Below, one piece after another: positions 1 through 64,000 of a stretch of 64,000 nt of DNA (within the stretch, counting starts at the first letter, position 1; each line of letters starts with the position of its first letter). A program made the position numbers and the translations under genes. The stretch comes from Roseibacillus sp. Lineage in GTDB: Bacteria > Verrucomicrobiota > Verrucomicrobiia > Verrucomicrobiales > Akkermansiaceae. The stretch lies in contig JBPOGI010000001.1 of NCBI GenBank assembly GCA_051251855.1, positions 1,696,001-1,760,000 of the forward strand. Direction: 5' to 3'. The notes beneath the pieces are model-generated. The model saw only the letters and a program-made list of their open reading frames with translations, ran no database searches and was not told the origin of the DNA.

Positions 1-990
1 AAAAAGATGATCGCCGCGTATCAGACTCTGCTGAAGGACTACGACCAACAGAGCCAAGACACCGTTGCCAGGGCCAACTACAACATGGGTCTTGGATACT
101 TCGACGAAGGAGAATTCGATACTGCTCTCGTTCACCTCAACAAGGCGCGCAACCTCGTCCCCGAGTTTTACGAAGACCCAGCAGGAACCACTATTGCGCT
201 GTGTTACTACCGCCTTAAAGACTCGGACGAGCTACGCAAAACAGTGTCCCGACTCTACGCAATCAACCCTAAGAAGGTTCTCCCTCGTCGGCTTCTCGTA
301 TGGCTCGGCCTCCAAATGTATGAAAAGTCCAACTTCGCCGCCGCTGATCACTATCTCTCACTTGTCGTCGCTGCTGACAACCCAGATGAACCCGACACCG
401 GGCTCTGGAAAGCTTTAGCCAAATCTCGCCTCGAACTTCCGGGTAAAGAAACAAGTGCCTTGGAGGCCGTCGAAGTCATTCTTGCCAACGAAGATGATGC
501 CTTCTGGCGTTGTGACGCTTTCTTGGACAAAGCGAATGGGCTCATTTCTCTTGGTCGCTGGGATGAGGCTGAAATCTCCGCCCACCGCGGTCTTGACCTC
601 GACCCACAAGGCACCATTAAGGCCAGCCTGCATCTCGCCCTCGGTGATATCTCGCTCGCCCGCGCCGACTACCACGCCGCAGCTTCCTCCTACGTTCGAG
701 CCGCCGAGTTTTTCCTTAACGACACTTCCATTCAGCCCTTGGCTCTCTATAAGGCAGCTTGGTGTCTCAACAAAGCCGGTGACGATTCGGCAGCGAGCGC
801 CTTCGAAGAAAGACTCCGCATGGACCATCCCGACTGGAAGGCCCCCGCCAGCTTCAATATCAAGCCGGGCTCCGCCCTTCAGCCCAATACCGTCCAGACC
901 CCCAAACCCCAAACCACAGACTCTAACAAGCCTGCTCCCAACCAAAAGACTCCAGCTCTCCCGCCTGGAATTACCCCTGTGAGCAATTAG
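1..990 (+). CDS. TPR-repeat protein (5'-truncated by window edge)
   Basis: Repeated TPR-like helices (ANYNMGLGYF, LALGDISL, ALYKAAWCL); frame is open from base 1; Pro-rich tail. Confidence 0.75.
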   Translation, partial: KKMIAAYQTLLKDYDQQSQDTVARANYNMGLGYFDEGEFDTALVHLNKARNLVPEFYEDPAGTTIALCYYRLKDSDELRKTVSRLYAINPKKVLPRRLLVWLGLQMYEKSNFAAADHYLSLVVAADNPDEPDTGLWKALAKSRLELPGKETSALEAVEVILANEDDAFWRCDAFLDKANGLISLGRWDEAEISAHRGLDLDPQGTIKASLHLALGDISLARADYHAAASSYVRAAEFFLNDTSIQPLALYKAAWCLNKAGDDSAASAFEERLRMDHPDWKAPASFNIKPGSALQPNTVQTPKPQTTDSNKPAPNQKTPALPPGITPVSN

Positions 991-1003
991 CTATCTGACT
1001 TTC

Positions 1004-1411
1004 ATGCACGCCAGCGCATTCCAAGACGCGATTTCAGCCATCGTCCACCGCGACTCGCGCTTTGAGCCCGACGCCTACTTTTTTCTCAAAGAGGCCCTCG
1101 ATTTTACCGTTAAACGAGCAAAAGAAGAGAACGAAGGAGAAAACCGTCATGTCTCCGGTCCTGAGCTTCTCGTCGGATTTCGCGACTTTGCGCTCGAACA
1201 ATTTGGCCCTATGGCCACCACTGTACTCCGTGAGTGGGGCGTTCGTTGCTGCACTCATGTAGGCGAGATGGTCTTCGCCCTTATTGGCGAACAGGTCTTT
1301 GGTAAGCAAGACTCTGATACTCTCGAAGACTTCGGAGACATCTTCGACTTTCAAGATGCGTTCGTCGTGCCCTTCCTACCGAAAGAAAGCGCTCACCTTC
1401 CGAGGACCTAA
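1004..1411 (+). CDS. Minf_1886-family (PVC-restricted) uncharacterised protein
   Basis: AYFFLKEALDFT...HVSGPELL.GFR.FALEQFGPMA..VL.EWGV pattern typical of this family. Confidence 0.75.
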   Translation: MHASAFQDAISAIVHRDSRFEPDAYFFLKEALDFTVKRAKEENEGENRHVSGPELLVGFRDFALEQFGPMATTVLREWGVRCCTHVGEMVFALIGEQVFGKQDSDTLEDFGDIFDFQDAFVVPFLPKESAHLPRT

Positions 1412-1458
1412 TCTCCTAACAATCCAGCTTAGAGTAACGCTTAATAAATTTTCTGAAT

Positions 1459-2688
1459 ATGAGTTCTGCCCCAGCCACCAAAAAGGCCAAACGAGTCAAC
1501 GTCCGCCGCCCCGAAGTCATGGAACTGGTGCAAGCCGAAGTCGAAAAACACTACCGCTCTGCGGTTGTGGAAAAGCTCAAAAAACTCGGTGGATCTCTCA
1601 CCATTGGCAACACCACCGTTCGCCTCGCCCAGCAATTTGGATTTTGCTACGGAGTCGAGCGAGCCATCGATCTCGCCTACGCCTCCCGCCGCGTCTTCCC
1701 CGAACAGAACATCTTTCTTATTGGAGAAATCATCCACAATCCCGAGGTCAACCGTCAACTTTCCGACATGGGTATCAAAACCCTTCCTTGGAAAGAGATG
1801 AACGAACAATACGAAGAACTTACCGAAGAAGATGTCGTCATCGTGCCAGCCTTCGGCGCTCCTAGCGAGTTCATGGACAAACTCGCTGAAAAGGGCTGCT
1901 ACATCATCGACACCACCTGCGGCGATGTGATGAAGGTTTGGCGCCGTGTTCGCACCTACGCCAAGTCCGGGGTCACTTCCATTATTCACGGCAAAAAGGG
2001 CCACGAAGAAACACGTGCCACCGCCTCCCGCGCTCTCGGAGAAGCCGGTAACGGTCACTATCTCATCATCCTTACTCTTTCCGAGACCGACTACGTTTGC
2101 GACTACCTCGCCAACGGAGGAGACCGCAAAGACTTTTATCAGCGATTTGAAGGAGCCACCTCTCCCGACTTTGACCCCGACATCCACCTCAAGCAAGTCG
2201 GTGTTGCCAACCAAACCACCATGCTCAAGTCGGAGACCGAAGAAATGGGCCGACGCATTCGAACCGCTGTCATGAAACGAGATGGTGACGACAGCAACTA
2301 TCTCGTTTTCGACACTATTTGTGGAGCTACTCAAGAACGCCAAGATGCACTTTTTGAGATGCTCACCGCCCCCATGGACATTCTCCTCGTCGTCGGCGGC
2401 TATAATTCCTCCAATACCACTCACTTGGTAGAAATCGGACAAGAAGAACTCCCCACCTTCTTCATCCAAGACGCCGAATGCCTCACCTCTCTCGAGACCA
2501 TTGCGCACTACGATTTAACTCAAAAGGCCGAAATTAATTCCGACTACCCCGGCAAAATGATGACCGATAAACCTATCGTCATTGGCGTCACTGCCGGAGC
2601 CTCCTGCCCTTCCAACCTTATCGAAGCCACCATTCTAAGAGCTTTCGAACTCCGCGGCATTTCTCGCGATCAAGTTTACGCAGCATAA
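1459..2688 (+). CDS. ispH: 4-hydroxy-3-methylbut-2-enyl diphosphate reductase
   Basis: FGFCYGVERA, IIHNP, DTTC, DTICGATQERQ, VGGYNSSNT, TAGASCP motifs. Confidence 0.96.
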   Translation: MSSAPATKKAKRVNVRRPEVMELVQAEVEKHYRSAVVEKLKKLGGSLTIGNTTVRLAQQFGFCYGVERAIDLAYASRRVFPEQNIFLIGEIIHNPEVNRQLSDMGIKTLPWKEMNEQYEELTEEDVVIVPAFGAPSEFMDKLAEKGCYIIDTTCGDVMKVWRRVRTYAKSGVTSIIHGKKGHEETRATASRALGEAGNGHYLIILTLSETDYVCDYLANGGDRKDFYQRFEGATSPDFDPDIHLKQVGVANQTTMLKSETEEMGRRIRTAVMKRDGDDSNYLVFDTICGATQERQDALFEMLTAPMDILLVVGGYNSSNTTHLVEIGQEELPTFFIQDAECLTSLETIAHYDLTQKAEINSDYPGKMMTDKPIVIGVTAGASCPSNLIEATILRAFELRGISRDQVYAA

Positions 2689-2767
2689 GCCCCACTCCAT
2701 TACCGACCATTTTTTCGCATCCCATTTGAACAACGAGCCTCACAAGAGCGTCCCAACTATAGTAACC

Positions 2768-3745
2768 ATGCTACGATTTTTCATTTTCCTTTCTCTTCTA
2801 ACGACACTCGCCGCTAAGGAGTTTCAGATCACAGCCATTGCAGCTAAAGTCAACGGACACGCCATCACTAAGAAAGAAGTCGAAGGCCTCTTGGCCCCTC
2901 GCCGTGAGATGCTCCAAGCGATGTATCCCCGCCAAGGCGAAATCTACCAACGACGCCTCAAAGAATTTCGTGATAAAATTCTCGAACAACTTATCAACAA
3001 CGAACTCCTTCTTTCCGAAGTCGAAGGCAAAGGCAACATCCCTGACCACATTGTCGAACAGGAAATTGCCCGAATCATTCGTGAAAACTACGATGGGAAG
3101 GAAGAAAAATTCAATACCTTCCTGCGAGAGAACGGGCTCACCCGACGCAGTTTCCGCGAGCAACAGCGCGAACAAATTCTCGTTCAAGCCTACCGCTCCC
3201 AACAATTCGGGGACATCGCCCCTCCCACCGAAGCTGAGATCAAAGCCAAGTATCAAGAACGCAAAGTCGCCATGCGCGATCGAACTAAAGACTCCATCGA
3301 TTTTCGAAAAATTTTCCTCATTGCCCGAGATCGACTCGACCCCAACGTCACTCCTGAAAGTCAACTCGCCCTCGCTGAGCAAATCCACCTCGAACTCGAA
3401 GGCGGAGCCGACTTCACCGAACTCGCCAAGAAGCATTCCAACGGAGCCTTCGCCAGCGAGGGAGGACTTCAAGAAGGTGCAAAGCGTACCGACTTTACCA
3501 TGTCTTTCGGCGACGCCCTATTTGAAGAATCCAAAGCCGGCGACCTTGTTGGCCCGCTCACAGACCCTGCCGGATTTACCATCGTCAAAATTCTCAAGAT
3601 TCACTATGGCCCCGCTCCACCACTCTCCGACAAAGAAGTGAAGGAACGCATGAAGAAAGAGGTCAATATCGAAAAGCGCACCGAAAAGTATGATAAGTGG
3701 ATCAAGACTCTCAAAGAGCATGCCATGATCGACATCCGCGAATAA
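2768..3745 (+). CDS. SurA/PpiC-type peptidyl-prolyl isomerase chaperone
   Basis: Signal peptide; IAAKVNGHAIT SurA N-domain; GADFTELAKKHS...GG rotamase motif; ATG at 2768. Confidence 0.85.
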   Translation: MLRFFIFLSLLTTLAAKEFQITAIAAKVNGHAITKKEVEGLLAPRREMLQAMYPRQGEIYQRRLKEFRDKILEQLINNELLLSEVEGKGNIPDHIVEQEIARIIRENYDGKEEKFNTFLRENGLTRRSFREQQREQILVQAYRSQQFGDIAPPTEAEIKAKYQERKVAMRDRTKDSIDFRKIFLIARDRLDPNVTPESQLALAEQIHLELEGGADFTELAKKHSNGAFASEGGLQEGAKRTDFTMSFGDALFEESKAGDLVGPLTDPAGFTIVKILKIHYGPAPPLSDKEVKERMKKEVNIEKRTEKYDKWIKTLKEHAMIDIRE

Positions 3746-3807
3746 AAAGAAGCGTCTCTTTCACTTTTTCAGTTTTTCATTTCACCATTTTCCGGTTTCC
3801 TCTCCCC

Positions 3808-4905
3808 GTGCCCACCGAAACCGTCTCCCTCGCCTCTGCAAACTACGAAATCCTCGTAGAGAGCGGCTCCCTTCAGCGCCTTGGGCAACACGTCAAAATC
3901 GCAGGTCTTTCCGGCAAGGCAGCCCTCATCACCGACAGCAACGTCGGCCCCCTTTACCTTGCCACTGCTCAGTCCTCGCTAGAAGAGGCCGGATATCAGG
4001 TCTCCACCCACCTCTTCCCCGCAGGCGAAGGCTCTAAGTCCATGACTCAGGCCGATGAACTCTGCCGCAGTCTCATCCAAGCCGGCCACGACCGTTCCTC
4101 CTTCGTTGTCGCTCTCGGCGGTGGTGTTACAGGCGACCTCGCAGGCTTCGTCGCGGCTATCTACTACCGAGGCATCCCCATTGTCCAAATTCCCACCACC
4201 ATCGTTTCTCAAGTCGATTCCTCGGTAGGCGGCAAAACAGGCGTGAACACCCCTGAGGGCAAAAATCTTCTTGGCTCTTTCCATCAGCCCTCTCTCGTCC
4301 TCATCGACCCCGCTACCCTCACTTCTCTCCACCCACGCGAATACCGCGAAGGCTTCGCTGAAGTCATCAAACATGCCGCTATTCGCGACGCCGCCATGCT
4401 TGACGACCTCGCCCAGCTTGACCCTGAAGACCTCCCCCCACCCGCCGAACTTCTGCTACGCAATCTCGCCATCAAAGCGCGTATTGTAGAAGAAGACGAA
4501 AAGGAAACATCTGGCACCCGCGCTCTTCTCAACTTCGGCCACACCATTGGCCACGCTATCGAAGCTTCCCTACCCTACGGCGAACTCCTCCACGGCGAAG
4601 CCATCTCCCTCGGCATCCGCGCCGCTCTCTACCTTTCCGAGAAACACTCCACCCTTACTCCCGAAGACAGCGAGCGCATCATCGCCCTCCTGCGTCGCTT
4701 TCAACTCCCTCTCATCCTCCCCGACGGCCTCAGCACCGAAGCCCTCATCGAAAAAATGGGACGCGACAAAAAATTCTCCGGCGGCCAGCGCACCTTCGTC
4801 CTTCTCTCTCAAGCAGGGCAGGCCCACACCAGCACCGAAGTCACCCCAGAATCCGTTACCAAAGCTATCGAACTTCTCAGGACTCCTTGCGAGCCGCTCT
4901 CTTAA
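3808..4905 (+). CDS. aroB: 3-dehydroquinate synthase
   Basis: GGGVTGDLAGF, PTT..SQVDSSVGGKTGVN, LNFGHTIGHAIE, HGEAI; GTG start inferred. Confidence 0.95.
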   Translation: MPTETVSLASANYEILVESGSLQRLGQHVKIAGLSGKAALITDSNVGPLYLATAQSSLEEAGYQVSTHLFPAGEGSKSMTQADELCRSLIQAGHDRSSFVVALGGGVTGDLAGFVAAIYYRGIPIVQIPTTIVSQVDSSVGGKTGVNTPEGKNLLGSFHQPSLVLIDPATLTSLHPREYREGFAEVIKHAAIRDAAMLDDLAQLDPEDLPPPAELLLRNLAIKARIVEEDEKETSGTRALLNFGHTIGHAIEASLPYGELLHGEAISLGIRAALYLSEKHSTLTPEDSERIIALLRRFQLPLILPDGLSTEALIEKMGRDKKFSGGQRTFVLLSQAGQAHTSTEVTPESVTKAIELLRTPCEPLS

Positions 4906-5755
4906 GCTCCTCGACAAAGACCTCCTCCCAAGCTGCCAGCGTCCTCGTGGCCAACCACCCCACTCCCACGCAAAGAGGTTCCGGCTCTGGATCAAGCTTG
5001 ATAACACGGATTGGCTTGGGCAAAGCAGAGCCATCAGCCACGAACGCAAGCCCCATCCCCGCCTGTAACCCCATCCGCAGACTCGAAATTCCATCAAACT
5101 CGCCCGCCACCTTGGCATTCAGCCCATGGGTGGAAAAGTAATCCGTCACCTGCGCCCAATACCCGGGATAATCCGTCCTTGAGAGCAGAATCAACCTCTC
5201 TCCTTCTAGGTCTCCTGCCTTAATCTTCCTCTTCTTTTCGAAACGATGGCCTGCTGGCACCGCGATCCGAAAGTTTTTCTGTTTCAACACTTCCCAGCGA
5301 ATCTCTGCTTCACGAGTTGCCACCTCCAAGATGAGATCCAGGCTTCCTTGGCGCAACCCCTGCCACATCTCCTCCGTCGTCGAGTCATGAAGATGGACCT
5401 TCACGGTCGGATGCAACTGGCAAAAAACAGCCATCGCCTTCTCAATGATTCCACTCGCTAAACTTGGGGCAAACCCAATCCTCAGCTCAGCCCCCTCCAC
5501 CTCGCGCCGCATCCGCGACTCTCCAGCTTCCACCGCCTTCAGAATTCGTCGTCCTTCCCTCATGACTGTCTTTCCGGCTCGAGTCAAAGCTACCGACTTT
5601 CCGCCCCTCACCAAGAGCTCCCAGCCCATCTCGTCCTCAAAGCTTCTCACTTGGCGGCTTAAGGCTGGCTGAGTGATATTCAACACCCGTGCAGCCTCAG
5701 AAATATTTCCCCTCTCAGCAACTTCTACAAAATAACTCAACTTTCTCACATCCAC
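4877..5755 (-). CDS. LysR-family transcriptional regulator
   Basis: N-terminal HTH (NISEAARVLNITQPALSRQV), substrate-binding domain; divergent from pirin. Confidence 0.93.
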   Translation of the reverse strand: MDVRKLSYFVEVAERGNISEAARVLNITQPALSRQVRSFEDEMGWELLVRGGKSVALTRAGKTVMREGRRILKAVEAGESRMRREVEGAELRIGFAPSLASGIIEKAMAVFCQLHPTVKVHLHDSTTEEMWQGLRQGSLDLILEVATREAEIRWEVLKQKNFRIAVPAGHRFEKKRKIKAGDLEGERLILLSRTDYPGYWAQVTDYFSTHGLNAKVAGEFDGISSLRMGLQAGMGLAFVADGSALPKPIRVIKLDPEPEPLCVGVGWLATRTLAAWEEVFVEELKRAARKES

Positions 5756-5792
5756 ACTCTCAACTTACCCAAACCAGAACAAATACTCAACC

Positions 5793-5807
5793 ATGCTCTA
5801 CAAACAT
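5793..5807. promoter_or_regulatory. Putative LysR binding box (ATG-N9-CAT, T-N11-A)
   Basis: ATGCTCTACAAACAT, centred ~65 nt upstream of the pirin start in the divergent gap. Confidence 0.55.
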
Positions 5808-5864
5808 ACTTAGCCAACCACGCTGGCATTGGCGTATTTTACCGTATCGAGGTATCTCTCGGAT

Positions 5865-6575
5865 ATGCAAACAAAGGGCATATCCGCACTCTCTATTCGC
5901 CGTGCGGGAGACCGCTTCCACTCCAACTTCGGTTGGCTCAACGCTAAGCACACCTTCTCGTTCGGTGAACATTATGACCCAGATCATGCCGGCTTCCGTG
6001 CTCTTCGAGTCATTAATGACGACACGGTCGCTCCAGGCAAGGGCTTTGACACTCACCCCCACTCTTCGATGGAAATCTTCACTTACATCATCGAGGGGCA
6101 ACTTGAGCACAAGGACTCCATGGGCAATGGGCGAATCATCGAAACTGGTGAGTTCCAATACATGTCTGCCGGTTCAGGCGTCGAACATTCCGAGTTTAAC
6201 CCCTCAAACGAAAATTCCGTTCATCTTCTCCAGATATGGATCACACCAACTCATCAGGGTGGAGAGCCTCGCTACGCCGACTTCGACACCAAGCCTCTGC
6301 GCCAAGAAAACGGACTCACCCTCCTCGCATCGCCCATGGGCGAAGGTTCCTCTTTCGGCATCCGACAACACGCCGAGATTCATTTCGGGCATCTTGCTGC
6401 AGGAGCAAGCCTCAGCCCCCAAACAAATTTTAGCCACCAGTATCTTCACCTGATAACAGGTGAAATAAAAATCAGTGGCGAAACTCTTACTAGTGGCGAC
6501 GGTGTTGGCTTCACTGGCACCCAGTCCCTAAAGGCCTCCGCCGAAAGCGAGTTCCTTTTCTTTGCCCTCTCTTAA
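5865..6575 (+). CDS. Pirin family protein (YhhW-like)
   Basis: GWLNAKHTFSF, LRVINDD, GFDTHPH..MEI, HKDSMGN, MSAGSGVEHSE, LQIW. Confidence 0.93.
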   Translation: MQTKGISALSIRRAGDRFHSNFGWLNAKHTFSFGEHYDPDHAGFRALRVINDDTVAPGKGFDTHPHSSMEIFTYIIEGQLEHKDSMGNGRIIETGEFQYMSAGSGVEHSEFNPSNENSVHLLQIWITPTHQGGEPRYADFDTKPLRQENGLTLLASPMGEGSSFGIRQHAEIHFGHLAAGASLSPQTNFSHQYLHLITGEIKISGETLTSGDGVGFTGTQSLKASAESEFLFFALS

Positions 6576-6614
6576 TCAAGAAAACAAACAAATCAAAACT
6601 AACCAACCATCCAA

Positions 6615-7235
6615 ATGAAAATTAAATATACCCTCCCACTCCTTGCCGGAACAAGCGTCCTTGCCCTCACGTCTTGTAAGAACCCTGCAGACGAGACCGC
6701 TGATGCCACTGTCAGCGAAGCCGCTCCAGAAGCGACAGTCTCTGGCGGCACCACTTACATCTTTACCGATAGCTCCACTATAAGCTTTGTCGGCTCCAAA
6801 GTCACAGGCTCCCACGAAGGAGGCTTCAAGACCTTCAAAGGTAATTTCGTTGTTAAAAACGGAGAGCCTCAAGGCGGAAACTTCACTATCGATATGAACT
6901 CCACTTGGTCAGACAACGACAAGCTCACCGAGCATCTCAAAGCTCCCGACTTCTTCAACGTCGCTTCATTCCCATCCACCGCGTTCGTCGTCACCAACTT
7001 CGCGAAAGAGGCAGGCAATACGTATCAAGTTTCAGGTAACCTCACCCTGCACGGCGTCACCAAAAACATCACCTTCCCGACCACTGCAAGCACCAGCGAA
7101 GACTCAATCAAAGTCTCTTCTGAATTCGATATCAAGCGCAGTGACTTCGGCATCACCTATCCCGGAAAGAAGGACGATCTCATCCGCGACGAAGTAATCA
7201 TCAAATTCAACTTAAGTGCCGAACCCGCCGTTTAA
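6615..7235 (+). CDS. YceI family lipoprotein
   Basis: Lipobox LTSC; HLKAPDFF, GNLTLHGVTK, IKRSDFGI. Confidence 0.9.
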   Translation: MKIKYTLPLLAGTSVLALTSCKNPADETADATVSEAAPEATVSGGTTYIFTDSSTISFVGSKVTGSHEGGFKTFKGNFVVKNGEPQGGNFTIDMNSTWSDNDKLTEHLKAPDFFNVASFPSTAFVVTNFAKEAGNTYQVSGNLTLHGVTKNITFPTTASTSEDSIKVSSEFDIKRSDFGITYPGKKDDLIRDEVIIKFNLSAEPAV

Positions 7236-7282
7236 CTAAAAACTATTAGCCATATTTACGAACAGCCCTACCTTCCAAGATC

Positions 7283-7723
7283 ATGGACACAAATATCAAT
7301 ACCCTTGCTAAAGAAATGAAAGTGGAAGTAGCGGCTTCCCTAGACACTCTAGGAAACCGCCTACGCAAAGTTGAAAAGGAACTTGATCTCGAGTGCATGA
7401 ACTTGCGAGACCTCGTGAATTCCCACGACCCCCAACTCAATCGACAGCTCGATGCTTTGAGCGGGAGCATTGCGGAGTTGCACGAAAGCCTATCCGAAGT
7501 GCGCTCGCATCTTGAAGCTGCCGTAGTCGACAGCAACCAACTCGAAGAAGCTACTCAAGAAGTCACAGAGCCGGCTTCTTCGGAGAGAAAAACTTCAACT
7601 CAAAATGAACTCTCACCGAAAGAAATTGGTCGCATACGCCACGACGAGGAAATCACCCTCAGCGGAATATTCCGCGCCCTCCTCATGGCCGACGAACCCG
7701 CCCAGCGTGCCAATCACGACTAA
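7283..7723 (+). CDS. Hypothetical coiled-coil protein
   Basis: Fills intergenic space; heptad-rich N-half; TTAGCC-N17-TACCTT promoter-like sequence upstream. Confidence 0.65.
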   Translation: MDTNINTLAKEMKVEVAASLDTLGNRLRKVEKELDLECMNLRDLVNSHDPQLNRQLDALSGSIAELHESLSEVRSHLEAAVVDSNQLEEATQEVTEPASSERKTSTQNELSPKEIGRIRHDEEITLSGIFRALLMADEPAQRANHD

Positions 7724-7769
7724 GAAATCACTGCAATGAAAGACCTCGAATAGAGGTTGAAATGAACAT

Positions 7770-7792
7770 GTAGCGCGGCCCTCACGGCCGCG
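7770..7792 (+). repeat. REP-like palindrome
   Basis: GTAG-CGCGGCC-ctcac-GGCCGCG between convergent genes. Confidence 0.45.
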
Positions 7793-7836
7793 TTTACGTT
7801 TCCTACACCCTAAGGACGATTTCTCCTGCCCCCTCT

Positions 7837-8469
7837 CTAAAGTAGCCTCCAAAGTAACAAACCAGCGAGCACCCAAAGGCCTCCTCCAAAGCCCAAGTCC
7901 AGCCACTTGCTCTTCCTGTGGTAGGTCGCTCGGATTCCCTCGTGCTGCAACACCACCACCCACAATCCCCATAGAACTAGTCCCTCGAACACAATCGTCA
8001 CCCAGAGAAGAAATGGCCACCACCCTTCCTGTTCCTTCCTTAAGAAAAGAGCCGTCATCCCCGCGAAAAAGAAAACCACTTTCGGATTTAGCAAATTACA
8101 AATGAGTCCCTGTAAAAACCAAACTCGCCCCAACTCGGCTACCTCCGCCTCATGAATCGACTCGGAATCCGCCAAGAAAAACGACCGCAGCATTTTCCAG
8201 CCTAGCCAAATCAAATAGCCAGCCGCCAACAAACTCATCCCTCGCTCCCACTGCCCCCCTTGGGCCAACAGAGCAGACACCCCCCCAATCGCCAACGCCG
8301 CATGCATACACAGGCCCGCAACAATCCCCAACATCACCAACCACCCTGCGCGGCTTCCCTCTTTCAGTGACACCCGCGTCAATAAAATCATATCCGGCCC
8401 TGGGCTAAATTGCCCCAAAGCCATCACTCCTGCAAAGAGCAACCATTCAGCGAACCATTGCTCAGGCAT
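7837..8469 (-). CDS. LysE/RhtB family translocator
   Basis: SPGPD, G...G, YLIWLG, NLLNPK motifs; hydrophobic. Confidence 0.9.
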   Translation of the reverse strand: MPEQWFAEWLLFAGVMALGQFSPGPDMILLTRVSLKEGSRAGWLVMLGIVAGLCMHAALAIGGVSALLAQGGQWERGMSLLAAGYLIWLGWKMLRSFFLADSESIHEAEVAELGRVWFLQGLICNLLNPKVVFFFAGMTALFLRKEQEGWWPFLLWVTIVFEGLVLWGLWVVVLQHEGIRATYHRKSKWLDLGFGGGLWVLAGLLLWRLL

Positions 8470-8481
8470 TTTTAGCCAGTT

Positions 8482-8799
8482 CTACCGGAAACTCGCCGCC
8501 CGCACGTATTTCAGAATCGCCGTCTCCTCGCTCACCGACAACCCCGCATTCCCAGACATTCCCTTCAACACCGGATGCCACTGCCCTTCCATCTCGCCCA
8601 TGGGCAATTTTGCCTCATGGCATTCCATACACTTCCGACTAAAGACCCAATACCCCTCCCCCATTTCATCCAAAGAAATCCCCGCCTTTCCCGCCATTAC
8701 TGGATTTGGCTGCGGCAATCCACTTTCGTCCAAACCATTTGAACCACAAGCAATCAAAAGCACCGCAACCAAACCAGAAAGCCCACAAAACAACTTCAT
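8482..8799 (-). CDS. Small lipoprotein monoheme cytochrome c
   Basis: Lipobox LIAC; CMECH heme motif; W...L..M distal segment. Confidence 0.7.
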   Translation of the reverse strand: MKLFCGLSGLVAVLLIACGSNGLDESGLPQPNPVMAGKAGISLDEMGEGYWVFSRKCMECHEAKLPMGEMEGQWHPVLKGMSGNAGLSVSEETAILKYVRAASFR

Positions 8800-8936
8800 G
8801 TCCCTCTCATAGCAAGAGCTCACCCTCCTAGACACTCCAATTTACACCATCCTGAGACAGCAGCGCCCCCCTTTCCCTATTCAACAAACACATTCCGCGC
8901 TAGCCACCAGCCGAGAAAGCCCCTAAATCCCATCGG

Positions 8937-11900
8937 GTGCACGCGCTCTACGTCGAAAAACGCCCCGAACACAATCAACCCGCTCAAACCCTTCTCTCCG
9001 ACCTGCGAGAGATCCTCAGCCTGCCCCAGTTGAGCGACCTCCGCCTGCTCCAGCGCTATTTTGCCGACGGTCTCAGCGACGAACATTTTCATCAAGCCAG
9101 CGAGCACATCCTCTCCGAACCCTTCACCGAAGAAACCTTCTCCCAACTCCCTGCCGCCGAACACACCTTCGCCATCGAATTCCTCCCTGGCCAATTCGAC
9201 CAACGCGCCGATTCCGCCGCCCAGTGCATCGCCATCCTCACCGGCCAAGAAGCCCCTCCCCTCACCTCAGCCCAAGTCTACCTCCTCCAAGGCGACCTCT
9301 CCGACGAACAACTCCAAGCAGTCAAAGACTACCTCATCAATCCCGTCGATTCTCACGAGGCCTCCCTCAACCTCCCTGCAACCCTCACCCCACCAGTCAA
9401 AGACCCCGCCGACGTCGCCACCCTCACCGGTTTCATCGCCAAGTCAGAGCCCGAACTCAGCGCCCTCCGCGCCGACCTTGGCCTTGCCATGACCCTCGCC
9501 GACCTCGCGCATACCCAGACCTACTTCCGCGATGAGGAAGACCGCGACCCCTCACTCACCGAGATTAAACTCCTCGACACCTACTGGTCGGATCACTGCC
9601 GCCACACCACCTTCCTCACCAAAATCGCCGAAGTTACCTTCGGCGAAAATACCGAGACCATCCAAGCCACCTACCGCAACTACCAAAACACCCGCGACGC
9701 TCTTTACGGCAAAGACACCCATCGCCCCGAGACCATGATGGACCTCGCCATCATCGCCGCCAAAGAACTCAAAAAATCAGGCGAGCTCGACAACCTCGAA
9801 CTCTCCGAGGAAATCAACGCCGCCTCCATCATCGTCGAAATCCCTCTCACCAAAGACGGACAAGAGAGCACCGAAGAATACCTCATCCAGTTCAAGAACG
9901 AGACCCACAACCACCCCACCGAAATCGAACCCTTCGGCGGAGCCGCCACCTGCCTCGGCGGCTGCATCCGCGACCCCCTCTCTGGCCGCGCCTACGTCTA
10001 TCAAGCCATGCGAGTCACCGGAGCCTGGGACCCTCGCACCCCTTTTTCAGAAACCCTCCCCAACAAACTCCCTCAGCGCAAAATCTGCCTCGAAGCCGCG
10101 CGCGGTTACTCCTCCTACGGCAACCAGATCGGACTTGCCACCGGCCAAGTTTCCGAAATCTATCACCCCGGCTACGTTGCTAAGCGCATGGAAATCGGTG
10201 CCGTCGTCGCCGCCTGCCCGCGCAGTCAAGTGCAACGCGGCAACCCCGCCCCCGGCGACATCATCCTCCTCATCGGCGGACGCACCGGACGCGATGGCGT
10301 CGGTGGAGCGACGGGTTCCTCCAAAGAACACACCGAGACAGCCCTCGAAAACTCCGCCGAAGTCCAAAAAGGCAACCCGCCTACCGAGCGCAAAGTGCAG
10401 CGCCTCTTCCGCAACCCCGAGCTTTCCTACAAAATTAAGCGCTGCAACGACTTCGGCGCTGGCGGAGTCTCCGTCGCCATTGGCGAACTCGCCGACAGCC
10501 TCGATATCGACCTCGATGCCGTCCCCAAGAAATACCAAGGCCTCGACGGCACCGAACTCGCCATCTCCGAATCCCAAGAACGCATGGCCGTCGTCGTCGA
10601 CCCCTCCGACGTCGCCTACTTCATCGCCGAGTCTGACAAAGAGAACCTCGAATGTGTCCAAGTGGCCATCGTCACCGACAACGGCCGCATGACCATGACT
10701 TGGCGAGGCCAAAAAATCGTCAACCTCACCCGCGACTTCATCGAAACCAACGGCGTCCAAGGCTCCGCCAAAATCCACATCAATTCCCCCACTAGTACCG
10801 TCACTGGGAGCGCTGGTCTGCGACTGGCCCCGCAACCCGATCAAAACCTCAAGCTCTCCCTCCTCGCTCACCTCTCTCTTCTCCATAACGCCTCCCAAAA
10901 AGGCCTCGGCGAGATGTTCGATTCCTCCATCGGCTCCGGCACCGTTCTCTCCCCCTTCGGCGGAAAAAATCAACTCACTCCGCCCGACTCCATGGTCGCC
11001 AAAGTCCCCGTTCTCGACGGCGAGACCGACGTCTGCACCCACATGTCTTGGGCCTTCGATCCCAATCTCAGTAGCGCCTCACCCTTCCACGGCAGCGTCC
11101 ACGCCGTCGCCGAATCCGTTTGCAAGCTCGTCGCCACCGGAGCCCGCCTCAGCGACACCCGCCTCACCTTTCAAGAATACTTCCCCAAGCTCGGAGACGA
11201 CCCCGCTCGCTGGGGCCTACCCTTCGCCGCCTTGTTAGGCGCATTCCACGCCCAACAAGGACTTCGCCTCGCCGCTATCGGAGGGAAAGACTCCATGTCC
11301 GGCTCCTTCAAGGACCTCGACGTCCCCCCCACTCTCGTTTCCTTCGCCCTCGCCCCCGGCAAAGCAAGTCAAGCACTCTCACCCGAGTTCAAAGCCGCAG
11401 GCTCTACCCTTAGCCTCGTCACCGCCCCCACCGACAGCGAAGGCCTACCCCTCTACCCCGAACTCCTCGCCCTCGCCGACCAACTGCACCAACTCACCTC
11501 CAGCGGACAAGTCCTCTCCCTCAAATACCTCGGCCAACCCGGTCTCGGCTACGCCCTCGCCCTGAGCACCCTCGGCAACACCATCGGAGCCAAAGTCTCC
11601 AACGGGTCAGACGTCCTCGCGCCCGCGCCCTACACCTTCCTCCTCGAAACTACCCCAGAAACCCAACTCCCCGAGAACTTCCAACTCATCGGCGAAACCA
11701 CCACCGAGGCCACCCTCGTCATCAACGACGACACCATTCCTCTCATCGAACTCGAAAGCGCCTACACCACCCCCCTTGAGTCCGTTTATCGCACCACTTC
11801 CACTCACCCCTCGGCCACCAGCGAAGCCACCGTTGCAGCGGTCACCCAAGACAGCCCCGCCAAAGCACCCGCCCTCCTCAGCACCAAACCGAAAGTCATC

Positions 11901-12662
11901 ATCCCCGTCTTCCCAGGCACCAACTGCGAATACGACACCGCCGCCGTGTTCGATCAAGCCGGCGCCGAATCCGAGGTCCTAGTCTTCCGCAACCTTACTC
12001 CCGAAGCCGTTGAAGATTCCCTCGCCGCTCTCGCTAATTCCATTCGCCAATCCCAAATCCTGATGCTCCCCGGCGGCTTCAGCTCCGGCGACGAACCAGA
12101 CGGCTCAGCCAAATTCATCGCCACCATTCTGCGCAACCCGCAAATCGCCGACGCCATCGCCGACCTCTATCAGACACGTCAAGGCCTTATCCTCGGCATC
12201 TGTAACGGCTTCCAAGCCCTCGTCAAATCCGGACTCCTCACCCCCGGCGGCTCAGCCACTCTCACCCACAACCCCATCGCACGTCACATCTCCACCTACG
12301 TCACCACCCGCATCGCCAACACCAATTCCCCTTGGCTTTCGAATAGCAGCGTAGGCGACCTCCACACCATTCCTGTCTCCCACGGCGAAGGCCGCTTCCT
12401 TGCTGACGAAGCCACCCTCTCCACCCTGATTGCCAATGGCCAAATCGCCACTCAATACACCGCACTCGACGGCACCCCCACCATGGCAGAGCCCTTCAAC
12501 CCCAATCGAAGCGACCTCGCCATCGAAGGCATCACCAGCCCCTGCGGCCGCATCTTTGGCAAAATGGGCCACACCGAACGCCGAGGCGACCATGTCGCCA
12601 AGAACATCCCCGGCACCAAGCACCAGCCCCTCTTCAAGGCGGGAGTCTCCTACTTTCAGTAA
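8937..12662 (+). CDS. purL: Phosphoribosylformylglycinamidine synthase (single-chain PurL with fused glutaminase)
   Basis: WSDHCRH, KNETHNHPTEIEPFGGA, DFGAGG, SESQERM, PGTNCE, LGICNGFQ, SHGEGRF, MGHTER. Confidence 0.96.
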   Translation: MHALYVEKRPEHNQPAQTLLSDLREILSLPQLSDLRLLQRYFADGLSDEHFHQASEHILSEPFTEETFSQLPAAEHTFAIEFLPGQFDQRADSAAQCIAILTGQEAPPLTSAQVYLLQGDLSDEQLQAVKDYLINPVDSHEASLNLPATLTPPVKDPADVATLTGFIAKSEPELSALRADLGLAMTLADLAHTQTYFRDEEDRDPSLTEIKLLDTYWSDHCRHTTFLTKIAEVTFGENTETIQATYRNYQNTRDALYGKDTHRPETMMDLAIIAAKELKKSGELDNLELSEEINAASIIVEIPLTKDGQESTEEYLIQFKNETHNHPTEIEPFGGAATCLGGCIRDPLSGRAYVYQAMRVTGAWDPRTPFSETLPNKLPQRKICLEAARGYSSYGNQIGLATGQVSEIYHPGYVAKRMEIGAVVAACPRSQVQRGNPAPGDIILLIGGRTGRDGVGGATGSSKEHTETALENSAEVQKGNPPTERKVQRLFRNPELSYKIKRCNDFGAGGVSVAIGELADSLDIDLDAVPKKYQGLDGTELAISESQERMAVVVDPSDVAYFIAESDKENLECVQVAIVTDNGRMTMTWRGQKIVNLTRDFIETNGVQGSAKIHINSPTSTVTGSAGLRLAPQPDQNLKLSLLAHLSLLHNASQKGLGEMFDSSIGSGTVLSPFGGKNQLTPPDSMVAKVPVLDGETDVCTHMSWAFDPNLSSASPFHGSVHAVAESVCKLVATGARLSDTRLTFQEYFPKLGDDPARWGLPFAALLGAFHAQQGLRLAAIGGKDSMSGSFKDLDVPPTLVSFALAPGKASQALSPEFKAAGSTLSLVTAPTDSEGLPLYPELLALADQLHQLTSSGQVLSLKYLGQPGLGYALALSTLGNTIGAKVSNGSDVLAPAPYTFLLETTPETQLPENFQLIGETTTEATLVINDDTIPLIELESAYTTPLESVYRTTSTHPSATSEATVAAVTQDSPAKAPALLSTKPKVIIPVFPGTNCEYDTAAVFDQAGAESEVLVFRNLTPEAVEDSLAALANSIRQSQILMLPGGFSSGDEPDGSAKFIATILRNPQIADAIADLYQTRQGLILGICNGFQALVKSGLLTPGGSATLTHNPIARHISTYVTTRIANTNSPWLSNSSVGDLHTIPVSHGEGRFLADEATLSTLIANGQIATQYTALDGTPTMAEPFNPNRSDLAIEGITSPCGRIFGKMGHTERRGDHVAKNIPGTKHQPLFKAGVSYFQ

Positions 12663-12668
12663 GGCCCC

Positions 12669-13136
12669 ATGCCCTCTCTCATCGTCTTTGACCTCGATCT
12701 CACTCTCTGGCATTGCGGCCCCCTCCTTTGGTGCGACCAACTCATGCCACCCCTCAAACTCAGTGAGGAAAAACAAGTCCTTGATGCCGATGGAGTAAAA
12801 GTCTCCCTCTTCCATGAAGTTCCAGACCTCCTAAACGAGCTCGCTGACACCGGAATTCCCATGGCTGTCGCTTCCCGCACCAGCGCACCAAAAATTGCCC
12901 GACAACTCCTCGAACTCTTCAAAATTGCCCATCACTTCGAGCACCAAGAAATCTATCCCGGCGACAAGACAGCCCACTTTGCAGCCCTCCAAAAAGCGAC
13001 TGGCCTGCCCTATTCCGAAATGACCTTCTTCGATGACGAACTTCGCAATATCGAAGACGTCTCATCTCTCGGTGTTCAATGCCATCTCGTCACCATCGGC
13101 ATCAGTCGCCAAATGCTCCGAAACCTCGCCCACTGA
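12669..13136 (+). CDS. Magnesium-dependent phosphatase-1 (HAD IIIC)
   Basis: VFDLDLTLW, ASRT, EIYPGDK..HF, FFDDE.RNI. Confidence 0.85.
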   Translation: MPSLIVFDLDLTLWHCGPLLWCDQLMPPLKLSEEKQVLDADGVKVSLFHEVPDLLNELADTGIPMAVASRTSAPKIARQLLELFKIAHHFEHQEIYPGDKTAHFAALQKATGLPYSEMTFFDDELRNIEDVSSLGVQCHLVTIGISRQMLRNLAH

Positions 13137-13145
13137 GCGACCTCC

Positions 13146-14276
13146 TTAAGGCTTGTTGATAGAGAAAAAAACCGCTTCCGATGCTTTGTTCAGATCGGCG
13201 TCAGAAAAGCTCGGCAAAGGAGAGCTACGTTTTTCCGATTTCTTTTTGTCAGAGGCTATTTGTGAATGCTTCCATTGGCGAAGTGGTGCCTGCTGGTAGG
13301 TGAGAAAACTAAATAGGGCCGAATCATAGAGATAATCGTCTAACGTCATGCTGAAATACCAAATAAGCCTCTCCATCGTCTCTATGCTATTCTCAATAGT
13401 ACTTTCGGTATAAAGCGTTGGAACAACCGCTAATTCAGGCGCACTGCAGAGGGCTTCGTCCATCGGCACAACAATCCACTTATCGACCGATCTTCTTAGC
13501 AAATCATCAAATATTTTTTCACATTCCTCGGGAGTTCGAGTCCACTCAACAGTCCTCGCTTCTTCGCCTTGATCGGAAGTATATACGGTCATCCCATTAA
13601 TCGAAAGGGTAGAACGACTGCCTTTTCTCCCCCCTCTCTTTCGAGTCCGGTAAACCACATCCTGCCATGGAAGCTTTGGATAGACCAACAAGAGCGTTAC
13701 TCCACTCGACTTCGCTGAATTTTCGTGAAGGCTCATCAGCCTCTCAAACCTCCTGTGAGCATCTTCGTCCTGATAAGGCAGCGCTGACGGGTCCAAAAGA
13801 AAGTAGCGCTCAAATTCATCATACTTCTCATTCATCAATGACTTGTGAATCAAGTCTACATTCTCGATATCCCTTAGAGACTCTCTCGGAAAGAAGGTGA
13901 GCAAATCGATTTCATATCCCGAGAGCCTTGCAAATTCGGGCACGGTCCAGCCAAGAGCCTTTGGGAAAACTCGTCTCGTCTTGTCTTCTCTTAATCTCCG
14001 CTGGCTTGTTGCAATCACAACTGAACTCTTCTGCAAATGAGCGTCCATCGCGTAACTTCTGTCCGCCGGAGAAAGCGAACGAATGGGAACGCTCAACTTC
14101 TCTCCCTCGTTCGTATGAATTAAAACAGTCTGAGCTTTAACGCCGCCGAGAGTTCCTGTGATCGAAGTTCCAGCGGCTGAAGTCCAAATTCTCTCCGACG
14201 GCTTTTCTAACTCCTCGCCAACGAGTCCTTCACTACAAATTCCAACCATCAACAAAGCTATCAAACACCGTCTCAT
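13146..14276 (-). CDS. Secreted hypothetical protein with SHD1-like N-domain
   Basis: Signal peptide; RIWTSAAG..I.G...VPI.SLS.AD..Y. Confidence 0.65.
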   Translation of the reverse strand: MRRCLIALLMVGICSEGLVGEELEKPSERIWTSAAGTSITGTLGGVKAQTVLIHTNEGEKLSVPIRSLSPADRSYAMDAHLQKSSVVIATSQRRLREDKTRRVFPKALGWTVPEFARLSGYEIDLLTFFPRESLRDIENVDLIHKSLMNEKYDEFERYFLLDPSALPYQDEDAHRRFERLMSLHENSAKSSGVTLLLVYPKLPWQDVVYRTRKRGGRKGSRSTLSINGMTVYTSDQGEEARTVEWTRTPEECEKIFDDLLRRSVDKWIVVPMDEALCSAPELAVVPTLYTESTIENSIETMERLIWYFSMTLDDYLYDSALFSFLTYQQAPLRQWKHSQIASDKKKSEKRSSPLPSFSDADLNKASEAVFFSINKP

Positions 14277-14378
14277 AACAACCTAATATTTTAATTCCTA
14301 GAGTCAGTGAAAACCAAGGTTAAAAATGCGCGAGAAAGACACAAACACTCCACGCCTTTAGACTAGGCCTTTCAAAAC

Positions 14379-14732
14379 TTACAAAGGACTATCCGCAATC
14401 GGAACCGGAATGGCCTCACAATACTTTTTCCACCCCTTGAAGTTCCACTCATTCGGAAAGCCTGCGCACTGCTTTGGCTTCACCTCCTGCAACGAGCAAT
14501 CTTCTCCCTCTAACCACACACAGGAATGGTCAGGGTTTTCCATCAGCGAAAGGTGCTTTCGATTCTCACTGAGGTGAGTGTGTTCTTCAATAAAGTCTTC
14601 AATCCCCATCCCTAAAAAGGCAGCAATCTTCTCAGGCTCACCCTCTTCAAGAATGACATCACCTGGCCACTTGCAGCAGGCCGTGCATCTCTGACAGACG
14701 TAGTAGACGCCTTTATGGGTCGCAGCAGCCAT
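14379..14732 (-). CDS. YkgJ family Fe-S/Zn cysteine-cluster protein
   Basis: CQRCTACC...C.WL...C....KP.QC..FP. Confidence 0.85.
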   Translation of the reverse strand: MAAATHKGVYYVCQRCTACCKWPGDVILEEGEPEKIAAFLGMGIEDFIEEHTHLSENRKHLSLMENPDHSCVWLEGEDCSLQEVKPKQCAGFPNEWNFKGWKKYCEAIPVPIADSPL

Positions 14733-14747
14733 CGCGTTTGCAGACGA

Positions 14748-15515
14748 CTATCGACGAGCGTAGGCCGAGCTCCCATTCACCTGACGATAATAGCGATCAA
14801 CTTTCGCCAAGAAAGCCTGCCACTTCACGCCAGGCTTACCGTTTGTCATCAGGAAGTGAGGACAATTTTTGTTGGGAGGATTCTTACCCCAACGTGGCCA
14901 GTGATAATGAGGAACAACGCGAGAAAGTGGGATATCATGCTTCACCATCAGGTAGGCTGCCAATTTCGCCGACCGATCCATGGTCGAGGTCTTGCTGCAA
15001 CCAGGGTGTTCGCACATCTCGATACCAATACTGTATTTGTTTCCGGGTCCATTGTGATCGGCGTGGTTTCCTTGCTCAGTAGTGGGCAGATGCTGCACCG
15101 CTTGACGGTCATCCGTGGTGTAATGCCAAGAAATCCGGCCCAACTTACTATTTTTCAGCGCCAAAGCGTGACGATTGGAGTCCGCGCCCTTTGACCAGTT
15201 CTGCGTGCTGTGAATCGTAATATAACGCGGGGTCATCGAGCGGCCCGTTCTGCCGCGAGCGCTACGTGAGATAATGTCCTGCTTCAATCGCACCTCGGAT
15301 AAGAGAGAACGCGTGCTTCGCGCATTCGAAGAGCCTGAGCTGGAGCTGACGTAGGTGGGATAGGTATTCTTCGTCGTATAGCCACTGGAACCTCGATAAA
15401 AGGAGTCCGGACGTTGATTTTGAATCGCAATGACTTCGGACTTCTTTTTACCGCCGCAGCCGGTGAAAGAAAGACCGATAAGCGGGACACTGAGGAGGAG
15501 GAAAAATCGATTCAT
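14748..15515 (-). CDS. N-acetylmuramoyl-L-alanine amidase (Amidase_2) lipoprotein
   Basis: Lipobox FTGC; ITIHST, SWHY, GN..SIGIEMC, VVPH, KNCP. Confidence 0.88.
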   Translation of the reverse strand: MNRFFLLLSVPLIGLSFTGCGGKKKSEVIAIQNQRPDSFYRGSSGYTTKNTYPTYVSSSSGSSNARSTRSLLSEVRLKQDIISRSARGRTGRSMTPRYITIHSTQNWSKGADSNRHALALKNSKLGRISWHYTTDDRQAVQHLPTTEQGNHADHNGPGNKYSIGIEMCEHPGCSKTSTMDRSAKLAAYLMVKHDIPLSRVVPHYHWPRWGKNPPNKNCPHFLMTNGKPGVKWQAFLAKVDRYYRQVNGSSAYARR

Positions 15516-15613
15516 TATAGGCAAGTGAGTCGGTGAAGCGCTAATATTATTCAATTTATCTCAAAAGTGAAGTTAGCATTGCGTGTTTATTTGACGCGAC
15601 GATACTGCTCTAA

Positions 15614-18600
15614 ATGCCGAACGGTGACGCTTTCGTCTCCCAAATCCTCGACTCCCTCCCCCCCCAATCCAGCCCATCTACGGGGCAAATCTGGGGCCCA
15701 GTCGAAGAATGCGCGCGTACTTTTGTCGCCGCCAGCCTCGCTCTCAGCCAACAAAAGACGGGCTCGCGACTCTGGATCGAAGTCCCTAACCCGCGAAAAC
15801 GCAATCAGTTGGAAGAAGAACTCTCTTCCTTTCCGGGCCCTCCCCCCATCGTCATTCCTGCTCCCGAACTTCAAAATGAGACCAATATCGGCCCCGGTGG
15901 AGATTGGCAGCTCGCCCTCCATCAACTTGCCGCCGATACCCAAAACTCCCCCGTTCTTCTCTCTTCTTCCGCCTGGACCGCTGCCGCCCCCAAAGCTGAC
16001 ACTCTTCGCGAAGCGGCCCTTGAGCTCTACCCCGACCTTACTCTCGAGCCCGCTGACCTCGAAGCCCAACTTCTCGCCCAAGACTTCGAAAAAGTCCCCA
16101 AAGTCCACGCCCGACTCCAATTCGCCCGTCGCGGTGGCATCTTGGACCTCTTTCCCGCTAACACCACCCACCCCATCCGCCTCGAGTTCTTCGACGACAC
16201 CCTCGAGTCCCTGCGCGAGTTCGACATCCACAGCCAAACCACCATCAAGCGTCTCGACCATGTCCGCCTCCAACTGACTTCCCCCGAGAGCGATACCGTG
16301 CTCCGTGACTGGATGGCCAAAGACGATCTCGTTCTGACCTTCGAGGAAGACGAGGAACCTACTCCTAACACTCCCGCACATCTCCGACTCAGCGACGAAC
16401 CCACCGGACACGACCTCGAGTTCCCCGCCCTCGCGCTCCCTATTGCTACCCTCGATTCCGGCGACTTCGTGATGCACGACTTCCAACGCGATGCCGTCTT
16501 GCGCCAAATGAATGACTGGCTCCAGCAGGGGTGGACCGTCTTGCTCTCCTCCTCTAACAAGGGCGAGCATCACCGCTTCCACGAGCTCTCTAACAAGCGT
16601 TTCGAAAAAGAGAAAAACGTTCTCACTTGGAATCAATGGCTTCCCCGCGGCTTTATCCTTCCCGATAAAAAAACCGCCTTCATCTCCCTCTCTGAACTCT
16701 TCGGCCGCTTCAACAAACCCGCCCGCCTCTCCGAACTCGACAAACAACGCTCCCACACCACTCGCCTCGAAGTGGAAGAACTCCGCGAAGAGGAACTCGT
16801 CATCCACGCCGAATACGGGCTCGGCCGCTTCGAAGGCATCCAATACGACGACGAGGGACGCGAAGAGCTTATCCTCCGCTACCGCAACGAATCCTCGGTC
16901 GCAGTCCCTCTCTCTCACGCTCACCTCGTCTCCCGCTACATCGGCACCGGAGGGGCCACCCCCGATCTCTCCAAACTCGGATCGGAAAAGTGGAAAAAGA
17001 CACGCGTCCAAGCCGAGAAGGCCATCCGCGACTACGCCGCCCGCCTCCTCAAGATTCAAGCCGAGCGCGAAACCGTCTCCGGCCACACCCACCCTCCCGA
17101 TTCCAAGTGGATGTGGGACTTCGAGAACGCCTTCCCCTACACCGAGACCCCCGATCAGCTCAGCTCCATCTCCGCGACCAAGGCCGATATGGAGTCCTCC
17201 CAACCCATGGACCGCCTCATCTGTGGCGACGTCGGATTCGGAAAAACCGAGGTCGCTATTCGCGCCGCCTTCAAGGCCGTCACCGGTGGCAGCCAAGTCG
17301 CCATGCTTTGCCCCACCACCGTCCTCGCCGAGCAACACCACCGCAACTTCTGCGCCCGGATGTCGGAGTTCCCCATCACCATCCACCTCCTCAACCGCTT
17401 CCGCACCGCCGCCGAAGTCCGCGAGACCCTCAAAGGCCTCGCCGACGGCTCCGTCGATATCGTGATCGGCACCCACCGTCTCCTTTCTCCCGACCTCGCC
17501 TACCAAAACCTCGGCCTCGTCGTCGTCGACGAAGAACAACGCTTTGGAGTCAAACACAAGGAAGCCCTCAAAGAACGCTTCCGCCAAATCGACGTCCTCA
17601 CCCTTTCCGCCACCCCCATCCCGCGCACCCTCTACTTCTCCCTCATGGGTGTGCGCGACATGTCCACCATCGACACCGCGCCACCCAATCGCAATCCCGT
17701 CAAAACCGAAATCCATCAATACGACGAGCGCCTCATCAAAAAGGCCATCGAAAATGAACTCGCCCGTGGCGGCCAGGTCTTCTTCCTCCACAACCGCGTC
17801 GGCACTATCGAAGTCCTCCGCGACCGCATCCAAGAACTCGTCCCCAAAGCCAAAATTGTCGTCGGTCACGGCCAAATGGAAAAGGACGAGCTCGAAATCG
17901 TGATGCACAAGTTCGTCGAGGGCGAAGCCGACATCCTCCTCGCCACCACCATCATCGAGAGCGGCATCGACATCCCCAACGCCAACACCATCCTCATCGA
18001 CCGCGCGGATCGCTTTGGCCTCGCCGACCTCTACCAGCTCCGCGGCCGCGTCGGACGCTCCGACCGCCAAGCCTACGCCTTCCTCTTTCTCCCCCGCGAC
18101 GCCGTCACCGGAGGGGACTCCCGCAAGCGTCTCAACGCCATCCGCCAATACACCGCCCTCGGCAGCGGCTTTCGCATCGCCATGCGCGACCTCGAGATTC
18201 GCGGTGCCGGCTCCCTCCTCGGCACCAAACAATCCGGTCACATGGCCGCCATCGGCTTCGACCTCTACTGCCAACTTCTCCGTCAATCGGTAGAAGAACT
18301 CCAAGGCAAAAAGCACACCCGCCCCGCCGACCTCGTCCTCCGCGCCGACATCCTCTCTTTCACCGAAGGCCGTCACGACAAAGGACAGCTCCCCGCCTAC
18401 CTCCCCGCCGCTTTCATTCCCGAAGCCAAAGAACGCGTCGCCGCCTACCGCGCCCTTGCCACCCTCGGCAATCCCGCCGAACTCAAAGCCCTCGGCGACC
18501 AATGGCGCGACCGCTATGGCCGGCTACCCAAACCCGCCAAAAACCTCCTCCTCTCCACCCGACTTCGCCTCGCCGGAGCCTCCATTGGAGCGGACTTGTT

Positions 18601-18733
18601 AGAAATCAAAGAAAAACGCCTCATCATTCAAAAGAACGGCGGCTACCTCGCCGGCAACACCTTCCCCCGCCTCCACGCCAAGTCCCCCGAAAAACAAATC
18701 GAAGAAGCCATCTCACTTCTCGAAAACTTCTAA
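15614..18733 (+). CDS. mfd: Transcription-repair coupling factor
   Basis: RGGILDLF, CarD-like domain, [32 protein letters not shown]-like [29 protein letters not shown] tail. Confidence 0.96.
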
Positions 18734-18813
18734 GAAAATAGGATTCATCAGGCTTCAGTTCCACCTTCGGTCCGAACCTCGTTAAAGAGGAAACCGAACC
18801 CTATCTCGTGGGG

Positions 18814-19518
18814 CTAGCTCGCCTCTTCAATCCGTCGGAGCACCTCTTGGTAACCTTCCATCACACCCCCAAGGTCTTGCCGGAAGCGATCCTTATCGAG
18901 CTTCTCTCCCGTCTTGGCATCCCAGAGACGGCAAGTGTCAGGACTCACCTCGTCGGCGAGAACGATTTCTCCGGAACTTAAGCGCCCAAATTCAATCTTA
19001 AAGTCGATCAACCGAAGCCCTGTCTTCAAGAAAAAGTCTTTGAGCACCTCGTTCACCACGAGTGCCTGCTTTTTCAAAAGAGCGCACTCTTCCTCAGTGG
19101 CGAGCCCCATTTCGCGGGCATAATCATCGTTGATGAGCGGATCTCCCAGCTCATCCGACTTGTAGCTGAACTCTACGATGGGCGTCTTGAACAAAGTGCC
19201 CTCTGCCACTCCGGTGCGCTTACTGAAGCTACCAGCCGCGACGTTGCGCACAATCACTTCCACCATCAGAATCTCGACCTTTTTCACCATCAAATTGATG
19301 ACATCCTTGTCGGCCGCCAAGTGGGTCTTAACTCCCTTATCCTCAAGCATTCGGTAGAGAAGCAGCGTAATCGCTTTATTGAGCTGTCCTTTGCTCTCGA
19401 AAACCGCCTTTTTCTCGGCATTGAAGGCGGTGGCCTCATCCTTGAACTCCATCCGTAGGATTTCAGGGTCATCTGTGGTGTAGAGGCGCTTCGCTTTGCC
19501 TTCGTAAAGTGGTTCCAT
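18814..19518 (-). CDS. purC: SAICAR synthase
   Basis: LYEGKAK, EVIVRN.AAGS, DFKIEFG, LADEVSPDTCRLWD, DKDRFR. Confidence 0.96.
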   Translation of the reverse strand: MEPLYEGKAKRLYTTDDPEILRMEFKDEATAFNAEKKAVFESKGQLNKAITLLLYRMLEDKGVKTHLAADKDVINLMVKKVEILMVEVIVRNVAAGSFSKRTGVAEGTLFKTPIVEFSYKSDELGDPLINDDYAREMGLATEEECALLKKQALVVNEVLKDFFLKTGLRLIDFKIEFGRLSSGEIVLADEVSPDTCRLWDAKTGEKLDKDRFRQDLGGVMEGYQEVLRRIEEAS

Positions 19519-19620
19519 CCCCTTTGCTAATGCCCCGAGGGCTGCGCGGGAAGCCCGAAATCTGTTCCATGACCCAAACCTGCCTTTTCCCTTCTGCACC
19601 TAAGGCCCATAACTGCCTAC

Positions 19621-20997
19621 GTGTCCGATGCCGTAACCTTGCGCAGCCTTTGCCGCGCCCCCGAAATTGGGGCTAATTCCTATCAACTGAGCTTCGGCGA
19701 AACCAACCTCGTCATCGACGCGGGAATGCATCCCAAGCAGGATGGCGAAGAAGCCATTCCACGCTTTGGGATACTCGACCACGACTCCGTTGATGCCATT
19801 TTCATCTCCCATGCGCACTTAGACCACATCGGAACGCTACCGGTCCTCCAGCGAGAGCAACCACGTGCACGTGTCTACATGACGCCTGAGGTCGTCGATT
19901 TGGCAGATGCCCTCCTCCACAATTCCGTCAACGTGATGACGAGCCAAGGGGACGAACTGGGTATCGATGCCTACCCTCTCTTCACCCATGCCGACCTGGA
20001 TGAACTGAGTCAGGTCTGGCAAGGCCAGCACTACCGCAAGGAGTTCGACCCCGTTTGGGATGCGGATTTGAAGGTCACCTTTCGCGATGCCGGCCACGTC
20101 CTCGGTTCTGCCGGAATCCTCTTTGAGGGAGGCGGGAAGCGCGTTTTCTACTCTGGCGACGTCCAATTTAAGGATCAAAGCCTCATCAAGGGAGCCGACT
20201 TTGGCGATTTGGGACCCCTCGATACCCTCATCGTCGAGACCACTCGCGGAAACACTCCAGCTGAGCCCGGTTTTGATCGCGAAGAGGAGGTCCAACGCCT
20301 GATCGCGGACGTCACCAAGACCATTAACGGCAACGGCTCAGCTCTCATCCCTGTCTTTGCGATGGGAAAAACCCAGGAAGTACTGACCATGATCCAAAAT
20401 GCGAAGGAATCAGGCGACCTCCCCGATGTGCCCGTCACCATCGGAGGGCTTTCCACCAAAATGACGACCATCTATGACCGTTACGCCTCCAATAAGAACC
20501 GTAAGCGACCTGACTTCCGTATCTTACGTGACATGGAGCTGCGTGCAGGCACTCGACGACGCGGCAAAAGTGTCCCCATTCGCTACCAAGAGCAGGCTAT
20601 CTATGCCCTTTCAAGCGGGATGATGTCTGAGAACACCGTCTCCAATAAATTTGCCCAGACATTCCTCCCTAATCCCGCAAATTCGGTTCACTTCGTCGGC
20701 TACTCCGATCCTTCCACCCCTTCTTATCACCTGCGCCAAGCTTCGACCGGCGACATGATCAGCCTGGACGAGCGTAAAGACCCCGTGGCTCTGAATTGCG
20801 AAGTGAAGGAATATAATTTCTCAGGTCATGCCGACCGCGAACAATTGATGGAGTTCATCATCGGAACCGGAGCCAAGAATATTTTCCTCGTTCACGGAGA
20901 CCTTCCAGCATCGAAGTGGTTCCAGCAAGAACTCGCCAAACGAATGCCCTCGGCTGAGGTCACCATTCCCGATCCCGGAACCAATTACGCGCTCTAA
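19621..20997 (+). CDS. MBL-fold beta-CASP metallo-hydrolase (RNA-processing type)
   Basis: SHAHLDHIG, AGHVLGS, YSGD, PVFAMGKTQE, FSGHAD, LVHGD. Confidence 0.88.
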   Translation: MSDAVTLRSLCRAPEIGANSYQLSFGETNLVIDAGMHPKQDGEEAIPRFGILDHDSVDAIFISHAHLDHIGTLPVLQREQPRARVYMTPEVVDLADALLHNSVNVMTSQGDELGIDAYPLFTHADLDELSQVWQGQHYRKEFDPVWDADLKVTFRDAGHVLGSAGILFEGGGKRVFYSGDVQFKDQSLIKGADFGDLGPLDTLIVETTRGNTPAEPGFDREEEVQRLIADVTKTINGNGSALIPVFAMGKTQEVLTMIQNAKESGDLPDVPVTIGGLSTKMTTIYDRYASNKNRKRPDFRILRDMELRAGTRRRGKSVPIRYQEQAIYALSSGMMSENTVSNKFAQTFLPNPANSVHFVGYSDPSTPSYHLRQASTGDMISLDERKDPVALNCEVKEYNFSGHADREQLMEFIIGTGAKNIFLVHGDLPASKWFQQELAKRMPSAEVTIPDPGTNYAL

Positions 20998-22034
20998 TCA
21001 GCGCTTGATTGACGCTTCAATTCGTCGAGTTCACGGCGCAAATTTTTGAGCTCTTCTCGCATCTCGGGAATCTTACGGGTACCCACCAGTCGGCGCTTCT
21101 CCACCTTAATAGGTTTAGCGGGCACTCCCCAATAAGTCCCGGGCTCTTCGATGCTTTTCGACACCCCTGTTCGGGCAGCTAAGACAACGTGGTCGCAAAC
21201 CTCCAAATGCCCAGCCAGCCCAGACTGCGCCGCAACGGTAACGTAGTTCCCAATCTTGCAGCTGCCTGCAATCCCTACATGGGCCACGATCAGGCAATGC
21301 TCGCCGATGATGACGTTATGACCAACCTGAACGAGGTTGTCGATTTTCGTGCCTTTCCCAATAACTGTCTTCCCGAAACGTGCACGGTCGACGGTAGAAT
21401 TGGCTCCAATCTCCACTTCGTCCTCCAAAACCACAATACCCACCTGAGGTATGGAGCGATGTCGCCCATCGACCAGTTCATAACCAAATCCTTCGGATCC
21501 AATGGAAGCTCCCGGCTGCAATAGAACGCGATCACCCAATATACAGCGCTCGCGCACCACCGCATTGGCAAAAAGAATGCAGTCCTCGCCGATGATTGCT
21601 CCTCGTTCAACAACAACGCCGGGCCCAATTTCGGTCCCCTTACCCACAACCGCACCAGCCTCCACCACCGCGTTGGCTCGAATCATTGCTCCGTCCACTT
21701 GGGCCGTTTCATCCACAAAAGCGGAAGGATGAATCGCCGCTTCATAAGGCCTCTTCTTTTGAACTTCTTCGACGACTTGACTGAAAGCTACCGAAGGATT
21801 CTCGACGTCGATCACCGCCATGCCTTCCCGCGCAATCGGGGCCCGAGCCACAGTGAGCACCGCACCCGCTTGGCAGCCTAAATAGTCATTGAGATACTTC
21901 TCGTTCCCAAGAAAACTGAGGTCCAATGGACCGGCATCACCCAAAGAAGCGAATCCTGTGATCCGAAAATCAGGATCCCCGACACGAAGACGCCCTCCGC
22001 AGAGGGCGACAATTTCAGAGATGGAAAAATCCAC
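20994..22034 (-). CDS. lpxD: UDP-3-O-acylglucosamine N-acyltransferase
   Basis: Hexapeptide repeats; IGSEGFGY, PQVGIV, TKIDNLVQVGHN. Confidence 0.95.
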   Translation of the reverse strand: MDFSISEIVALCGGRLRVGDPDFRITGFASLGDAGPLDLSFLGNEKYLNDYLGCQAGAVLTVARAPIAREGMAVIDVENPSVAFSQVVEEVQKKRPYEAAIHPSAFVDETAQVDGAMIRANAVVEAGAVVGKGTEIGPGVVVERGAIIGEDCILFANAVVRERCILGDRVLLQPGASIGSEGFGYELVDGRHRSIPQVGIVVLEDEVEIGANSTVDRARFGKTVIGKGTKIDNLVQVGHNVIIGEHCLIVAHVGIAGSCKIGNYVTVAAQSGLAGHLEVCDHVVLAARTGVSKSIEEPGTYWGVPAKPIKVEKRRLVGTRKIPEMREELKNLRRELDELKRQSSAD

Positions 22035-22051
22035 GATGAAACAATTAAAAC

Positions 22052-22627
22052 TTACTGTGCGGGAGCATCCTTATTGAGCTCCTTCAGGAGACCTTCGGTG
22101 ATGTCGTAGGTGTCCTTAGAATAGAGAAGAACAGGAACCTGAGTGGTGCTGTTACCTGACTTATCAAAAACGAAGTCGTAGTCCTCAGCCTTAGCCTTCT
22201 CTTCAAGCAACTTGGTGATTTCCTCAAGAATACCACGCATTTGGCGCTGCATTTCTTCCTGAACCTGACGACGCTTACGGTCGAGATACTCTTTGAGTGA
22301 ACGGCTCATCGCGATGCCTTCTTGCTGTTTAAGCTGGAGTTGCTCGTAAATCTCCTTCTTTTTGGCCTCGTTGAGGGAAGGATCCTCAAACTGCTTGCGA
22401 AGAGTATTGATCTCCTCCTCGAGCTCTTGAATCTGCTTCTGCTTCTCATTGTTCGCTTTCGTCAACAGAGCCTGCTTTTCATTGAGTTCCTGCTGGGCTT
22501 CCTCAGTACGATAATAGTCCTTGAGGAGGCGCTTCATATCAACGGTAGCGACCTTGATTTCTTGCGCTCCAACTTGAGCGAACGAGATGAGGGCAAAAAG
22601 GGCTGCGAAAAGAATTCCTGTCTTCAT
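22052..22627 (-). CDS. skp: OmpH/Skp periplasmic chaperone
   Basis: Signal peptide; KVATVDM, coiled coil, YDFVFDKS...LLY...DIT. Confidence 0.88.
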   Translation of the reverse strand: MKTGILFAALFALISFAQVGAQEIKVATVDMKRLLKDYYRTEEAQQELNEKQALLTKANNEKQKQIQELEEEINTLRKQFEDPSLNEAKKKEIYEQLQLKQQEGIAMSRSLKEYLDRKRRQVQEEMQRQMRGILEEITKLLEEKAKAEDYDFVFDKSGNSTTQVPVLLYSKDTYDITEGLLKELNKDAPAQ

Positions 22628-22706
22628 AAATATTTTGGGTGGACTGTGATGTCTGGCCGAGACGTTGGAGAGCTTTTGGACTCTCGTCAACGATTCTGGT
22701 CGTCTT

Positions 22707-23315
22707 TTAGCGTTTGTCGTCCCCACTCTTGCTCAATTCTTTTTCCATGAGCGGAGTCATATCAGTGGCATTCTTGGCGAAGAGCATAGGGATCACTTGA
22801 TTCGAGTTACTCCCAGAAATATCAATGACCATATCAAACCCCTCAGAATCAGCCTTCTTTGCGGTCAACTCGACGATTTCCTCTAAGATTCCGGCCATTC
22901 TTCGGACCATTTGTTTGTTTAATGCCTGATTGGCCGTAGCGCGCTCGCCGCTCTTCTGCTGTTCCGCCATTTGAAGCTCCCGGGTAATAATGGGAAGCTC
23001 TCGCTGCAAGTCCGCTATTTCAGCCTCTGAAGCATCGCCCTTTCGAACGTTAAATATGCGCTGTTCGGCGACTCTTCGACGTTTTTGAATCTCATTCGTC
23101 GCTAACTGACTCTTCTTCTGAATTTCAGCTCGTGCGAGGTCGATCTCGCGCTCAGCAACCAAAGTCTTTCGATAACCTTGAAAAAGCTTTTGAATATCCA
23201 CCGTGGCCACCTTCATGACCGGAGCTCGGCTCACTTCCAGCCGACTGGGAGGCTCCTGACCAAAAGCGAAGAAGGAGATCAGAAAACACACGCTGACAAA
23301 AGAACGAAGGGGCAC
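22707..23315 (-). CDS. Second OmpH/Skp-family protein
   Basis: KVATVDI...FDMVIDIS...DMT; start inferred at GTG 23315. Confidence 0.75.
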   Translation of the reverse strand: MPLRSFVSVCFLISFFAFGQEPPSRLEVSRAPVMKVATVDIQKLFQGYRKTLVAEREIDLARAEIQKKSQLATNEIQKRRRVAEQRIFNVRKGDASEAEIADLQRELPIITRELQMAEQQKSGERATANQALNKQMVRRMAGILEEIVELTAKKADSEGFDMVIDISGSNSNQVIPMLFAKNATDMTPLMEKELSKSGDDKR

Positions 23316-23379
23316 AGCTCGAATTTGAAAGTTGCCACTCCTTTCCGACAAGAAGAAACTCCCTCCCCCCTTGTCATCC

Positions 23380-24231
23380 ATGAAGACCTCCCAAACGACC
23401 GCCGATCTCCTAAACCAACGCATAAACTGGTCTGGCCCAGTGGCTTTCGTCCCTACGATGGGCGCCTTGCACCCAGGGCACGCCAGTCTCTTCCAAAAAG
23501 CGCGTGAGACCGTGGGCGAGAAAGGCACTGTCGTTGCCTCTATTTTTGTCAATCCGCTGCAGTTCGACCGACCAGAAGACCTGCAGAATTACCCTCAAAC
23601 ACTCGCTACCGATCTCGAAGAATGCCGTCAACAAGGGGTGGATCATGTCTTTCACCCCACTGCCGCAGATTTTTACGCCAAAAACCACTCCATCCAGGTG
23701 CTTGAGAAAAAGCTCGCTACGCATCTCTGCGGAGCCAGCCGCCCCGGTCACTTCGACGGCGTTTGCACCGTCGTTCTCAAACTCTTCAACCTCGTCCAAC
23801 CCAACTTCGCTGTCTTTGGAAAAAAGGACTACCAGCAATTGGCCATCATTCGCCGTATGATCCGAGATCTCTCCCTCGATATCGAAATCGTTGCCGCCGA
23901 TACCTTTCGGGAAGAAGACGGCCTCGCGATGTCTTCCCGCAACCGAAACCTCACTCTTGAACACCGCGCTGACGCCCCTCGCTTGCGCAAAGCTTTGCTC
24001 GCGGCGCACAACCTCGCAGTTACCGGAGAACGAAGTCCCGAGCGTTACCTCGCCGCAGCACGCCACCAACTTCAAGGAGCGCCCGAAGGCTTTAGCGTCG
24101 ACTACCTCGAATTCGTTTCCAGCGAAACCCTCCAGCCTCTTGCCTCTGTCAATGAGCATGCCCTCCTCGCCATTGCTGTGTTCTATAGCGACGTTCGCCT
24201 CATCGACAACATCGAGATCGATGCGGCTTAG
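23380..24231 (+). CDS. panC: Pantoate--beta-alanine ligase
   Basis: FVPTMGALHPGH, SIFVNPLQF, RPGHFDGV, FGKKDYQQ, GLAMSSRN, RLIDN. Confidence 0.96.
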   Translation: MKTSQTTADLLNQRINWSGPVAFVPTMGALHPGHASLFQKARETVGEKGTVVASIFVNPLQFDRPEDLQNYPQTLATDLEECRQQGVDHVFHPTAADFYAKNHSIQVLEKKLATHLCGASRPGHFDGVCTVVLKLFNLVQPNFAVFGKKDYQQLAIIRRMIRDLSLDIEIVAADTFREEDGLAMSSRNRNLTLEHRADAPRLRKALLAAHNLAVTGERSPERYLAAARHQLQGAPEGFSVDYLEFVSSETLQPLASVNEHALLAIAVFYSDVRLIDNIEIDAA

Positions 24232-24300
24232 CCCATCGGGTTCGTCATCCTACCATTTCCGCATTGGACCATTGCCGATGCCTTGTCCATGGTAGACGCA

Positions 24301-25239
24301 ATGCTTGCTTTCTCCACTTGTTGGAACAACTCCCGCCATAGCGATGGCGAGGAAATGGTGGATGAGATCCTCGAACTCGGATTCGACCACTTGGAACTCT
24401 CCCACGGGATGACCATCGCCAAGCTCCCTGGTCTGCAGAGAGCCTACAAGGCGGGCAAGTTCACCTGCGTGGGTGTCCATAACTACTTTCCTTCTCCCAC
24501 CGAGGTTATGATCGATGCGCCCGATGCCTATGAGTTCACCTCCTTTCGCGAGAACGAGCGCCAGCGTGCGATGGACATGACCCTCAAGACCCTCGATGTC
24601 GCCGCTGAGTTCGAAGCCAAATACCTCGTCCTTCATATGGGCTCCATCCCCCAAATGCCTCATAAAAAGTGGACCGGCAAACTGACAGCCATGGTCAAAG
24701 ATGGCGAACAGGACAATCCCGACTACGTCAAACATAAGTTGAAGTGTGTCAAAAAGCGGGAAAAACACGGCCCCCTCTACTTTGACCGTGCTTGCAAGAC
24801 CCTCGAAGTCCTGGCCGAACGAGCTGCTGAACTCAATATCAAACTTGCAGTCGAATCACGTTCCAAGTTCGAGGATATGCCCACCGAACGAGAGATGCTC
24901 GTGCTACAAGAACGATTCAAGGACCACCCGAATGTTGTCTATTGGCATGATTTTGGCCACGTGCAGCTCAAGCACAACCTCGGTCTGTTAGAGCATGCTG
25001 ATTGGCTACGCAAAGTTCAGCCCTATCTTTATGGAGCTCACGTGCACGACGTGGAGTGGCCAGCCCGCGACCATCGAGTCCCCTTCACCGGCGAATTAGA
25101 CTACAAGAACCTCTTCCAATACTTCCCCAAAGATGCGCCCCTCACTTGGGAGCTTTCCCCCACCAGAAAGGCCGCGCAAATCAGCACGGCCTTAGAAGTT
25201 TGGAAAAGTCTTTATCCTGAGACCATCGTCACTCGTTAG
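24301..25239 (+). CDS. Sugar phosphate isomerase/epimerase (AP endonuclease 2 TIM barrel)
   Basis: LVLHMG, LAVE, WHDFGH, HVHD, DHRVP..G, WE motifs. Confidence 0.75.
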   Translation: MLAFSTCWNNSRHSDGEEMVDEILELGFDHLELSHGMTIAKLPGLQRAYKAGKFTCVGVHNYFPSPTEVMIDAPDAYEFTSFRENERQRAMDMTLKTLDVAAEFEAKYLVLHMGSIPQMPHKKWTGKLTAMVKDGEQDNPDYVKHKLKCVKKREKHGPLYFDRACKTLEVLAERAAELNIKLAVESRSKFEDMPTEREMLVLQERFKDHPNVVYWHDFGHVQLKHNLGLLEHADWLRKVQPYLYGAHVHDVEWPARDHRVPFTGELDYKNLFQYFPKDAPLTWELSPTRKAAQISTALEVWKSLYPETIVTR

Positions 25240-27497
25240 GGAACCAGTTCAACACGGAAGAACTCGTAACCAAGAGCACCCAAATCGAGTTCGCTCTCAG
25301 AAATGGTAAAGCGATTTGCCCCATCATCGGAAGTGGTCACCGCAGTAAAGCCTCCTGCCAAGTCAGTAGCTCCTGTGACAATCTTTCCAGCAACGCCTCC
25401 TTCAACCTCGATGAAAAAGTCGCCATTACTCTCAAAGCCACAGCTCGTGATCACCAGCTCAACAGGCTCAACCTCGTTAGCCGGAAGACCAAAGAGGGTG
25501 AACCTCAGATTACTATTCGTGGTGAACGCTCCCGAGCCATCGCTCCGGACCCGCAGCCCTGTTCCAAAACCATTCTGAGCCTTGAGTCGCAGTGCAGCCG
25601 TGCTTTGCATACGAACCGCTAAACTTGTGCCCGCGCTCGTGAAGGTGATGGGTTCCTCAAAGGCAAAGTAAGAAACTCCCGTGGACCCTGAAGGGCTCAA
25701 CGTTCCGCGTGCAACGCCGACTAGTGTCTCGCAGTCAACGCCATCGAAGTCATCATCAGCGTCGGCGGCCGCAGGGTCATAAAATTCGAAAGAGATATCA
25801 CCTTGCCCGTTTCCACCTCCAGTGACGACCCAAGCGATTCCTGTAATCTCAACTTCAGTTCCTGCCTGAGGAAACAAGCCCGGAAAGAGGGTCGTAAAAT
25901 TCGGTCGCCCAAAGCCAAAGGTCAGATCGGCACCACCTTGAGCCGCTTCGTTGAGAATCGCCGTTGCCAGCGCGTCAGGGTCGCTTGCAACCGGACGGAT
26001 GGGCAAGGCATCCGCTGGCCCAACCACTCCGAAATTCATAATGGGAGTCAGACCGAGAGGTGCCGGGTTGATACCGTCTCCTGGGAACTCACTCACATCG
26101 TCCGGATTCGTGCCATAGAAGAGAACCTCTTCGGCATCAGTAAAGGTATCGCTGTCGAAGTCATCGTTGAGGAACGGATCAAGGCCATTGGCCAACTCGT
26201 AGGAGTCCGACAATCCGTCATTATCGGTATCGCGGTTTACGGGATTCAAGAATCCTGACAATCCGGTGGAATCAAATTCAAAACGGTCACTCAGTTTATC
26301 GTTATCAGTATCACTATCGTTGGGGTCTGTGCTTTGAAACCCGCCATTAAACTCGTCGATATTGAGGAGCATGTCCAAGTCGGGATCGTCTTGAGACTCA
26401 TCGCTGTTGATAGGGTCAAAACCGTTATCAACCTCCCACCCGTCGAAGAGGCCGTCCCCATCGGTATCAGATTCGGTTGCATCGGTTTCTGTCGCTTCGA
26501 CCACGCCGTTCCTATTGACATCTTCTTCAGCATCGGTGAGCCCGTCTCCGTCAGAGTCCGCACTGTTAGGATCCGTCAGCATTGTCAAAACTTCGACTCC
26601 ATCCAGAATCCCATCATTGTCAGAATCGTCATTATCAGGGTCCGTCTCTTCGTTGAAGAAGGCCGAGTTGAGAGAGCCAAATACCTCATCCTTATCTCCA
26701 AGATTGTCTCCATCTGTGTCGGTTAAAAGAGGGTTCGAAGTAAAGCCTGTGAAAAGGTCACCAAACACCTCATCACCATCTTCCAAGTCATCGCCATCTG
26801 TATCGGGATTATTCGGATCTGTTCCCGTATTTGACGCATTCACATAAATCCCGGTATTTGTCTCGAATTCGTCGAGAATACCATCGTCGTCGGTATCCAC
26901 ATTCCCGGCAATAAAAGGAGTAGAAGTTCCCGCGATGGTAAACTTGGGACCATTAAAAGTTTCCATCGAGAGTGCTGCAGCTTTGAATCGGACCGAACCT
27001 GCCCCAGCACTGTTAGAGGGAACAACTTCGATTCGGAAGCGGCCTTGGGAATTCGGCATCGGATCTGGTATCACTGCCGAGAAAGGGGCATCGAAGACAA
27101 CATAGTATTCTCCCGCACCGTCATGAGTATAGTTCACGGTTTCCTCCCCAATAAAGAGGTCATCAAATGTATTGAGAGTATTGTCTGCTCCGAGATATCT
27201 CAGTCTCACTGTGAGTTCGGTCGCATCATTAGCTCCCGCAGTTCCCGAGGTCGCAAATGCGAAGCCAGTGATTTCGACAGTCGAACCATCAGCACCCACA
27301 TTTAATGCTGCAAGATTCCGATTTGCGGCAAATTGAGCCGGCTGATTCGTGGTGACATCGCTCCCTCCCGTAGCCGCATCATCGACAAAAAAGTCTGTTC
27401 CGAGACTAGCAGTTGCATCCCCTTTCACAAAACTGGAAGCGCAAGCGAAGCCACTCAGCAGGCTGGTGGTAATAAATATTGAATTAGCTATTTTCAT
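25236..27497 (-). CDS. Secreted protein: two copies of an unnamed domain flanking ~10 TSP3-like Ca-binding repeats, plus C-terminal tail domain
   Basis: Signal peptide; D(T/S)DxDGxxDxxE..GTDP repeats; ends EFFRVELVP. Confidence 0.8.
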   Translation of the reverse strand: MKIANSIFITTSLLSGFACASSFVKGDATASLGTDFFVDDAATGGSDVTTNQPAQFAANRNLAALNVGADGSTVEITGFAFATSGTAGANDATELTVRLRYLGADNTLNTFDDLFIGEETVNYTHDGAGEYYVVFDAPFSAVIPDPMPNSQGRFRIEVVPSNSAGAGSVRFKAAALSMETFNGPKFTIAGTSTPFIAGNVDTDDDGILDEFETNTGIYVNASNTGTDPNNPDTDGDDLEDGDEVFGDLFTGFTSNPLLTDTDGDNLGDKDEVFGSLNSAFFNEETDPDNDDSDNDGILDGVEVLTMLTDPNSADSDGDGLTDAEEDVNRNGVVEATETDATESDTDGDGLFDGWEVDNGFDPINSDESQDDPDLDMLLNIDEFNGGFQSTDPNDSDTDNDKLSDRFEFDSTGLSGFLNPVNRDTDNDGLSDSYELANGLDPFLNDDFDSDTFTDAEEVLFYGTNPDDVSEFPGDGINPAPLGLTPIMNFGVVGPADALPIRPVASDPDALATAILNEAAQGGADLTFGFGRPNFTTLFPGLFPQAGTEVEITGIAWVVTGGGNGQGDISFEFYDPAAADADDDFDGVDCETLVGVARGTLSPSGSTGVSYFAFEEPITFTSAGTSLAVRMQSTAALRLKAQNGFGTGLRVRSDGSGAFTTNSNLRFTLFGLPANEVEPVELVITSCGFESNGDFFIEVEGGVAGKIVTGATDLAGGFTAVTTSDDGANRFTISESELDLGALGYEFFRVELVP
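26095..26897 (-). repeat. Bacterial TSP3-like Asp-rich repeats (~10 units, coding)
   Basis: DTDDDGILDEFE, DTDGDDLEDGDE, DTDGDNLGDKDE, DSDNDGILDGVE, DSDGDGLTDAEE, DTDGDGLFDGWE, DPDLDMLLNIDE, DTDNDKLSDRFE, DTDNDGLSDSYE, DFDSDTFTDAEE. Confidence 0.8.
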
Positions 27498-27508
27498 GGT
27501 TTTTGGTC

Positions 27509-30500
27509 CTATCGTTGGTTGAAGCGCATCCGGAAGAATTCACGTTCCTCGTTAAGATCCGGCTCGATGGAAAGGCGGTAGCGGCCACCACCCAGAGACT
27601 CGACGAGCACCGAGTCATCTTGGTTAAAATCCTCTAAATTCGTTGCACGCTCGGGAGTTGGCGAGAAAGGCCCCTCTGCAGACATGTCCAGAGAAAGCCC
27701 TAGCAGCCCAGTGCTCTGACTGAAAAAATCAAGCATGGAGCCAGAAAACCCAACCTCCCCTGGACGAAGACTCGTAAGCTCTCCTTCCATCGCCGATGCT
27801 CCAACCGCAAAGTGGCTCAGCCCACTCGCGTAGGACCCAGTAAGAGAGAGCGAAAGAGTTTGTTCTCCTAGCGTAAAACTCAAAACACTGGTGGAAGCGT
27901 CGAACGAAAAACTTCCCAGACTGAAATCTTCAGGGAGGGCTATAAGAGGCAACGACTGCGAACCTCCCGTTTTTCCCTCCATGAGAGAAACCTCGTTATT
28001 TCCGAAATCAACCACCGCTTGAATCAAGTTCGAGCGGGACGAGGAATCCCCGATTGCATAGACAAGTTTTGCATGACCAGCATTGTTCTCTTCAGTTGCA
28101 CGCAGGAAGAAATTAAAGTCCCAGTCTACAGTCATTGACTGCGTCTCACGGAAGGGCCCAGACAAGAAAACAGGCGAAGATGAATTCGTCCTCAGTCGAT
28201 AACCACCTGGAATCGCCGTCCGTTCCAATCCCGCATCTAACTCTACGCCGCCGCTTCCGTAGAGGGGCACTGTTGTCCGCGCATCCCATGCCAAAAAACG
28301 CTCCTTCAATTCCTCAAAAACATCGGGATTGGCTCCCGCAACATTCGTCGTTTCTCCGATATCACTTTCTAAATCATAGAGAACAGGATTGAAGCCAGGG
28401 TCGCTGTTGAAGAGCTTCCACTTCCCTTTCCTAAGCGCTGAACCACCGCCCGTCGAGCCACTGGCACGAAACGGAATCACCCGTTCATCAGGCAGCGCCT
28501 CCCCCCCATTCAAGAGTGGCATCAAATCCAAACCATCCAAACCGTTGCGGGCGACCGCTGGAGCTCCCCCCGCATTCACGAACGTCGCCATAAAATCTAG
28601 CGAGCTTACGGGAGTATCAATCACTTGATTTCCTGGCATTCCACCAGTCCACTGAATCGCACAAGGAACCCGAATCGAGCCTTCCTGCATGCTGCCACTC
28701 TTCTTTCCCTTCAAAGGAAGGTTATAAGAGTAATTCCCACCAAATCCGGTCACCCATTCCGCGCCACCGTTATCCGTCATGTAGACAAAGATGGTGTTAT
28801 TGGTCAGGCCTTCGGCTTCCACCTTATCGACCACTTTACCAATGTTCTCATCCAAAGCCAAAGTCATCGCAGCTAGCTCGTATCGATTAGCATCGACTGT
28901 CGCTTGATTGGAATTGGCAAAGACTCGTGGCGAATTCAAATAGTCTGCGGCCGTCAAACCAAATTCATTCTGTAATCGAGCGAAGCGCGCATCTGCGGAC
29001 TGAATATCCATCGGGCCGTGGACCGCAGTGAATGACATGTAGATGTAAAAGGGCTGCCCCGCATGGTTCTGCAAATGCTCGTCGATAAAATCAACACTAC
29101 TATCCCCAATTCGATCGGTGAGATAACTTCCATCCTCATCGCTAAAAACGGGCGTCATTTGGTCTTGAAAAATCCGACTCTCATCCGAGTTATTGTAGTA
29201 ACTTCGACTCCCTGACCACATTCCATACCAGCGATCGAATCCACGGACATTAGGATGATACTCCACAGTATCTCCCAAGTGCCACTTCCCTACCCCGTAG
29301 GTCCGATAGCCCAACCCTTGCAAACGACGCGGGATGGTTTGCACCCCCACAGTGAGCCCATTATGGCTGGCTCCACTCAGGTTGTTATCAGTTCCAATGC
29401 GCTGCTGGTGTATACCGCTCAAAATCCCGCAGCGCGAAGGATGGCAGACCCCCGCAATGGCATAAGCGTCAGTGAAACGAGCCCCTTTGGTAGCAATCTG
29501 TTGCAGCTCCGGCATCGGATATTTCGCCGCCCAAGTGGGATGTCCATTGAGCTGAATGTCCGAGTAGCCTTGGTCGTCCGAAAAGATAAAGATAATATTA
29601 GGAGGAGTGGAGACCGTCGACCAATTCTCCAAAGCGGTCAGGACAATCTCAAACTGACCACTGGTGGGAACATCGTAGTCCACTCGAAATCGATTCGGCC
29701 CCCAACTGAACTCTTGTCCATTGCGAGCATTTCCAAACTGGCCATCACGACTCCCATATCGAATCAAGGAAATGGTGCTACCAACAATGTGAGTATATCC
29801 CGCGTCGAACGTCAAATCGAGCGCGCAACGATTCAGGATCAAAGCCCCCTCGGCTACCACCGCTGGTGAGCCCCCCGGATTGTGGAAACGCATCATGGAT
29901 CCCCCTCGTTCGAAGGCTCCCATCGTCAGGTCTCCAGCGACCTCGAAGGCACCGCCCGCAATCGTCACCGAACCATCACAAGACTCCACACTTGTTCCAA
30001 AATTTGCATTCCCTTCCACGGAGAGCGTGCCCCCATTCACCTCTACAAAAGAGTCGTTCGCACTCACATTGCGGCCTACCACCAAGTCGCCGCCCACATT
30101 GAGGGTCCCCGACTCCACCACCAGCGTCCCTTGCCCGTCCGCAGTCCCGTCGATTCCCAAGTTCAAAACACCAACTCGCTCATCGGCTGGAATCCCCCGA
30201 TAAGCCACCCTGCGATACTCACCGACTAACACCTGGTCCTCATCACCCAGATCACCCGACGCCGTCCCCCCTGGCACTTCCCAGCTAATTTCATCCCAAA
30301 AGCCACTGGCGGTTGCGGTGTTGGAAACCGGGGGCGTTTCCCCACCAGAGGAAGAGCCAGCCAGGCTCAACTTTACAGCCCCTTGACCTGTGCTCCCTGA
30401 AGGCGAAGTTTTACGCCTGATATTCCCATTAGAAGTGATCGAAATCCGGAGTGAACCACCACCAGCTGTGAAGCTCAAATTGTTGTCAAAAATCCAAAGA

Positions 30501-30859
30501 TATTCTCCCGCTCCCGAGAAAACGAGGTCATCTGAATAAGAGCCGAGCACGACATCATCAGCGGTTCCTACGGCTTCATCCGCACCAAGGTCAGTAAAGG
30601 TCACTGTCGCTTCCGTTGCCGCTGTTCCAGACCCCGACGATGCCCATGCCAACCCCGTCAAGTTCACCATCGCACCTGTAGTCCAATATCCGGTGACCGT
30701 GCGATTGAAGTTGGAGGTTGTATTGTCACTTCCGCCTGTAGCGGCATCATCAAAGAAGAAGTCAGGGCCTAACAAGGCAGTGGCATCACCAGACACAATG
30801 TCGGCAGCCCCCGCCATCGTTAAAGAACCCGCGAGGGCGACGAGACAAAGTTTTTTCAC
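27509..30859 (-). CDS. Modular secreted formylglycine-dependent (S1) sulfatase
   Basis: PNIIFIFSDDQG, CHPSR, GKWHLG, AVHGP, TDNGG, KG...EG.IRVP; N-terminal unnamed domain and beta-helix-like repeats. Confidence 0.9.
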   Translation of the reverse strand: MKKLCLVALAGSLTMAGAADIVSGDATALLGPDFFFDDAATGGSDNTTSNFNRTVTGYWTTGAMVNLTGLAWASSGSGTAATEATVTFTDLGADEAVGTADDVVLGSYSDDLVFSGAGEYLWIFDNNLSFTAGGGSLRISITSNGNIRRKTSPSGSTGQGAVKLSLAGSSSGGETPPVSNTATASGFWDEISWEVPGGTASGDLGDEDQVLVGEYRRVAYRGIPADERVGVLNLGIDGTADGQGTLVVESGTLNVGGDLVVGRNVSANDSFVEVNGGTLSVEGNANFGTSVESCDGSVTIAGGAFEVAGDLTMGAFERGGSMMRFHNPGGSPAVVAEGALILNRCALDLTFDAGYTHIVGSTISLIRYGSRDGQFGNARNGQEFSWGPNRFRVDYDVPTSGQFEIVLTALENWSTVSTPPNIIFIFSDDQGYSDIQLNGHPTWAAKYPMPELQQIATKGARFTDAYAIAGVCHPSRCGILSGIHQQRIGTDNNLSGASHNGLTVGVQTIPRRLQGLGYRTYGVGKWHLGDTVEYHPNVRGFDRWYGMWSGSRSYYNNSDESRIFQDQMTPVFSDEDGSYLTDRIGDSSVDFIDEHLQNHAGQPFYIYMSFTAVHGPMDIQSADARFARLQNEFGLTAADYLNSPRVFANSNQATVDANRYELAAMTLALDENIGKVVDKVEAEGLTNNTIFVYMTDNGGAEWVTGFGGNYSYNLPLKGKKSGSMQEGSIRVPCAIQWTGGMPGNQVIDTPVSSLDFMATFVNAGGAPAVARNGLDGLDLMPLLNGGEALPDERVIPFRASGSTGGGSALRKGKWKLFNSDPGFNPVLYDLESDIGETTNVAGANPDVFEELKERFLAWDARTTVPLYGSGGVELDAGLERTAIPGGYRLRTNSSSPVFLSGPFRETQSMTVDWDFNFFLRATEENNAGHAKLVYAIGDSSSRSNLIQAVVDFGNNEVSLMEGKTGGSQSLPLIALPEDFSLGSFSFDASTSVLSFTLGEQTLSLSLTGSYASGLSHFAVGASAMEGELTSLRPGEVGFSGSMLDFFSQSTGLLGLSLDMSAEGPFSPTPERATNLEDFNQDDSVLVESLGGGRYRLSIEPDLNEEREFFRMRFNQR

Positions 30860-30869
30860 GAGGACAAGA

Positions 30870-31577
30870 TTAACGGCGGCGGCGTAGAAGTGACAAAAGA
30901 CCCATTCCGCCCAACAAAGCCACCGTCGGCTCGGGAACAGGAGTCACTAGGCCTGCAACACTCAAACTCATCTGATAACCAGTTCTCGTGTTGCCATTGC
31001 CAGTATTCTCGGCCTCGGCACCAGTACCAGTAGGACCAGTCTTTAAGCGAAGAGCTGCCGTATTCGCGATACTGAAACCAAAGCCATTGGAATCTGCGAC
31101 CCAAGAAATCGGAGTATCAAAGTTGACGTAGTATTCGTCGACGCCTGCGGCCTCGCTTGCAAAAGTCGTTGCGACCGAACCGAAGATGGTAGAATCGCCG
31201 GTATCGTAGTCGTCATTAATACCTAAGCTCCGAAACGAAATGGTCATGGTTCCGTTCTGGGTATTATTGGTTGCGTTATTATTGTTGGACCAAAAAGGCA
31301 ACGCGACCCCCGTAATCTCTACGGTATCACCAATTGTCCAATTCCCCCCGCTTTGAACTTCCCAAATGTGGGCAGAAGCATTTCCTCCGTCAAACCGCAG
31401 ATCGTTACCGCCGGAAGTGGCCAGGTCCATGAACAGAGTCTCACCCGATGGTGCGAGGTCAGCACTACCAATCGTATAACCTTTGACCCAAGTCGCTGAT
31501 TGGACACTCCCTGCCGCGAGGCCAAAAAGAAGGAGAGAGAGATTTTGAGGTTTTTTGTAAATGAATGCCATCATCAC
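30870..31577 (-). CDS. PEP-CTERM sorting domain protein
   Basis: Ends VPEPTVALLGGMGLLSLLRRRR; signal peptide. Confidence 0.93.
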   Translation of the reverse strand: MMMAFIYKKPQNLSLLLFGLAAGSVQSATWVKGYTIGSADLAPSGETLFMDLATSGGNDLRFDGGNASAHIWEVQSGGNWTIGDTVEITGVALPFWSNNNNATNNTQNGTMTISFRSLGINDDYDTGDSTIFGSVATTFASEAAGVDEYYVNFDTPISWVADSNGFGFSIANTAALRLKTGPTGTGAEAENTGNGNTRTGYQMSLSVAGLVTPVPEPTVALLGGMGLLSLLRRRR

Positions 31578-31581
31578 CTAC

Positions 31582-31607
31582 CTACAGAACCTCATAGAGA
31601 AACGTTA
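31582..31607 (-). promoter_or_regulatory. Putative ECF promoter TAACG-N16-TGTAG (PEP-CTERM operon)
   Basis: Identical bipartite motif and spacing also upstream of the sigma gene. Confidence 0.65.
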
Positions 31608-31634
31608 ACCGCAAAAATCTCTTTTTGCCAAAAA

Positions 31635-33161
31635 TCAATTTTCCAGGTCCAATCCTGAGTCGGCTAACCGCCCTTCATAGAGAGCGCAAACCCCAATACT
31701 ATCGACGATTCCTTCCGCAATAATCACCTCATCAATGAGGCCGGCAAAGCTCGCCAACTCCCAAGGAGATTCTTCAATCGCTCGCATAAAGCGTCCAATC
31801 ATCAAAGGCTCGGAACCCGGATCTGTCGTGACCGTATTGAAGGTGTCGAGACTCGCCATCTTTCCATCCATGGGAACCCGTGGCGTCATTTCCTCCGGCA
31901 CACCATCAATATAGAGCTGCGTCACAGGCCAAGCCCCCTTCTTGTAATCCCCCGTAACAATGACGACATGATGCCAGGAACCTCCATCTAATACACTGAC
32001 CCCTTCCAACCAACGACGTCCCGAAACCATTCGTAATCGTCCCTCTTTACCTAGTCGGAGCCCAAAAAAGGACATTCGGTCGTTACCGGCGGCTAGCCCC
32101 CAACCCAATATCGGATTCGCTCGCCCACCTTTCGAAGTCTTAAACCAAAAAGAAACAGTACGCGCTTGTGAGCCTGAAATCCCAGGCCAGTTCGCACGGG
32201 CATGGGTTTTCTTACCATCGAACAAAAGCCCCTTACCAAAGCGACCCTCGACCAACTGAGGACTATATGGATCGTCCATCACCAACTGAACACTATCTCG
32301 ACTCGCAATCGAGCCAGAACAACGACCAGCTTCCTCGTTTTCTGTATCAAAGGACAACAATAGCGCCGGAATTCCGCTTCCTAAAGAAGAAGGAAACCGT
32401 TCCTGATCGATAGGGATGGGAGTCATAAGCCCTTCCTCGGCTAAGACCATTGCTTGTCCTCCCTCCACTCTCGTTTCTTCACGGTTGCCGCTTCGCCCTT
32501 GCCCAATCACCAGACCACTGAGAACGTGAACTTCCGGCGTCAGATTAGTAGCATCAACTCCGAAAGAGGTGCCTAGGTCAGTTAACTCGAGATCTCCGGA
32601 TATTACTTGAAAACCTCGCGCCTGCTTTTCGACGTCGAAGCGAGCTCTCCCCCCCTTTAGGTGGACGAGTCCCTTTTTCTCGAGAGAAAGCTCAGCAGGA
32701 GCCTCTATCAGACAACGCACTCCTTCGAAAAATTGAATCTCAACCGTGCCCTGCACGACTCGAAGGGTAGCCCCCTTCTCAAGTTGGCCCGCCTTACGAC
32801 TGCCCTCCGCGGGTCCGCTCACCGCGATGAGGCCATGTGGAGAAACCGTCATCTCAGCTAAGATTGGTTGGCGTGATGGGCTCAAATGAAAGAACAAAGC
32901 CAACCCGAAACTCAGCATCAACAAGGCGGCTGCAGCCAACATCCAACTTCGTTTCGACCGATGAGCCACTGGACCCATGCTCGCTAGCGGCACCGAAACC
33001 GAAACTTCACGCAGTGTTTGCTCAAAATCAGCCTCGTCACAGAAGCGCTTCAAGAGCTTATCATCGGAATGCAACAACTCCTTAAGCTCTTCGATTTCTC
33101 CTTCTTTCAGCGTTCCACTAAAATAGGCTGAAGCGAGTTCTTCTAAGCGTGCCATCATCAT
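31635..33161 (-). CDS. FecR-like anti-sigma factor with LamG domain
   Basis: N-terminal helical domain, TM (WMLAAAALLML), FecR (IEAPA, GFQV...DLGTSFGV), LamG (WHHV, GLIDEV); overlaps sigma stop. Confidence 0.85.
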   Translation of the reverse strand: MMMARLEELASAYFSGTLKEGEIEELKELLHSDDKLLKRFCDEADFEQTLREVSVSVPLASMGPVAHRSKRSWMLAAAALLMLSFGLALFFHLSPSRQPILAEMTVSPHGLIAVSGPAEGSRKAGQLEKGATLRVVQGTVEIQFFEGVRCLIEAPAELSLEKKGLVHLKGGRARFDVEKQARGFQVISGDLELTDLGTSFGVDATNLTPEVHVLSGLVIGQGRSGNREETRVEGGQAMVLAEEGLMTPIPIDQERFPSSLGSGIPALLLSFDTENEEAGRCSGSIASRDSVQLVMDDPYSPQLVEGRFGKGLLFDGKKTHARANWPGISGSQARTVSFWFKTSKGGRANPILGWGLAAGNDRMSFFGLRLGKEGRLRMVSGRRWLEGVSVLDGGSWHHVVIVTGDYKKGAWPVTQLYIDGVPEEMTPRVPMDGKMASLDTFNTVTTDPGSEPLMIGRFMRAIEESPWELASFAGLIDEVIIAEGIVDSIGVCALYEGRLADSGLDLEN

Positions 33162-33724
33162 TGATCCCTCCTCTGTTTGCGTTCAATGCACTGCCGCAAG
33201 GTAGCTCTTAGTCTATGGAAAGACACTCGCAAACCGCCCTCACTTCGCTCCCACTTAAGAGAGCACTCGATGAGTGACATTCCCAGCCCGTATCGGTCGT
33301 AAATGAGGGAGCGATTCTTCGCTGACAGCTCTTGTAAACAGTCGACCAAATCCTCCTCATGGTCCTGCCAATGACTCTCCGTGCGTTGAGAGAGCTCTTC
33401 CTCCACCAGAACAGCCAGCTCCGAATCAAACAGAAGCCAAGAACTCCGCTTCTTCTCTTTTAGATAGGCCAAAGATTCCCAGCGAGCGATTGAGAAGGCC
33501 CAAGCCTTAAAATTCGTTCCCAACTCAAACTTCTCTCGCTTGCGCCAAATCACCAGATTGACCCGCTGCAGGATATCCTCCACTTCTCCGCCAGTTGGGA
33601 CCAAACTCCTCAAAAAAGCCTGCAAACTCGATTGATGGCTCGCAATGAGAGCCATCACCTCCTCATCCCCTTCGCAGGAGGGATCCACACTTGTCGGATC
33701 CAGAACTTTTAAAGAACCGCTCAT
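33158..33724 (-). CDS. ECF sigma-70 factor (Rhodopirellula/Verrucomicrobium type)
   Basis: EDILQRVNLVIWRKREKFELGTNFKAWA; region 4 L...RY...LR..LRQCIE. Confidence 0.92.
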   Translation of the reverse strand: MSGSLKVLDPTSVDPSCEGDEEVMALIASHQSSLQAFLRSLVPTGGEVEDILQRVNLVIWRKREKFELGTNFKAWAFSIARWESLAYLKEKKRSSWLLFDSELAVLVEEELSQRTESHWQDHEEDLVDCLQELSAKNRSLIYDRYGLGMSLIECSLKWERSEGGLRVSFHRLRATLRQCIERKQRRDQ

Positions 33725-33735
33725 CTATCACCGTT

Positions 33736-33761
33736 CTACAGTAACTCACCCCACTCCGTTA
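33736..33761 (-). promoter_or_regulatory. Putative autoregulatory ECF promoter TAACG-N16-TGTAG
   Basis: Matches motif at 31582-31607. Confidence 0.65.
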
Positions 33762-33891
33762 GCATCAAAATGATGCGATACTCAGAATGCGGCGATAAAA
33801 CACTCTCGACCAGCGACGGCCTTCTCTTCACAGTGGTCGCGTTAAAGATAGTCCTCATCTGCACGATTTAAGGACCTAGCCACTCAAAGCC

Positions 33892-34902
33892 ATGCCACCC
33901 GATCGCCGCTCCTTCCTCAAGACACTCGCAGCCTCCGCCGTAGCGCTCCCCCATCTCAATGCGGAGGAGACTTCAGACAAACTCGGTAAAATCCTCCCCA
34001 CTCGACCTCTCGGACGCACCGGCGAATCCATCTCGGCCTTCTCGCTTGGCGGAGCACACGTCGTGCGCGCCGAAAACGAAGCCACCTCCGAGCAAATCAT
34101 CGAAACCGCTATCGAGTGCGGAGTCCGCTCCTTCGATCAGGCGCAAAAGTATGGCAACGGCGAATCCGAAGTTCTCTACGGGAAATACCTCACCCCCAAA
34201 TACCGGGACCACGTTTACCTGACAACCAAGACCCACGCCAAAACGAGCGCAACCGCTCGCAAGGAACTGGAGACCTCACTCCGTAGCATGAAAACGGACC
34301 ATCTCGACCTTTGGCAAATTCACTCCATCACCAGCGCCGCTGATGTCGACAGGCGATGGGAAGGTGGCGTCATCGACGAATTTCTTAAAGCCCGCGAGGA
34401 AGGTCTGGTGCGTCATATCGGTTTCACCGGTCATCGCTCGCCTTCTGCACACCTGCACCTCATCAAACGCCTCCGCGAAGCCAACCTCCTTTTCGACACC
34501 TGCCTCATGCCGATGAACCTAGTCGATCCGCATTGGGACTCATTCATCGTGCAGGTTCTCCCCGAGCTGCTCAAAGACAACTACGGCATCTTTGCGATGA
34601 AAACCCTCGCCCATGGCAACATGCTCGGCGCTGAGCCCAACAACAAAAAGACCCCTGACATCGAAGGAGTCGGCACCATCGTTGACTCTGGCCTCACGGT
34701 GAAGGACATGCATCACTACATTTACTCCCTCCCCATCACATCCCTCATCTCCGGTTGCCTCAAGCCCCATGAGGTCAAGGAGAACACCACGACCCTGCGC
34801 AATTACCGCAAACTCGATATCGAAGAGCGCGACAAGCTCCTCGCCCGCGCCAAACCCTTTGCGGGTAACCAAATGGAATATTACAAGGGCAAGCCCATCT
34901 AG
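33892..34902 (+). CDS. Aldo/keto reductase with Tat signal
   Basis: RRSFLK; LGRTG, D.A..YG, SL..MKTDHLDLWQIH, IGFTGH. Confidence 0.88.
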   Translation: MPPDRRSFLKTLAASAVALPHLNAEETSDKLGKILPTRPLGRTGESISAFSLGGAHVVRAENEATSEQIIETAIECGVRSFDQAQKYGNGESEVLYGKYLTPKYRDHVYLTTKTHAKTSATARKELETSLRSMKTDHLDLWQIHSITSAADVDRRWEGGVIDEFLKAREEGLVRHIGFTGHRSPSAHLHLIKRLREANLLFDTCLMPMNLVDPHWDSFIVQVLPELLKDNYGIFAMKTLAHGNMLGAEPNNKKTPDIEGVGTIVDSGLTVKDMHHYIYSLPITSLISGCLKPHEVKENTTTLRNYRKLDIEERDKLLARAKPFAGNQMEYYKGKPI

Positions 34903-34988
34903 TATTCCTGCTATTCAAAAACAAAAAATCGAGCTCAATTCTTCGGTAGATTCGGAAGAACAATTGAGCCGCGTCACCATCGACAGGC

Positions 34989-35017
34989 TTGCCTCTTAGC
35001 TATTTTTTCATTAATGT
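34989..35017 (+). promoter_or_regulatory. Putative sigma70 promoter of NlpC/P60 gene
   Basis: TTGCCT-N17-TAATGT, 6 nt before ATG. Confidence 0.55.
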
Positions 35018-35023
35018 TTCTTA

Positions 35024-35545
35024 ATGAAAATAATTGCTCTCTTGCTCCTCACCAGCTTCGCCCTCATGAGCTGTGGTGGCTCCCAAAAGTGGGCCAAAGG
35101 TACCGTTGAGCACGAAAAAAAGTTCATGCGTTCGGTCAACCTCAAGCAAAACGGGGAAGCGCGCGCACCACTCTTTGCACCTAAGAAAGTCAAACTCGCG
35201 GTCGCAGCAGCCAACCGCCTCCTCGACAAGCCCTACAAATACGGCGGCGGGCATGCCGTGCTCAATGACTCGGGCTACGATTGTAGCGGCTCCACGAGCT
35301 ACGTCCTCCGTGAGGCCGGCCTCCTCCAAGGCCATCTCACTTCCAACGGATTCTTCAACTATGGAAAAAAGGGAAAGGGTGACTGGATCACAGTCTATGT
35401 CCGTCGGGGCCACGCCTTCATGGTGATTGGAGGTCTCCGCTTCGACACCGGCGGTAGTGGAGGCAATGGAGAAAGCGGCCCTCGCTGGAAACCTCAGCCT
35501 CGCAGAGTCGACGGCCACGCCATGCGCCATCCCCGCGGGCTATAA
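35024..35545 (+). CDS. NlpC/P60 peptidoglycan endopeptidase lipoprotein
   Basis: Lipobox LMSC; PYKYGGGH, YDCSG, GH..M. Confidence 0.85.
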   Translation: MKIIALLLLTSFALMSCGGSQKWAKGTVEHEKKFMRSVNLKQNGEARAPLFAPKKVKLAVAAANRLLDKPYKYGGGHAVLNDSGYDCSGSTSYVLREAGLLQGHLTSNGFFNYGKKGKGDWITVYVRRGHAFMVIGGLRFDTGGSGGNGESGPRWKPQPRRVDGHAMRHPRGL

Positions 35546-35611
35546 ACGCCAAAAAGGGAAGGAAACCGAATCGTAGCGCGGGTTACCCTCTAAACAGGTA
35601 GGTGACAAGAG

Positions 35612-38491
35612 GTGAGTCTCGGTCAATACTTGGAGAGTAGATTTAGGAGAATTTATACCCCTGCTCCAGCTCTACCTCAAAAAAACCACCCCATTTTGAA
35701 CCAACTCTTACTTCTGTTTGCGAGCTTCTTGATGATGAGCATAGCTCTCTCTCAAGATAAGTCCGACGACCTCTTGCTCGTCTCTGTAGGGGAAAGCTCG
35801 AACCGTTATTCTGAAGTGGCGCTTCATCTGCAGGGACTCTTCGCTGGCACGCCTGGAATGAGCGAAGTTCAAATCGATATCCATGAGGACTCAAATATCG
35901 AATCTCTCGCCGATGGTTACTACGACAAGAACCCGGAGGACATCGCGCTGCGTGCCAAAGCCGCCGAAGGTTACGGCAACGTCATTCTCATTCCTACGAT
36001 CCACACCACTCCGACCGGCACCATCGAATACTCTGAGTTTGGTGGCGGGCCCGCCAACGTCTACGACGATGCTCCGCTCGACAACGAATACTTCGCCCCA
36101 GAGGTATTCTACGAAGGTTGCACCCAGCTTTCGAAAATCATTCTTAGCGGCGGCAGCAAGCCCATGGTTTTCCTCCCGCTGAATTCTGATGAAAATCTGT
36201 CAGACTACGGCCCCGTAATGTATCGCGTGGCTAATGGAGTCGGGATGGAACTCGTTCCTGGAGCCTATGCAGTCGATGCGGCAACCAGCCCCACTCAGGC
36301 CGAGCAGCACTACCTTTATGCCTGCACCCTCTTTTCTCATCTCACTGGTCTCAACGCTACGACCTCAAGTTACAGTCCTTCGGGCATCTCCAGTGAAGAC
36401 GCCACAACCTTCGCGAACACGGCCGAAACGGCTGTCACCCTCAATCGCACGACCTCTCACTATAGCACCAGTTACGAAAACGATGGCGCCGTTGTCTACC
36501 GAAGCCTCGATGTCACGAGCGCTCCCTTCAACAATACCGTTCGATACATGTATAAAGGCTCGAGCACACAAGACTGGACTTCGGACGCTCTCGACAAAAT
36601 TATCGGGAGCAACCCTCCCACAACTGTCGCAAGTCGCAAGCTAGGCACTCGAAACGGCGTTTACTCTCCAGGAGTGCGATATTGGCATCCCGACGACATT
36701 GCCGACCAAGGCTTCAAGTTTGCCTTGGAACCAAACCAAGCCGCCTTGATGTATGTCTCTGGGTCTTGGGCTGGAGCCGGAGCGCAAGAGACGATCGACA
36801 TGACTCAGGCAAACATGATCCCCTTTGCTTTCGACTGGATTAAGTCCTTCGCAATTTCCCCCGCGGTCAGTGGCACCGCCTCGACAGTCGACGCCCTCGA
36901 TTATCACAGTTGCGTGGAGCTCTACTTCAACTACGCCGAGCGAGGCTGGAAACTCATTCCCTTAACGATTGGGATGGGCCGTATCAATGAAGCAGTCCCC
37001 AACTTCGTTGCTTCCGACGATGCCCTACACTCGTCAGACCCACTCGTCTACATGAACGCTTACATGATGCTCAGCTCCGCACTGGGCACACAGTTCCCTC
37101 TCCCAGCCACCATTGACCCCGCCGACATCCATCGCGGCTCCTACACCACTGAGCAAATTCACGAGGCCTGCCTCATCGGCCACGAGCTCATCAAGGAACT
37201 CGCTCACCTTTCTGAGACAGGCGACTTCGTGCCCGACACCGATCTCGAAATTCTTACCGACGAACTGCCAGAGGTGCCACTCGACGTGCCCTTCACCCAT
37301 CAATTGTCCGCCAGCGGTGGAGACTCTCACTACACTTGGGCACTCGCGGCTGAGACCTCTCTCCCACTAGGGCTCACCTTATCTAACACCGGCCTCATCT
37401 CTGGCACTGTAACAGGAGGATACGGCACCAGTGGCGTAGCCTTCCAAATAGCCGATGGCACAGGAGCCTTTCGAAAAGTGGGCTTAAAGCTAGCCACCCC
37501 TTTCCCTGCTAGAGGCATCACCTCCAACGTCAACATCTTTGCCGCTGCGGACACCAACTACGGGACAGACACCGTGGCGACGATGTATTCTGCGATGCAA
37601 ACCGCCCCCGATGGCTTGGCGACCTTTCGCATCGCCATTAACATAGACCCGATGGCGGGAACCTCTATCACAAGCCAAGCTCAAGGTCTTTGGGGCATCA
37701 ATTCTGGCGAAGGTCCTAGTGGATGGTGGACCACCTTCGATGGCAGCCTTTCTCAATCAGTTGACTCCATCTCGAACATCCACATTACCGACTTCAATGC
37801 CAATGGAGGAAATCTCACCCTAAGCGATTTCACCGACCTCTCCTTCACTTCAATCACGGTGCGCAATGGAGCGAACACAGCCGACCGAGTGAAAGTCGTC
37901 GCGGAAGGATTGGCGAACAACCCGAACGGACTCAGAATGGCAAGCGACCCCGCAACAATCGATTTACTTACCGTTGCGGGGACTCGCCCCATTTCCAGCT
38001 TCACCATTGCTAACGGCAACATTGGCAACAGCAAGGACCGCTGGAACATCGAAAGTATCGCCGTCGAATTCACGGTTCAGTCAACCACTGTTGAAGACTA
38101 CGCATCTTGGGTGGCCAGCTATGGCCTTGCCGGCAACGACGCTTTACTGGATGCCGACACTGACGATGACAACTATGACAATCTCATCGAATACGCCCTC
38201 GGCATGAATCCGACGCAAGCGGATGCGAGTTCAAAAGAGACCTATTTCACTGAGGAAGATAATGGAGCCGTCTCCTTCGTTTATGAGTATGAGCGCCGCA
38301 CCGACTACTTTGAGCGAGGACTCAGCTACACCTTGATCGAAACTCAAGACTTAATCACTTCCGCGACCGGCGCCCCCACTCAGGTCACTGTTGGCGACCC
38401 AATCGACGGCTTCGAGACCGTCACCACTCACTACCTCATTGGCGACCCCATCAAATTCATTCAGCTAGAAGTCACACTGACTTCTCAGTAG
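35612..38491 (+). CDS. Secreted modular protein: SGNH-like N-region, putative Ig domain, C-terminal tail domain
   Basis: DDALH catalytic-like motif; LPLGLTLSNTGLISGT (He_PIG-like); DADTDDDNYDNLIEYALG; true start may be TTG ~35696. Confidence 0.7.
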   Translation: MSLGQYLESRFRRIYTPAPALPQKNHPILNQLLLLFASFLMMSIALSQDKSDDLLLVSVGESSNRYSEVALHLQGLFAGTPGMSEVQIDIHEDSNIESLADGYYDKNPEDIALRAKAAEGYGNVILIPTIHTTPTGTIEYSEFGGGPANVYDDAPLDNEYFAPEVFYEGCTQLSKIILSGGSKPMVFLPLNSDENLSDYGPVMYRVANGVGMELVPGAYAVDAATSPTQAEQHYLYACTLFSHLTGLNATTSSYSPSGISSEDATTFANTAETAVTLNRTTSHYSTSYENDGAVVYRSLDVTSAPFNNTVRYMYKGSSTQDWTSDALDKIIGSNPPTTVASRKLGTRNGVYSPGVRYWHPDDIADQGFKFALEPNQAALMYVSGSWAGAGAQETIDMTQANMIPFAFDWIKSFAISPAVSGTASTVDALDYHSCVELYFNYAERGWKLIPLTIGMGRINEAVPNFVASDDALHSSDPLVYMNAYMMLSSALGTQFPLPATIDPADIHRGSYTTEQIHEACLIGHELIKELAHLSETGDFVPDTDLEILTDELPEVPLDVPFTHQLSASGGDSHYTWALAAETSLPLGLTLSNTGLISGTVTGGYGTSGVAFQIADGTGAFRKVGLKLATPFPARGITSNVNIFAAADTNYGTDTVATMYSAMQTAPDGLATFRIAINIDPMAGTSITSQAQGLWGINSGEGPSGWWTTFDGSLSQSVDSISNIHITDFNANGGNLTLSDFTDLSFTSITVRNGANTADRVKVVAEGLANNPNGLRMASDPATIDLLTVAGTRPISSFTIANGNIGNSKDRWNIESIAVEFTVQSTTVEDYASWVASYGLAGNDALLDADTDDDNYDNLIEYALGMNPTQADASSKETYFTEEDNGAVSFVYEYERRTDYFERGLSYTLIETQDLITSATGAPTQVTVGDPIDGFETVTTHYLIGDPIKFIQLEVTLTSQ

Positions 38492-38512
38492 AAAGGTTCC
38501 ATCAATTTTCAA

Positions 38513-39274
38513 ATGAAACATCAAATCACAATTGCGCTTTCTCTCCTCTTCGTTCAAATTAGCTCAATTCAAGCGGCTCCCGAACAAGGCTCAAGAGCTG
38601 AAAAAAGGAAACAAGACTGGAGCTTCACCCCGAATCCCGACCTTCCTAACGTTCTGATTCTCGGCGACTCAATCTCAATCGGCTACACCCTCCAAGTGCG
38701 GGAGCTTTTAAAGGACAAAGCGAACGTCTACCGCCCCACTGCAGCCAATGGTAAAAAGGCCATGAACTGCAGCGACACCATTTCTGGCCTCCGACGTCTT
38801 GACTCTTGGCTAGCCGGTCATGAGTGGTCAGTGATTCACTTCAACTGGGGTCTCCACGACCTCAAGCATGTCAAAGAGGCCGGTAAGCAGATCAACTCTT
38901 CAAATCCCAAAGACCCTCAACTCACCACGCCCGCCCAGTATGCTCAGAACATCAAAAGCATCGTCACCAAACTAGAGGCGACGGGAGCAAGATTGGTTTT
39001 TGCGACAACGACTCCGGTAACCCCTGGCACCACAAACCCACTAAGAACGCCCGAATCTCCTCAAGTTTACAACGAGGCAGCACTCAAGATTATGAAGGCC
39101 CACAACATTCGGGTTAACGATCTCCATTCTTACAGTGTGCCTCATTTGAAAGAATGGCAGTTACCAAAGAACGTGCACTTTCGTTCTGCTGGCTCTGCAG
39201 CCCTAGCGAAGCGAGTTGCCTCGGTCATCAGCGAAGAGCTCGCTGTAGCAAAAACTGTTGATACGTCACCTTAG
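38513..39274 (+). CDS. SGNH/GDSL hydrolase (putative carbohydrate acetylesterase)
   Basis: GDSIS, FNWGLHD, NVHF; signal peptide. Confidence 0.88.
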   Translation: MKHQITIALSLLFVQISSIQAAPEQGSRAEKRKQDWSFTPNPDLPNVLILGDSISIGYTLQVRELLKDKANVYRPTAANGKKAMNCSDTISGLRRLDSWLAGHEWSVIHFNWGLHDLKHVKEAGKQINSSNPKDPQLTTPAQYAQNIKSIVTKLEATGARLVFATTTPVTPGTTNPLRTPESPQVYNEAALKIMKAHNIRVNDLHSYSVPHLKEWQLPKNVHFRSAGSAALAKRVASVISEELAVAKTVDTSP

Positions 39275-39282
39275 ATTTCACT

Positions 39283-41850
39283 ATGAGCACCACCTTCGTT
39301 CGACTTGCCACCTGCCTACTTCTCACTGGAGGAGCACAAGGTCAAGGCAGTCAGTTGGGGTTGCGTGCGGATTGGCTGAGAGGCTCGTGGGGAGCCTTGT
39401 GGCTCCCTGAGAGAACTTACAATGGAAACATCGAAGGAGTCACTATTGATGCATTCCTTACTCAGATCGAGGAGCTAAAAACGATCGACTACGTCCAAGT
39501 CCCTCTTACGAGCCCTAATATTTTCTCCCCAGCGCACACCGGACCTCACCCTATCCTTCAAAGCCTTTGGCAAGGAGACACCGACGCCAATGGCGATCCT
39601 ATTAACTTGATCGTCCCCCGCACTTCCGCGCAGGATCCGTTATTAAGCTGGCTAGAAGCCCTCAACGCAGCGGGGCTCAAATCCGAAATCTACGTCAACT
39701 CTTACAATCTACTGGCTCGCATTCCTGCGAATATCCCAAGCGACTACCCTGACCTATCTGCTCGCTGGGAAAACTTTTGCGACACCAACCCTACCGTCCA
39801 AGCCTTCATCAGCAACCACCCACACCTCGCGCCTGAAGACCCCGAGAGGCGAAAATACATGTTCTGTTACGCGGAGTTCATCTTGAAGGAATATTCCCTC
39901 CGTTACGGGGACCTCATCGATGCATGGACTTTCGATTCAGCCGACAACATCATGGAAGACTGCGGCGACGATGCCGCGAGCGGCGTGCTAGATGACCAGC
40001 GAATTTACGAGGCTTTTGCTAACGCCTGCCATGCCGGAAATCCCAATGCGGCGATTTCCTTTAACAATAGTGTCGGCAACGATATAGCGCCATTCGCAAC
40101 CCCATCTCTCTTCGATGACTACACCTTTGGACATCCCTTTGGAGGAGCAGGCAACATGGTTGTCCCTGAGATTCTCTACACGAGAAATTTTGCGATTTGC
40201 GAGTATATGCAGGAACACAACGGTCTGCCTTTTGTCACCACTGATGACAGGCTTTGGAACGACAATGTCGTGGCCCACTTCTTTCCAAAGCAAAGCACCA
40301 CCTCTTGGAATGCGGGGTCTGCGCCCTGTCTTACCGATGCTCAATTCGTCGAGTGGACCGCGGAAGGAGTTCTCAACGGTGGAGCAATCACTTGGGGCAC
40401 GCCGCTCTTTAGGACAAACTTGGAGAACTCCCCTATTCTCACCCTCCGTGAGTATGCGCTCAACCAACTAGAATTGGTGGACGAACATTTCAGTGAACTC
40501 CAATTCCCTGATGTGCCGAACTGGCGAAGAGCGGAAACCCCTTTTCCTAAGGCCAATGGCCAAACACCCTATACCCACACCTTGACCGACGGTGTTGATT
40601 TTTGGGATCCCGCTGGAGGAAGTATCACTAGCCTGACAGCCATCGGTCAGCCGTCTTGGTTAACAGTGGCCGAAACGAGCCCTAGCTCAGGTGAGTGGAC
40701 TCTGAGTGGAACTCCAACGGAAACGATTACGAGTGAGCACTCTTTTGATCTAAAGATCATGATGGGAACCGTAGAATCAACGAGGACCGTTCAGCTCGTA
40801 GTAGAAGTTCCCGTCCCTCCTCCAGTGGGGCTCGTTGCCTATTGGAGATTGGATGAGGAGTTCGGCCTGACCGTGACAGATTTTTCGGGGAACGAGTTTC
40901 ATGGCTCCCCCGTCAACACTTCCTCGACTACTGGAGTGAGTGACGGTGCTTTAAATTTTAATGGCAGCAACTCCCGTATCTTAATTCCAGAAGCGACCTT
41001 CGCATCTATCAGCGACCAAATCACTCTCACGATGTGGATAAAAGGAGACTCCACGCAGCCATCCAACGACGCCATCTTTCAAGCACGTGACACCAATGGA
41101 GACCGCGCGATCAACATTCATCTTCCATGGAGTAATTCGACAGTCTTTTGGGATGCTGGAACCGGTGGCCAACCCTACGACCGCATTTCGAAAACTGCGC
41201 TCCCCTCAAACTTCAAGGAGCGATGGAATCACTGGTCCTTCACCAAGAATTCGACCAGCGGTGACATGAACATCTACCTTAACGGATCTCCTTGGCACAG
41301 TGGATCAGGAAAATTCAAGTCAATGTCAGGAGTTACCGAAGGAACTCTCGGGAGCGGAGTGAGTTCAGCTCGCTATGGCGGCATGGTGGACGAAGTCATG
41401 CTCTTCAACACCGCCCTCAACGATTCCGAAGTGAAGGAACTTTACGAGGGTTACCAAGGCTTTGAATCGTGGCTCACTCGACACCCCAGCTTGGAACAAG
41501 TGGAACTTCTCTTCGATGCTAATTCGGATGGCACCCCGTTGTTGCTTGAATATATTTTTGACGGAAACCCCTTCGTCTCAGACCCATTGATTCTTCCGTC
41601 AGCAGAAAGCTCTGACGAGAACTTCATCTTCAAATACACTCGGAGATCAGAATCAGCTAACGACACCGAACAAATCTTTCAACATAGCGCAAACCTCATC
41701 GATTGGACCGACATCCTCATCACCGGCCAACAAGCTGCAGAAGTCAGTATTGACGAGGAAGTCAATGATACCGAAGAAGTCACGATCACGATCAGTCAAG
41801 ACGTTGAAATTGGTGGACGACTATTTGGGCGACTGAAGGCGACTCGATAA
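39283..41850 (+). CDS. GH107 endo-fucanase (fucoidanase) with Ig-like, LamG and C-terminal tail domains
   Basis: N-terminal ~400 aa closely resembles Mariniflexile FcnA as recalled (LWLPERT.NGNIEG, LTSPNIFSP, AW.FDSADN, DYTFGHPFGGAGN, HFFPKQSTTSWNAG). Confidence 0.85.
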   Translation: MSTTFVRLATCLLLTGGAQGQGSQLGLRADWLRGSWGALWLPERTYNGNIEGVTIDAFLTQIEELKTIDYVQVPLTSPNIFSPAHTGPHPILQSLWQGDTDANGDPINLIVPRTSAQDPLLSWLEALNAAGLKSEIYVNSYNLLARIPANIPSDYPDLSARWENFCDTNPTVQAFISNHPHLAPEDPERRKYMFCYAEFILKEYSLRYGDLIDAWTFDSADNIMEDCGDDAASGVLDDQRIYEAFANACHAGNPNAAISFNNSVGNDIAPFATPSLFDDYTFGHPFGGAGNMVVPEILYTRNFAICEYMQEHNGLPFVTTDDRLWNDNVVAHFFPKQSTTSWNAGSAPCLTDAQFVEWTAEGVLNGGAITWGTPLFRTNLENSPILTLREYALNQLELVDEHFSELQFPDVPNWRRAETPFPKANGQTPYTHTLTDGVDFWDPAGGSITSLTAIGQPSWLTVAETSPSSGEWTLSGTPTETITSEHSFDLKIMMGTVESTRTVQLVVEVPVPPPVGLVAYWRLDEEFGLTVTDFSGNEFHGSPVNTSSTTGVSDGALNFNGSNSRILIPEATFASISDQITLTMWIKGDSTQPSNDAIFQARDTNGDRAINIHLPWSNSTVFWDAGTGGQPYDRISKTALPSNFKERWNHWSFTKNSTSGDMNIYLNGSPWHSGSGKFKSMSGVTEGTLGSGVSSARYGGMVDEVMLFNTALNDSEVKELYEGYQGFESWLTRHPSLEQVELLFDANSDGTPLLLEYIFDGNPFVSDPLILPSAESSDENFIFKYTRRSESANDTEQIFQHSANLIDWTDILITGQQAAEVSIDEEVNDTEEVTITISQDVEIGGRLFGRLKATR

Positions 41851-41878
41851 TAAGAGAACACAAAACCAACTTTAAAAG

Positions 41879-43801
41879 ATGAACCTAAAACTCGTCCTAC
41901 AATCGGTCCTCCTTTTCACTTACTCACTCCTCACCGCAGCCCAACCCAGTATCGACCTAGCCGGCGACACGGACAAGGATGGTTGGCGCGACACAATTGA
42001 GGTCACCTTGGGCACCGACCCCTGCGACTCCACCAGTAACCTCTGTGCAAAGATCGAGAGTCTGGGAAACGACTCCTACTCTCTCACTTGGCCGACCGGC
42101 TTGGATTGCGGCTACCAAATCGAGTTCAGCAACGACCTCGAATCAGGCTTTTCTCAAGTCGTCGCGGGCCCCTTTATAGGCGACGGCAGTTTACGCACCG
42201 AAACTATCGACCTCAGCACTATTACTCCCCAACCATCCGCTATCGAACCCGGCTTCTTTCGCATCAGCGCTACTCTTCCTCGGCCTAACATCGTCTTCAT
42301 CATGTCCGACGACCACGTTGCAATGGCAATGGGTCACATGAATCACCCAGACCATTCAGAAGTCTTGACTCCTAACATGGACCTCTTGGCCTCTCGCGGC
42401 GTTTGTTTCAACCGTGCCTACTCGAACACTTCCATTTGCCGCCCTTCTCGTGCGACTACGTTCACGGGAACTTTCGAATACAAGCACGTCACCAACTTTG
42501 GGAACGTCAGCTCGAACTCCCTCGATGCCGACCTTTGGAACCAGTCCTACCCCATCCTAATGGCCAACAATGACTATCGCATTGGTTTCGCGGGTAAATT
42601 TGGCTTCGGGATGGAGCTTTCCGAAGCTACCTACTCCGCACAGTTCGATAAATGGGGCGGCTTTGATGGCGATGGCCAAGGCTCATACGATACCGCAGCC
42701 AATGCCGCCCTCACTAATTACTCCACAGCCTATCCTCACGTCAGCAGAGCCTTAGGTGCGTTTGGGAAGGACTTCATTCAGGAGTCCGTCTCCGCCGGAG
42801 AAAATTTTTGCCTCACCCTCTTCCCTAAATCACCTCACCTTCCGAACGACAACATTGACCCATTGGACCAGAACAAGTTCGACGCCGTGGTCCCCTTCGC
42901 GTTGCCCACCACTTGGGCCCAAAACTTCAACGACCTCATGCCGCCCCAACCAAGGTTTGCCCGCCCTCACCAAAGACGCTGGCTTGACGAACCAACCTAC
43001 CAATCTTTTGCCCTCGGCTACTACCAACTCATCGCGGGCATGGACGCTGGAATCGGCATCGTCTTGGACGAACTCGAGGCCAGTAACGTTGCCCACAACA
43101 CCGTCGTCATCTATACCTCGGACAATGGCTACTTTTTAGGCTCGAACGGCGGATGGCATGGTAAAGTGCTTCCTCATGAAGAAGGTTCTCGCATCCCCTT
43201 CATCGTCTACGATCCCTACGCCCCCCTTGACACCATCGGCACAACCTCGGACGCGATCATTGGCAACGTCGATTGTGCCGCCACTCTCCTCGACTACGCT
43301 GACCTCCCCGTTCCCGCGCATATGGACGGAATCTCCATTCGACCGATCGTCGAAAATTCCGCACCACGCATTCGTGACTCCATGCTTCTCATTCAGAACT
43401 GGACCGCTGGCAACGACGACCTCAGCCGAGCTCTCTCAGTGGTCACCGAAGAGTTTAAATACACCTACTGGCCTTATTGCGACATCTACGTCAATCCCAC
43501 CGAAGAGATCTACCACATCCCCTCCGACTCTTTCGAAAACAACAATCTGATCGACACGATGGGAAATCTAAGCGCCCCTCTCGACACCACTACCTTAGCC
43601 CAACTCCGGAGCGACTATGACGGATTCGCAACCGACTGGGCGAACAACGTCCCGGTTGGAGCAACCGGTTACCAAAGAGTCGGCGTTCTCTTCGATCGAA
43701 GTATCGACCACACTCTCAAATCGTTCACCCCCATTTCCCCCACGAACACCAACTACCGTAACAACTACCAAGATGTTACCGGTCAAACCTTTCCAAATTA
43801 A
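41879..43801 (+). CDS. Secreted S1 sulfatase
   Basis: PNIVFIMSDD, CRPSRAT, GKFG, SPH, TSDNG, GK...EE..RIP. Confidence 0.9.
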   Translation: MNLKLVLQSVLLFTYSLLTAAQPSIDLAGDTDKDGWRDTIEVTLGTDPCDSTSNLCAKIESLGNDSYSLTWPTGLDCGYQIEFSNDLESGFSQVVAGPFIGDGSLRTETIDLSTITPQPSAIEPGFFRISATLPRPNIVFIMSDDHVAMAMGHMNHPDHSEVLTPNMDLLASRGVCFNRAYSNTSICRPSRATTFTGTFEYKHVTNFGNVSSNSLDADLWNQSYPILMANNDYRIGFAGKFGFGMELSEATYSAQFDKWGGFDGDGQGSYDTAANAALTNYSTAYPHVSRALGAFGKDFIQESVSAGENFCLTLFPKSPHLPNDNIDPLDQNKFDAVVPFALPTTWAQNFNDLMPPQPRFARPHQRRWLDEPTYQSFALGYYQLIAGMDAGIGIVLDELEASNVAHNTVVIYTSDNGYFLGSNGGWHGKVLPHEEGSRIPFIVYDPYAPLDTIGTTSDAIIGNVDCAATLLDYADLPVPAHMDGISIRPIVENSAPRIRDSMLLIQNWTAGNDDLSRALSVVTEEFKYTYWPYCDIYVNPTEEIYHIPSDSFENNNLIDTMGNLSAPLDTTTLAQLRSDYDGFATDWANNVPVGATGYQRVGVLFDRSIDHTLKSFTPISPTNTNYRNNYQDVTGQTFPN

Positions 43802-43886
43802 AGGACCTCTCGGAACCTCTTGAAAATTCAGGGGCTCTTCAGACTCTTTACCAAGAGAAGGGTCGCCCCTAAATTATCTCCCCCTT

Positions 43887-43926
43887 AAAAAACCAAACCC
43901 CCGCCTAGAAAAACTAAGCGGGGGTT

Positions 43927-43929
<3 letters not shown>
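43887..43929 (-). terminator. Intrinsic terminator after tRNA-Asp
   Basis: 12-bp stem CCAAACCCCCGC/GCGGGGGTTTGG with U-run on minus strand. Confidence 0.75.
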
Positions 43930-44003
<74 letters not shown>

Positions 44004-44051
44004 AAGTAGAACAAAAAGAAGACTGAAAGTCCTCCGCTTGCGTGGGCGCGC

Positions 44052-44080
44052 AAGCTACGGAGTTTCCCCCAATCGCGCAA
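44052..44080 (-). promoter_or_regulatory. Putative sigma70 promoter of tRNA-Asp
   Basis: TTGCGC-N17-TAGCTT followed by GC-rich discriminator. Confidence 0.6.
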
Positions 44081-44094
44081 CAATAAATCGCACC

Positions 44095-45021
44095 TTATTT
44101 CACTTTTTCGATCATGGCCTGCAAAGAATCCCAATCTCCGGCTGTCTCGATGGTCGCACCCTTGTCGATCCGAGTCATCAAACCAGCCAAAACCTTACCT
44201 GGTCCAAGCTCTAGGAAGAGTTTATGCCCTTGTCCGCGAAGGAGCTGAATCGACTCCACCCAACGCACTGAACCAGTCACTTGCTTCTCTAGAGTCTCTC
44301 GGATTTCGGCGGGGTCAGTCACAGCTGTCGCTCTTTGATTTGAAATCACTGGAAAGCGAGGACTCGAAACCTCGGCCGCGGCTAAAACCGGCCCCAACTT
44401 GGCCTCGGCTCCCGCCATCAGTCTCGAGTGATAAGCTCCTGCGACCTTCAGCTTCTTGGCCAACTTAATCTTCCGCTCTTTAGCTCCGGCGACTGCTTTG
44501 TCGATGCCCTCCACCGTACCCGATAGCACGATCTGCCCAGGTGCGTTTAAGTTGGCCACGTCGACTCCGCTCTCTTCCGCTAAGGCTCTCACGGCCGCTT
44601 CATCACCACCCACCATCGCAGCCATCGCTCCTCTATTTTGGGCGCAAGCCTCATCCATGAGCTGTCCCCGTTGCGCAACCACTCGCAGACCTTCCTCGAA
44701 AGTGAAACTCCCTGCAGCAGTATGAGCCGTCATCTCCCCTAGCGAAAGACCCGCCGCAGCCACCGGATTCAGATGAGGACAACTAGCCTTCAAGACCGAC
44801 CACATCGCCAATCCGTGCACAAATAACGCGGGCTGACAGTTGGCGGTCTTCGTCAACTCCTCTTCAGGTCCTTCGAAGATGATCTTGCTCAAGTCCCGTC
44901 CCAGCACCTCATTGGCGTGCTCGAAAAGGTCTTTTGCAATCTGGCTTCCTTCGATGAGATCTTTCCCCATCCCCACCTTCTGGGCTCCCTGTCCGGCAAA
45001 TAGTAAAACGCAATCGCTCAT
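44095..45021 (-). CDS. fabD: Malonyl-CoA:ACP transacylase
   Basis: FAGQGAQ.VGMG, QPALF, GLSLGE, AN.N.PGQIV.SG, GAYHS, ELGPG. Confidence 0.95.
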   Translation of the reverse strand: MSDCVLLFAGQGAQKVGMGKDLIEGSQIAKDLFEHANEVLGRDLSKIIFEGPEEELTKTANCQPALFVHGLAMWSVLKASCPHLNPVAAAGLSLGEMTAHTAAGSFTFEEGLRVVAQRGQLMDEACAQNRGAMAAMVGGDEAAVRALAEESGVDVANLNAPGQIVLSGTVEGIDKAVAGAKERKIKLAKKLKVAGAYHSRLMAGAEAKLGPVLAAAEVSSPRFPVISNQRATAVTDPAEIRETLEKQVTGSVRWVESIQLLRGQGHKLFLELGPGKVLAGLMTRIDKGATIETAGDWDSLQAMIEKVK

Positions 45022-45162
45022 GTGAGCGCCAGCCAAGCCTCTCGGTGGATTTCGTGCAAGCCTGGAAAACGAACCTCTGAATCCACCTCCCTCCCCCTTT
45101 CATGTTGCCACCCTTCGTTGTTTTGCGACTTGAAAATCGATGATTCTCAACGAAATTCGAGT

Positions 45163-45972
45163 ATGATTATTTCCTTCACTAAGATGAACGGAGCAGGCAA
45201 CGACTTCGTGGTACTCGATAATCGAGATCTCACTTACAACCTGACCAAGGAACAAATCACCCATCTCTGCGACCGACACCGTGGAATCGGAGCCGACGGT
45301 TTACTCGCCGCCGAGCCTAGTGTTGGAGAAGCAGATTTTCGCTTCCGCTATTACAACGCCGATGGGGGCGAAGCAGAAATGTGTGGCAACGGAGCACGCT
45401 GCTTTGCCCGTTTCACCGCTGACCTCCTTCCGCAAGAATGCGACCAAGTCAGCTTCGAAACCATCGCAGGAGAGCTCTCAGCCAAACTTATCGGAGACGA
45501 TGTTGAAGTCGCCATGTCCGACCCGTTCGACTTGGAGCCTGAGTTGAAAATCGAAGTCGCAGGACTGAAGTCGCCGATTCATTCCGTCAATACAGGAGTC
45601 CCGCACACCGTCTCGTATGTAGACAACCTCAACGAACTGGATGTCGTTGCCGCCGGTGCAGCTATTCGCTACCATGAGCACTTCGCACCTGCTGGAACGA
45701 ATGCAAACTTTGCCCAAGTCCTCGAGGCTGGACACATCGCGATCCGAACTTACGAACGTGGAGTCGAGGGAGAGACCCTCGCCTGCGGAACAGGGATGGT
45801 CGCTTGCGCACTCTACCATCACCTCATCACTGGCGCCCCCTCTCCCATCAGGGTTGATGTTAAAGGAGGCGAGACCCTGCAAATCGGGTTCGAGAAATCT
45901 GGGGACGAGTTTGTTAATGTCACCCTCACTGGGCCAGCTGAAATTACCTTTACAGGTGAAATCGAAATCTGA
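45163..45972 (+). CDS. dapF: Diaminopimelate epimerase
   Basis: FTKM.GAGNDF, GIGADG, EMCGNGARC, GVPH, TYERGVE.ETLACGTG. Confidence 0.95.
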   Translation: MIISFTKMNGAGNDFVVLDNRDLTYNLTKEQITHLCDRHRGIGADGLLAAEPSVGEADFRFRYYNADGGEAEMCGNGARCFARFTADLLPQECDQVSFETIAGELSAKLIGDDVEVAMSDPFDLEPELKIEVAGLKSPIHSVNTGVPHTVSYVDNLNELDVVAAGAAIRYHEHFAPAGTNANFAQVLEAGHIAIRTYERGVEGETLACGTGMVACALYHHLITGAPSPIRVDVKGGETLQIGFEKSGDEFVNVTLTGPAEITFTGEIEI

Positions 45973-46074
45973 TTAACCCCTCCTCGCCAAAAACCTCCTT
46001 TTCTGATAACGAAACCCCATCATTACTGACGTAGCCGATAAAATACCTCAATCTGCTACGTTATCTCTTCCGAG

Positions 46075-48552
46075 ATGAATCTCCTCCTCCACCCCCTTTT
46101 GGCGGCATCCTTGCTACTCGCCAGCCTCACCGCATCCATGCGCGCCGAAGCCAACTTCAACGAGGTTGGTAAAGCGATGACTATCATGCTGGGAGATTCT
46201 CACTTCGAAGCTCTCGGTTTCGATGAGAATCTCAATCAGCGCATCCTCGACCTCTACTTAGAAACTCTCGATCCCGACAAACTCTACCTCACCCAAGGAG
46301 ACGTCCGCGAGTTCCGTAAAAAATATGCCGATGACGCGGCCAACGCATTCGACATTCTCCTTCTTCGGTCACGTGGAATGGAGCCGGCTCGAGATATCTA
46401 CACCCGTTTTGCTACCCGTGTAGCCGAACAAACCGAATACATCGAAACCCTCACCGACAAGGCCGCCTTCGACTTCACTACCGACACCCTTGTGCCCCTT
46501 TCTCGAAAAAGAGCTGATTGGCCGTTTGACCGCTTCGCAGCACAACGCATTTGGCGACTACGAATCGCGGATGAACTCTTGAGCGAAGAGTTACTGCGCG
46601 TTGACCCCACCCCCAAAAAGGAAGAACTAAAGACTTCATCTGCACCGACAGAGACCGAAGCCCCCTCACCCCAGGCTGAGGAACCCGCCTCGGACTCCCC
46701 CCAGCCCTCCTCAGAACCCCAGAAGCCAGAGCCAGAAGCCCAACCAAGCGAGAAAACCGCTGAAATCAGCGAGACGGTTACCCCCATCATCGCTGCCGAA
46801 GAAACACCCATCGTTAAAAAACCGAAGGCTCCCGCACCTTCAGCCGCTCTTCCTGTGATCCAAAAAGAGGAACCACGCAAAATCATTAAAAAGCGCTATC
46901 TTCGCTTTAAAGAAACTGTTCAATCTGCGTCCGACGAAGAAATCGCCGACTACTTCTTTAGCGCTGTCGCTCAAGCCCATGACCCGCACTCCGATTATCT
47001 CAGCGTAAAGGAAAATGAGCGCTTTGACCGCGAACTCCGCAATCAACTCACTGGAATCGGCGCAGAGCTCTCTTCAGAGCCCGACGGCGCTACCCGCATC
47101 GCTGGAATCATCGTCAATGGCCCAGCCCATCGCCAAGGTAAACTTAAACCCGATGACCGCCTCGTAGCCATCGATCCACTGAACGATGGCAAGATCGTGG
47201 ATATCACGTTTCTCCCCATCGAGCGCGTCGTGCAGCTCATCCTAGGCCGCAAAGACACTCCCGTTGGTTTGATTGTCGAAAATCATGCACCAGAGGACAA
47301 CGAGCGACGCAAAGTGGTCATTGTTCGCGGAACTATCCAACTCAAGAACGCAGCGGCATCGGCCGAGATTGTCAATATAGCTCAGCCAGAAGGACCGCCT
47401 CGCACCTTGGGCTGGATTAAAATCCCCCTCTTCTACCTCGACTTCGAGGACGCCGACCCAAGTGTCTATAAAGACGTTAAAAAGCTCGTTTCCCGATTGA
47501 AGCGAGAAAATGTCGATGGCATCGCTCTTGATCTGCGCGACAACGGCGGCGGCTCACTAACCGAAGTCCCTCGCCTAGCCGGACTTTTTCTTCCGCGAGG
47601 CCCTGTCGTGCAAGCGAAGAATCAAAGGGGACAGGTCGAAGTCCTTTCCTCTACTCCCCTCAAGCCAGACTACGAAGGCCCCCTTATTGTGGTCACCGAC
47701 CGCAACAGCGCCTCCTCCAGTGAGATTCTCGCCGGCGCGCTTCAAGACTACAATCGCGCCATCATCGTAGGAGAATCTTCCACTTTCGGCAAAGGCACCG
47801 TGCAAGAAAAAATGGGCGTCGCCAACTTCCTCCGCTTCATGCAAGACCCCAGAAGAGCTGGCGATCTCAAGACCACCGTTCAGAAATTCTACCGCGTTAC
47901 CGGAAGCTCTACTCAGCTCCGAGGCATCATTCCCGACATCATCGTGCCGTCGATAAACGACGCTAGAGAAATCGGCGAACGCTTCCTTCCGCATGCTCTC
48001 CCCCACGATGGAATTGCCCCTGCCCGAGACTTTAAGCCAGGGCCACGCAATGCTCTTTTTCTTCCCATCGTAGCCGATCAGAGCCGACAGCGAATTGAGA
48101 AGTCACCCGACTTTCAATACATCCGAGAGGACTTGATTCGAGCCGAAGTCGAGCGCATGCGTAACGTCGTTACCCTAAATCGCGAAAAACGTATCAGCGA
48201 ATCCAAAAAGGAACTGGAGCAGGAAGCTGAGCGCAACGACGAGCGAAGAAAGCGTTTCTCTGAAATGGAAAATAAGGATGCTCAACGCTTTCACTTCTTA
48301 CGCCTCACTCTTGAAGATATCGAGCGCACGAGGCTCGTAACAGTCGATCGCGAAAGAGACTCACAGGCCATTATTCTGCGAGCCCAGCCCAAGGCAGCCG
48401 ATCTCTCCGCCACTCCCGGCTGGCCAAGCGGACTCGACCCCGTAAAACGCGAAGCATTGACGATCTTGGATGACCTTGTGGACGCACGACTAGCTGACGC
48501 CGAACTAACAAAGCTCAAAAAAGCAGTCGAAGCTGGAACGAATCCAAACTAG
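46075..48552 (+). CDS. prc: Carboxy-terminal processing (tail-specific) protease
   Basis: DPHSDY, GIGA, PDZ, DLRDNGGGSL, SASSSEILAGALQDY.RA, TFGKGTVQ, KFYRVTG.STQ. Confidence 0.9.
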   Translation: MNLLLHPLLAASLLLASLTASMRAEANFNEVGKAMTIMLGDSHFEALGFDENLNQRILDLYLETLDPDKLYLTQGDVREFRKKYADDAANAFDILLLRSRGMEPARDIYTRFATRVAEQTEYIETLTDKAAFDFTTDTLVPLSRKRADWPFDRFAAQRIWRLRIADELLSEELLRVDPTPKKEELKTSSAPTETEAPSPQAEEPASDSPQPSSEPQKPEPEAQPSEKTAEISETVTPIIAAEETPIVKKPKAPAPSAALPVIQKEEPRKIIKKRYLRFKETVQSASDEEIADYFFSAVAQAHDPHSDYLSVKENERFDRELRNQLTGIGAELSSEPDGATRIAGIIVNGPAHRQGKLKPDDRLVAIDPLNDGKIVDITFLPIERVVQLILGRKDTPVGLIVENHAPEDNERRKVVIVRGTIQLKNAAASAEIVNIAQPEGPPRTLGWIKIPLFYLDFEDADPSVYKDVKKLVSRLKRENVDGIALDLRDNGGGSLTEVPRLAGLFLPRGPVVQAKNQRGQVEVLSSTPLKPDYEGPLIVVTDRNSASSSEILAGALQDYNRAIIVGESSTFGKGTVQEKMGVANFLRFMQDPRRAGDLKTTVQKFYRVTGSSTQLRGIIPDIIVPSINDAREIGERFLPHALPHDGIAPARDFKPGPRNALFLPIVADQSRQRIEKSPDFQYIREDLIRAEVERMRNVVTLNREKRISESKKELEQEAERNDERRKRFSEMENKDAQRFHFLRLTLEDIERTRLVTVDRERDSQAIILRAQPKAADLSATPGWPSGLDPVKREALTILDDLVDARLADAELTKLKKAVEAGTNPN

Positions 48553-48620
48553 CTTAAAAAAACTCAACGGAGACCTACCCAAATGGTTCCGTTTTCCCCC
48601 TCAACGAACACCTAGGCGCC

Positions 48621-48866
48621 CTAACTTCCCTCACCTCTCCTTAACCCTTCGGAGTTTTCTGGTCCCGGAACTTCCTGCCGAGCTCCTTCCTCCTTCGTTA
48701 AGGCTTTGTGATCGCGCTCATCGATTGCTGGCGTCATCTCTTCTTCCTTACTGAAGGCAAAAGGAAGAATCAGAGAAACTACTACTACAAGGAAGAAAAA
48801 CATCCCCAGCTGCGACCATCGCGATATATTTAACTTCCCAAATTTCTCCACAACCATACTAGACAA
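48621..48866 (-). CDS. Small single-TM hypothetical protein
   Basis: Hydrophobic stretch then acidic tail; start uncertain. Confidence 0.4.
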   Translation of the reverse strand: MSSMVVEKFGKLNISRWSQLGMFFFLVVVVSLILPFAFSKEEEMTPAIDERDHKALTKEEGARQEVPGPENSEGLRRGEGS

Positions 48867-48925
48867 ACTAATTAGTTCTGAATGTCACAAAATTCGCTCC
48901 TTGCCAAAGAAAAGGTGCAAAATTT

Positions 48926-50182
48926 TCAGACTACAGGCACAAGAATGGCATCTTCCATGCCGTGAATCTTCTTTTTGTCAGCAGGAACAATGGTCGCCAA
49001 GCAACCTCCTAGCATGACCTCCTTTTCTCCAACAAAATAGTAAGGACAAAGCCTCGCTCTCCCGACCATCGTCTTCACCTCCCCCGTTTCACGGTCATAA
49101 TAAGGATGCTCAATTAATTTTGCCTCGGTGAACTCCTGCATCATCCAAGGTCGTGTCGAAAAGTCCTTTTCCGCCTGCTCGATAAGCTTTGCCCATCGCT
49201 CACCCGGCTCATCATGCCCAATATAGACTCCACGGCTCCCCCACGCCAGCTCGCTGAATCCCGAGACCTTCAACACCAAGCGACGTTCTTTCTGACTCAT
49301 GCCCCCTACTTCCGCCCAAGAATTTACATTCAACTTCGGCAATGCTGCATGAGGCGGCAGCGGTGAGGAGTCGACGACCCACCCCATCGGAATCCACTTT
49401 TTCAACTGCTCAAAGTATTTTCCACGAAGCTCCTGCTCCCACAACGACTTCAGCCCAGGAGTGTGAAGCAGAGCCAACCAAAGCTTCTCTTCAAACAGTG
49501 GCTTCACAGGAGGAGTCAAACCACCTTTCCGATCACTGCCTTGCAGATGAGGAATAGACAGCCAGTCGAAAAGCTCAAAAAAACGATACCCGGACTCGCC
49601 GTCCCATTCTTCAGCACGATGAAGAGACACGTCTCCCAATTGTTCCGCCAACCACTGCATCTCTGGACGATAATCACCAGACTCATCGGAAACCCAAATC
49701 CTCCCTTCGCCTTCACCCATAATTGAACGCAGCCCATCAATCATTCCTCTCTCCCCGCCCACAACACCCTCATACAGCTGGCCCAACCAAGCGGTTACTC
49801 CCATCCCACCCGGCACGGAATCCAACTCAGTGATTGCAAACCCCTCCTCCGTCAAAAGAAGATCCGGACGAATCACCCGAGGCACCACTTCGGCCTGCGC
49901 CCCATCTCGTTGCCAATCCACCATCCACTCTGGTTTCCCACTATCTAGTAGCTCCGAGATCCAAGGTCCAACCCTCCCCTTGGCACTTCTGCGATAAATC
50001 CGATCTTGCGCCTCTTGAAAGGAAGCGAGCACGCCCCCCATCCGCTCGAGCTCACGCCTCTCCTTCGACTCCAGCCTCAAAGGCTCTGGAGATAGATGCC
50101 AACTCTTGTCAGCAAACAACCCCTCAGCAGGGAAAGCTTCTTTAAGTGCAGAAAGGGAAACCATGGTCGGCGCAGAAACCAT
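48926..50182 (-). CDS. ATP-grasp-like ligase (glutathionylspermidine synthase / circularly permuted type)
   Basis: VIRPDLLL..GF.ITELDSVPGG, EEKLWLALL, VLKVSG..E.AWGSRGV.IG, MQEF. Confidence 0.6.
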   Translation of the reverse strand: MVSAPTMVSLSALKEAFPAEGLFADKSWHLSPEPLRLESKERRELERMGGVLASFQEAQDRIYRRSAKGRVGPWISELLDSGKPEWMVDWQRDGAQAEVVPRVIRPDLLLTEEGFAITELDSVPGGMGVTAWLGQLYEGVVGGERGMIDGLRSIMGEGEGRIWVSDESGDYRPEMQWLAEQLGDVSLHRAEEWDGESGYRFFELFDWLSIPHLQGSDRKGGLTPPVKPLFEEKLWLALLHTPGLKSLWEQELRGKYFEQLKKWIPMGWVVDSSPLPPHAALPKLNVNSWAEVGGMSQKERRLVLKVSGFSELAWGSRGVYIGHDEPGERWAKLIEQAEKDFSTRPWMMQEFTEAKLIEHPYYDRETGEVKTMVGRARLCPYYFVGEKEVMLGGCLATIVPADKKKIHGMEDAILVPVV

Positions 50183-50189
50183 TCGCACG

Positions 50190-50783
50190 CTAACTCAATC
50201 CCCGCAAGGCTTCCCGAATCAAATCGTCTACTGTTGCCTCCGCATTCGCCTTTCCTGCCGCTGCAATCGCCTTTCGGGCCTCAGCCTGCTTGTAACCAAG
50301 GGCAATCAAAGCCAACTCCGCATCTCGGGAAATGTTCACTCCCATTCCCGCCTCATCGGTATTCCAGCTCTCGACCACTCCCACCTTATCCTTCAACTCC
50401 AAGATAATGCGCTCTGCGGTTTTTTTGCCTAAACCCTTGATTCGAGATAGCTCCGCAACATCCGCTCCCACCACATGACGCTTAAACTCCTCCACAGGCA
50501 TCCCCGAAAGGATCGCCATCGCAATGGAAGGACCAATCCCGCTCACCCTTTCAATCAAAAGAAGGAAGAGATCCCTCTCGTCGTCAGTCGCAAACCCATA
50601 AAGATTTTGAATATTCTCTCTGACGTACATGTAAGTTTTTAAGAAAACTTCAGAACCTTTGAACGGATTCAACCGATCGAATGTCGAAATCGGCACATGC
50701 ACCAAATATCCTACACCACCACAACCCACCACCATCCGATTAGGAAGCGCCTCCCACACTTCACCCTTAAGAGCTGCAATCAT
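50190..50783 (-). CDS. ruvA: Holliday junction branch migration protein
   Basis: MIAALKG, GVGY, VRE...LYGF, VSGIGP, GLGKKTAERIILELKDK, ALIALGY. Confidence 0.96.
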   Translation of the reverse strand: MIAALKGEVWEALPNRMVVGCGGVGYLVHVPISTFDRLNPFKGSEVFLKTYMYVRENIQNLYGFATDDERDLFLLLIERVSGIGPSIAMAILSGMPVEEFKRHVVGADVAELSRIKGLGKKTAERIILELKDKVGVVESWNTDEAGMGVNISRDAELALIALGYKQAEARKAIAAAGKANAEATVDDLIREALRGLS

Positions 50784-50881
50784 TTAATTGAACTAAAACA
50801 GTTTTTCGCGACGCTCCAAGATTGAAACCTTTTCATGACAACGATTCTCCTAAAATAGCTTAAGTAATCTTGAATATTTAC

Positions 50882-50909
50882 TTGACTAACTAATTATAAA
50901 AAATAGGCT
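50882..50909 (+). promoter_or_regulatory. Putative sigma70 promoter
   Basis: TTGACT-N16-TAGGCT in an AT-rich divergent gap. Confidence 0.5.
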
Positions 50910-50965
50910 AAGTGGCTTTTTTCGGTCGCTTTTGCCACAAAAATAAACTATACTTCCACTCCACT

Positions 50966-51271
50966 ATGGCAACTACGAAACGAACCCGATTCTCCCGTCG
51001 ACTCCCTGACCACGTTACTGATGAACTTGTCACTGTTCTCTCTGCTGAAAAGAAATTCTTTGGCTTTAATGAGCTTTTTGAGAAAGTTTTCGACCGCCTC
51101 AAAGCGCGCAACGCAGTAAGCGGTGGCGAAGAAATGCTCCGCCTCCGTGCATACGAGAAATTACAAAATCTTGTAACTCGTGGCCTCGTCGAAAAGGACG
51201 GCAAAGAGTATAAAGGCCTCGACAAGGTCATGGATGCTCACAGCGATAATCTCGCCAATCAGCAAGCGTAA
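50966..51271 (+). CDS. Small basic hypothetical protein, winged-helix-like
   Basis: YEKLQNLVTRGLVEKDGKEY wing-like end; own promoter and terminator. Confidence 0.7.
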   Translation: MATTKRTRFSRRLPDHVTDELVTVLSAEKKFFGFNELFEKVFDRLKARNAVSGGEEMLRLRAYEKLQNLVTRGLVEKDGKEYKGLDKVMDAHSDNLANQQA

Positions 51272-51313
51272 GTAATTCACTTTCCTGCTGGCGATTTTCC
51301 GCCAATCTTTTAC

Positions 51314-51343
51314 AAAGCCCGCGTTGCCCAACGCGGGTTTTTT
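51314..51343 (+). terminator. Intrinsic terminator
   Basis: CCCGCGTT-gccc-AACGCGGG-TTTTTT. Confidence 0.8.
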
Positions 51344-51362
51344 ATTTCAGCCTTACAACAAC

Positions 51363-51737
51363 ATGCTTTCCGATTTTTTCCCGGTCTTTCTTCAGATTCT
51401 CCTCGCGGTAGGATTCGCTGGTATCGCTCTCGTGATGAGCCTCTACCTCGGCAAGCGAGGAAAAGCGGAAGGCGTCAAAAATGAAGCTTACGAATGCGGT
51501 ATGCTCCCCATCGGTGATGGAGCCCCCCGCTTCTCCGTCAAGTTCTACCTCGTGGCCATGCTCTTCGTCATCTTCGATATCGAAGCCGTATTCAGCTATG
51601 TCTGGGCCGTCGTCTTCAAGGATCTCATCATTGAAGGTCACACTATGGTCCTCTGGTCCATGCTCACCTTCCTCGGCGTCCTTACCCTCGCCTACATCTA
51701 CGCCCTCAAAAAAGGCGCCCTGAGCTGGAAGTCATAG
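51363..51737 (+). CDS. nuoA: NADH-quinone oxidoreductase subunit A
   Basis: YECG..P.G, RFSVKFYLVAMLFVIFDIE, KKGALSW. Confidence 0.93.
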   Translation: MLSDFFPVFLQILLAVGFAGIALVMSLYLGKRGKAEGVKNEAYECGMLPIGDGAPRFSVKFYLVAMLFVIFDIEAVFSYVWAVVFKDLIIEGHTMVLWSMLTFLGVLTLAYIYALKKGALSWKS

Positions 51738-51773
51738 TCGCAGACACTGCGTCTTCCTTTTCTTGCTCAGAGC

Positions 51774-52901
51774 TTATCTCACCAAAGGATTCATCGGGAT
51801 TCGCCTCTTCTCCGTCTCGGGCTTCACCTCGGCCCCGCGAAGCTGAGTCCCGCGCGATTGCTCACGCGCATAGTCGAGAATCTTACCGACTCGCTCATAG
51901 TCCTTGGCTGCAACCTTCCCTTGAGGTGAATCAGTCGCCTTCTCAGCAATACGCGCATGACCTGCCACCACCTCTTCGAGGTCCTGTAACGTCTTCTTAC
52001 CAATTTCCTTTGCAAGCAAGCGGCGACTCTCCTTCAAAATCCGAGCCTCCCTTTCAATTTGAGGGTCCTTCTCCATCTCCTCACGCAAGGTATCTCCTTT
52101 CAGCGAGATCGCGACACTCTCCGCAACAAACGGCCGCTCCGAAAACTCAACAAGACTCCACCACTTCTCAAAATCATTTTCCATCTTGGCAATCACCCCC
52201 AACTCCTCCTCCAACCCATCCAAATCCGGCTCCCGTCCAAGCCTCAGCGCAAGCCACTCCTTCAGCCCAGTGGAACCCCAATCTGGAAAACTATGCCCAA
52301 CTCCTCTCCAGGTCTCCATATCAACCTTCGCTCCCAACTTCCGAAAAAAGACCAGCCCCTTGAGAGCAAAAGGGTAGTTCGCATCCAATCGACCCACCCC
52401 AATAAATACCGGTGTATCTTTCGCCAGTGGCTTAGGCACCGATTCCAAGGCATGCATATGCCCAGCTAAGAGAATCGCAGCTCCAGCCAAACTCCTTTCT
52501 TTTTGAAGCAACAGCCCACAAACCCAGCCGCCCTTGCTCTGTCCCGCCAGATAAACCCGTGCCGGATCCAACCCCGCCCTCCTCTGTAGCTCAGCGCGAA
52601 CCGCCTTCAAGACCCGAACCTCCTCATCCATTCCAACCGGAGTTAACTGAAACGTTCCCCGCCTCGCATAGGCCATCCCCACTACAATCCAATCCTTCTC
52701 ACCCGTGTGAGCACGCATCAAGGTCGTGCTCGGTCGCCCATTCGTCCCATGATAGAAAAAGACAGAGGGCCAGCTTTTCGAAGAGTCATGACCTTCGGGG
52801 AGCGAGACCAATACGTCATCTTCCACTCCATCGACTTGGATCGTAAAGTCCTCACCAAAGACCGACATCACACTGAGAGTCCAAAAAAACCACCATTTCA
52901 T
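51774..52901 (-). CDS. Secreted alpha/beta hydrolase (esterase-like)
   Basis: FFYHGT.G, YLAGQSKGG nucleophile elbow, G..D, GH. Confidence 0.7.
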   Translation of the reverse strand: MKWWFFWTLSVMSVFGEDFTIQVDGVEDDVLVSLPEGHDSSKSWPSVFFYHGTNGRPSTTLMRAHTGEKDWIVVGMAYARRGTFQLTPVGMDEEVRVLKAVRAELQRRAGLDPARVYLAGQSKGGWVCGLLLQKERSLAGAAILLAGHMHALESVPKPLAKDTPVFIGVGRLDANYPFALKGLVFFRKLGAKVDMETWRGVGHSFPDWGSTGLKEWLALRLGREPDLDGLEEELGVIAKMENDFEKWWSLVEFSERPFVAESVAISLKGDTLREEMEKDPQIEREARILKESRRLLAKEIGKKTLQDLEEVVAGHARIAEKATDSPQGKVAAKDYERVGKILDYAREQSRGTQLRGAEVKPETEKRRIPMNPLVR

Positions 52902-53044
52902 CACGCAAAGAACCATGAAAATCCTCGCTTGGCGAAAGCCATCCATTCAAAATCAAAAATAAGCCGCAATCAGTTAGTGGAAATTTCTTGACCCATCGCC
53001 CGAAAAGGCCTTTTCTCCCCGCCCCGCAACACGGGAGAATTTTT

Positions 53045-53308
53045 ATGTCTAGAGTTTGTAGCATCCGAGGTTCGAAAGTCCGCGTAGGTCGTAAGATCCA
53101 CCGTTCTGGTTTGGCAAAAAAGAAGGGCGGAATCGGACGTCACGTCACCCAAGTGAACAAGCGTCTTGTTACGCCTAACCTTCACGTAAAGCGTATCTGG
53201 GTTCCTGAGCTCGACAAACACGTCAAGGTCAAGCTGACCGCCAAGGCTCTTCGTACCATCAACAAGAATGGTGCTTATGTGACCTTGAAGAAGGCCGGCC
53301 TCATTTAG
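53045..53308 (+). CDS. rpmB: 50S ribosomal protein L28
   Basis: MSRVCSI.G...KR...PNL..KRIW......VK.KLTAKALRTI.K. Confidence 0.93.
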   Translation: MSRVCSIRGSKVRVGRKIHRSGLAKKKGGIGRHVTQVNKRLVTPNLHVKRIWVPELDKHVKVKLTAKALRTINKNGAYVTLKKAGLI

Positions 53309-53332
53309 TCGACTTTCAATTATTCTACTCTC

Positions 53333-53362
53333 AAAAGGACGGCCAAAAGGCCGTCTTTTTTT
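53333..53362 (+). terminator. Intrinsic terminator after rpmB
   Basis: GACGGCC-aaaa-GGCCGTC-TTTTTTT. Confidence 0.85.
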
Positions 53363-53586
53363 GTTTCTGGGTATTTCCTCCGCTCAAGTTACCAGGAAGG
53401 AGCTTCCATAAAGGGTCTCACGGCCTTTCCCTGCCATGAAACTCTTTCCAGCTAAGGGCTTTCCCTTTAGGCTCTTAGAAGAGGTGCACCGCGTCATCCA
53501 CTCGCGAGAATCGGTGATTTTGTTCGTCAGTCACTGAAAAGCCAGTAACGTGTAGTTGCATTATAAATACAAACTCACCCCCACGA

Positions 53587-56500
53587 ATGCACCTTTCCCG
53601 CCAATTTTCCTCCTTTCTTAAGGGGTTCTTGGCTCTCCTACCCCTCACCTTACTCCCCGCCGCCGAAATCACCTACACGGGAATCTCAGGGGGAGAATGG
53701 ACCACTGATGCCAACTGGAACAATGGGTCCTATCCTGCTACTGGCGACCAAGCCGTTCTCAACACCACTGCCAATCTCAGCGTAGAGACTTCGAATAACA
53801 TTCAAGGGCTTCAAATTGGAACAAGCGGCAGCGGACGCCTTCAAATTACCAGCCACGCGGTTCTCAATGCCAGCACCAGTTCGTCTGTGACCAGCCGAAT
53901 CGGTGATGGAAACGGAAACGAAGGTTCGGTGCAGCAAGAGGGAGGAAGCGTAGTCATCAATCGACTCGAAATCGGTCGCAATTCGTCGAACGGAAGCTAC
54001 CACCTTCACGGCGGGAATTTCGAAATCATTCGCGACACCCAAAGCTACTCCCTCTTTCTCGGCACCAATGTGGGGCGTAACGAAGTCGGCAATGGCACCT
54101 TTCAAATGAGCAGCGGCAGCTTTGAAACTCGGGCCGGCGTCTACCTTGGTTCCACTGCGGGAGGAATCGGACGCTTCGAAGTCATCGGTTCTCATCCTGG
54201 CTTCATCGGCATTGGTTCGGGAGGAAATAATCTCGATGGTATTTGGACCCAAAATTCCGGTTCCACTCTGAGCGTTCGCATCGACAAGACCAGTGAAGGA
54301 GTCACCCCCATCTTCATCGACGACCGCGGCCAAAACGGAGGAGGTAATGGAGACGTTATTTTCGAAAACGGATCTCTCCTCGAAGTTGATTTCACCGGAG
54401 CCTTTCTCAACGGCGGCACCTTCACCGTCATGGAGTGGGAAGGCGACGTTATCGCCAACGGCCTCCAGTTTGCCCCCTCGGTCGACACCAATATCTGGAG
54501 CTTTCAAGTTGATGCAGCCAACAAGCAACTCACCGTCACCGCCACCGGAAACGCTCTCAACCGAGACTTCGTCCACCCCGGCCTCTCCCATAAACGTTCC
54601 GACCTTGAACGGATGCGCGATATGGTGGCGGCAGGGGTTGAGCCCTACGCGAGTTCGTTCGCAGCTTTGAGCGCGAAGGGCCGAGCCCAACACACCGCTC
54701 AACCCAGCAGCGCCGCAGTAGATTTGGCAACGAACGGCGGAACTGCGAACAACAATGCCCTGAGAAACGATGGCATCACCGCTTACTACAACGCCTTGAT
54801 GTGGTTCATTACGGGAGACAGCAGACACGCCGAGGCCTCCATTCGAATTTTCACCGCGTGGTCGCCTACCCAAAACATTGATGGAATTCCTTTAGATGCG
54901 GGACGCCATTGGCGTCTCATCGAAGCGGCTGAAATCATCAAGAGCACCTATAGCGGATGGGACCCGGGCGACCTGCAAGCCTTTAAGGATATGCTCGTCT
55001 ACCCCGGATACTCGAACACCTCCGAACCGAGTGGAAACCGGAGTATCTATTGGAGAGCCTACCAAGGGGACCCCGCTCGACACGGTAACCAAGGACTCTT
55101 TGCGATGCGATGCGTGATGGCCATCGGGGTCTTTCTTGACAATGAAATCATGTATGACCGAGCCCTCCGCTACCTGCAGGGAGCCCCTGCCCGGACCGAC
55201 GACATCCCCTACATCACCGGTCCTTCGATTGCGAACACCCAGATTGCAACTTATGAGCACTTCCTCGAATTCAACCGCACTGGGGAGGAATCGACTGTCG
55301 CGAACTACGGCTACAACGAGGTCATCCACAACTACATCTATCCCAATGGTCAAAGTCAGGAATTCTCCCGTGACATGGCCCATGGCTTGGCTGGAATCGG
55401 CATCATTGCCACTATGTCTGAAATCGCATGGAGCCAAAGTGATGACCTCTATGGCCATCTTGATAATCGTCCCCTTCTCGGTCTCGAATATTACTATCGA
55501 TACAACCTCAGCTTCGTAAACTCCTTCCCAGACCAAACGTCTCCGTGGGAGCCCACCGTCGAGAACGGAGAATTTATTCAACGTCTTGATCAGTCCGGAC
55601 GCTGGTTCTCGCTCAAGGCCAATCCCTACCTCGCCCAAGATGTCAGTAATATTCTTCGCGGCACCTTCAATGACGACCCGGTCTATGAGATGAACTTGGC
55701 CCACTATCGCGATCGGATGGGAGTTCCTTCGGACGACACAAAGTGGTTAGACCGTGGACTCGATCTCCTCATTGCCGATGAAGGCTTTGAGGGTGAGGGA
55801 ACCCCATGGGACCATCCTTCGTGGGGTGGCTTAACCTTCCGCCGCACCAGTCCTGGTGATCCCATGCAAGGCTTCAGCAATGGAGTTCCCAACTTTGCCA
55901 TGAACGAGCTCCCGATGACCATCGAGGCGGAAAACTACGACTACTTCCCTCTCGACGGCGAGGGGCGCACTTACCATGACCTCACCGTAACAAACGCGGG
56001 CCTCTCATACCGCCCCGTCGGTGGAGTCGACCTCAGTTCGGCCTCCGAAGGCAACTTTACCATTTCTAACATCGAGGCGAACGAGTGGGTCACCTACACC
56101 GTCTCCGTCCCCATGGATGCCGACTACGATCTCGCCATCCGCTACGCCTCCACAGCTCCCGGTGGCACTATCCGATTCAGCCTAGACGGCAATGACATCA
56201 CCGGCAACGTAACCATCCCTCATGGAGCCCCCGGATCCACGGGAGATTCCGATTGGCAAACCTTAGCCGTCGCCTACGACCTCCCTCTCACCCAAGGAGT
56301 GAAACAGCTGACCGTGAGCTTCGGCGGCACATCCAATTCTTTTCTCCTCAACAACTTCAGCATCGAGCTGAGCCCTCTTCCCATCGTTCCGCCGATTGCC
56401 CACTGGCGCTTTGATGAGGGCCTCGGCAACGTTGCAGCTGATTGCAGTGGTAATGGCTATCACGGCACCATCAACAACGCCACTTGGACCACTCGCACAG

Positions 56501-57756
56501 GCGGTGGCAACGCTCTTTCCTTCAATGGAACCAACGCCAACGTGAGCCTGCCCGCGAACGCCTTCTCCTCTATCGACGACGAAATCACCTTCACCTTTTG
56601 GGCTTTCGGTGATGCCAGTCTTCCCTCGGAGAACTCTGCCTTCTGGGCGGGGAATTCAGGCGGCAGCCGTATCCTCAACGTTCACCTCCCTTGGGCGGAT
56701 TCCAAAGTCTACTTCGATGCTAGTGACCGCATTAGCAAAACCGCCTCTGCCACGGAAACCGAAGGAGCTTGGGTCCACTGGGCCTTTGCCAAGGATGCGG
56801 CCGCCGGTGCGATGAGAATCTATCGCAACGGTATTCTCTGGCACTCGGGAACTGGACAAACCAATTCCATCAGCACTATCGCGCAAGCCTTCATCGGGAG
56901 CCAAAACAACACCCGCTACTACCCGGGCCTCATCGACGACTTCCGTCTCTACGATGTCGCCCTGACCGACGCTACCATTGCCCAACTCTATGTTGACTCC
57001 CAGAACACATCCCCCGAAGACCACCTCTGGGCGGCAGGCGACTCGCTCAACGTCTCCTTCACCGACCTCAATGGGACGGCTGGAACCAGCTGGGACCTAC
57101 TCACAGTGAACTGCCCCCTGATTCTCGACTCCAGCCTCGCACCTAGCACCCCCTTTCAAATCACGCTCTCGGCTCCAGACCTGAGCTTTGACAGCACAAG
57201 CGACCAATCCTGGCTTCTCGTCACTGCTAACGAAATTCTGGGTAGTTTCGACGCCAACGACTTCGTGATCGATAGCGCGGCCTTCGAAGCGAACAACCCG
57301 CTCAACGGAGGAAGCTTCAGCTTCCGAAGACTCAACAACGAGTTCTATCTCGACTTCACTGCCCCTCAGTTCACTGCCTTAGAAAACTGGCGCTTCCTTC
57401 ACTTCGGGACATACGCCGACTCCGGCATCGCGGCAAACGACTTCGATGCCGACCTTGATGGACTCGCCAACCTCGTCGAATACGCCACCAATCTCAACCC
57501 AAACGACTCCTCCGATTCCTGCGCCTTTCAAATCGCCTCTTCCCCCACCAATCCAGACGAGCTCCAAGTCACCTTCCATCGCATCGCCGATGCCAACCTC
57601 AGCTACATGGTTGAAGGCTCTCCGGACCTCAGTGCAAGTAGTTGGTCAACAATCTGGAACAGCTTTGGGAACTCCGCCGGGCTCGTCACTCTCCCCGAAG
57701 CTTTGTGGCCCAGCAATGAGCCCACTTACTTCTTAAGGTTAAAGGTGAGCAACTGA
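53587..57756 (+). CDS. Secreted modular glycan-active protein: beta-helix-like region, alginate-lyase-like domain, CBM6, LamG, C-terminal tail domain
   Basis: FVHPG....DLERMR..V....P, AAEII, GN, GQ.QE..RD.AH; IEAENYD (CBM6); LamG; DADLDGLANLVEYA. Confidence 0.75.
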   Translation: MHLSRQFSSFLKGFLALLPLTLLPAAEITYTGISGGEWTTDANWNNGSYPATGDQAVLNTTANLSVETSNNIQGLQIGTSGSGRLQITSHAVLNASTSSSVTSRIGDGNGNEGSVQQEGGSVVINRLEIGRNSSNGSYHLHGGNFEIIRDTQSYSLFLGTNVGRNEVGNGTFQMSSGSFETRAGVYLGSTAGGIGRFEVIGSHPGFIGIGSGGNNLDGIWTQNSGSTLSVRIDKTSEGVTPIFIDDRGQNGGGNGDVIFENGSLLEVDFTGAFLNGGTFTVMEWEGDVIANGLQFAPSVDTNIWSFQVDAANKQLTVTATGNALNRDFVHPGLSHKRSDLERMRDMVAAGVEPYASSFAALSAKGRAQHTAQPSSAAVDLATNGGTANNNALRNDGITAYYNALMWFITGDSRHAEASIRIFTAWSPTQNIDGIPLDAGRHWRLIEAAEIIKSTYSGWDPGDLQAFKDMLVYPGYSNTSEPSGNRSIYWRAYQGDPARHGNQGLFAMRCVMAIGVFLDNEIMYDRALRYLQGAPARTDDIPYITGPSIANTQIATYEHFLEFNRTGEESTVANYGYNEVIHNYIYPNGQSQEFSRDMAHGLAGIGIIATMSEIAWSQSDDLYGHLDNRPLLGLEYYYRYNLSFVNSFPDQTSPWEPTVENGEFIQRLDQSGRWFSLKANPYLAQDVSNILRGTFNDDPVYEMNLAHYRDRMGVPSDDTKWLDRGLDLLIADEGFEGEGTPWDHPSWGGLTFRRTSPGDPMQGFSNGVPNFAMNELPMTIEAENYDYFPLDGEGRTYHDLTVTNAGLSYRPVGGVDLSSASEGNFTISNIEANEWVTYTVSVPMDADYDLAIRYASTAPGGTIRFSLDGNDITGNVTIPHGAPGSTGDSDWQTLAVAYDLPLTQGVKQLTVSFGGTSNSFLLNNFSIELSPLPIVPPIAHWRFDEGLGNVAADCSGNGYHGTINNATWTTRTGGGNALSFNGTNANVSLPANAFSSIDDEITFTFWAFGDASLPSENSAFWAGNSGGSRILNVHLPWADSKVYFDASDRISKTASATETEGAWVHWAFAKDAAAGAMRIYRNGILWHSGTGQTNSISTIAQAFIGSQNNTRYYPGLIDDFRLYDVALTDATIAQLYVDSQNTSPEDHLWAAGDSLNVSFTDLNGTAGTSWDLLTVNCPLILDSSLAPSTPFQITLSAPDLSFDSTSDQSWLLVTANEILGSFDANDFVIDSAAFEANNPLNGGSFSFRRLNNEFYLDFTAPQFTALENWRFLHFGTYADSGIAANDFDADLDGLANLVEYATNLNPNDSSDSCAFQIASSPTNPDELQVTFHRIADANLSYMVEGSPDLSASSWSTIWNSFGNSAGLVTLPEALWPSNEPTYFLRLKVSN

Positions 57757-57944
57757 TTCTGCCAGCTAGCTTAAAATTCATTGTTCAGGCTGTGACTCGC
57801 TAGCTCCTAGAAAAGTCCAGCTTTGGGCAACGGCTTCTCTCTCCAAGAATCGACAGATGAAGAGCAACAAGTGAACGATACTTCTTTCTAACGAAAGTGA
57901 TGACCTCCAATCAGAATTCGTGATTCACGATCTGCCCTCCCAAC

Positions 57945-57977
57945 AAAAAAACGCTCCGAGACCGAAGTCACAGAGCG
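57945..57977 (-). terminator. Intrinsic terminator of the DUF1501 operon
   Basis: CGCTC..GAC-TTCG-GTC..GAGCG-TTTTTTT on minus strand. Confidence 0.75.
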
Positions 57978-58003
57978 CTCTAAAAAAATAATTCCAAGAA
58001 GGC

Positions 58004-59320
58004 TTAGCCAAAAATAGAGGTAATGGGACTTCCAATATCCTTATCAGGCCCCCCCATGCGGAAGGGTCGTCCACTTGGCGAGAAAATCACCTGTGAGTGG
58101 TCAAGACCTAGACCATGAGCGATGGTTGAATTCAAATCCTGCAAGGATACGGGATTCGAGTCGGGACGGTTTCCATCCTTATCCGAGGCTCCGTATTTAA
58201 CACCGCCTTTAACGCCGCCACCAGCAATCACCGTACTAAAACATGCAGGGTGATGATCTCGCCCGTTGTTGTGCTCAGCAACAATGTTAGGTGACCGTCC
58301 AAACTCAGTCGCAATCACAACCATAGTTGTCTCAAGCAAGCCTTTGGCCTCCAAATCTTCCACTAAAGCCGAGAAGCCTCGGTCCAGAACGGCTGCCTTG
58401 TTCTCAACAGACGCAAAGTTGTCGTAGTGAGTATCCCAGCCCCCCAGAGTCACCTCCACAAAACGAACACCTGACTCAACCAGACGACGAGCCAACAAGC
58501 AGCCCTGGCCGAAATTGTCGTTGCCATACTTAGAACGCATGTTGCTTGGCTCCTGATTGATATCAAAGGCCTTGAGGTCAGCGCTGTTCATCAACTTCAC
58601 CGCTTCATCATAAAGACTCTCGTAGGCCTTAATCTGCGGGACGTTATATTTCTCGTGAAACTTCTGATTCAGAGCATCGGCAATCGCAAGACGCTTGTTA
58701 AAGTCATCTTCACTCACGGTGTGCGCACGCGTGGAGTCCTTCAATCCCTCATTCGCTCGACCAAGTGGAACGCCCGCATACTCAGCACCCATGAACCCAG
58801 AGGAGGCATTCTTTGGATTTCCACCGACCGAAACAAATCCCGGTAAGGTCTGATTCTTACGACCCTTCAGACGCACCACCCAAGAACCGACAGAAGGGTG
58901 GGTAATTGTGCCACGCTGTGAATAGCTGCTGTGAAGCATATACTGACCTTGTTCGTGAGCACCCTGTGTAGAGGTCATGGAATTGATCACACACATCTTA
59001 TCCCCCACTGCCGCCGTCTTCGGGAGGAACTGTGAGATTTGGTAGTCACCCGTCGTCGCAATTGCTTCGGTAGGGCCTTGCACGTCGCGTCCAGGCTTAA
59101 CGTCGAAGGTGTCCAAGTGGCTCATACCGCCCGCCATATTCAGGAAGATCACATGCTCAGCCGCTTTACGCCCGGTCTTGACTCCCTGAGCAAAAGCAGG
59201 CGTCGCCAAGCCGGCTCCCAGCATTGGAGCCACCGTCACTCCCAAATAGGAGCGTGCAGCATTAACCATAAACTGACGCCGTCCGAGCTCATCGGCCTTA
59301 TTGAATTCGTTATTTTTCAT
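58004..59320 (-). CDS. DUF1501 domain protein (Tat signal)
   Basis: RRQF; IFLNMAGGMSHLDTFD.KP, GQGCLLARRLVESGVRFVEV, WDTH, EFGRSP, GRDH. Confidence 0.92.
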   Translation of the reverse strand: MKNNEFNKADELGRRQFMVNAARSYLGVTVAPMLGAGLATPAFAQGVKTGRKAAEHVIFLNMAGGMSHLDTFDVKPGRDVQGPTEAIATTGDYQISQFLPKTAAVGDKMCVINSMTSTQGAHEQGQYMLHSSYSQRGTITHPSVGSWVVRLKGRKNQTLPGFVSVGGNPKNASSGFMGAEYAGVPLGRANEGLKDSTRAHTVSEDDFNKRLAIADALNQKFHEKYNVPQIKAYESLYDEAVKLMNSADLKAFDINQEPSNMRSKYGNDNFGQGCLLARRLVESGVRFVEVTLGGWDTHYDNFASVENKAAVLDRGFSALVEDLEAKGLLETTMVVIATEFGRSPNIVAEHNNGRDHHPACFSTVIAGGGVKGGVKYGASDKDGNRPDSNPVSLQDLNSTIAHGLGLDHSQVIFSPSGRPFRMGGPDKDIGSPITSIFG

Positions 59321-59347
59321 AGCTGTTTTTCCTTTTCTTAAATTTTT

Positions 59348-61285
59348 CTACTGAACGAACAAAAACTCATGCGTCGACAGTAGAGCCGAAGACAAGTTGC
59401 GATAACTCTCCTCAGAGCCATCAATCACGTCCCTCATGAGAAGCTTCATCTCATCATCTGAAGGGGGACGGCCAAGAACAGCGTAGTAGAGATAGCGAAC
59501 CTTATCACGGTCGGTGCTCCCCGCTTCCAACGCTTTGTAGAGCGCCGAATCGTCATTACTCACCACCATCTTCTCGACATGTCCGTTCATCATCGAAAGA
59601 ACCTGCGACATGTTTGCTTCGTTTGTGGCCGAATCCAAAAGAACACGGTCGGACTGTCCAAACTGACGCAAAAAGTGACCCTTTGGCGCAGGAGACTCCA
59701 GTTCAGAAGCGCGTGCCATTCCCTTCACGGGACCTGAACGTCCTCCACCGCTCATCATCATCCCCATAGAGTCGTCCTTCTTCTTTTTCTTACTCTTAGA
59801 ACCTCCATTATACTTAGCGGCATCAAGGAGACCGTTGATATACTCGCGGTAAGCGCCGGGAGATTTGATCGCAAGAAGCTCCTTTGAGAGCTCGGTCATC
59901 GTCTTCTCTCCGTTTCCGAGAGCAATACGGCTGTAATAAATCGAGTTACTGAAGTTACGCTTCGGGAGAGCATCAGGGTTCCCCTTCACCAATGTCACCA
60001 TGGAGTCCCAAACCTGTTCCGCAGTCATCCGCTCAAGCTGGCGACCATTGAATGATTGAGGAACGCCGGCATCAAACGCCTTTGGATTGGCTGCGAACTG
60101 GAAGTTTCGAGTAAGAAGCAAAACATTCTGGAAAGCCTTTAGATCATAATCCAACGTCTTCATCAAAGCGATCAAGTCGTTCACCAATGCAGGAGAAACA
60201 GTATCTTCAGGCTCCTTGTATTCGTCAACAGGCTCCCAAATTCCACGGCCCATCACTCGCTGCCACATCCGATTGACGATAGTCGCATTGAAACGAGGAT
60301 TATCGTTGCTAGAAATCCAAGAAGCAAAGGTCTCGCGTGAATCACCAGCATTCTTGCGGTCAGACGTCCGCTCACGATTACCAAACGGAGTCTTTCCTCC
60401 AATCATCTCACCAGGGTCGCCATCGCGATACTGATAATCCTTAGGCAACTTGATACGCCCGTCGCCTCCACCAGCAAGTGTTGCATAGTGAATATTGTCC
60501 CCAATCCAGTCCACAAGGTAACCAAAATCGGTACGTTCTTCTTTTGCATCACGCACCTCACGCCAAACAGTGTCCCAAGGTCCGCGATTCACTTCCCGCT
60601 GACCGGTCACGAATGCCGCCAAATGATAAAAATCCATCCGCTCATACTCACCGAATGGATCGTCGTGGCACTGCGCACATTCCATCCGAGTTCCCGTGAA
60701 AATGCGCATTGTGTTGGAGAGGTTATCGAGCTCCATTCCCTTATCGCGAACGAAGTAGCCCACCGCGCCATTGTCAGCTTCCCAAAGAGAACCTTTAGAC
60801 GCGAGTAGCTCCTGGGCAATCTGGTCCCATGGCTTGTTCTCTGCGACTGCGGTGTGCACATACTTCAAGTAAGGCTCCGCGCTGGAACGCCCACTATCAA
60901 AAGTTTCCTGAGCTCGCAGAATATCGAGAATGTAATTGGTCATGTGACTCCGGTATCCATCGGAGTTCATCAAATAGGTAACAAGAGCCTCTCGCTTATC
61001 GGTATCTTCAATTTCGAGGAAAGCACGTGCCTCTTCCAAATTCGGGATTCGCCCACCGGCTACGAGAAAACTGCGACGCAAAAATGTGGGGTCATCAACC
61101 ACCTCAGGTACAGGCAACTTTTTCGACTTATAAAGAGCCGCAACGTGCCGATCGACCATCAGAGCCGACTTTTTAAGAAACTCAGGATCTTCATTTTGAG
61201 AAGACTTCTGAGCCAGCAAGGGGCAAGGGAGCAATGCGAGTGCCGAAAGCACTCCAACCACTTTTGAGTTTTTCATCATAGACAT
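59348..61285 (-). CDS. DUF1549/DUF1553 (PSCyt2/PSD1) domain protein
   Basis: D.TFLRR, MECAQCHDDP, DFY.LAAF, NP.F...IVNR.W..VMGRG, R.TAEQ.WDS, LGRPP. Confidence 0.88.
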   Translation of the reverse strand: MSMMKNSKVVGVLSALALLPCPLLAQKSSQNEDPEFLKKSALMVDRHVAALYKSKKLPVPEVVDDPTFLRRSFLVAGGRIPNLEEARAFLEIEDTDKREALVTYLMNSDGYRSHMTNYILDILRAQETFDSGRSSAEPYLKYVHTAVAENKPWDQIAQELLASKGSLWEADNGAVGYFVRDKGMELDNLSNTMRIFTGTRMECAQCHDDPFGEYERMDFYHLAAFVTGQREVNRGPWDTVWREVRDAKEERTDFGYLVDWIGDNIHYATLAGGGDGRIKLPKDYQYRDGDPGEMIGGKTPFGNRERTSDRKNAGDSRETFASWISSNDNPRFNATIVNRMWQRVMGRGIWEPVDEYKEPEDTVSPALVNDLIALMKTLDYDLKAFQNVLLLTRNFQFAANPKAFDAGVPQSFNGRQLERMTAEQVWDSMVTLVKGNPDALPKRNFSNSIYYSRIALGNGEKTMTELSKELLAIKSPGAYREYINGLLDAAKYNGGSKSKKKKKDDSMGMMMSGGGRSGPVKGMARASELESPAPKGHFLRQFGQSDRVLLDSATNEANMSQVLSMMNGHVEKMVVSNDDSALYKALEAGSTDRDKVRYLYYAVLGRPPSDDEMKLLMRDVIDGSEESYRNLSSALLSTHEFLFVQ

Positions 61286-61532
61286 TTACGTTTAACGCTT
61301 TGCAAAATTAGAGGTTTTTCAGGAAAATGCCGAGAAAACTTTCCTACAATACCAAGATATCGTGAAACTTAACTCAAAACCGCAGAAATCAGTCAAAAAA
61401 TCGTCAGAAACTGAAGAGAAAAGCCTAAATCTGTGAACCTGGCTGAAATTTGAAAGAGCAGTCTCGCCATTTCATCCCAACAATGGCGATAGACTTTCCC
61501 TTCCCCTTCCGTCTAGGCTCACATCGTAACCA

Positions 61533-62411
61533 ATGAATCGACGTCATTTTCTCACCGCTACCTCTGCTGCCGCCCTCATGCCCTCCGCTTTTGGACAAAA
61601 GCCAAACAAACCCCTCTTCGATATCTCGATCGCCCAGTGGTCGAACCATCGCATGCTTAAGGCGGGTAAATTGACAAACCTTGATTGGCCCCAATACACC
61701 AAAGACACCTACGACATTCATGCCTTGGAGTACGTCAATCAATTCTTCAAAGACAAAGCCGAGGATGCAGCCTATCTCGCCGACCTCAACAAACGCGTCG
61801 ACGACTTAGGCATGACCAACGTCCTCATCATGATCGATGGCGAAGGCAGCATCGGCGCTATCACCGAAAAAGAACGCAACAAGACCGTCGACAAGCACAA
61901 GCGTTGGGTCACAGCAGCCAAGACGCTCGGCTGCCACTCAATTCGAGTCAACGCCTACGGGGAAGGCTCTCCTGAAGATGCCGCCAAACAAGTCACCGAC
62001 GGCCTCCACAAGCTTTCTACCTTTGCCGCTGACCACGACATCAACATCATTGTTGAAAATCATGGGGGAAACTCCTCGAACGGCAAATGGCTCTCAGGAG
62101 TTCTCACCGCCGTCAATCTTCCCAACTGCGGTTCCCTCCCCGACTTCGGTAACTTCCACGAATACGACCGTTACCAGGGCATTAGCGACCTAATGCCTTT
62201 CGCCAAGGGGGTTTCGGCTAAATCTCGTGAGTTCGACAGCGCTGGTAACGAAGTCCAAACTGACTTCACCAAAGCAATGAAACTCGTGCTCGAAGCAAAC
62301 TACCGCGGCTACGTTGGCATCGAATACGAAGGCAAGAAACACACCGAAGACGAGGGCATCAAACTCACTAAAGCTCTTCTCGAGAAAGTGCGCAGCGAAT
62401 ATAAGAGCTAG
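61533..62411 (+). CDS. Tat-exported sugar phosphate isomerase/epimerase family protein
   Basis: RRHFL; SIAQWS, LEYV, LGCHSIRVN, VENHGG, LPDFGNF, SAK, GIEYEG. Confidence 0.85.
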   Translation: MNRRHFLTATSAAALMPSAFGQKPNKPLFDISIAQWSNHRMLKAGKLTNLDWPQYTKDTYDIHALEYVNQFFKDKAEDAAYLADLNKRVDDLGMTNVLIMIDGEGSIGAITEKERNKTVDKHKRWVTAAKTLGCHSIRVNAYGEGSPEDAAKQVTDGLHKLSTFAADHDINIIVENHGGNSSNGKWLSGVLTAVNLPNCGSLPDFGNFHEYDRYQGISDLMPFAKGVSAKSREFDSAGNEVQTDFTKAMKLVLEANYRGYVGIEYEGKKHTEDEGIKLTKALLEKVRSEYKS

Positions 62412-62451
62412 CCTCAGATTTTCAGGCGACGAGGAAAACGGCTTCAACTTG

Positions 62452-62636
62452 GGCGTCAGCGGCTATGATTCGGTAGTATTGTCCTACTCTGGGCCGCCCG
62501 AATCATCCATCCAAAGGTCGGCCGGTCTTTGCGGGTGACCATCCCTTGCGACTAACCGCCAAATGAAGAACTAGGGCGCGTTCAGCCGCCACTCCCTATC
62601 GTCAGATTGGCCGGTATCGCCTGATTGAGTGACGCT
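62452..62636. ncRNA. Candidate structured intergenic RNA element
   Basis: Nested stems: 62453-58/62630-35, 62459-64/62584-89, 62465-73/62498-506 and others; no convincing ORF. Confidence 0.45.
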
Positions 62637-62686
62637 ATCTATTTTCAGCAAGCCTTAAAACCTACACTGTTAGACACCCAACCAAT

Positions 62687-62720
62687 AAAAAACCCCGCCA
62701 GCCGAAGCTCGCGGGGTTTT
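62687..62720 (-). terminator. Intrinsic (probably bidirectional) terminator after eno
   Basis: AAAACCCCGC...GC-TTCG-GC (minus strand)...GCGGGGTTTT. Confidence 0.8.
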
Positions 62721-62745
62721 GAAAATTATCGGAAGCGTTAGCCCA

Positions 62746-64000
<1,255 letters not shown>

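Follow-up and report, generated by a model that had tools for sequence, protein, structure and literature searches.

A so far unnamed domain shared by a sulfatase and two neighbouring proteins of Roseibacillus: a candidate glycan-binding module

Three adjacent genes of Roseibacillus sp. encode four copies of one real domain of about 170 residues. The genes lie in a stretch of 64,000 nucleotides of marine-type Verrucomicrobiota DNA, which we refer to as the window. The domain is that of a genuine but rare family, and it appears so far to be unnamed as judged against Pfam, NCBIfam and the PDB; a CBM number in CAZy may exist. Several suggestions can be made regarding its function. The one that we prefer, and to which we would give an even chance of being right, is that the domain would be a new calcium-stabilised glycan-binding module, a CBM-like family common to an enzyme and to surface glycan-binding proteins.

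Four copies of one domain in three adjacent genes

The domain-bearing genes are all on the minus strand, to which every coordinate given below refers. Together with the genes for a sigma and an anti-sigma factor they make a tightly packed unit of five genes, which is probably one operon. The first gene of the cluster (33158..33724) encodes an ECF sigma factor of 188 aa; it matches Sigma70_r2 and is placed among the ECF factors by TIGR02989, the model of the Rhodopirellula/Verrucomicrobium family of sigma-70 factors (133.4 bits against a cut-off of 124.55). It overlaps by 4 nt with the gene for an anti-sigma factor of 508 aa (31635..33161), which has a FecR domain (Pfam FecR, aa 139-218) and a C-terminal LamG-type (concanavalin-like) domain (Laminin_G_3, aa 316-480). 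There follow the genes for a PEP-CTERM protein of 235 aa (30870..31577), made up of a signal peptide, one copy of the domain and a PEP-CTERM tail, for a secreted sulfatase of 1116 aa (27509..30859; Pfam Sulfatase) and for a protein of 753 aa with thrombospondin type-3 repeats (25236..27497; TSP3_bac), which we call two-headed. The sulfatase gene starts 10 nt after the end of the PEP-CTERM gene, and the gene for the two-headed protein starts 11 nt after the end of the sulfatase gene. A promoter and terminator scan returned 8 promoter-like sites (5.5 +/- 3.0 expected) and 5 terminator-like sites (10.4 +/- 2.7 expected).

The copies were mapped with a hidden Markov model (HMM) built from 83 family members, each less than 45% identical to any copy in the window. 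This model matches the three proteins in exactly four places, at 107-173 bits. Copy 1 (subtype P) occupies aa 24-214 of the PEP-CTERM protein (30936..31508; 173 bits for the match over aa 24-224) and copy 2 (subtype S) aa 16-182 of the sulfatase (30314..30814; 138 bits). Copies 3 and 4 are the N-terminal head (subtype N, aa 20-196, 26910..27440; 134 bits) and the C-terminal head (subtype C, aa 512-679, 25461..25964; 107 bits) of the two-headed protein. Among 600 shuffled versions of the three proteins none scored above 5 bits with the same model. BLASTP aligns the sulfatase copy with the N-terminal head at 87.8 bits (41% identity over 162 residues) and the PEP-CTERM copy with these two at 46.6 and 40.8 bits, respectively; the C-terminal head matches the sulfatase copy at 40.4 bits and the PEP-CTERM copy at 35.0 bits, and the two heads of the two-headed protein are the weakest pair (22.3 bits).

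An earlier note, made from the sequence alone, had claimed a domain present four times across three adjacent genes. The HMM and BLASTP confirm it, and the ranges it gave for the copies agree with the mapped positions to within a few tens of bases. The motifs that it listed are all present, and all of them are conserved columns of the family: in the numbering of the PEP-CTERM protein D51, A53, G56, G57, D59, V86, T89, G90, L118 and G119, followed by D121, Y149, F153, D154, R177, K179, S206, A208 and G209. The mature N-terminus, right behind the signal-peptide cleavage site, is conserved as well (A-A-x-I/L-x-x-G-D/Y).

Recent local duplication was considered as the origin of the four copies and rejected, since they fall in separate, well-supported subclades, each with orthologues of the same architecture. 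Copies inside one cluster are 25-54% identical to each other, and the positional orthologue in another genome is closer. The nearest copies to copy 1 are PEP-CTERM copies of other genomes (48-55% identity). Copy 2 shares 60-70% identity with the sulfatase-proximal copies in three genomes (G579, G500 and G585); for copy 3 the identity is 54% with the G479 N head and 45% with an extra tandem copy on the G585 sulfatase. Copy 4 belongs to a clade of 12 C-terminal heads of two-headed proteins (SH-aLRT 99).

The rest of the three proteins and the locus in other genomes

The sorting tail of the PEP-CTERM protein (aa 213-235, 30873..30941) was read from the sequence as VPEP, a hydrophobic stretch and RRRR (VPEP...LLSLLRRRR). 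The Pfam model PEP-CTERM (PF07589) gives it 16.3 bits, under the cut-off of 20.7, and it is the tail motif together with exosortase in the genome that puts the protein in the PEP-CTERM class (PF07589 / TIGR02595): the genome has two exosortase matches (PF09721) above cut-off and 75 ORFs with PEP-CTERM-like tails.

In the sulfatase the catalytic domain lies at aa 420-765 (28565..29602; PF00884, E 5.3e-47), and a search for the motif C/S-x-P-x-R found the formylglycine motif CHPSR at aa 472-476 (29432-29446). With CHPSR and 161 bits for PF00884 against a cut-off of 25, the protein is a type I sulfatase. The genome has 103 sulfatase matches, and the domain is present on only one of its roughly 100 sulfatase genes. 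The sulfatase ends in a further domain of about 100 aa (27512..27808, ending in EFFRMRFNQR). This can be aligned with the C-terminal ends of the two-headed protein and of 24 long family members, and it is recognised by an HMM made from them. The C-terminal domain of the two-headed protein (25239..25460, ending in YEFFRVELVP) is of the same family. Pfam and NCBIfam have no match to the C-terminal domain of either protein. For that of the two-headed protein the ESM Atlas offers as nearest clusters unnamed ones associated with Verrucomicrobiota (score 0.85, a lead only). The two heads are joined by a linker of thrombospondin type-3 repeats (aa 197-511, 25965..26909), which TSP3_bac matches in four stretches and in which eight D.D.D...D motifs stand between aa 201 and 434; these repeated motifs and a PF18884 score of 39.2 bits (cut-off 25) make the protein a member of the TSP3 class.

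At least six other genomes of this bacterial family have the operon as well, with parts that vary by locus, and its arrangement is conserved across several genera. In five loci (L098, L099, L101, L102 and L015) the FecR-LamG anti-sigma gene is directly upstream of the domain-bearing genes and the domain sulfatase follows. Among the six loci L098-L102 and L015, a PEP-CTERM copy is present in five and a two-headed protein in four. Two genomes (G568 and G571) have no two-headed protein; there the sulfatase carries a tandem extra copy, whose identity with the N head on the G500 two-headed protein is 53-55%. This would agree with the enzyme requiring additional binding modules close by. Carriers of the domain are 3 of 40 close relatives, 19 of 300 genomes of the family and 0 of 400 further genomes of the phylum.

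A rare family with a predicted beta-sandwich fold

Among 1.84 billion representatives the family comprises 141 clusters at E<=1e-3. Its hosts are secreted or surface proteins of Verrucomicrobiota, and one member or more comes from Planctomycetota. Of the 138 members that matched cleanly, 130 have the projected start of their first domain within residue 60, i.e., directly behind the signal peptide. The commonest form is the lone domain with a PEP-CTERM tail: 41 short members consist of a signal peptide, the domain and a PEP-CTERM-like tail. Pfam partners in 55 long representatives are the PATR beta-helix (12), TSP3 (9), Big_9 (9), Glyco_hydro_cc (7), Sulfatase (6) and LamG (3), while 10 have no Pfam family; the Glyco_hydro_cc members also carry F5/8-type-C (CBM32) and ricin-B lectins. 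The Roseibacillus genome itself has six copies: besides the four in the window, a Glyco_hydro_cc enzyme and a PATR protein have one each. In the tree of the family the labels sulfatase, TSP-N, PEP and PATR are scattered, the sulfatase label requiring 7 changes for 7 rows. Hence the module has been repeatedly shuffled between architectures. In some parts of the tree N heads and PEP-type copies are sisters, as with P0003 and the PEP-CTERM copy of the window (SH-aLRT 99) and with P0012 and the PEP-CTERM copies of L015 (SH-aLRT 100).

The earlier note had called the domain apparently unnamed, and this holds for the Pfam, NCBIfam and PDB sequence searches alike. Neither Pfam nor NCBIfam has a model covering the domain, whether in the window proteins, the 55 long relatives or 49 aligned members. 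The only matches from these collections among the 49 are PEP-CTERM tail models, with PF07589 in 33 of them and all NCBIfam matches being sub-threshold hits to PEP-CTERM family models; the latter are driven by the tail, since the tail-less sulfatase and TSP3 proteins do not have them. A sequence search of the PDB gave nothing significant (best E 0.062 with a four-copy profile and 0.31 with a 49-row profile). The closest named protein to the PEP-CTERM protein, at 76% identity in NCBI, is titled 'hypothetical protein'. A metagenome scan with the TSP3 protein as query found no relative; one with an alignment query (A4) gave 77 loci, all of them generic TSP3-repeat proteins and none with the domain. 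In papers on PEP-CTERM and sulfatase in Verrucomicrobia, titles and the opening parts of abstracts hold nothing on the domain, and a search for PEP-CTERM with carbohydrate-binding and polysaccharide in Verrucomicrobiota returned no paper.

An AF2 model of the PEP-CTERM protein (pLDDT 90.2, pTM 0.82) is all-beta, and its predicted fold is an 11-strand beta-sandwich of the lectin-like or galactose-binding-domain-like kind. The structures nearest to the model are the Cwp84 'lectin-like' domain, phage receptor-binding modules, PHR domains and CBM32/CBM22. In Foldseek the resemblance to PDB entries is weak (best E 2.6e-5, TM 0.41), with Eph-receptor ligand-binding domains next at TM of about 0.3. 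Among the nearest named ESM Atlas clusters is PF18560 Lectin_like (score 0.84, again a lead only).

The Cwp84 domain of Clostridioides difficile (PDB 4ci7, PF18560) has the same beta-sandwich fold as the model. Its structural neighbours, in the excerpted text of PMC4089489, are PHR domains, IFT25 and CBM32-like modules, as for the domain of the window. It holds a structural calcium ion, and its authors left its function open in the same excerpt (PMC4089489); in the window domain a calcium site is suggested by conserved Asp columns. The two domains are 8% identical, and the PF18560 HMM matches neither the three window proteins (E<=0.1) nor the 49 aligned members (E<=1). The Cwp84 domain comes after a protease, against which it packs, whereas the window domain is N-terminal and also occurs alone. 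Phage beta-sandwich modules, from a different biological setting, are 11-14% (phi812) and 9% (Bxb1 tail tip) identical to it; the phi812 authors compare the 'leg' domain of a tripod protein with Cwp84 and propose that it has a site for receptor binding (PMC13433997).

Like the window domain, CBM32/F5/8 type C, CBM22, CBM27 and the fucolectins are appended to carbohydrate-active enzymes and shuffled. CBMs, however, can sit anywhere in a protein, and the near-strict N-terminal position of this family is unusual. PF00754 (CBM32 / F5_F8_type_C) has no Pfam match on the domain in window proteins, long relatives or aligned members. Comparison of the domain family by hhalign with nine F5/8-type-C segments of the same proteins gave a probability of 9.9% over 29 columns; the same comparison gave 0.3% with ricin-B, 0.1% with LamG and 0.7% with the C-terminal domain.

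Suggestions regarding what the domain binds

The earlier note offered two options, a carbohydrate-binding module and a homotypic docking module. The first is consistent with the predicted fold, the N-terminal position, the carbohydrate-active partners and the shuffling, and binding stays putative. The partners are mostly carbohydrate-active (sulfatases, a glycoside-hydrolase core with CBM32 and ricin lectins, LamG), which would favour glycan binding. The fold cannot decide between sugar and protein, since its class has protein-binding members: it also serves protein-protein contacts, e.g., in IFT25/27 and PHR domains, according to the excerpt of PMC4089489. The conserved polar columns are D51, D59, D121, D128/129 and D154, together with R177 (74%) and K179 (96%) on one strand; as read from alignment columns and not from model coordinates, these Asp residues and the R177/K179 pair would suit a calcium site and an anion-binding face. 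Y149 and Y150 are conserved at 70% and 48%, and the family alignment columns include no strongly conserved surface aromatic residue of the sort typical of many CBMs. This lack of a typical CBM aromatic was counted against a glycan module, as were the occurrence on a single one of about 100 sulfatases and the 9.9% with CBM32.

If the domain binds a glycan, this might be one that belongs to the cell itself (exopolysaccharide, capsule or a glycan of the outer membrane) and not a food polymer, so that the domain would serve for retention in the envelope. Exosortase-exported PEP-CTERM proteins have been linked to exopolysaccharide and floc formation elsewhere (PMC12188702, PMC9850573, both as excerpted), and the many PEP-CTERM-like tails and two exosortase matches of the genome agree with such a role. 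A common 'address' would also fit better than a common substrate with carriers as different as the various enzymes and the non-enzymatic PATR, Big_9 and TSP3 proteins, and with the strict N-terminal position. Yet proteins already endowed with a PEP-CTERM tail or a C-terminal FFR-type domain need no second anchor, the family is rare among relatives with similar envelopes, and subtype diversification and the link to a LamG-sensor operon look substrate-driven. We regard retention in the envelope as unlikely.

The docking option supposes that the copies bind each other, homotypically or heterotypically, and that the PEP-CTERM anchor and the two-headed adaptor assemble the sulfatase in a cellulosome-like manner. 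What stood of it is the conserved co-occurrence in one operon: three module-bearing proteins are encoded side by side in several genera. Four distinct, positionally conserved subtypes are kept, as specific pairings would require. The N-head subtype is either part of the two-headed protein or joined to the sulfatase as a fusion, and fusion often marks physical partners; the sister positions of N heads and PEP-type copies and the protein-binding members of the fold class are also in its favour. However, 11 of the 20 carrier genomes of the bacterial family have a single copy, where copy counts are lower bounds, 11 candidates per genome having been scored. In the complete genome G599, where every candidate was scored, the one copy is on a full-length orthologue of the window sulfatase (54% identical across 1135 residues), and homologues of the PEP, TSP3, sigma and anti-sigma genes are all missing from its neighbourhood out to about 6 kb. 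The complete genome G500 has the domain sulfatase and the two-headed protein, and no PEP-CTERM copy anywhere at E<=1e-3; four further genomes have one copy only, on a PATR protein. Such single-copy genomes argue against obligatory pairing, and both the low identity of copies within a cluster (25-54%) and the prevalence of the lone domain with a PEP-CTERM tail point the same way. Homotypic docking is therefore disfavoured, and docking in general seems to us quite improbable.

A more elaborate version, in which subtypes P, S, N and C would be mutually specific docking modules and PEP anchor, TSP3 adaptor and sulfatase cargo would form a 'sulfatasome', we consider very improbable. In some genomes such a complex would hold a glycoside hydrolase too, and one fold, with no relation to cohesin or dockerin, would serve throughout. 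Cohesin-dockerin cellulosomes use two complementary module types; the likeness to them is confined to the idea of a repeated module in neighbouring genes assembling enzymes on an anchored protein. Cohesin and dockerin models have no match at E<=0.1 in the window proteins. One distant family member, P0079, has a Dockerin_1 match (24.2 bits) beside an N-terminal copy of the domain. Very unlikely, too, is a non-binding N-terminal cap acting as folding nucleus, spacer or PVC-specific export signal: the conserved mature N-terminus at which 130 of 138 members start, and the related Cwp84 fold, which packs against enzyme and propeptide and may aid folding (PMC4089489, excerpt), would agree with it, but second heads and tandem copies are internal, the conserved charged columns (D51, D59, D121, D154, R177, K179) point to a ligand or ion site, and the lone domains with PEP-CTERM tails would be left functionless.

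We return to the glycan-binding module. If correct, the LamG anti-sigma factor would sense a polysaccharide outside the cell and the sigma factor would turn on the three downstream genes. The N-terminal copy would hold the sulfatase on its sulfated polymer. The PEP-CTERM protein, exported via the exosortase route, would be a surface glycan-binding protein with one copy, and the two-headed protein another, with two different copies, a calcium-binding TSP3 stalk and a C-terminal domain; both would keep the same polymer at the cell. In the polysaccharide utilisation loci of Bacteroidota, SusE and SusF are surface glycan-binding proteins and enzymes bear CBMs. By analogy, the logic appears to be shared: a regulated locus with an enzyme and non-catalytic surface proteins made of tandem sugar-binding beta-sandwich modules, and likewise an extracytoplasmic sigma/anti-sigma pair as a possible sensor. 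Unlike Sus, the window locus has no SusC/D pair, its module is of a different family with putative glycan binding, and a predicted PEP-CTERM tail or the unnamed domain at the C-terminus would take the place of the lipid as anchor.

Sulfated algal and mucin-like glycans are the speciality of marine Akkermansiaceae and related Verrucomicrobiota, which have about a hundred sulfatase genes each. The excerpt of PMC13174399 likewise describes marine Akkermansiaceae as sulfated-glycan specialists and calls substrate capture 'largely understudied'. What we offer here is a defined unnamed module family and a conserved five-gene unit in which an enzyme and two non-catalytic, presumably surface-located proteins share the module. 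As a domain family it is solid and new, and its putative function is plausible; to a specialist it will be useful and not surprising. If it is true that the copies bind each other, this would be a new way to build enzyme complexes on a Gram-negative surface. Binding of a sulfated glycan, if true, would make the module a new CBM family, an aid to annotation of these genomes and a probe for marine polysaccharides.

A domain repeated in a five-gene cluster

Five genes, as read from the ORFs of the window, follow one another in the same orientation on the minus strand. The first two encode an ECF sigma factor (33158-33724) and, overlapping it by 4 nt, a FecR-LamG anti-sigma factor (31635-33161). 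They are followed after 57 nt by a gene for a 235-aa protein that begins with a signal peptide and ends in a PEP-CTERM tail (30870-31577), after 10 nt by that of a 1116-aa sulfatase (27509-30859) and after 11 nt by that of a 753-aa thrombospondin type-3 (TSP3) repeat protein (25236-27497). Pfam and NCBIfam match the sigma factor, FecR, LamG, the core of the sulfatase (aa 420-765) and the TSP3 repeats, and give a weak match to the PEP-CTERM tail. The formylglycine motif CHPSR of the sulfatase is intact (aa 472-476), and we counted eight D.D.D...D calcium motifs in the TSP3 linker.

The earlier note had proposed that the last three genes carry four copies of one unnamed domain. BLASTP among the four segments gives 22-88 bits, the best pair being the sulfatase copy and the N-terminal head of the TSP3 protein (41% identity over 162 residues). 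Circularity was avoided with an independent HMM, built from 83 family domain segments each less than 45% identical to every window copy, and scored on the three proteins and 600 shuffled versions of them. It finds exactly four matches of 107-173 bits, against at most 5 bits for all 600 shuffles, at aa 24-214 of the PEP-CTERM protein, aa 16-182 of the sulfatase, and aa 20-196 and 512-679 of the TSP3 protein, which thus has two heads. The four copies are therefore real; their proposed coordinates agree with these boundaries, and the ordered motifs noticed in them coincide with the columns conserved across the family (111 segments).

The domain is also unnamed as far as Pfam, NCBIfam, PDB sequences and the ESM Atlas are concerned. 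No Pfam family covers it in the window proteins, 55 long relatives or 49 aligned members, and neither Pfam nor NCBIfam matches the four stretches in the three window proteins. NCBIfam matches of family members are all to sub-threshold PEP-CTERM models and are caused by the tail. PDB sequence searches with two profiles gave no significant match to the domain, and the ESM Atlas at 0.91 gave unnamed clusters only. An NCBI protein of Roseibacillus persicicus, 76% identical, is labelled 'hypothetical protein', while a member from a Phycisphaeraceae MAG owes its name to the PEP-CTERM tail alone. Our literature searches turned up no description of the domain.

Several other features of these proteins deserve mention. 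A second unnamed domain of ~80-100 aa ends both the sulfatase (27512-27808, minus strand) and the two-headed protein (25239-25460, minus strand); its closing strand, a short distance before the stop, always resembles ...(E/R/A)FFR(V/L/M). It also occurs in the family representatives P0001, P0003, P0004, P0006-P0008, P0011, P0012, P0016, P0017 and P0023, among others. A selection pattern chose 24 long representatives, and an HMM from 26 C-termini weakly matches (E 1e-8 to 1e-3) the extreme ends of ~20 other large ORFs of the same genome. Neither Pfam nor NCBIfam matches this C-terminal domain, and at 0.85 the Atlas returns unnamed, Verrucomicrobiota-associated clusters. It may be a sorting or anchoring alternative to PEP-CTERM.

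Between the N-terminal domain and the core of the sulfatase (aa 183-415, window 29615-30313) lie ~230 aa of G/V/N-rich repeats, e.g. GTLVVESGTLNVGGDLVVG. They have no Pfam match and, by their sequence, look like beta-helix or PATR-type repeats; true PATR repeats follow the domain in many other family members. Residues 201-287 of the TSP3 protein, and also P0011, give a Pfam match to the calcium-binding domain of binary toxin B / anthrax PA that stays below threshold (21.3 bits, cut-off 25). The match coincides with the aspartate-rich TSP3 repeats, and its most likely cause is common calcium-binding loops rather than toxin kinship. Just upstream of the cluster, the plus strand (35612-43801) carries another group of genes probably concerned with polysaccharides, namely a 959-aa ORF without a Pfam match and genes for a GDSL-type esterase, a LamG protein of 855 aa and a sulfatase of 640 aa.

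Predicted fold and conserved positions

The AlphaFold2 model of the PEP-CTERM protein (49-row alignment) is all-beta, with eleven strands followed by a helical tail (pLDDT 90.2, pTM 0.82). Foldseek matches of the model are weak. A structure search independent of Foldseek, together with a second look, has as its top matches the phage phi812 tripod protein (11.2), the Cwp84 lectin-like domain (10.3; rmsd 3.0, 146 aligned), the Bxb1 tail tip (9.1), a PBCV-1 capsid protein (8.9), PHR domains (7.8-8.5), the N-terminal domains of PVA and acetyl-xylan esterases (7.1-7.7), and CBM32, CBM22, CBM27 and fucolectins (5.3-6.5). The Cwp84 domain resembles ours in fold, yet the two are only 8% identical. The passages of the Cwp84 report that deal with this domain give the same list of structural neighbours, describe a structural calcium ion, note that, depending on the protein, the fold binds sugars or protein partners (the latter in IFT25/27), and assign the domain no definite function (PMC4089489). 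The phi812 'leg' domain has been compared to Cwp84 by its authors, who suggest receptor binding (PMC13433997). The model thus clearly predicts a lectin-like beta-sandwich. Since this fold class includes both sugar and protein binders, fold alone decides for neither. Compared profile to profile, the domain and the CBM32-type domains that occur in its carrier proteins gave a negative result (9.9% probability).

Conservation was computed over the 111 domain segments (numbering of the PEP-CTERM protein). The most conserved columns form three groups: a glycine/core group (G56, G57, G90, G119, G133, F153, G209), an acidic group in loops and at strand ends (D51, D/N in 99%; D59, 94%; D121; D128/129; D154, 80%) and a basic pair, R177 (74%) and K179 (96%). 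The acidic group is probably a calcium site. The two basic residues stand two apart on one strand and hence on the same face, which could possibly bind anions.

Distribution, partners and kinship of the copies

A four-copy profile finds 141 representative proteins at E<=1e-3 (113 at <=1e-10) among 1.84 billion. The domain matches cleanly in 138 of the 141; its first copy has a projected start within residue 60, directly behind the signal peptide, in 130 of these, and 13 have two copies. Short proteins made of signal peptide, domain and PEP-CTERM-like tail account for 41 representatives, and 55 exceed 300 aa. A Pfam scan of these 55 gave as partners PATR beta-helix repeats (12 proteins), TSP3 (9), Big_9 (9), Glyco_hydro_cc with F5/8-type-C and ricin-B lectins (7), Sulfatase (6) and LamG (3); ten had no Pfam partner family. 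One representative, P0079 (1384 aa), combines a copy of the domain at its N-terminus, PATR repeats, a Dockerin_1 match (24.2 bits, cut-off 22.9) and a PEP-CTERM tail.

The distribution of the family is rare and patchy. Named carriers in Verrucomicrobiota are Akkermansiaceae MAGs, Lentimonas, Roseibacillus persicicus and uncultured Verrucomicrobiae; the one named carrier beyond is the Phycisphaeraceae MAG. The domain occurs in 3 of 40 close relatives, in 19 of another 300 genomes from the same taxonomic family (8 of 20 genera, counting the window's own genome, which is outside the 300) and in none of 400 further genomes sampled phylum-wide, where 8 candidates per genome were scored. Of the six copies in the window's own genome, the two outside the window are in an 863-aa PATR protein and, N-terminally, in a 1113-aa Glyco_hydro_cc enzyme; among the sulfatases and the PEP-CTERM proteins of this genome, just one each has the domain. 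In the assembly (13 contigs) there are 103 sulfatase-domain matches, two exosortase matches and 75 ORFs whose tails are PEP-CTERM-like.

A family-wide genome search with fetched neighbourhoods gave six comparable loci, described here in gene order. Sigma factor, FecR-LamG anti-sigma factor, PEP-CTERM copy, sulfatase and two-headed protein are all present in genomes G479 (locus L098), whose sulfatase has one copy, and G585 (L099), where it has two in tandem. G500 (L101) has anti-sigma factor, sulfatase and two-headed protein without a PEP-CTERM copy; G568 (L102) has anti-sigma factor, PEP-CTERM copy and a tandem-copy sulfatase without the two-headed protein. G571 (L015) has sigma and anti-sigma factors, a plain sulfatase, a tandem-copy sulfatase, two PEP-CTERM copies and another sulfatase. 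G579 (L100) has sulfatase, two-headed protein and a Glyco_hydro_cc enzyme with a copy, and is the exception among the six to a confirmed anti-sigma gene. In the PEP-CTERM position of this locus (3943-6012) lies a 690-aa ORF that ends in a copy (aa 483-678) and a PEP-CTERM tail; its first 480 residues have no Pfam match, and it is either a genuine longer protein or one whose start was called too far upstream. The domain-bearing sulfatase is thus the constant core, with the PEP-CTERM and two-headed proteins variable.

A tree of 125 domain segments places each of the four window copies in a well-supported subclade of its own, together with orthologues of the same architecture. Among 26 copies from seven clusters, most are closest to the same-position copy of another genome: identity is 48-75% for PEP-CTERM copies, mostly 60-72% for sulfatase-proximal copies (G479 is the exception, ~40% to its nearest) and 44-56% for C-terminal heads. 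Copies within a genome are 25-54% identical, except for one recent PEP-CTERM duplication (84%). Judged by this kinship, the four copies are old paralogues with fixed places in the cluster. The labels for sulfatase, N head, PEP-CTERM and PATR are dispersed across the family tree, which shows repeated module shuffling. The outer extra copy of the tandem sulfatases of G568 and G571 shares 53-55% identity with the N head of the G500 two-headed protein; both genomes, which lack a two-headed protein, are among those with an extra copy on the sulfatase.

Potential functions

What might the domain do? The earlier note had offered a new carbohydrate-binding module or a homotypic docking module. To the first of these, a sugar-binding module, we would give about an even chance. 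It fits the lectin-like fold, the placement at the distal N-terminus of proteins that end in a tail or domain, the carbohydrate-active partners, the module shuffling, and an operon with a putative LamG sensor. It also fits the apparent trade-off between a separate two-headed protein and an extra sulfatase copy fused in cis, and the biology of a genome so rich in sulfatases. The counterpoint is that protein binders occur in the same fold class.

That the copies bind each other to assemble an anchor-adaptor-enzyme complex is very unlikely: domain-bearing genes do cluster conservedly and copy subtypes are fixed in position, but 11 of 20 carrier genomes showed a single copy (a lower bound, from 11 candidates scored per genome), the complete genome G500 is without any PEP-CTERM copy, and G599 is such a single-copy genome with every candidate scored. 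In the latter, also complete, a full-length sulfatase orthologue (L103, G599:C1:3875500-3888500; 54% identity, N-terminal domain included) stands without sigma, anti-sigma, PEP-CTERM or two-headed genes within ~6 kb and without a second copy genome-wide. Hence an obligatory chain of this kind cannot be the general function, though copies may interact in an accessory way in multi-copy genomes.

The original interpretation thus gains partial support, sugar binding being the part that agrees with fold, partners and operon. The domain defines a rare lectin-like module family, new relative to the four resources searched and, as far as seen, restricted to PVC. A conserved sulfatase operon, putatively under sigma/anti-sigma control, is built around it, and we place it, by its putative function, among the beta-sandwich binding modules of carbohydrate-active systems.

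Follow-up and report, generated by a model that had tools for sequence, protein, structure and literature searches.

Here, we describe a GH107 gene in an apparent four-gene operon within the window, by which we mean the whole stretch of 64,000 nucleotides that was analysed. In order, the genes (Table 1) would encode an SGNH-like esterase, a GDSL esterase, the GH107 enzyme and an S1 sulfatase. That they form an operon is suggested by their spacing, the intergenic gaps being 21, 8 and 28 nt, and no strong plus-strand terminator was found inside the cassette. A tRNA-Asp gene follows directly 3' of the cassette, and the hairpin that precedes it, scored as a minus-strand terminator, possibly marks the end of the cassette transcript too.

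Table 1. Genes, domains and sites of the GH107 cassette, with positions in the window
Feature	Position	Strand	Basis
SGNH/DUF4886-like esterase candidate, 959 aa, secreted, first cassette gene	35612..38491	+	Fold search and motifs
GDSL/SGNH esterase, 253 aa, candidate fucoidan O-deacetylase	38513..39274	+	Pfam Lipase_GDSL_2, E=2.9e-9
Predicted GH107 endo-alpha-1,4-L-fucanase gene (product P0001)	39283..41850 (including stop codon)	+	ORF and match to 6dlh_A at E=9e-232
Probable Sec signal peptide, ~residues 1-20 (MSTTFVRLATCLLLTGGAQG)	39283..39342	+	Cleavage site judged by eye
Catalytic D1 domain, ~residues 21-410	39343..40512	+	Homology to (beta/alpha)8 barrel of MfFcnA
Codon GAT, D218, predicted catalytic nucleophile	39934..39936	+	Aligned to FcnA motif DAWCF-D-SA; invariant in alignment A1
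Codon CAT, H284, predicted acid/base	40132..40134	+	Aligned to FcnA motif DDYTFG-H-PFG; invariant in alignment A1
Single Ig-like repeat, ~residues 411-510	40513..40812	+	Aligns to FcnA repeat 1 inside the main match
LamG / ConA-like jelly-roll, residues 560-718	40960..41436	+	Pfam Laminin_G_3, E=2e-17
Unnamed C-terminal domain, ~130 aa, residues 726-855	41458..41847	+	Conserved tail, HMM
S1 formylglycine-type sulfatase, 640 aa	41879..43801	+	Pfam Sulfatase, E=1.6e-33, and SGSH_C
17-pair hairpin, between sulfatase and tRNA-Asp	43892..43930	.	Scored as minus-strand terminator

The GH107 gene is an unbroken open reading frame of 855 codons opening with ATG. In a phmmer search of PDB chains, residues 9-506 of its product matched residues 16-514 of 6dlh_A, an "Alpha-1,4-endofucoidanase" (E=9e-232), and 6dms and 6dns, both variants of MfFcnA, were matched as well. 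By BLASTP, 324 of 506 aligned positions (64%) are identical to the MfFcnA 6dlh chain (P0035), rising to 69% for the catalytic part (residues 1-410), a likeness far beyond chance. The pairwise alignment that an earlier note had called for thus bears out its claim of long runs matching FcnA at this locus (64% over 506 columns). The homology starts at GLRADW, right after what is probably a Sec signal peptide. The D1 domain of FcnA is described as a (beta/alpha)8 barrel (PMC10619423), a fold that the D1 domain of the window protein, as a homologue of a solved structure, would share. Scans against Pfam and NCBIfam gave no model matching the catalytic domain, and the family assignment is by homology to solved and characterised members, not by a GH107 profile.

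Both GH107 catalytic motifs, W-x-F/L-D and F-x-x-G-H-P/V, are present in the window protein, with D218 in the context DAWTFDSADNI and H284 in the context DYTFGHPFGGA. Both align to FcnA motifs in which PMC10619423 (Tables 2 and 3) marks the catalytic residues, Asp and His; 6dms has Q at the position aligned to H284. The -1 subsite residues Y137, N139, N261 and W342 and the neighbouring P335 are also present, and these five, together with D218 and H284, are invariant in all of the 19 GH107 sequences aligned (A1). The nucleophile Asp and acid/base His that the earlier note had assigned to the codons beginning at 39934 and 40132 are therefore D218 and H284, aligned to the FcnA catalytic pair, and its reading of a GH107-type endo-fucanase with an Asp/His pair agrees with the homology to solved FcnA. 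We predict a secreted, catalytically competent GH107 endo-alpha-1,4-L-fucanase that would use the retaining Asp/His mechanism proposed for the family (D218 as nucleophile, H284 as acid/base) on a sulfated fucan backbone with alternating alpha-1,3 and alpha-1,4 linkages, as in Fucales-type fucoidan.

Could the specificity be another one? Both alpha-1,4 and alpha-1,3 enzymes are recorded within GH107 (PMC10619423, PMC11685898). A different specificity, for example endo-alpha-1,3 like that of Mef2 or Fda1/2, or a binding role without catalysis, seems to us improbable all the same: every catalytic and -1 subsite residue is retained, and identity to a characterised alpha-1,4 enzyme stands at 64-69%. 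Moreover, Table 3 of PMC10619423 assigns Y-V-N to alpha-1,4 enzymes and Y-I-A or Y-I-S to alpha-1,3 enzymes, and the window protein carries both Y-V-N and FFPKQSTTSW, motifs of the alpha-1,4 group as opposed to the alpha-1,3 forms.

Next to the catalytic domain lies a single Ig-like repeat, as the earlier note had also recognised. It matches repeat 1 of FcnA, and more weakly repeats 2 and 3 (phmmer, i-E 1e-5 and 1.5e-6), and is 59-72% identical to the corresponding region in members of the LamG-bearing clade to which the gene belongs (see below). Further along, a structure model of residues 505-855 (pLDDT 80) gave fold matches to carbohydrate-binding domain 4 of the arabinanase AbnA (5hon, E=1e-11) and to other ConA-like lectin domains, a search dominated by the LamG part and so uninformative on the last 130 residues. 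The LamG jelly-roll probably binds glycans.

The C-terminal domain is built of short helices, a DANSDG loop and a beta-sandwich, with GRLFGRLK at its end. It belongs to no Pfam or NCBIfam family (at E<=5, Pfam gave only a stray PI3K_C2, E=0.1), the sole NCBIfam match to the tail being a sub-threshold one to TafC over the LamG region. A word-indexed search with residues 726-855 returned just 3 other proteins, and across 20 matched sequences, which are unnamed proteins or locus ORFs, identity in the domain is 41-55%; those with a label are Verrucomicrobial. Besides two other window proteins, an HMM of the domain matched 24 locus ORFs, every one from a locus labelled Verrucomicrobiota or Kiritimatiellota, while Bacteroidota and Pseudomonadota loci gave no match; its Atlas neighbours are most frequent in Verrucomicrobiota. 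Within the window it ends three different proteins, predicted to be secreted and to act on polysaccharides: the GH107 protein, the SGNH-like esterase (E=3e-12 with the HMM) and an alginate-lyase/CBM6/LamG protein. From this position and distribution, our guess is that it probably serves in export or cell-surface retention. Between the window protein and its clade members, identity is 47-60% for LamG and 41-55% for the C-terminus, and the clade as a whole has this LamG and C-terminal tail, as does a distant GH107 type of 1390 aa in the same phylum. Because the tail is clade-wide, any re-fitting would be older than this genome. The LamG domain that the earlier note had named, and its host-type C-terminus (a type limited to Verrucomicrobiota and Kiritimatiellota among the loci examined), hold up, whereas the proposal that both were added in this genome does not.

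The first gene of the cassette encodes a two-lobed part that is a candidate SGNH/DUF4886-like esterase, an Ig-like repeat at ~540-630 and, towards the C-terminus, a region containing the unnamed domain; the true start of this ORF may lie 3' of its GTG. The protein has no PDB match at E<=1, no Pfam or NCBIfam family and no usable Atlas match, and has 3912 homologues at E<=1e-3. A model of residues 30-545 (pLDDT 88) found as best folds DUF4886 (4i8i, E=3e-4) and SGNH hydrolases, and G-x-S-T and D-x-x-H are invariant among its relatives (alignment A2). The GDSL esterase matched PDB 4h08 (E=3e-14), and its homologues adjoin GH107 genes both in Opitutaceae MAG loci (63-67% identical) and in 10 Bacteroidota loci (35-40%). 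The sulfatase, with 6hr5 as its best PDB match (E=2e-49), is 59-61% identical to genes of Pontiellaceae GH107 loci and 37-38% to those of flavobacterial GH107 loci; the latter, including that of M. fucanivorans, likewise have GDSL and sulfatase homologues nearby. Judged from these families, the products of the cassette together would deacetylate, depolymerise and desulfate fucoidan. The best locus matches of the four genes fall in different genomes.

The host, judged from the window itself, is a Roseibacillus-like Verrucomicrobium. Two Roseibacillus species have Mfd proteins close to the one encoded here (88% identical in Roseibacillus persicicus, 84% in the other), and DUF1501/PSCyt2/PSD1 genes are present, in agreement with the Verrucomicrobial host that the earlier note had supposed. 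The GH107 gene is typical of the window in GC (0.514), GC3 (0.558) and codon usage (KL 0.037), and on these three measures neither the gene nor any of its four sub-regions falls outside the range of the 37 other genes in the window. Composition was accordingly discarded as a mark of foreign origin. In flavobacterial GH107 genes GC3 is 0.125-0.30, and among GH107 homologues it follows that of each host.

Where does the GH107 gene belong among its relatives? Among the matches listed, 21 proteins are closer to it than FcnA is, and the named ones come from Opitutaceae, Puniceicoccaceae, Lentimonas and Rubritalea, with an Aquaticitalea MAG protein (76%) as the sole exception. The nearest of those listed are Verrucomicrobial GH107-LamG proteins with catalytic domains 72-85% identical (closest named: Opitutaceae MAGs 80-84%, Puniceicoccaceae 80%, Lentimonas 72%, Rubritalea 72%). 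The GH107 of Haloferula chungangensis is 80% identical in its catalytic domain and 68% over residues 28-855, with the same architecture. A quick tree of 112 rows put the window gene in a 34-row clade with a support of 99 (6 rows labelled Verrucomicrobiota, 28 unlabelled), and a careful tree of 57 rows put it in one of 16 rows supported at 96/99 (6 rows labelled Verrucomicrobiota, 10 unlabelled); row P0030 shifted position between the two. The successive sisters of the 16-row clade are Aquaticitalea with P0027 (96/97) and P0033 (97/97), all within the flavobacterial FcnA-like group (100/97, 49 rows in the careful tree; 98, 76 rows in the quick tree). The window gene thus groups with MfFcnA, Fhf1 and FWf-type enzymes, not with the P5AFcnA/Mef1 or Fda types. 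It departs from the flavobacterial layout, which has three Ig-like repeats, a T9SS sorting domain or both: it has a single repeat and no PF18962 match. Its catalytic placement, LamG and conserved ~130-aa C-terminus are those of the Verrucomicrobial GH107-LamG clade, a group already widespread in marine Verrucomicrobia to which, on sequence, it belongs.

The history of this clade is less simple. The catalytic part of the window protein is 64-75% identical to flavobacterial GH107s, against 51% for Mfd even to Luteolibacter, and this excess of likeness supports the exchange between lineages that the earlier note had proposed; the tree leans towards Bacteroidota as donor and Verrucomicrobiota as recipient, a direction that is not proven (p-AU 0.13, not significant). 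In AU tests on two groups, both chosen after the tree was seen, forcing the three Verrucomicrobiales rows together was rejected (p-AU 0.012), and a single clade of all 24 Bacteroidota FcnA-like rows was not (p-AU 0.13). The four phylum labels change 7 times on the careful tree, with a minimum of 3. The tree thus cuts both ways for the earlier note: the gene lies among Verrucomicrobial GH107s, which refutes a transfer private to this genome, and the clade was not simply inherited vertically (AU p=0.012). We suggest that the closest sister of the flavobacterial FcnA-type enzymes is this Verrucomicrobial GH107-LamG clade, and that within the phylum it has passed from lineage to lineage, as the scatter of best locus matches of the four cassette genes among genomes also indicates. 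With full amelioration of the gene and a tail already clade-wide, the cross-phylum exchange would be old, and not an event of this genome.

Three other histories deserve weighing. That a flavobacterial fcnA-type module moved directly and recently into this genome, to be fused here to LamG and a host C-terminus, would fit the high identity to FcnA (64-69%), the way both trees nest the Verrucomicrobial clade among Bacteroidota rows and the tRNA-Asp gene adjoining the cassette. We hold it very improbable, given the 21 closer proteins among the matches listed, the named ones Verrucomicrobial save for the one Aquaticitalea MAG protein, a tail common to those relatives at 41-60% identity, and a GC3 of 0.558 as against 0.125-0.30 in flavobacterial genes. 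Together with the 96/99 clade, whose labelled rows are all Verrucomicrobiota, these findings contradict the idea of a module newly re-fitted here. An origin of the cassette in a mobile element was also dropped: despite the adjoining tRNA-Asp gene, no att-like direct repeat was found in 23000-45200 and no integrase or transposase in a Pfam scan of the window. Plasmid carriage of the GH107 gene was set aside likewise, residues 1-510 having no match among 72,556 plasmid records (tblastn).

At the other extreme, the gene could be an old Verrucomicrobial one, purely vertical in descent, its likeness to FcnA reflecting strong constraint only. The labelled members of its clade are indeed all Verrucomicrobiota, its composition is host-like and Bacteroidota monophyly is not rejected. 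We nonetheless think this improbable, as catalytic-domain identity to Opitutaceae MAGs, members of a different class, is 84%, where Mfd is 51% identical to Luteolibacter of the same family (NCBI rank), and none of the 120 Mfd matches listed falls below 47%. Also against vertical descent are the rejection of the Verrucomicrobiales rows as a clade, the Psychromonas and Pontiella rows interleaved in the FcnA-like group, the surplus of phylum-label changes (7 against 3) and the lack of any Roseibacillus record among the 56 GH107 loci found. Unlikely in our estimation is a transfer in reverse, from Verrucomicrobiota or Kiritimatiellota to Bacteroidota, or into both from a third group. It draws on the Bacteroidota FcnA-like rows not being rejected as a single clade apart from Verrucomicrobiota (AU p=0.13) and on the outgroup GH107 clades being phylum-mixed too; it sits poorly with three successive sisters that are Bacteroidota or carriers of T9SS domains (support 96/97, 97/97 and 82/73), and with FcnA-like diversity being greatest in Flavobacteriaceae among the matches listed. 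Taken whole, we consider it highly probable that the window holds a secreted alpha-1,4 GH107 enzyme, encoded in an apparent operon of a Roseibacillus-like host and belonging to a Verrucomicrobial clade with an old exchange behind it.

Few algal polysaccharides are as recalcitrant as fucoidan, whose backbone is opened by endo-fucanases. The window adds one more candidate for this step: the FcnA-type enzyme of this Roseibacillus-like host is well conserved and comes in a compact set of two esterases, a fucanase and a sulfatase that could be expressed jointly. A GH107 in a Verrucomicrobium is unsurprising given published degraders: PMC13668718 counts GH107 genes among the fucoidanases of Verrucomicrobial degraders and reports fucoidan degradation for a Roseibacillus isolate. 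For the GH168 endo-fucanases, the likeness between a flavobacterium and Verrucomicrobiota, including Roseibacillus, is ascribed in PMC11685898 to horizontal transfer. The more useful leads are the unnamed SGNH-like esterase family adjoining GH107 genes and the C-terminal domain, which among the loci examined is limited to Verrucomicrobiota and Kiritimatiellota and replaces the T9SS tag. A tentative and, on present evidence, rather doubtful extension is that LamG and the ~130-aa domain form an export or surface-retention module of these two phyla in the place of that tag; if so, polysaccharide-degrading modules that cross phyla would be made functional in their new host by a tag swap.

Among known systems, P5AFcnA (Psychromonas, 6M8N) and Mef1 (Muricauda eckloniae) are single-domain GH107s with the same catalytic pair and no accessory domains. 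They belong to a distant subgroup with the motifs WLDNS and NGHVTP (Table 2 of PMC10619423), and neither came up when PDB sequences were searched with the window protein (E<=0.01). Closer are Fhf1 and Fhf2 of Formosa haliotis (P0057, P0092), characterised GH107 endo-alpha-1,4-fucoidanases of the same FcnA-like subgroup, with Fhf2 on a separate branch of it; their catalytic parts are 64-66% identical to that of the window protein and share its catalytic motifs, but their tails are flavobacterial with a T9SS domain. MfFcnA of Mariniflexile fucanivorans (6DLH, 6DMS, 6DNS) is collinear with the window protein through D1 and the first Ig-like repeat and has the same Asp/His pair and -1 subsite residues. 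Its locus (L009) also has a GDSL esterase and an S1 sulfatase nearby, these being only 37-38% identical to those of the window. MfFcnA differs in having three Ig-like repeats instead of one, a gene with a GC3 of 0.236 as against 0.558, and a flavobacterial tail (the T9SS sorting domain PF18962 in 66 of the 120 homologues listed) where the window protein has LamG and the unnamed domain.

The closest counterparts are the uncharacterised members of the GH107-LamG clade, from Opitutaceae MAGs (P0003, P0005, P0009, P0011), Puniceicoccaceae (P0015), Lentimonas (P0026), Rubritalea (P0029) and Haloferula chungangensis (L003). The genomic neighbourhoods of their GH107 genes differ from that of the window. 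Most clade members are ~1060 aa long, with an extra ~200-aa domain between the Ig-like repeat and LamG, so that LamG starts at ~720 instead of ~515; we considered whether these residues might be Ig-like repeats 2 and 3, but their consensus (alignment A3) is a different, jelly-roll-like sequence. The extra domain is absent from the window protein, the Haloferula protein and P0002. With all the members named, the window protein shares both its clade and its LamG and C-terminal tail.

Judged by its sequence, the 855-residue ORF at 39283..41850 (+ strand) is a real, intact GH107 endo-fucanase. It runs without interruption, and phmmer, run against all PDB chains, matched a single protein, the alpha-1,4-endofucoidanase MfFcnA of Mariniflexile fucanivorans (3 entries: 6dlh, 6dms and 6dns), with ORF residues 9-506 aligning to chain residues 16-514 at E=9e-232. 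By BLASTP, 324 of 506 residues are identical (64%), and identity over the catalytic part (residues 1-410) is 69%, which bears out the resemblance to flavobacterial FcnA proposed in an earlier note on this DNA. The candidate nucleophile Asp and acid/base His picked out there are D218 (codon 39934, GAT, in DAWTFDSADNI) and H284 (codon 40132, CAT, in DYTFGHPFGGA), the counterparts of the FcnA residues marked as catalytic Asp and His in Tables 2 and 3 of PMC10619423. The -1 subsite residues given in the same tables are all found in the window protein (Y137, N139, N261, P335 and W342), and the catalytic and -1 subsite residues are invariant across 19 aligned GH107s. The single Ig-like repeat and the LamG domain are both present, and what the earlier note observed holds in every detail.

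The best-supported prediction is that the protein is a secreted retaining endo-alpha-1,4-L-fucanase, and it is almost certainly active. We call the alpha-1,4 linkage because the protein shares 64-69% of its residues with an alpha-1,4 enzyme that has been characterised, and because the Y-V-N and FFPKQSTTSW motifs, listed in PMC10619423 Table 3 as found in alpha-1,4 enzymes and absent from alpha-1,3 ones, are kept.

Features of the window around the GH107 gene, in window positions
Feature	Position	Strand	Basis or remark
TSP3-repeat protein	25236-27497	-	divergent set
1116-aa sulfatase, 400-aa N-terminal extension	27509-30859	-	divergent set
Small PEP-CTERM protein	30870-31577	-	divergent set
FecR + LamG anti-sigma-like protein	31635-33161	-	divergent set
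ECF sigma factor	33158-33724	-	divergent set (25236-33724)
959-aa protein	35612-38491	+	esterase candidate by fold and motifs
GDSL esterase	between 959-aa gene and GH107	+	Pfam, PDB matches
Ig-like repeat of GH107 protein	directly after barrel	+	phmmer alignment to FcnA
Laminin_G_3 domain of GH107 protein	residues 560-718, after Ig-like repeat	+	Pfam
S1 sulfatase	directly after GH107	+	best solved relative 6hr5, E=2e-49
1389-aa alginate-lyase + CBM6/CBM35 + LamG protein	53587-57756	+	Pfam

With whom might the fucanase act? It lies in a cassette of four + strand genes separated by 21, 8 and 28 nt, a putative operon, and the best-supported reading is that it would work with two esterases and the sulfatase on acetylated, sulfated fucans. 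The first gene encodes a 959-aa protein with 3912 homologues, and sequence searches of Pfam, NCBIfam, PDB and Atlas assigned it to no family. A structural model covering its residues 30-545 (pLDDT 88) has DUF4886 (4i8i, E=3e-4) as its best fold, followed by SGNH hydrolases, and G-x-S-T and D-x-x-H motifs are invariant in its alignment; it thus looks like a two-lobed SGNH/DUF4886-type hydrolase and a candidate esterase. Its last 315 residues are 36-56% identical to regions of GH107 proteins from Pontiella and Pontiellaceae. GDSL and sulfatase homologues sit beside the GH107 genes of flavobacterial loci as well, that of M. fucanivorans included, at only 35-40% identity. The cassette is a mosaic, since the best locus matches of its four genes are spread over separate genomes (Opitutaceae MAG_28, MAG_26 and MAG_27, Haloferula, Pontiellaceae). 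The divergent - strand set may control this polysaccharide locus or form part of it. A small 173-aa ORF (35024-35545, +) separates the aldo-keto reductase gene from the cassette; it has weak NlpC/P60 and amidase matches (E about 3e-3), and its N-terminus resembles that of a lipoprotein. Immediately downstream of the sulfatase gene, within 43892-44003, are a 17-pair hairpin and a - strand tRNA-Asp (GTC).

The window is chromosomal, carrying ispH, aroB, purL, mfd, purC, lpxD, panC, fabD, dapF and enolase, along with DUF1501/PSCyt2/PSD1 genes found by Pfam scan. The Mfd encoded there shares 88% of its residues with the Roseibacillus persicicus protein, 84% with that of R. ishigakijimensis and only 51% with that of Luteolibacter, the lowest among the 120 matches listed being 47%. 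From these identities and the gene content, the host is a Roseibacillus-like member of the Verrucomicrobiota, the phylum that the earlier note had named.

FcnA is not the nearest relative of the window protein. A word-indexed search returned 223 proteins at E<=0.001, and among the best 120 at least 21 are more similar; those named come from Opitutaceae MAGs (80-84%), Puniceicoccaceae (80%), Lentimonas (72%) and Rubritalea (72%), with an Aquaticitalea MAG protein (76%) the lone non-Verrucomicrobial one. Within this list nearly all the nearer proteins carry LamG, and the flavobacterial proteins, with a T9SS sorting domain, come next at 57-76% identity. When one genome per species was scanned, 56 GH107 loci came up, the best of them in Opitutaceae MAGs (two at 84%, one at 80%) and in Haloferula chungangensis (80%); none of the 56 is a 100% match or a Roseibacillus record, in a collection that may contain no Roseibacillus genomes. 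The Haloferula homologue aligns collinearly with the entire window protein (residues 28-855, 68% by tblastn). Tandem arrays of three GH107 genes occur at the Opitutaceae MAG loci L004 (MAG_28, 2846-17352) and L002 (9905-20892), made up of two FcnA-like genes and one distant 1400-aa type, or of one and two; upstream of the L004 array is a homologue of the 959-aa protein.

The clade that holds the window gene has 34 rows (6 labelled Verrucomicrobiota, 28 unlabelled) and a support of 99 in a quick tree built from 112 catalytic domains. In a careful 57-row tree, for which six distant GH107s served as the root, it has 16 rows (6 labelled Verrucomicrobiota, 10 unlabelled) and a support of 96/99; the placement of one unlabelled row, P0030, differs between the two. 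Successive sisters of the clade are the Aquaticitalea MAG with P0027 (96/97), P0033 (97/97) and the main flavobacterial FcnA group (82/73), both P-numbered homologues bearing a T9SS domain. Among the matches listed, the quick tree also holds an unlabelled subclade of the Verrucomicrobial clade without LamG (P0010, P0012, P0014, P0016-P0020, P0022, P0024 and P0031), in which dockerin-type PF00404 replaces LamG in P0012, P0014, P0019 and P0024.

The earlier note read the gene as a cross-phylum transfer, which was right in kind and wrong in timing and recipient. In AU tests with groups set by taxonomy, though after the tree was seen, a constraint uniting the three Verrucomicrobiales rows (window, Haloferula and Rubritalea) against six Opitutae-type rows was rejected (p=0.012), and therefore the gene moved among Verrucomicrobial lineages. 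A constraint uniting all 24 FcnA-like rows of Bacteroidota, set apart from the outgroup and the Verrucomicrobial rows, was not rejected (p=0.13). On the sequences compared, the clade is closer by far to the flavobacterial enzymes than the organisms are to each other, and a step from Bacteroidota to Verrucomicrobiota is favoured, not proven, by the tree. The host-like GC3 excludes a recent flavobacterial import, and although a tRNA-Asp gene adjoins the cassette, no att-like repeat turned up in 23000-45200, no integrase in the Pfam scan and no match in the plasmid collection. The gene's GC (0.514), GC3 (0.558) and codon-usage KL (0.037) lie inside the spread of 37 other window genes, and GH107 GC3 tracks the host across loci (Flavobacteriaceae 0.125-0.30, Verrucomicrobiota 0.38-0.70).

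The regions beyond the barrel, to which any roles assigned are putative, also have Verrucomicrobial relatives, the LamG region (residues 511-725) being 47-60% and the last 130 residues 41-55% identical to theirs; relatives of the tail include the distant 1390-aa GH107 type from the same loci. Most relatives are about 1060 aa, with an additional domain of about 200 aa ahead of LamG that is missing from the window protein, its Haloferula counterpart and the homologue P0002. In the model of residues 505-855 (pLDDT 80) the LamG part matches ConA-like lectin and carbohydrate-binding folds; the last 130 residues have no family name in Pfam or NCBIfam. An HMM of this C-terminal domain, built from 17 rows, matches the C-termini of the 959-aa neighbour (38100-38430, E=3e-12) and of the 1389-aa protein (about 57410-57650, E=8e-7). 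The latter, with a LamG that shares 41% of its residues with the one in the GH107 protein, points to a putative second brown-algal polysaccharide function. The unnamed domain of about 130 aa (41458-41847 in GH107) thus ends three different secreted polysaccharide-active window proteins. Among ORFs of the fetched loci the HMM has 24 matches, 15 of them ORFs from Verrucomicrobiota and 9 from Kiritimatiellota, and it matches no ORF of a Bacteroidota or Pseudomonadota locus; Bacteroidota homologues have the T9SS sorting domain in its place. In the Atlas its neighbours form clusters without a name that occur most often in Verrucomicrobiota, and the word-indexed search found it on two proteins with autotransporter-associated repeats. 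Given this distribution, "host-type C-terminus" was a fair description; the fusion is common to the clade and was not made in this genome.

The leads worth following are this C-terminal domain, confined to Verrucomicrobiota and Kiritimatiellota in the loci examined, and the SGNH-like neighbour. The portions of the literature consulted hold no explicit statement of GH107 horizontal transfer. PMC13668718, in the part consulted, names GH107 as one of the fucoidanases that marine degraders possess, and reports a Roseibacillus isolate that degrades fucoidan. A parallel is found in GH168 endo-fucanases, for which the relevant part of PMC11685898 reports that those of a flavobacterium and of Verrucomicrobiota, Roseibacillus included, are more than 60% similar, and ascribes this to horizontal transfer.

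Follow-up and report, generated by a model that had tools for sequence, protein, structure and literature searches.

The question raised by this locus is what kind of sequence occupies ~185 nt between two convergent genes of Roseibacillus sp., close to the downstream end of the 64,000-nt stretch of DNA analyzed here (hereafter the window; table 1). A preliminary description had seen in it a multi-branched structured element and, most readily, a new noncoding RNA, with an atypical 6S RNA and a small mobile element as the alternatives.

The Locus and Its Flanking Genes

The spacer between the xylose-isomerase-like TIM-barrel gene and eno is 334 nt long (62412-62745). As the preliminary description had stated, the two genes converge, the TIM-barrel gene on the plus strand facing eno on the minus strand according to the ORF list and Pfam, and the bidirectional eno terminator that it named is present in the spacer. 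The element starts 40 nt past the TIM-barrel stop codon and ends ~50 nt ahead of this shared terminator, and no promoter-like site was seen on the plus strand of the spacer; thus, the window copy is probably transcribed as the 3' UTR of the TIM-barrel gene. The GC content of the spacer with the element (62450-62599) is 0.58, compared with ~0.50 in the flanking genes and 0.35-0.38 in the neighboring intergenic region (61250-61474), which fits an insertion of GC-rich repeat DNA. The closest named relatives of the TIM-barrel protein belong to Roseibacillus species (88, 84, 83, and 78% identity), and the sequencing runs that contain window DNA are seawater, marine, and macroalgal metagenomes. Pieces of the element were found in contigs of two of the four runs searched; they are near-identical to the window, with three differences in one case and one in the other, and come from the same species.

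The simplest account of such a spacer is that it is unconstrained DNA, or what is left of a pseudogene, in which stems have arisen by chance. In a BLAST-type search of 60 relatives, with the flanks of eno and TIM-barrel (XI) orthologues, the eno terminator was the sole conserved piece of the spacer, as would be expected on this account, and the shuffle-like folding energies reported below also agree with it. On the other hand, the spacer contains no open frame of at least 40 aa; in blastx against 685 flank ORFs of relatives, no match below E 0.5 fell in the element, and the top matches were on the terminator. The neighbors that eno and the TIM-barrel gene have in relatives have left no trace in the spacer. 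A pseudogene remnant was rejected on these grounds. Chance stems are already contradicted by the family matches described below, in which paralogues share colinear blocks with the element, and we regard this account as very unlikely.

The region of the terminator (62679-62735) is about 78-90% identical over 35-55 nt in six genomes. Downstream of it, the gene order was different in each relative examined, and the TIM-barrel gene adjoins eno in the window genome only; the pair of neighbors was found in no relative examined, and there was no empty site to compare.

Folding of the Window Copy and Searches for Known RNAs

All of the complementary segments named in the preliminary description are present within 62452-62636. 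The MFE structure of the plus strand makes use of the closing stem GCGTCA/TGACGC (62453-58/62630-35), which is the counterpart of the outer inverted repeat of the family described below, of the hairpin formed by the perfect 9-bp pair ATGATTCGG/CCGAATCAT (62465-73/62498-506), and of the GGTCG..CCG hairpin. The segments GCGGCT (62459-64) and AGCCGC (62584-89), which had been proposed to form a stem stacked on the closing stem, are also in place, but the plus-strand MFE structure does not pair them. The heptamer GGCCGGT occurs twice, at 62520 and 62609. Although the segments are real, the fold as a whole lies within chance. As RNA, the plus strand reached -66.9 kcal/mol with a z-score of -1.51, and 15 of 200 shuffles were as good; for the minus strand, the z-score was -0.45 (64/200 shuffles as good), and with DNA parameters it was -1.11 (30/200). 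The comparison with shuffled controls, which had been named beforehand as a possible refutation, thus went against the proposed structured element on both strands.

Perfect 9-bp hairpins with loops of 3-30 nt were found 15 times in the 64-kb window, compared with 4.7 +/- 2.2 in block shuffles, and one such hairpin in a spacer of 334 nt is locally unusual (about 0.025 expected). This hairpin, however, is absent from every other copy of the family, where the corresponding bases are noncomplementary, and an exact 32-mer of it was absent from a collection of genome contigs. The branched fold is peculiar to the window copy, and the proposed branches are not conserved in its paralogues. We concluded that the branches of the window copy are accidents of decay.

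A search of positions 61000-64000 against Rfam 15 at E <= 10 gave no match on the element and returned terminator-like noise only; 12 other loci of the family, searched at E <= 1, likewise gave terminator-like noise only. The resemblance to 6S RNA (RF00013) lies in the length of ~185 nt and in an irregular closed hairpin, with a closing stem and internal loops. Moreover, the 6S RNA of this genome is unplaced: RF00013 has no match at E <= 0.01 anywhere in the assembly (95.4% complete), so that a 6S RNA of the lineage, should there be one, has diverged beyond the reach of the model. The element, however, matches neither the 6S model nor any other Rfam model even at E <= 10, its fold has a z-score of about -1.5, and its sequence is palindromic, multi-copy, and found in only one of eight congeners. 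Several copies in its own genome and presence in one of eight congeners are unlike a housekeeping RNA, and it is scarcely conceivable that the element is an atypical 6S RNA or another single housekeeping noncoding RNA.

A Family of Diverged Imperfect Palindromes

Below, G000 is the window's own genome and C-numbers are its contigs, G001-G005 are congeners, and L-numbers are metagenome loci. With the spacer as nhmmer query, G000 yielded two colinear matches at C10:271283-271001 (E 0.0019 and 0.53) and weaker matches on C7 and C6. The blocks common to these paralogues are GCGTCAGCGG, CGGTAG, CCGCC.AAATCATCCAT, and GGCGCG..GCCGCCACTCCCTA.CG. Profiles built from the first copies recovered 12 further loci in G000 (table 1), and the profile searches indicated ~13 diverged loci of one imperfect-palindrome family. 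The copy number, another of the checks suggested beforehand, is thus ~13, where a BLAST-level search had seen a single copy. This result demonstrates that "single copy" or "no conservation" at the BLAST level can hide a diverged repeat family that is visible to profile searches of the same genome. The insert between the arms of the C1:312455-313001 copy is GC-rich and strongly self-pairing.

The window copy is the most degenerate of these loci, and the family's central ~70-100 nt are missing from it in alignments A1 and A2. A three-copy profile matches the window at 62430-62527 (E 5.8e-6), and a profile built without the window copy gives two colinear matches on the plus strand, at 62453-62523 (12.2 bits) and 62562-62613 (13.8 bits), with E-values of 0.14 and 0.043 genome-wide and of 0.0018 and 0.00056 within the window. 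Judged by these window-free matches, the boundaries of the element are real. A five-copy profile at E <= 0.01 missed the window copy.

A full copy consists of two inverted arms, CGGTAGGG followed by a GC-rich stem-loop on the 5' side and a stem-loop followed by CCCTACCG on the 3' side, which are joined by a partly conserved spacer of ~150-170 nt. The left arm runs from the outer GGCGTCAGCGG... through CGGTAGGG and a GC-rich segment ending in CCGCC to a ATTCATTGA.. block; the right arm mirrors it (CAATGGAT.., GGCGCGGC(A)GGGCCGCCACTCCCTACCG, ...CCGCTGACGCC), and the two are inverted repeats with GGTAGGG/CCCTACC tags. With the profiles, full copies were detected on both strands and a single arm could align to either end of the model; half-copies that consist of a single arm exist, for example on C9 and C8. 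A small conserved ORF was considered for the arms and rejected, the 15-aa frames being broken by indels between copies. In four of seven copies (C10, C7b, C7a, and the one in G005), the arms pair with each other to form a single long hairpin. The C10 copy is the best of them, with a near-perfect long hairpin whose z-score is -6.72 (0/200 shuffles as good), and the fold of the G005 copy has a z-score of -1.99; the window, C6, and C11 copies show no arm-to-arm fold. All 13 loci in G000 are at gene 3' ends, 7 of them between convergent genes, 6 between tandem genes, and none between divergent genes by a longest-ORF heuristic; on inspection, the C6 locus, tandem by the heuristic, lies downstream of upp (minus strand) facing a plus-strand ORF and is thus convergent. 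Synteny around the C10 locus is absent in five congeners, and this locus too offered no empty site to compare.

Table 1. Coordinates of the Element, Its Parts, Its Neighbors, and the Other Copies in the Same Genome
Feature	Position	Strand	Evidence
Xylose-isomerase-like TIM-barrel gene, 5' of the element	61533..62411	+	ORF list; Pfam PF01261, E 1.4e-19
Whole element, probably a degenerate, center-deleted copy of a ~250-nt imperfect-palindrome (REP-dimer) family	62452..62636	+	nhmmer, profiles, alignments A1/A2
Outer inverted-repeat end (GGCGTCAGCGG), common to C10, C7b, and G005; degenerate partner TGACGC at 62630-62635	62452..62462	+	Alignments, MFE closing stem
5' GTAG tag (CGGTAG) of the left REP-like arm	62471..62476	+	A1/A2 block; pairs with 3' CCCTA(C/T)CG in 4/7 folds
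Conserved left-arm block GGGCCGCCCGAATCATCCATCC	62491..62512	+	Alignment columns conserved across copies
Local palindrome CAAAGGTCGGCCGGTCTTTG, the inner TTGAAAGGT..ACCTTTCCAA hairpin of other copies; central deletion just after	62512..62531	+	Repeat search, A1/A2 gaps, half-copies on C9 and C8
Right arm AAATGAAG...GGGCGCG..AGCCGCCACTCCCTATCG, REP stem-loop with degenerate CTAC tag (CTAT at 62596-62599)	62561..62601	+	Most conserved block of the family; metagenomes, Verrucomicrobial genomes
Bidirectional intrinsic terminator of eno, outside the element	62689..62720	.	Inverted repeat in spacer
Enolase gene (eno), convergent, continues past the window end	62746..64000	-	Pfam Enolase_C, E 8.7e-129
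Full-length copies, ~250 nt (n = 5)	C10:270989-271243, C7:408513-408772, C7:338451-338700, C6:201408-201660, C11:169353-169602		Profile search
Copy with ~300-nt insert	C1:312455-313001		Profile search
Arm-only or partial copies (n = 6)	C1:746347, C1:1842884, C8:371177, C9:159686, C6:516593, C7:595512		Profile search

Several of these features could be those of a structured RNA family confined to this lineage, whether sRNAs or cis-elements of 3' UTRs. Selection would then keep the long hairpin for what it does in the transcript, such as blocking exonucleases, serving RNase III as a substrate, or helping termination, and its likeness to REPs, described below, would tell of its origin and not of its present role. 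Besides the location of all 13 loci at gene 3' ends, the window and C7a copies each have a stop codon on one side and an intrinsic terminator on the other, four of the six full copies are co-oriented with the gene immediately upstream, sequence blocks are kept despite a mean column identity of ~56-58%, and the spacer exceeds the neighboring intergenic region in GC content, as given above. The homologues, however, showed no covariation in the 23-pair arm-to-arm structure of alignment A2, in a test whose power is low with seven sequences: 78.9% of the cells are paired, compared with 78.2% in shuffles (176 of 500 shuffles do at least as well), and the covariation score of 0.176, compared with 0.167 in shuffles, was reached by 190 of 500. 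The changes among copies mostly break pairs, as expected for drifting inverted repeats, and RNAalifold on alignment A1 returned just 21 pairs at -10 kcal/mol. In the stated orientation, 15 G-U cells stand against about 10 A-C cells; this leans toward an RNA, but the asymmetry is weak, and neither strand is favored, contrary to the earlier suggestion that G-U extensions weakly favor the plus strand. Furthermore, three copies lack the family hairpin fold altogether, seven of eight congeners lack the family, and the plus strand has no promoter-like site. A structured RNA family of this kind appears unlikely. The new multi-branched RNA first proposed, with no Rfam match, shuffle-like energy, unconserved branches, and no covariation, is not supported, and the window element is probably not a new regulatory RNA.

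REP Units and RAYT Genes in Other Genomes

Model R1, which describes the ~250-nt form, detected the family in 2 of 61 genomes, G000 and G005, and in two of the nine genomes of the genus; G005 carries two loci. When the right arm was reduced to a degenerate 27-nt pattern, matches were found in >131 metagenome stretches, many of which are regular arrays with a period of 91-176 nt that alternate with an inverted GGTAGGGCGGCCCGG...CCGGGCCGCC partner (GGTAGGGCGG...). On 80 metagenome loci, R1 gave 52 matches at E <= 0.1, most of them to the right-arm unit only; it spans both arms in L117 (E 3.6e-9), L123 (2.1e-7), and L189 (1e-6), the best of the 80. One exact 26-mer, the commonest, was found in 42 stretches of genome contigs belonging to 16 assemblies, with up to 11 exact 26-mers in one assembly; 15 of these 16 carry titles with the names Akkermansiaceae, Verrucomicrobiales, Verrucomicrobia/-ota, Haloferula, Luteolibacter, or Opitutus. 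In these relatives, the REP unit consists of the tag, an 8-bp stem, and a 5-6-nt loop. The 27-nt pattern was found in none of 300 other genomes sampled evenly across the phylum, which indicates that the carriers are a minority. Four matches of a right-arm 19-mer were set aside as chance, having neither an R1 match nor a REP context.

The dimer of L117 lies directly 5' of a RAYT-like ORF (RAYT, REP-associated tyrosine transposase) with an HUH motif. This ORF, which is cut by the locus end, matches the NCBIfam model REP_Tyr_transpos (NF047646) with E 1e-11 and 44.9 bits, a score below the 80-bit cut-off. Relatives of the L117 protein are encoded at 208 places, and of the 80 kept, nearly all are titled Verrucomicrobial. 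Within +/-700 nt, 38 of the 80 kept RAYT loci carry GGTAGGG[CA]G or its complement, 29 of them on both sides; at 80 of the 208 loci, the tag motif gave 149 matches, compared with 2 for the reversed control motif. Within the genus, the L117-type protein has five matches in G002 and one each in G001 and G004. G002 also contains 14 exact copies of a 16-nt right-arm motif (control, 1), and four REP units bracket the RAYT-like ORF at G002 C32:2178-2552.

In G000 (95.4% complete) and G005, by contrast, no L117-type RAYT was found at E <= 0.001, as would suit, for G000, a family left orphaned and decaying. Other Y1 proteins are present in G000, which has eight PF01797 matches, and its RAYT-like genes score 94.5 (over the cut-off), 78.7, and 79.1 bits against REP_Tyr_transpos; each of these three is flanked by its own, different inverted repeats, and the palindrome family was not found within 1.5 kb of any Y1 gene in G000. 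A candidate cognate RAYT, flanked by the REP unit, was thus observed in other genomes (L117, 38 of 80 loci, and G002:C32) but not in G000. In the simplest reading, the RAYT type that accompanies the REP unit elsewhere would have been lost, leaving the copies in G000 and G005 as an orphaned population.

A Probable Decayed REP Dimer

According to the survey by Di Nocera et al. (2013; PMC3733652), GTAG REPs have stems of 6-13 bp and form head-to-head dimers with the tags outside, the spacers of these dimers are usually 20-100 bp long and may be conserved and structured, and REPs lie downstream of ORFs, between tandem or convergent genes; GTAG REPs are reported there from PVC bacteria, including Opitutus terrae, with RAYT genes flanked by REPs. 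Compared with GTAG REPINs as described in that survey and by Bertels and Rainey (2011; PMC3116915, PMC3337134), the family of the window is alike in the GTAG/CTAC tag beside a GC-rich stem-loop, in the inverted pair of units with the tags outside that can form one large hairpin, in its extragenic position downstream of ORFs with convergent and tandem pairs favored and singlet half-copies present, and in the RAYT-like genes that the REP unit flanks in other Verrucomicrobial genomes. The location of the 13 loci at gene 3' ends is typical of REPs and matches that survey. It differs from them in that G000 holds ~13 strongly diverged loci without a cognate RAYT, in an extra outer inverted repeat, and in a spacer of ~150-170 nt, compared with 20-100 bp, that has its own conserved blocks and an inner hairpin. 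The metagenomic arrays with their 91-176-nt periods resemble BIMEs, which are REP clusters of alternating orientation (Nunvar et al. 2010, PMC2817692), whereas the copies in G000 are isolated dimers or singlets and not arrays.

Thus, we consider it likely that the element belongs, as a decayed copy, to a dispersed, noncoding family of GTAG-tagged REP dimers (REPIN/BIME-like), a REP-like form of selfish DNA. The small mobile element, the last alternative of the preliminary description, was therefore right in kind, since the sequence is best placed as a degenerate copy of a dispersed palindromic REP-dimer (REPIN-like) family. We propose that full members are head-to-head GTAG-tagged REP dimers that can fold as one long hairpin and that the REP units would be spread as single-stranded hairpins by a RAYT. 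In G000, which lacks the RAYT type found beside the REP unit elsewhere, the ~13 copies would drift apart, and the window copy would have lost its center and most of its arm pairing. Sitting after the TIM-barrel stop and ahead of the eno terminator, it would be a 3' UTR passenger, probably co-transcribed; a present effect, such as a modest 3' hairpin barrier to 3' end decay, is possible. With its center deleted and its arms unpaired, the window copy is best regarded as inert or nearly so.

Several observations count against placing the family with REPs. Classical REPs number tens to hundreds per genome, and a high copy number was not found here, with only ~13 strongly diverged loci in G000 and 2 in G005. 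The short stem-loops of the arms themselves are degenerate in G000, the outer inverted repeat (GGCGTCAGCGG...) extends beyond the GTAG tags, and the match of the window copy to the window-free profile is weak (12.2 and 13.8 bits). The spacer of ~150-170 nt also exceeds the range reported for REP dimers in PMC3733652. In G000, neither a cognate RAYT nor an empty site nor another sign of mobility was found, and the arms may resemble the metagenomic REP partly by convergence, both being GC-rich palindromes. The long conserved spacer with its inner hairpin, the outer inverted repeat, and survival in two species that lack the RAYT type found beside the REP unit elsewhere would also suit a 3'-UTR hairpin exapted as an RNA element, be it a stabilizer of transcript ends, a source of RNase III-processed sRNA, or an insulator of convergent genes, with the window copy as a reduced form; we give such an exaptation only a slim chance.

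The outer inverted repeats also bear on a different kind of mobility. ERIC-type and other MITE-like elements are 100-300-nt imperfect palindromes of transcribed intergenic regions, with 3' UTR positions and internal indels. The family resembles the ERIC type in being an imperfect palindrome, in its 3' UTR position, and in its indel copies (the insert of C1:312455-313001 and the central deletion of the window copy). It is set apart by its GTAG-tagged arms and RAYT association, which place it with REPs, and by the lack of a target-site duplication pattern (one of seven copies). If the family were a classical cut-and-paste MITE, an internally deleted IS moved by a DDE transposase, the outer GGCGTCAGCGG.../...CCGCTGACGCC would be its terminal inverted repeats. 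Such repeats lie beyond the GTAG tags in the C10, C7b, and window copies, copies of an 8-nt direct repeat (ATTTTCAG) stand on either side of the window copy, at 62418 and 62641, and the distribution of the family is patchy. Flanking direct repeats of at least 8 nt, however, were found in only that one of seven copies at a background rate of 6.4%, a transposase between two such ends was found nowhere in G000, and the divergence among the copies is far too great for a recent burst; a MITE of this kind is quite improbable.

The reading as a decayed REP dimer removes a false lead, the apparent multi-branched noncoding RNA being a relic repeat, and adds a Verrucomicrobial REP-RAYT system to mobile-element biology. 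In addition, with a congener that keeps a REP-flanked RAYT and G000 keeping ~13 diverging dimers, the genus may offer a natural case for the study of REPIN decay after transposase loss. On REPs or RAYTs in Roseibacillus or the Verrucomicrobia, the literature searched yielded only the general survey PMC3733652; this specific REP family appears to be undescribed, although it may coincide with one of the 24 published GTAG families.

Other Repeats and Y1 Proteins in the Same Genome

A copy of a different repeat (CACTGGGAGCGCTGGTCTG.GAC.GGCCCC.C) lies elsewhere in the window, at 10803-10834. In G000, the RAYT-like gene at C1:1784356-1784853, the one that scored 94.5 bits against NF047646, has four copies of this unit in its flanks, and the 14-mer core of the repeat is present 23 times in the genome, in several cases as inverted pairs ~100 nt apart. 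This repeat and the gene that it flanks look like a live REPIN-RAYT system. The palindromic 14-mer GGACAGGAATGTCC is another REP-like family; it is found 31 times in G000, often as inverted pairs 31-44 nt apart (e.g., C10:300496/300531, C8:84561/84597, and C8:250945/250976).

Four paralogous proteins of 383-428 aa, encoded at C1:904088-905335, C9:124248-125525, C9:122877-124160, and C10:136021-137169 in G000, two of them by adjacent genes on C9, have an N-terminal Y1/HUH-like region with a partial match to REP_Tyr_transpos (59.8 bits in the one scanned). In the 400 nt on either side of these four, we saw no hairpin with a GGTAG/CTACC tag. Finally, an array of ~400-700-nt units with shared 14-mers (~25-34 copies each) makes up the whole of contigs C2-C5 and occupies C10:1-2700, C7:1-5300, and C6:10500-12200. 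The array is thus found at contig ends and on four contigs of 2-3 kb, and it probably broke the assembly.
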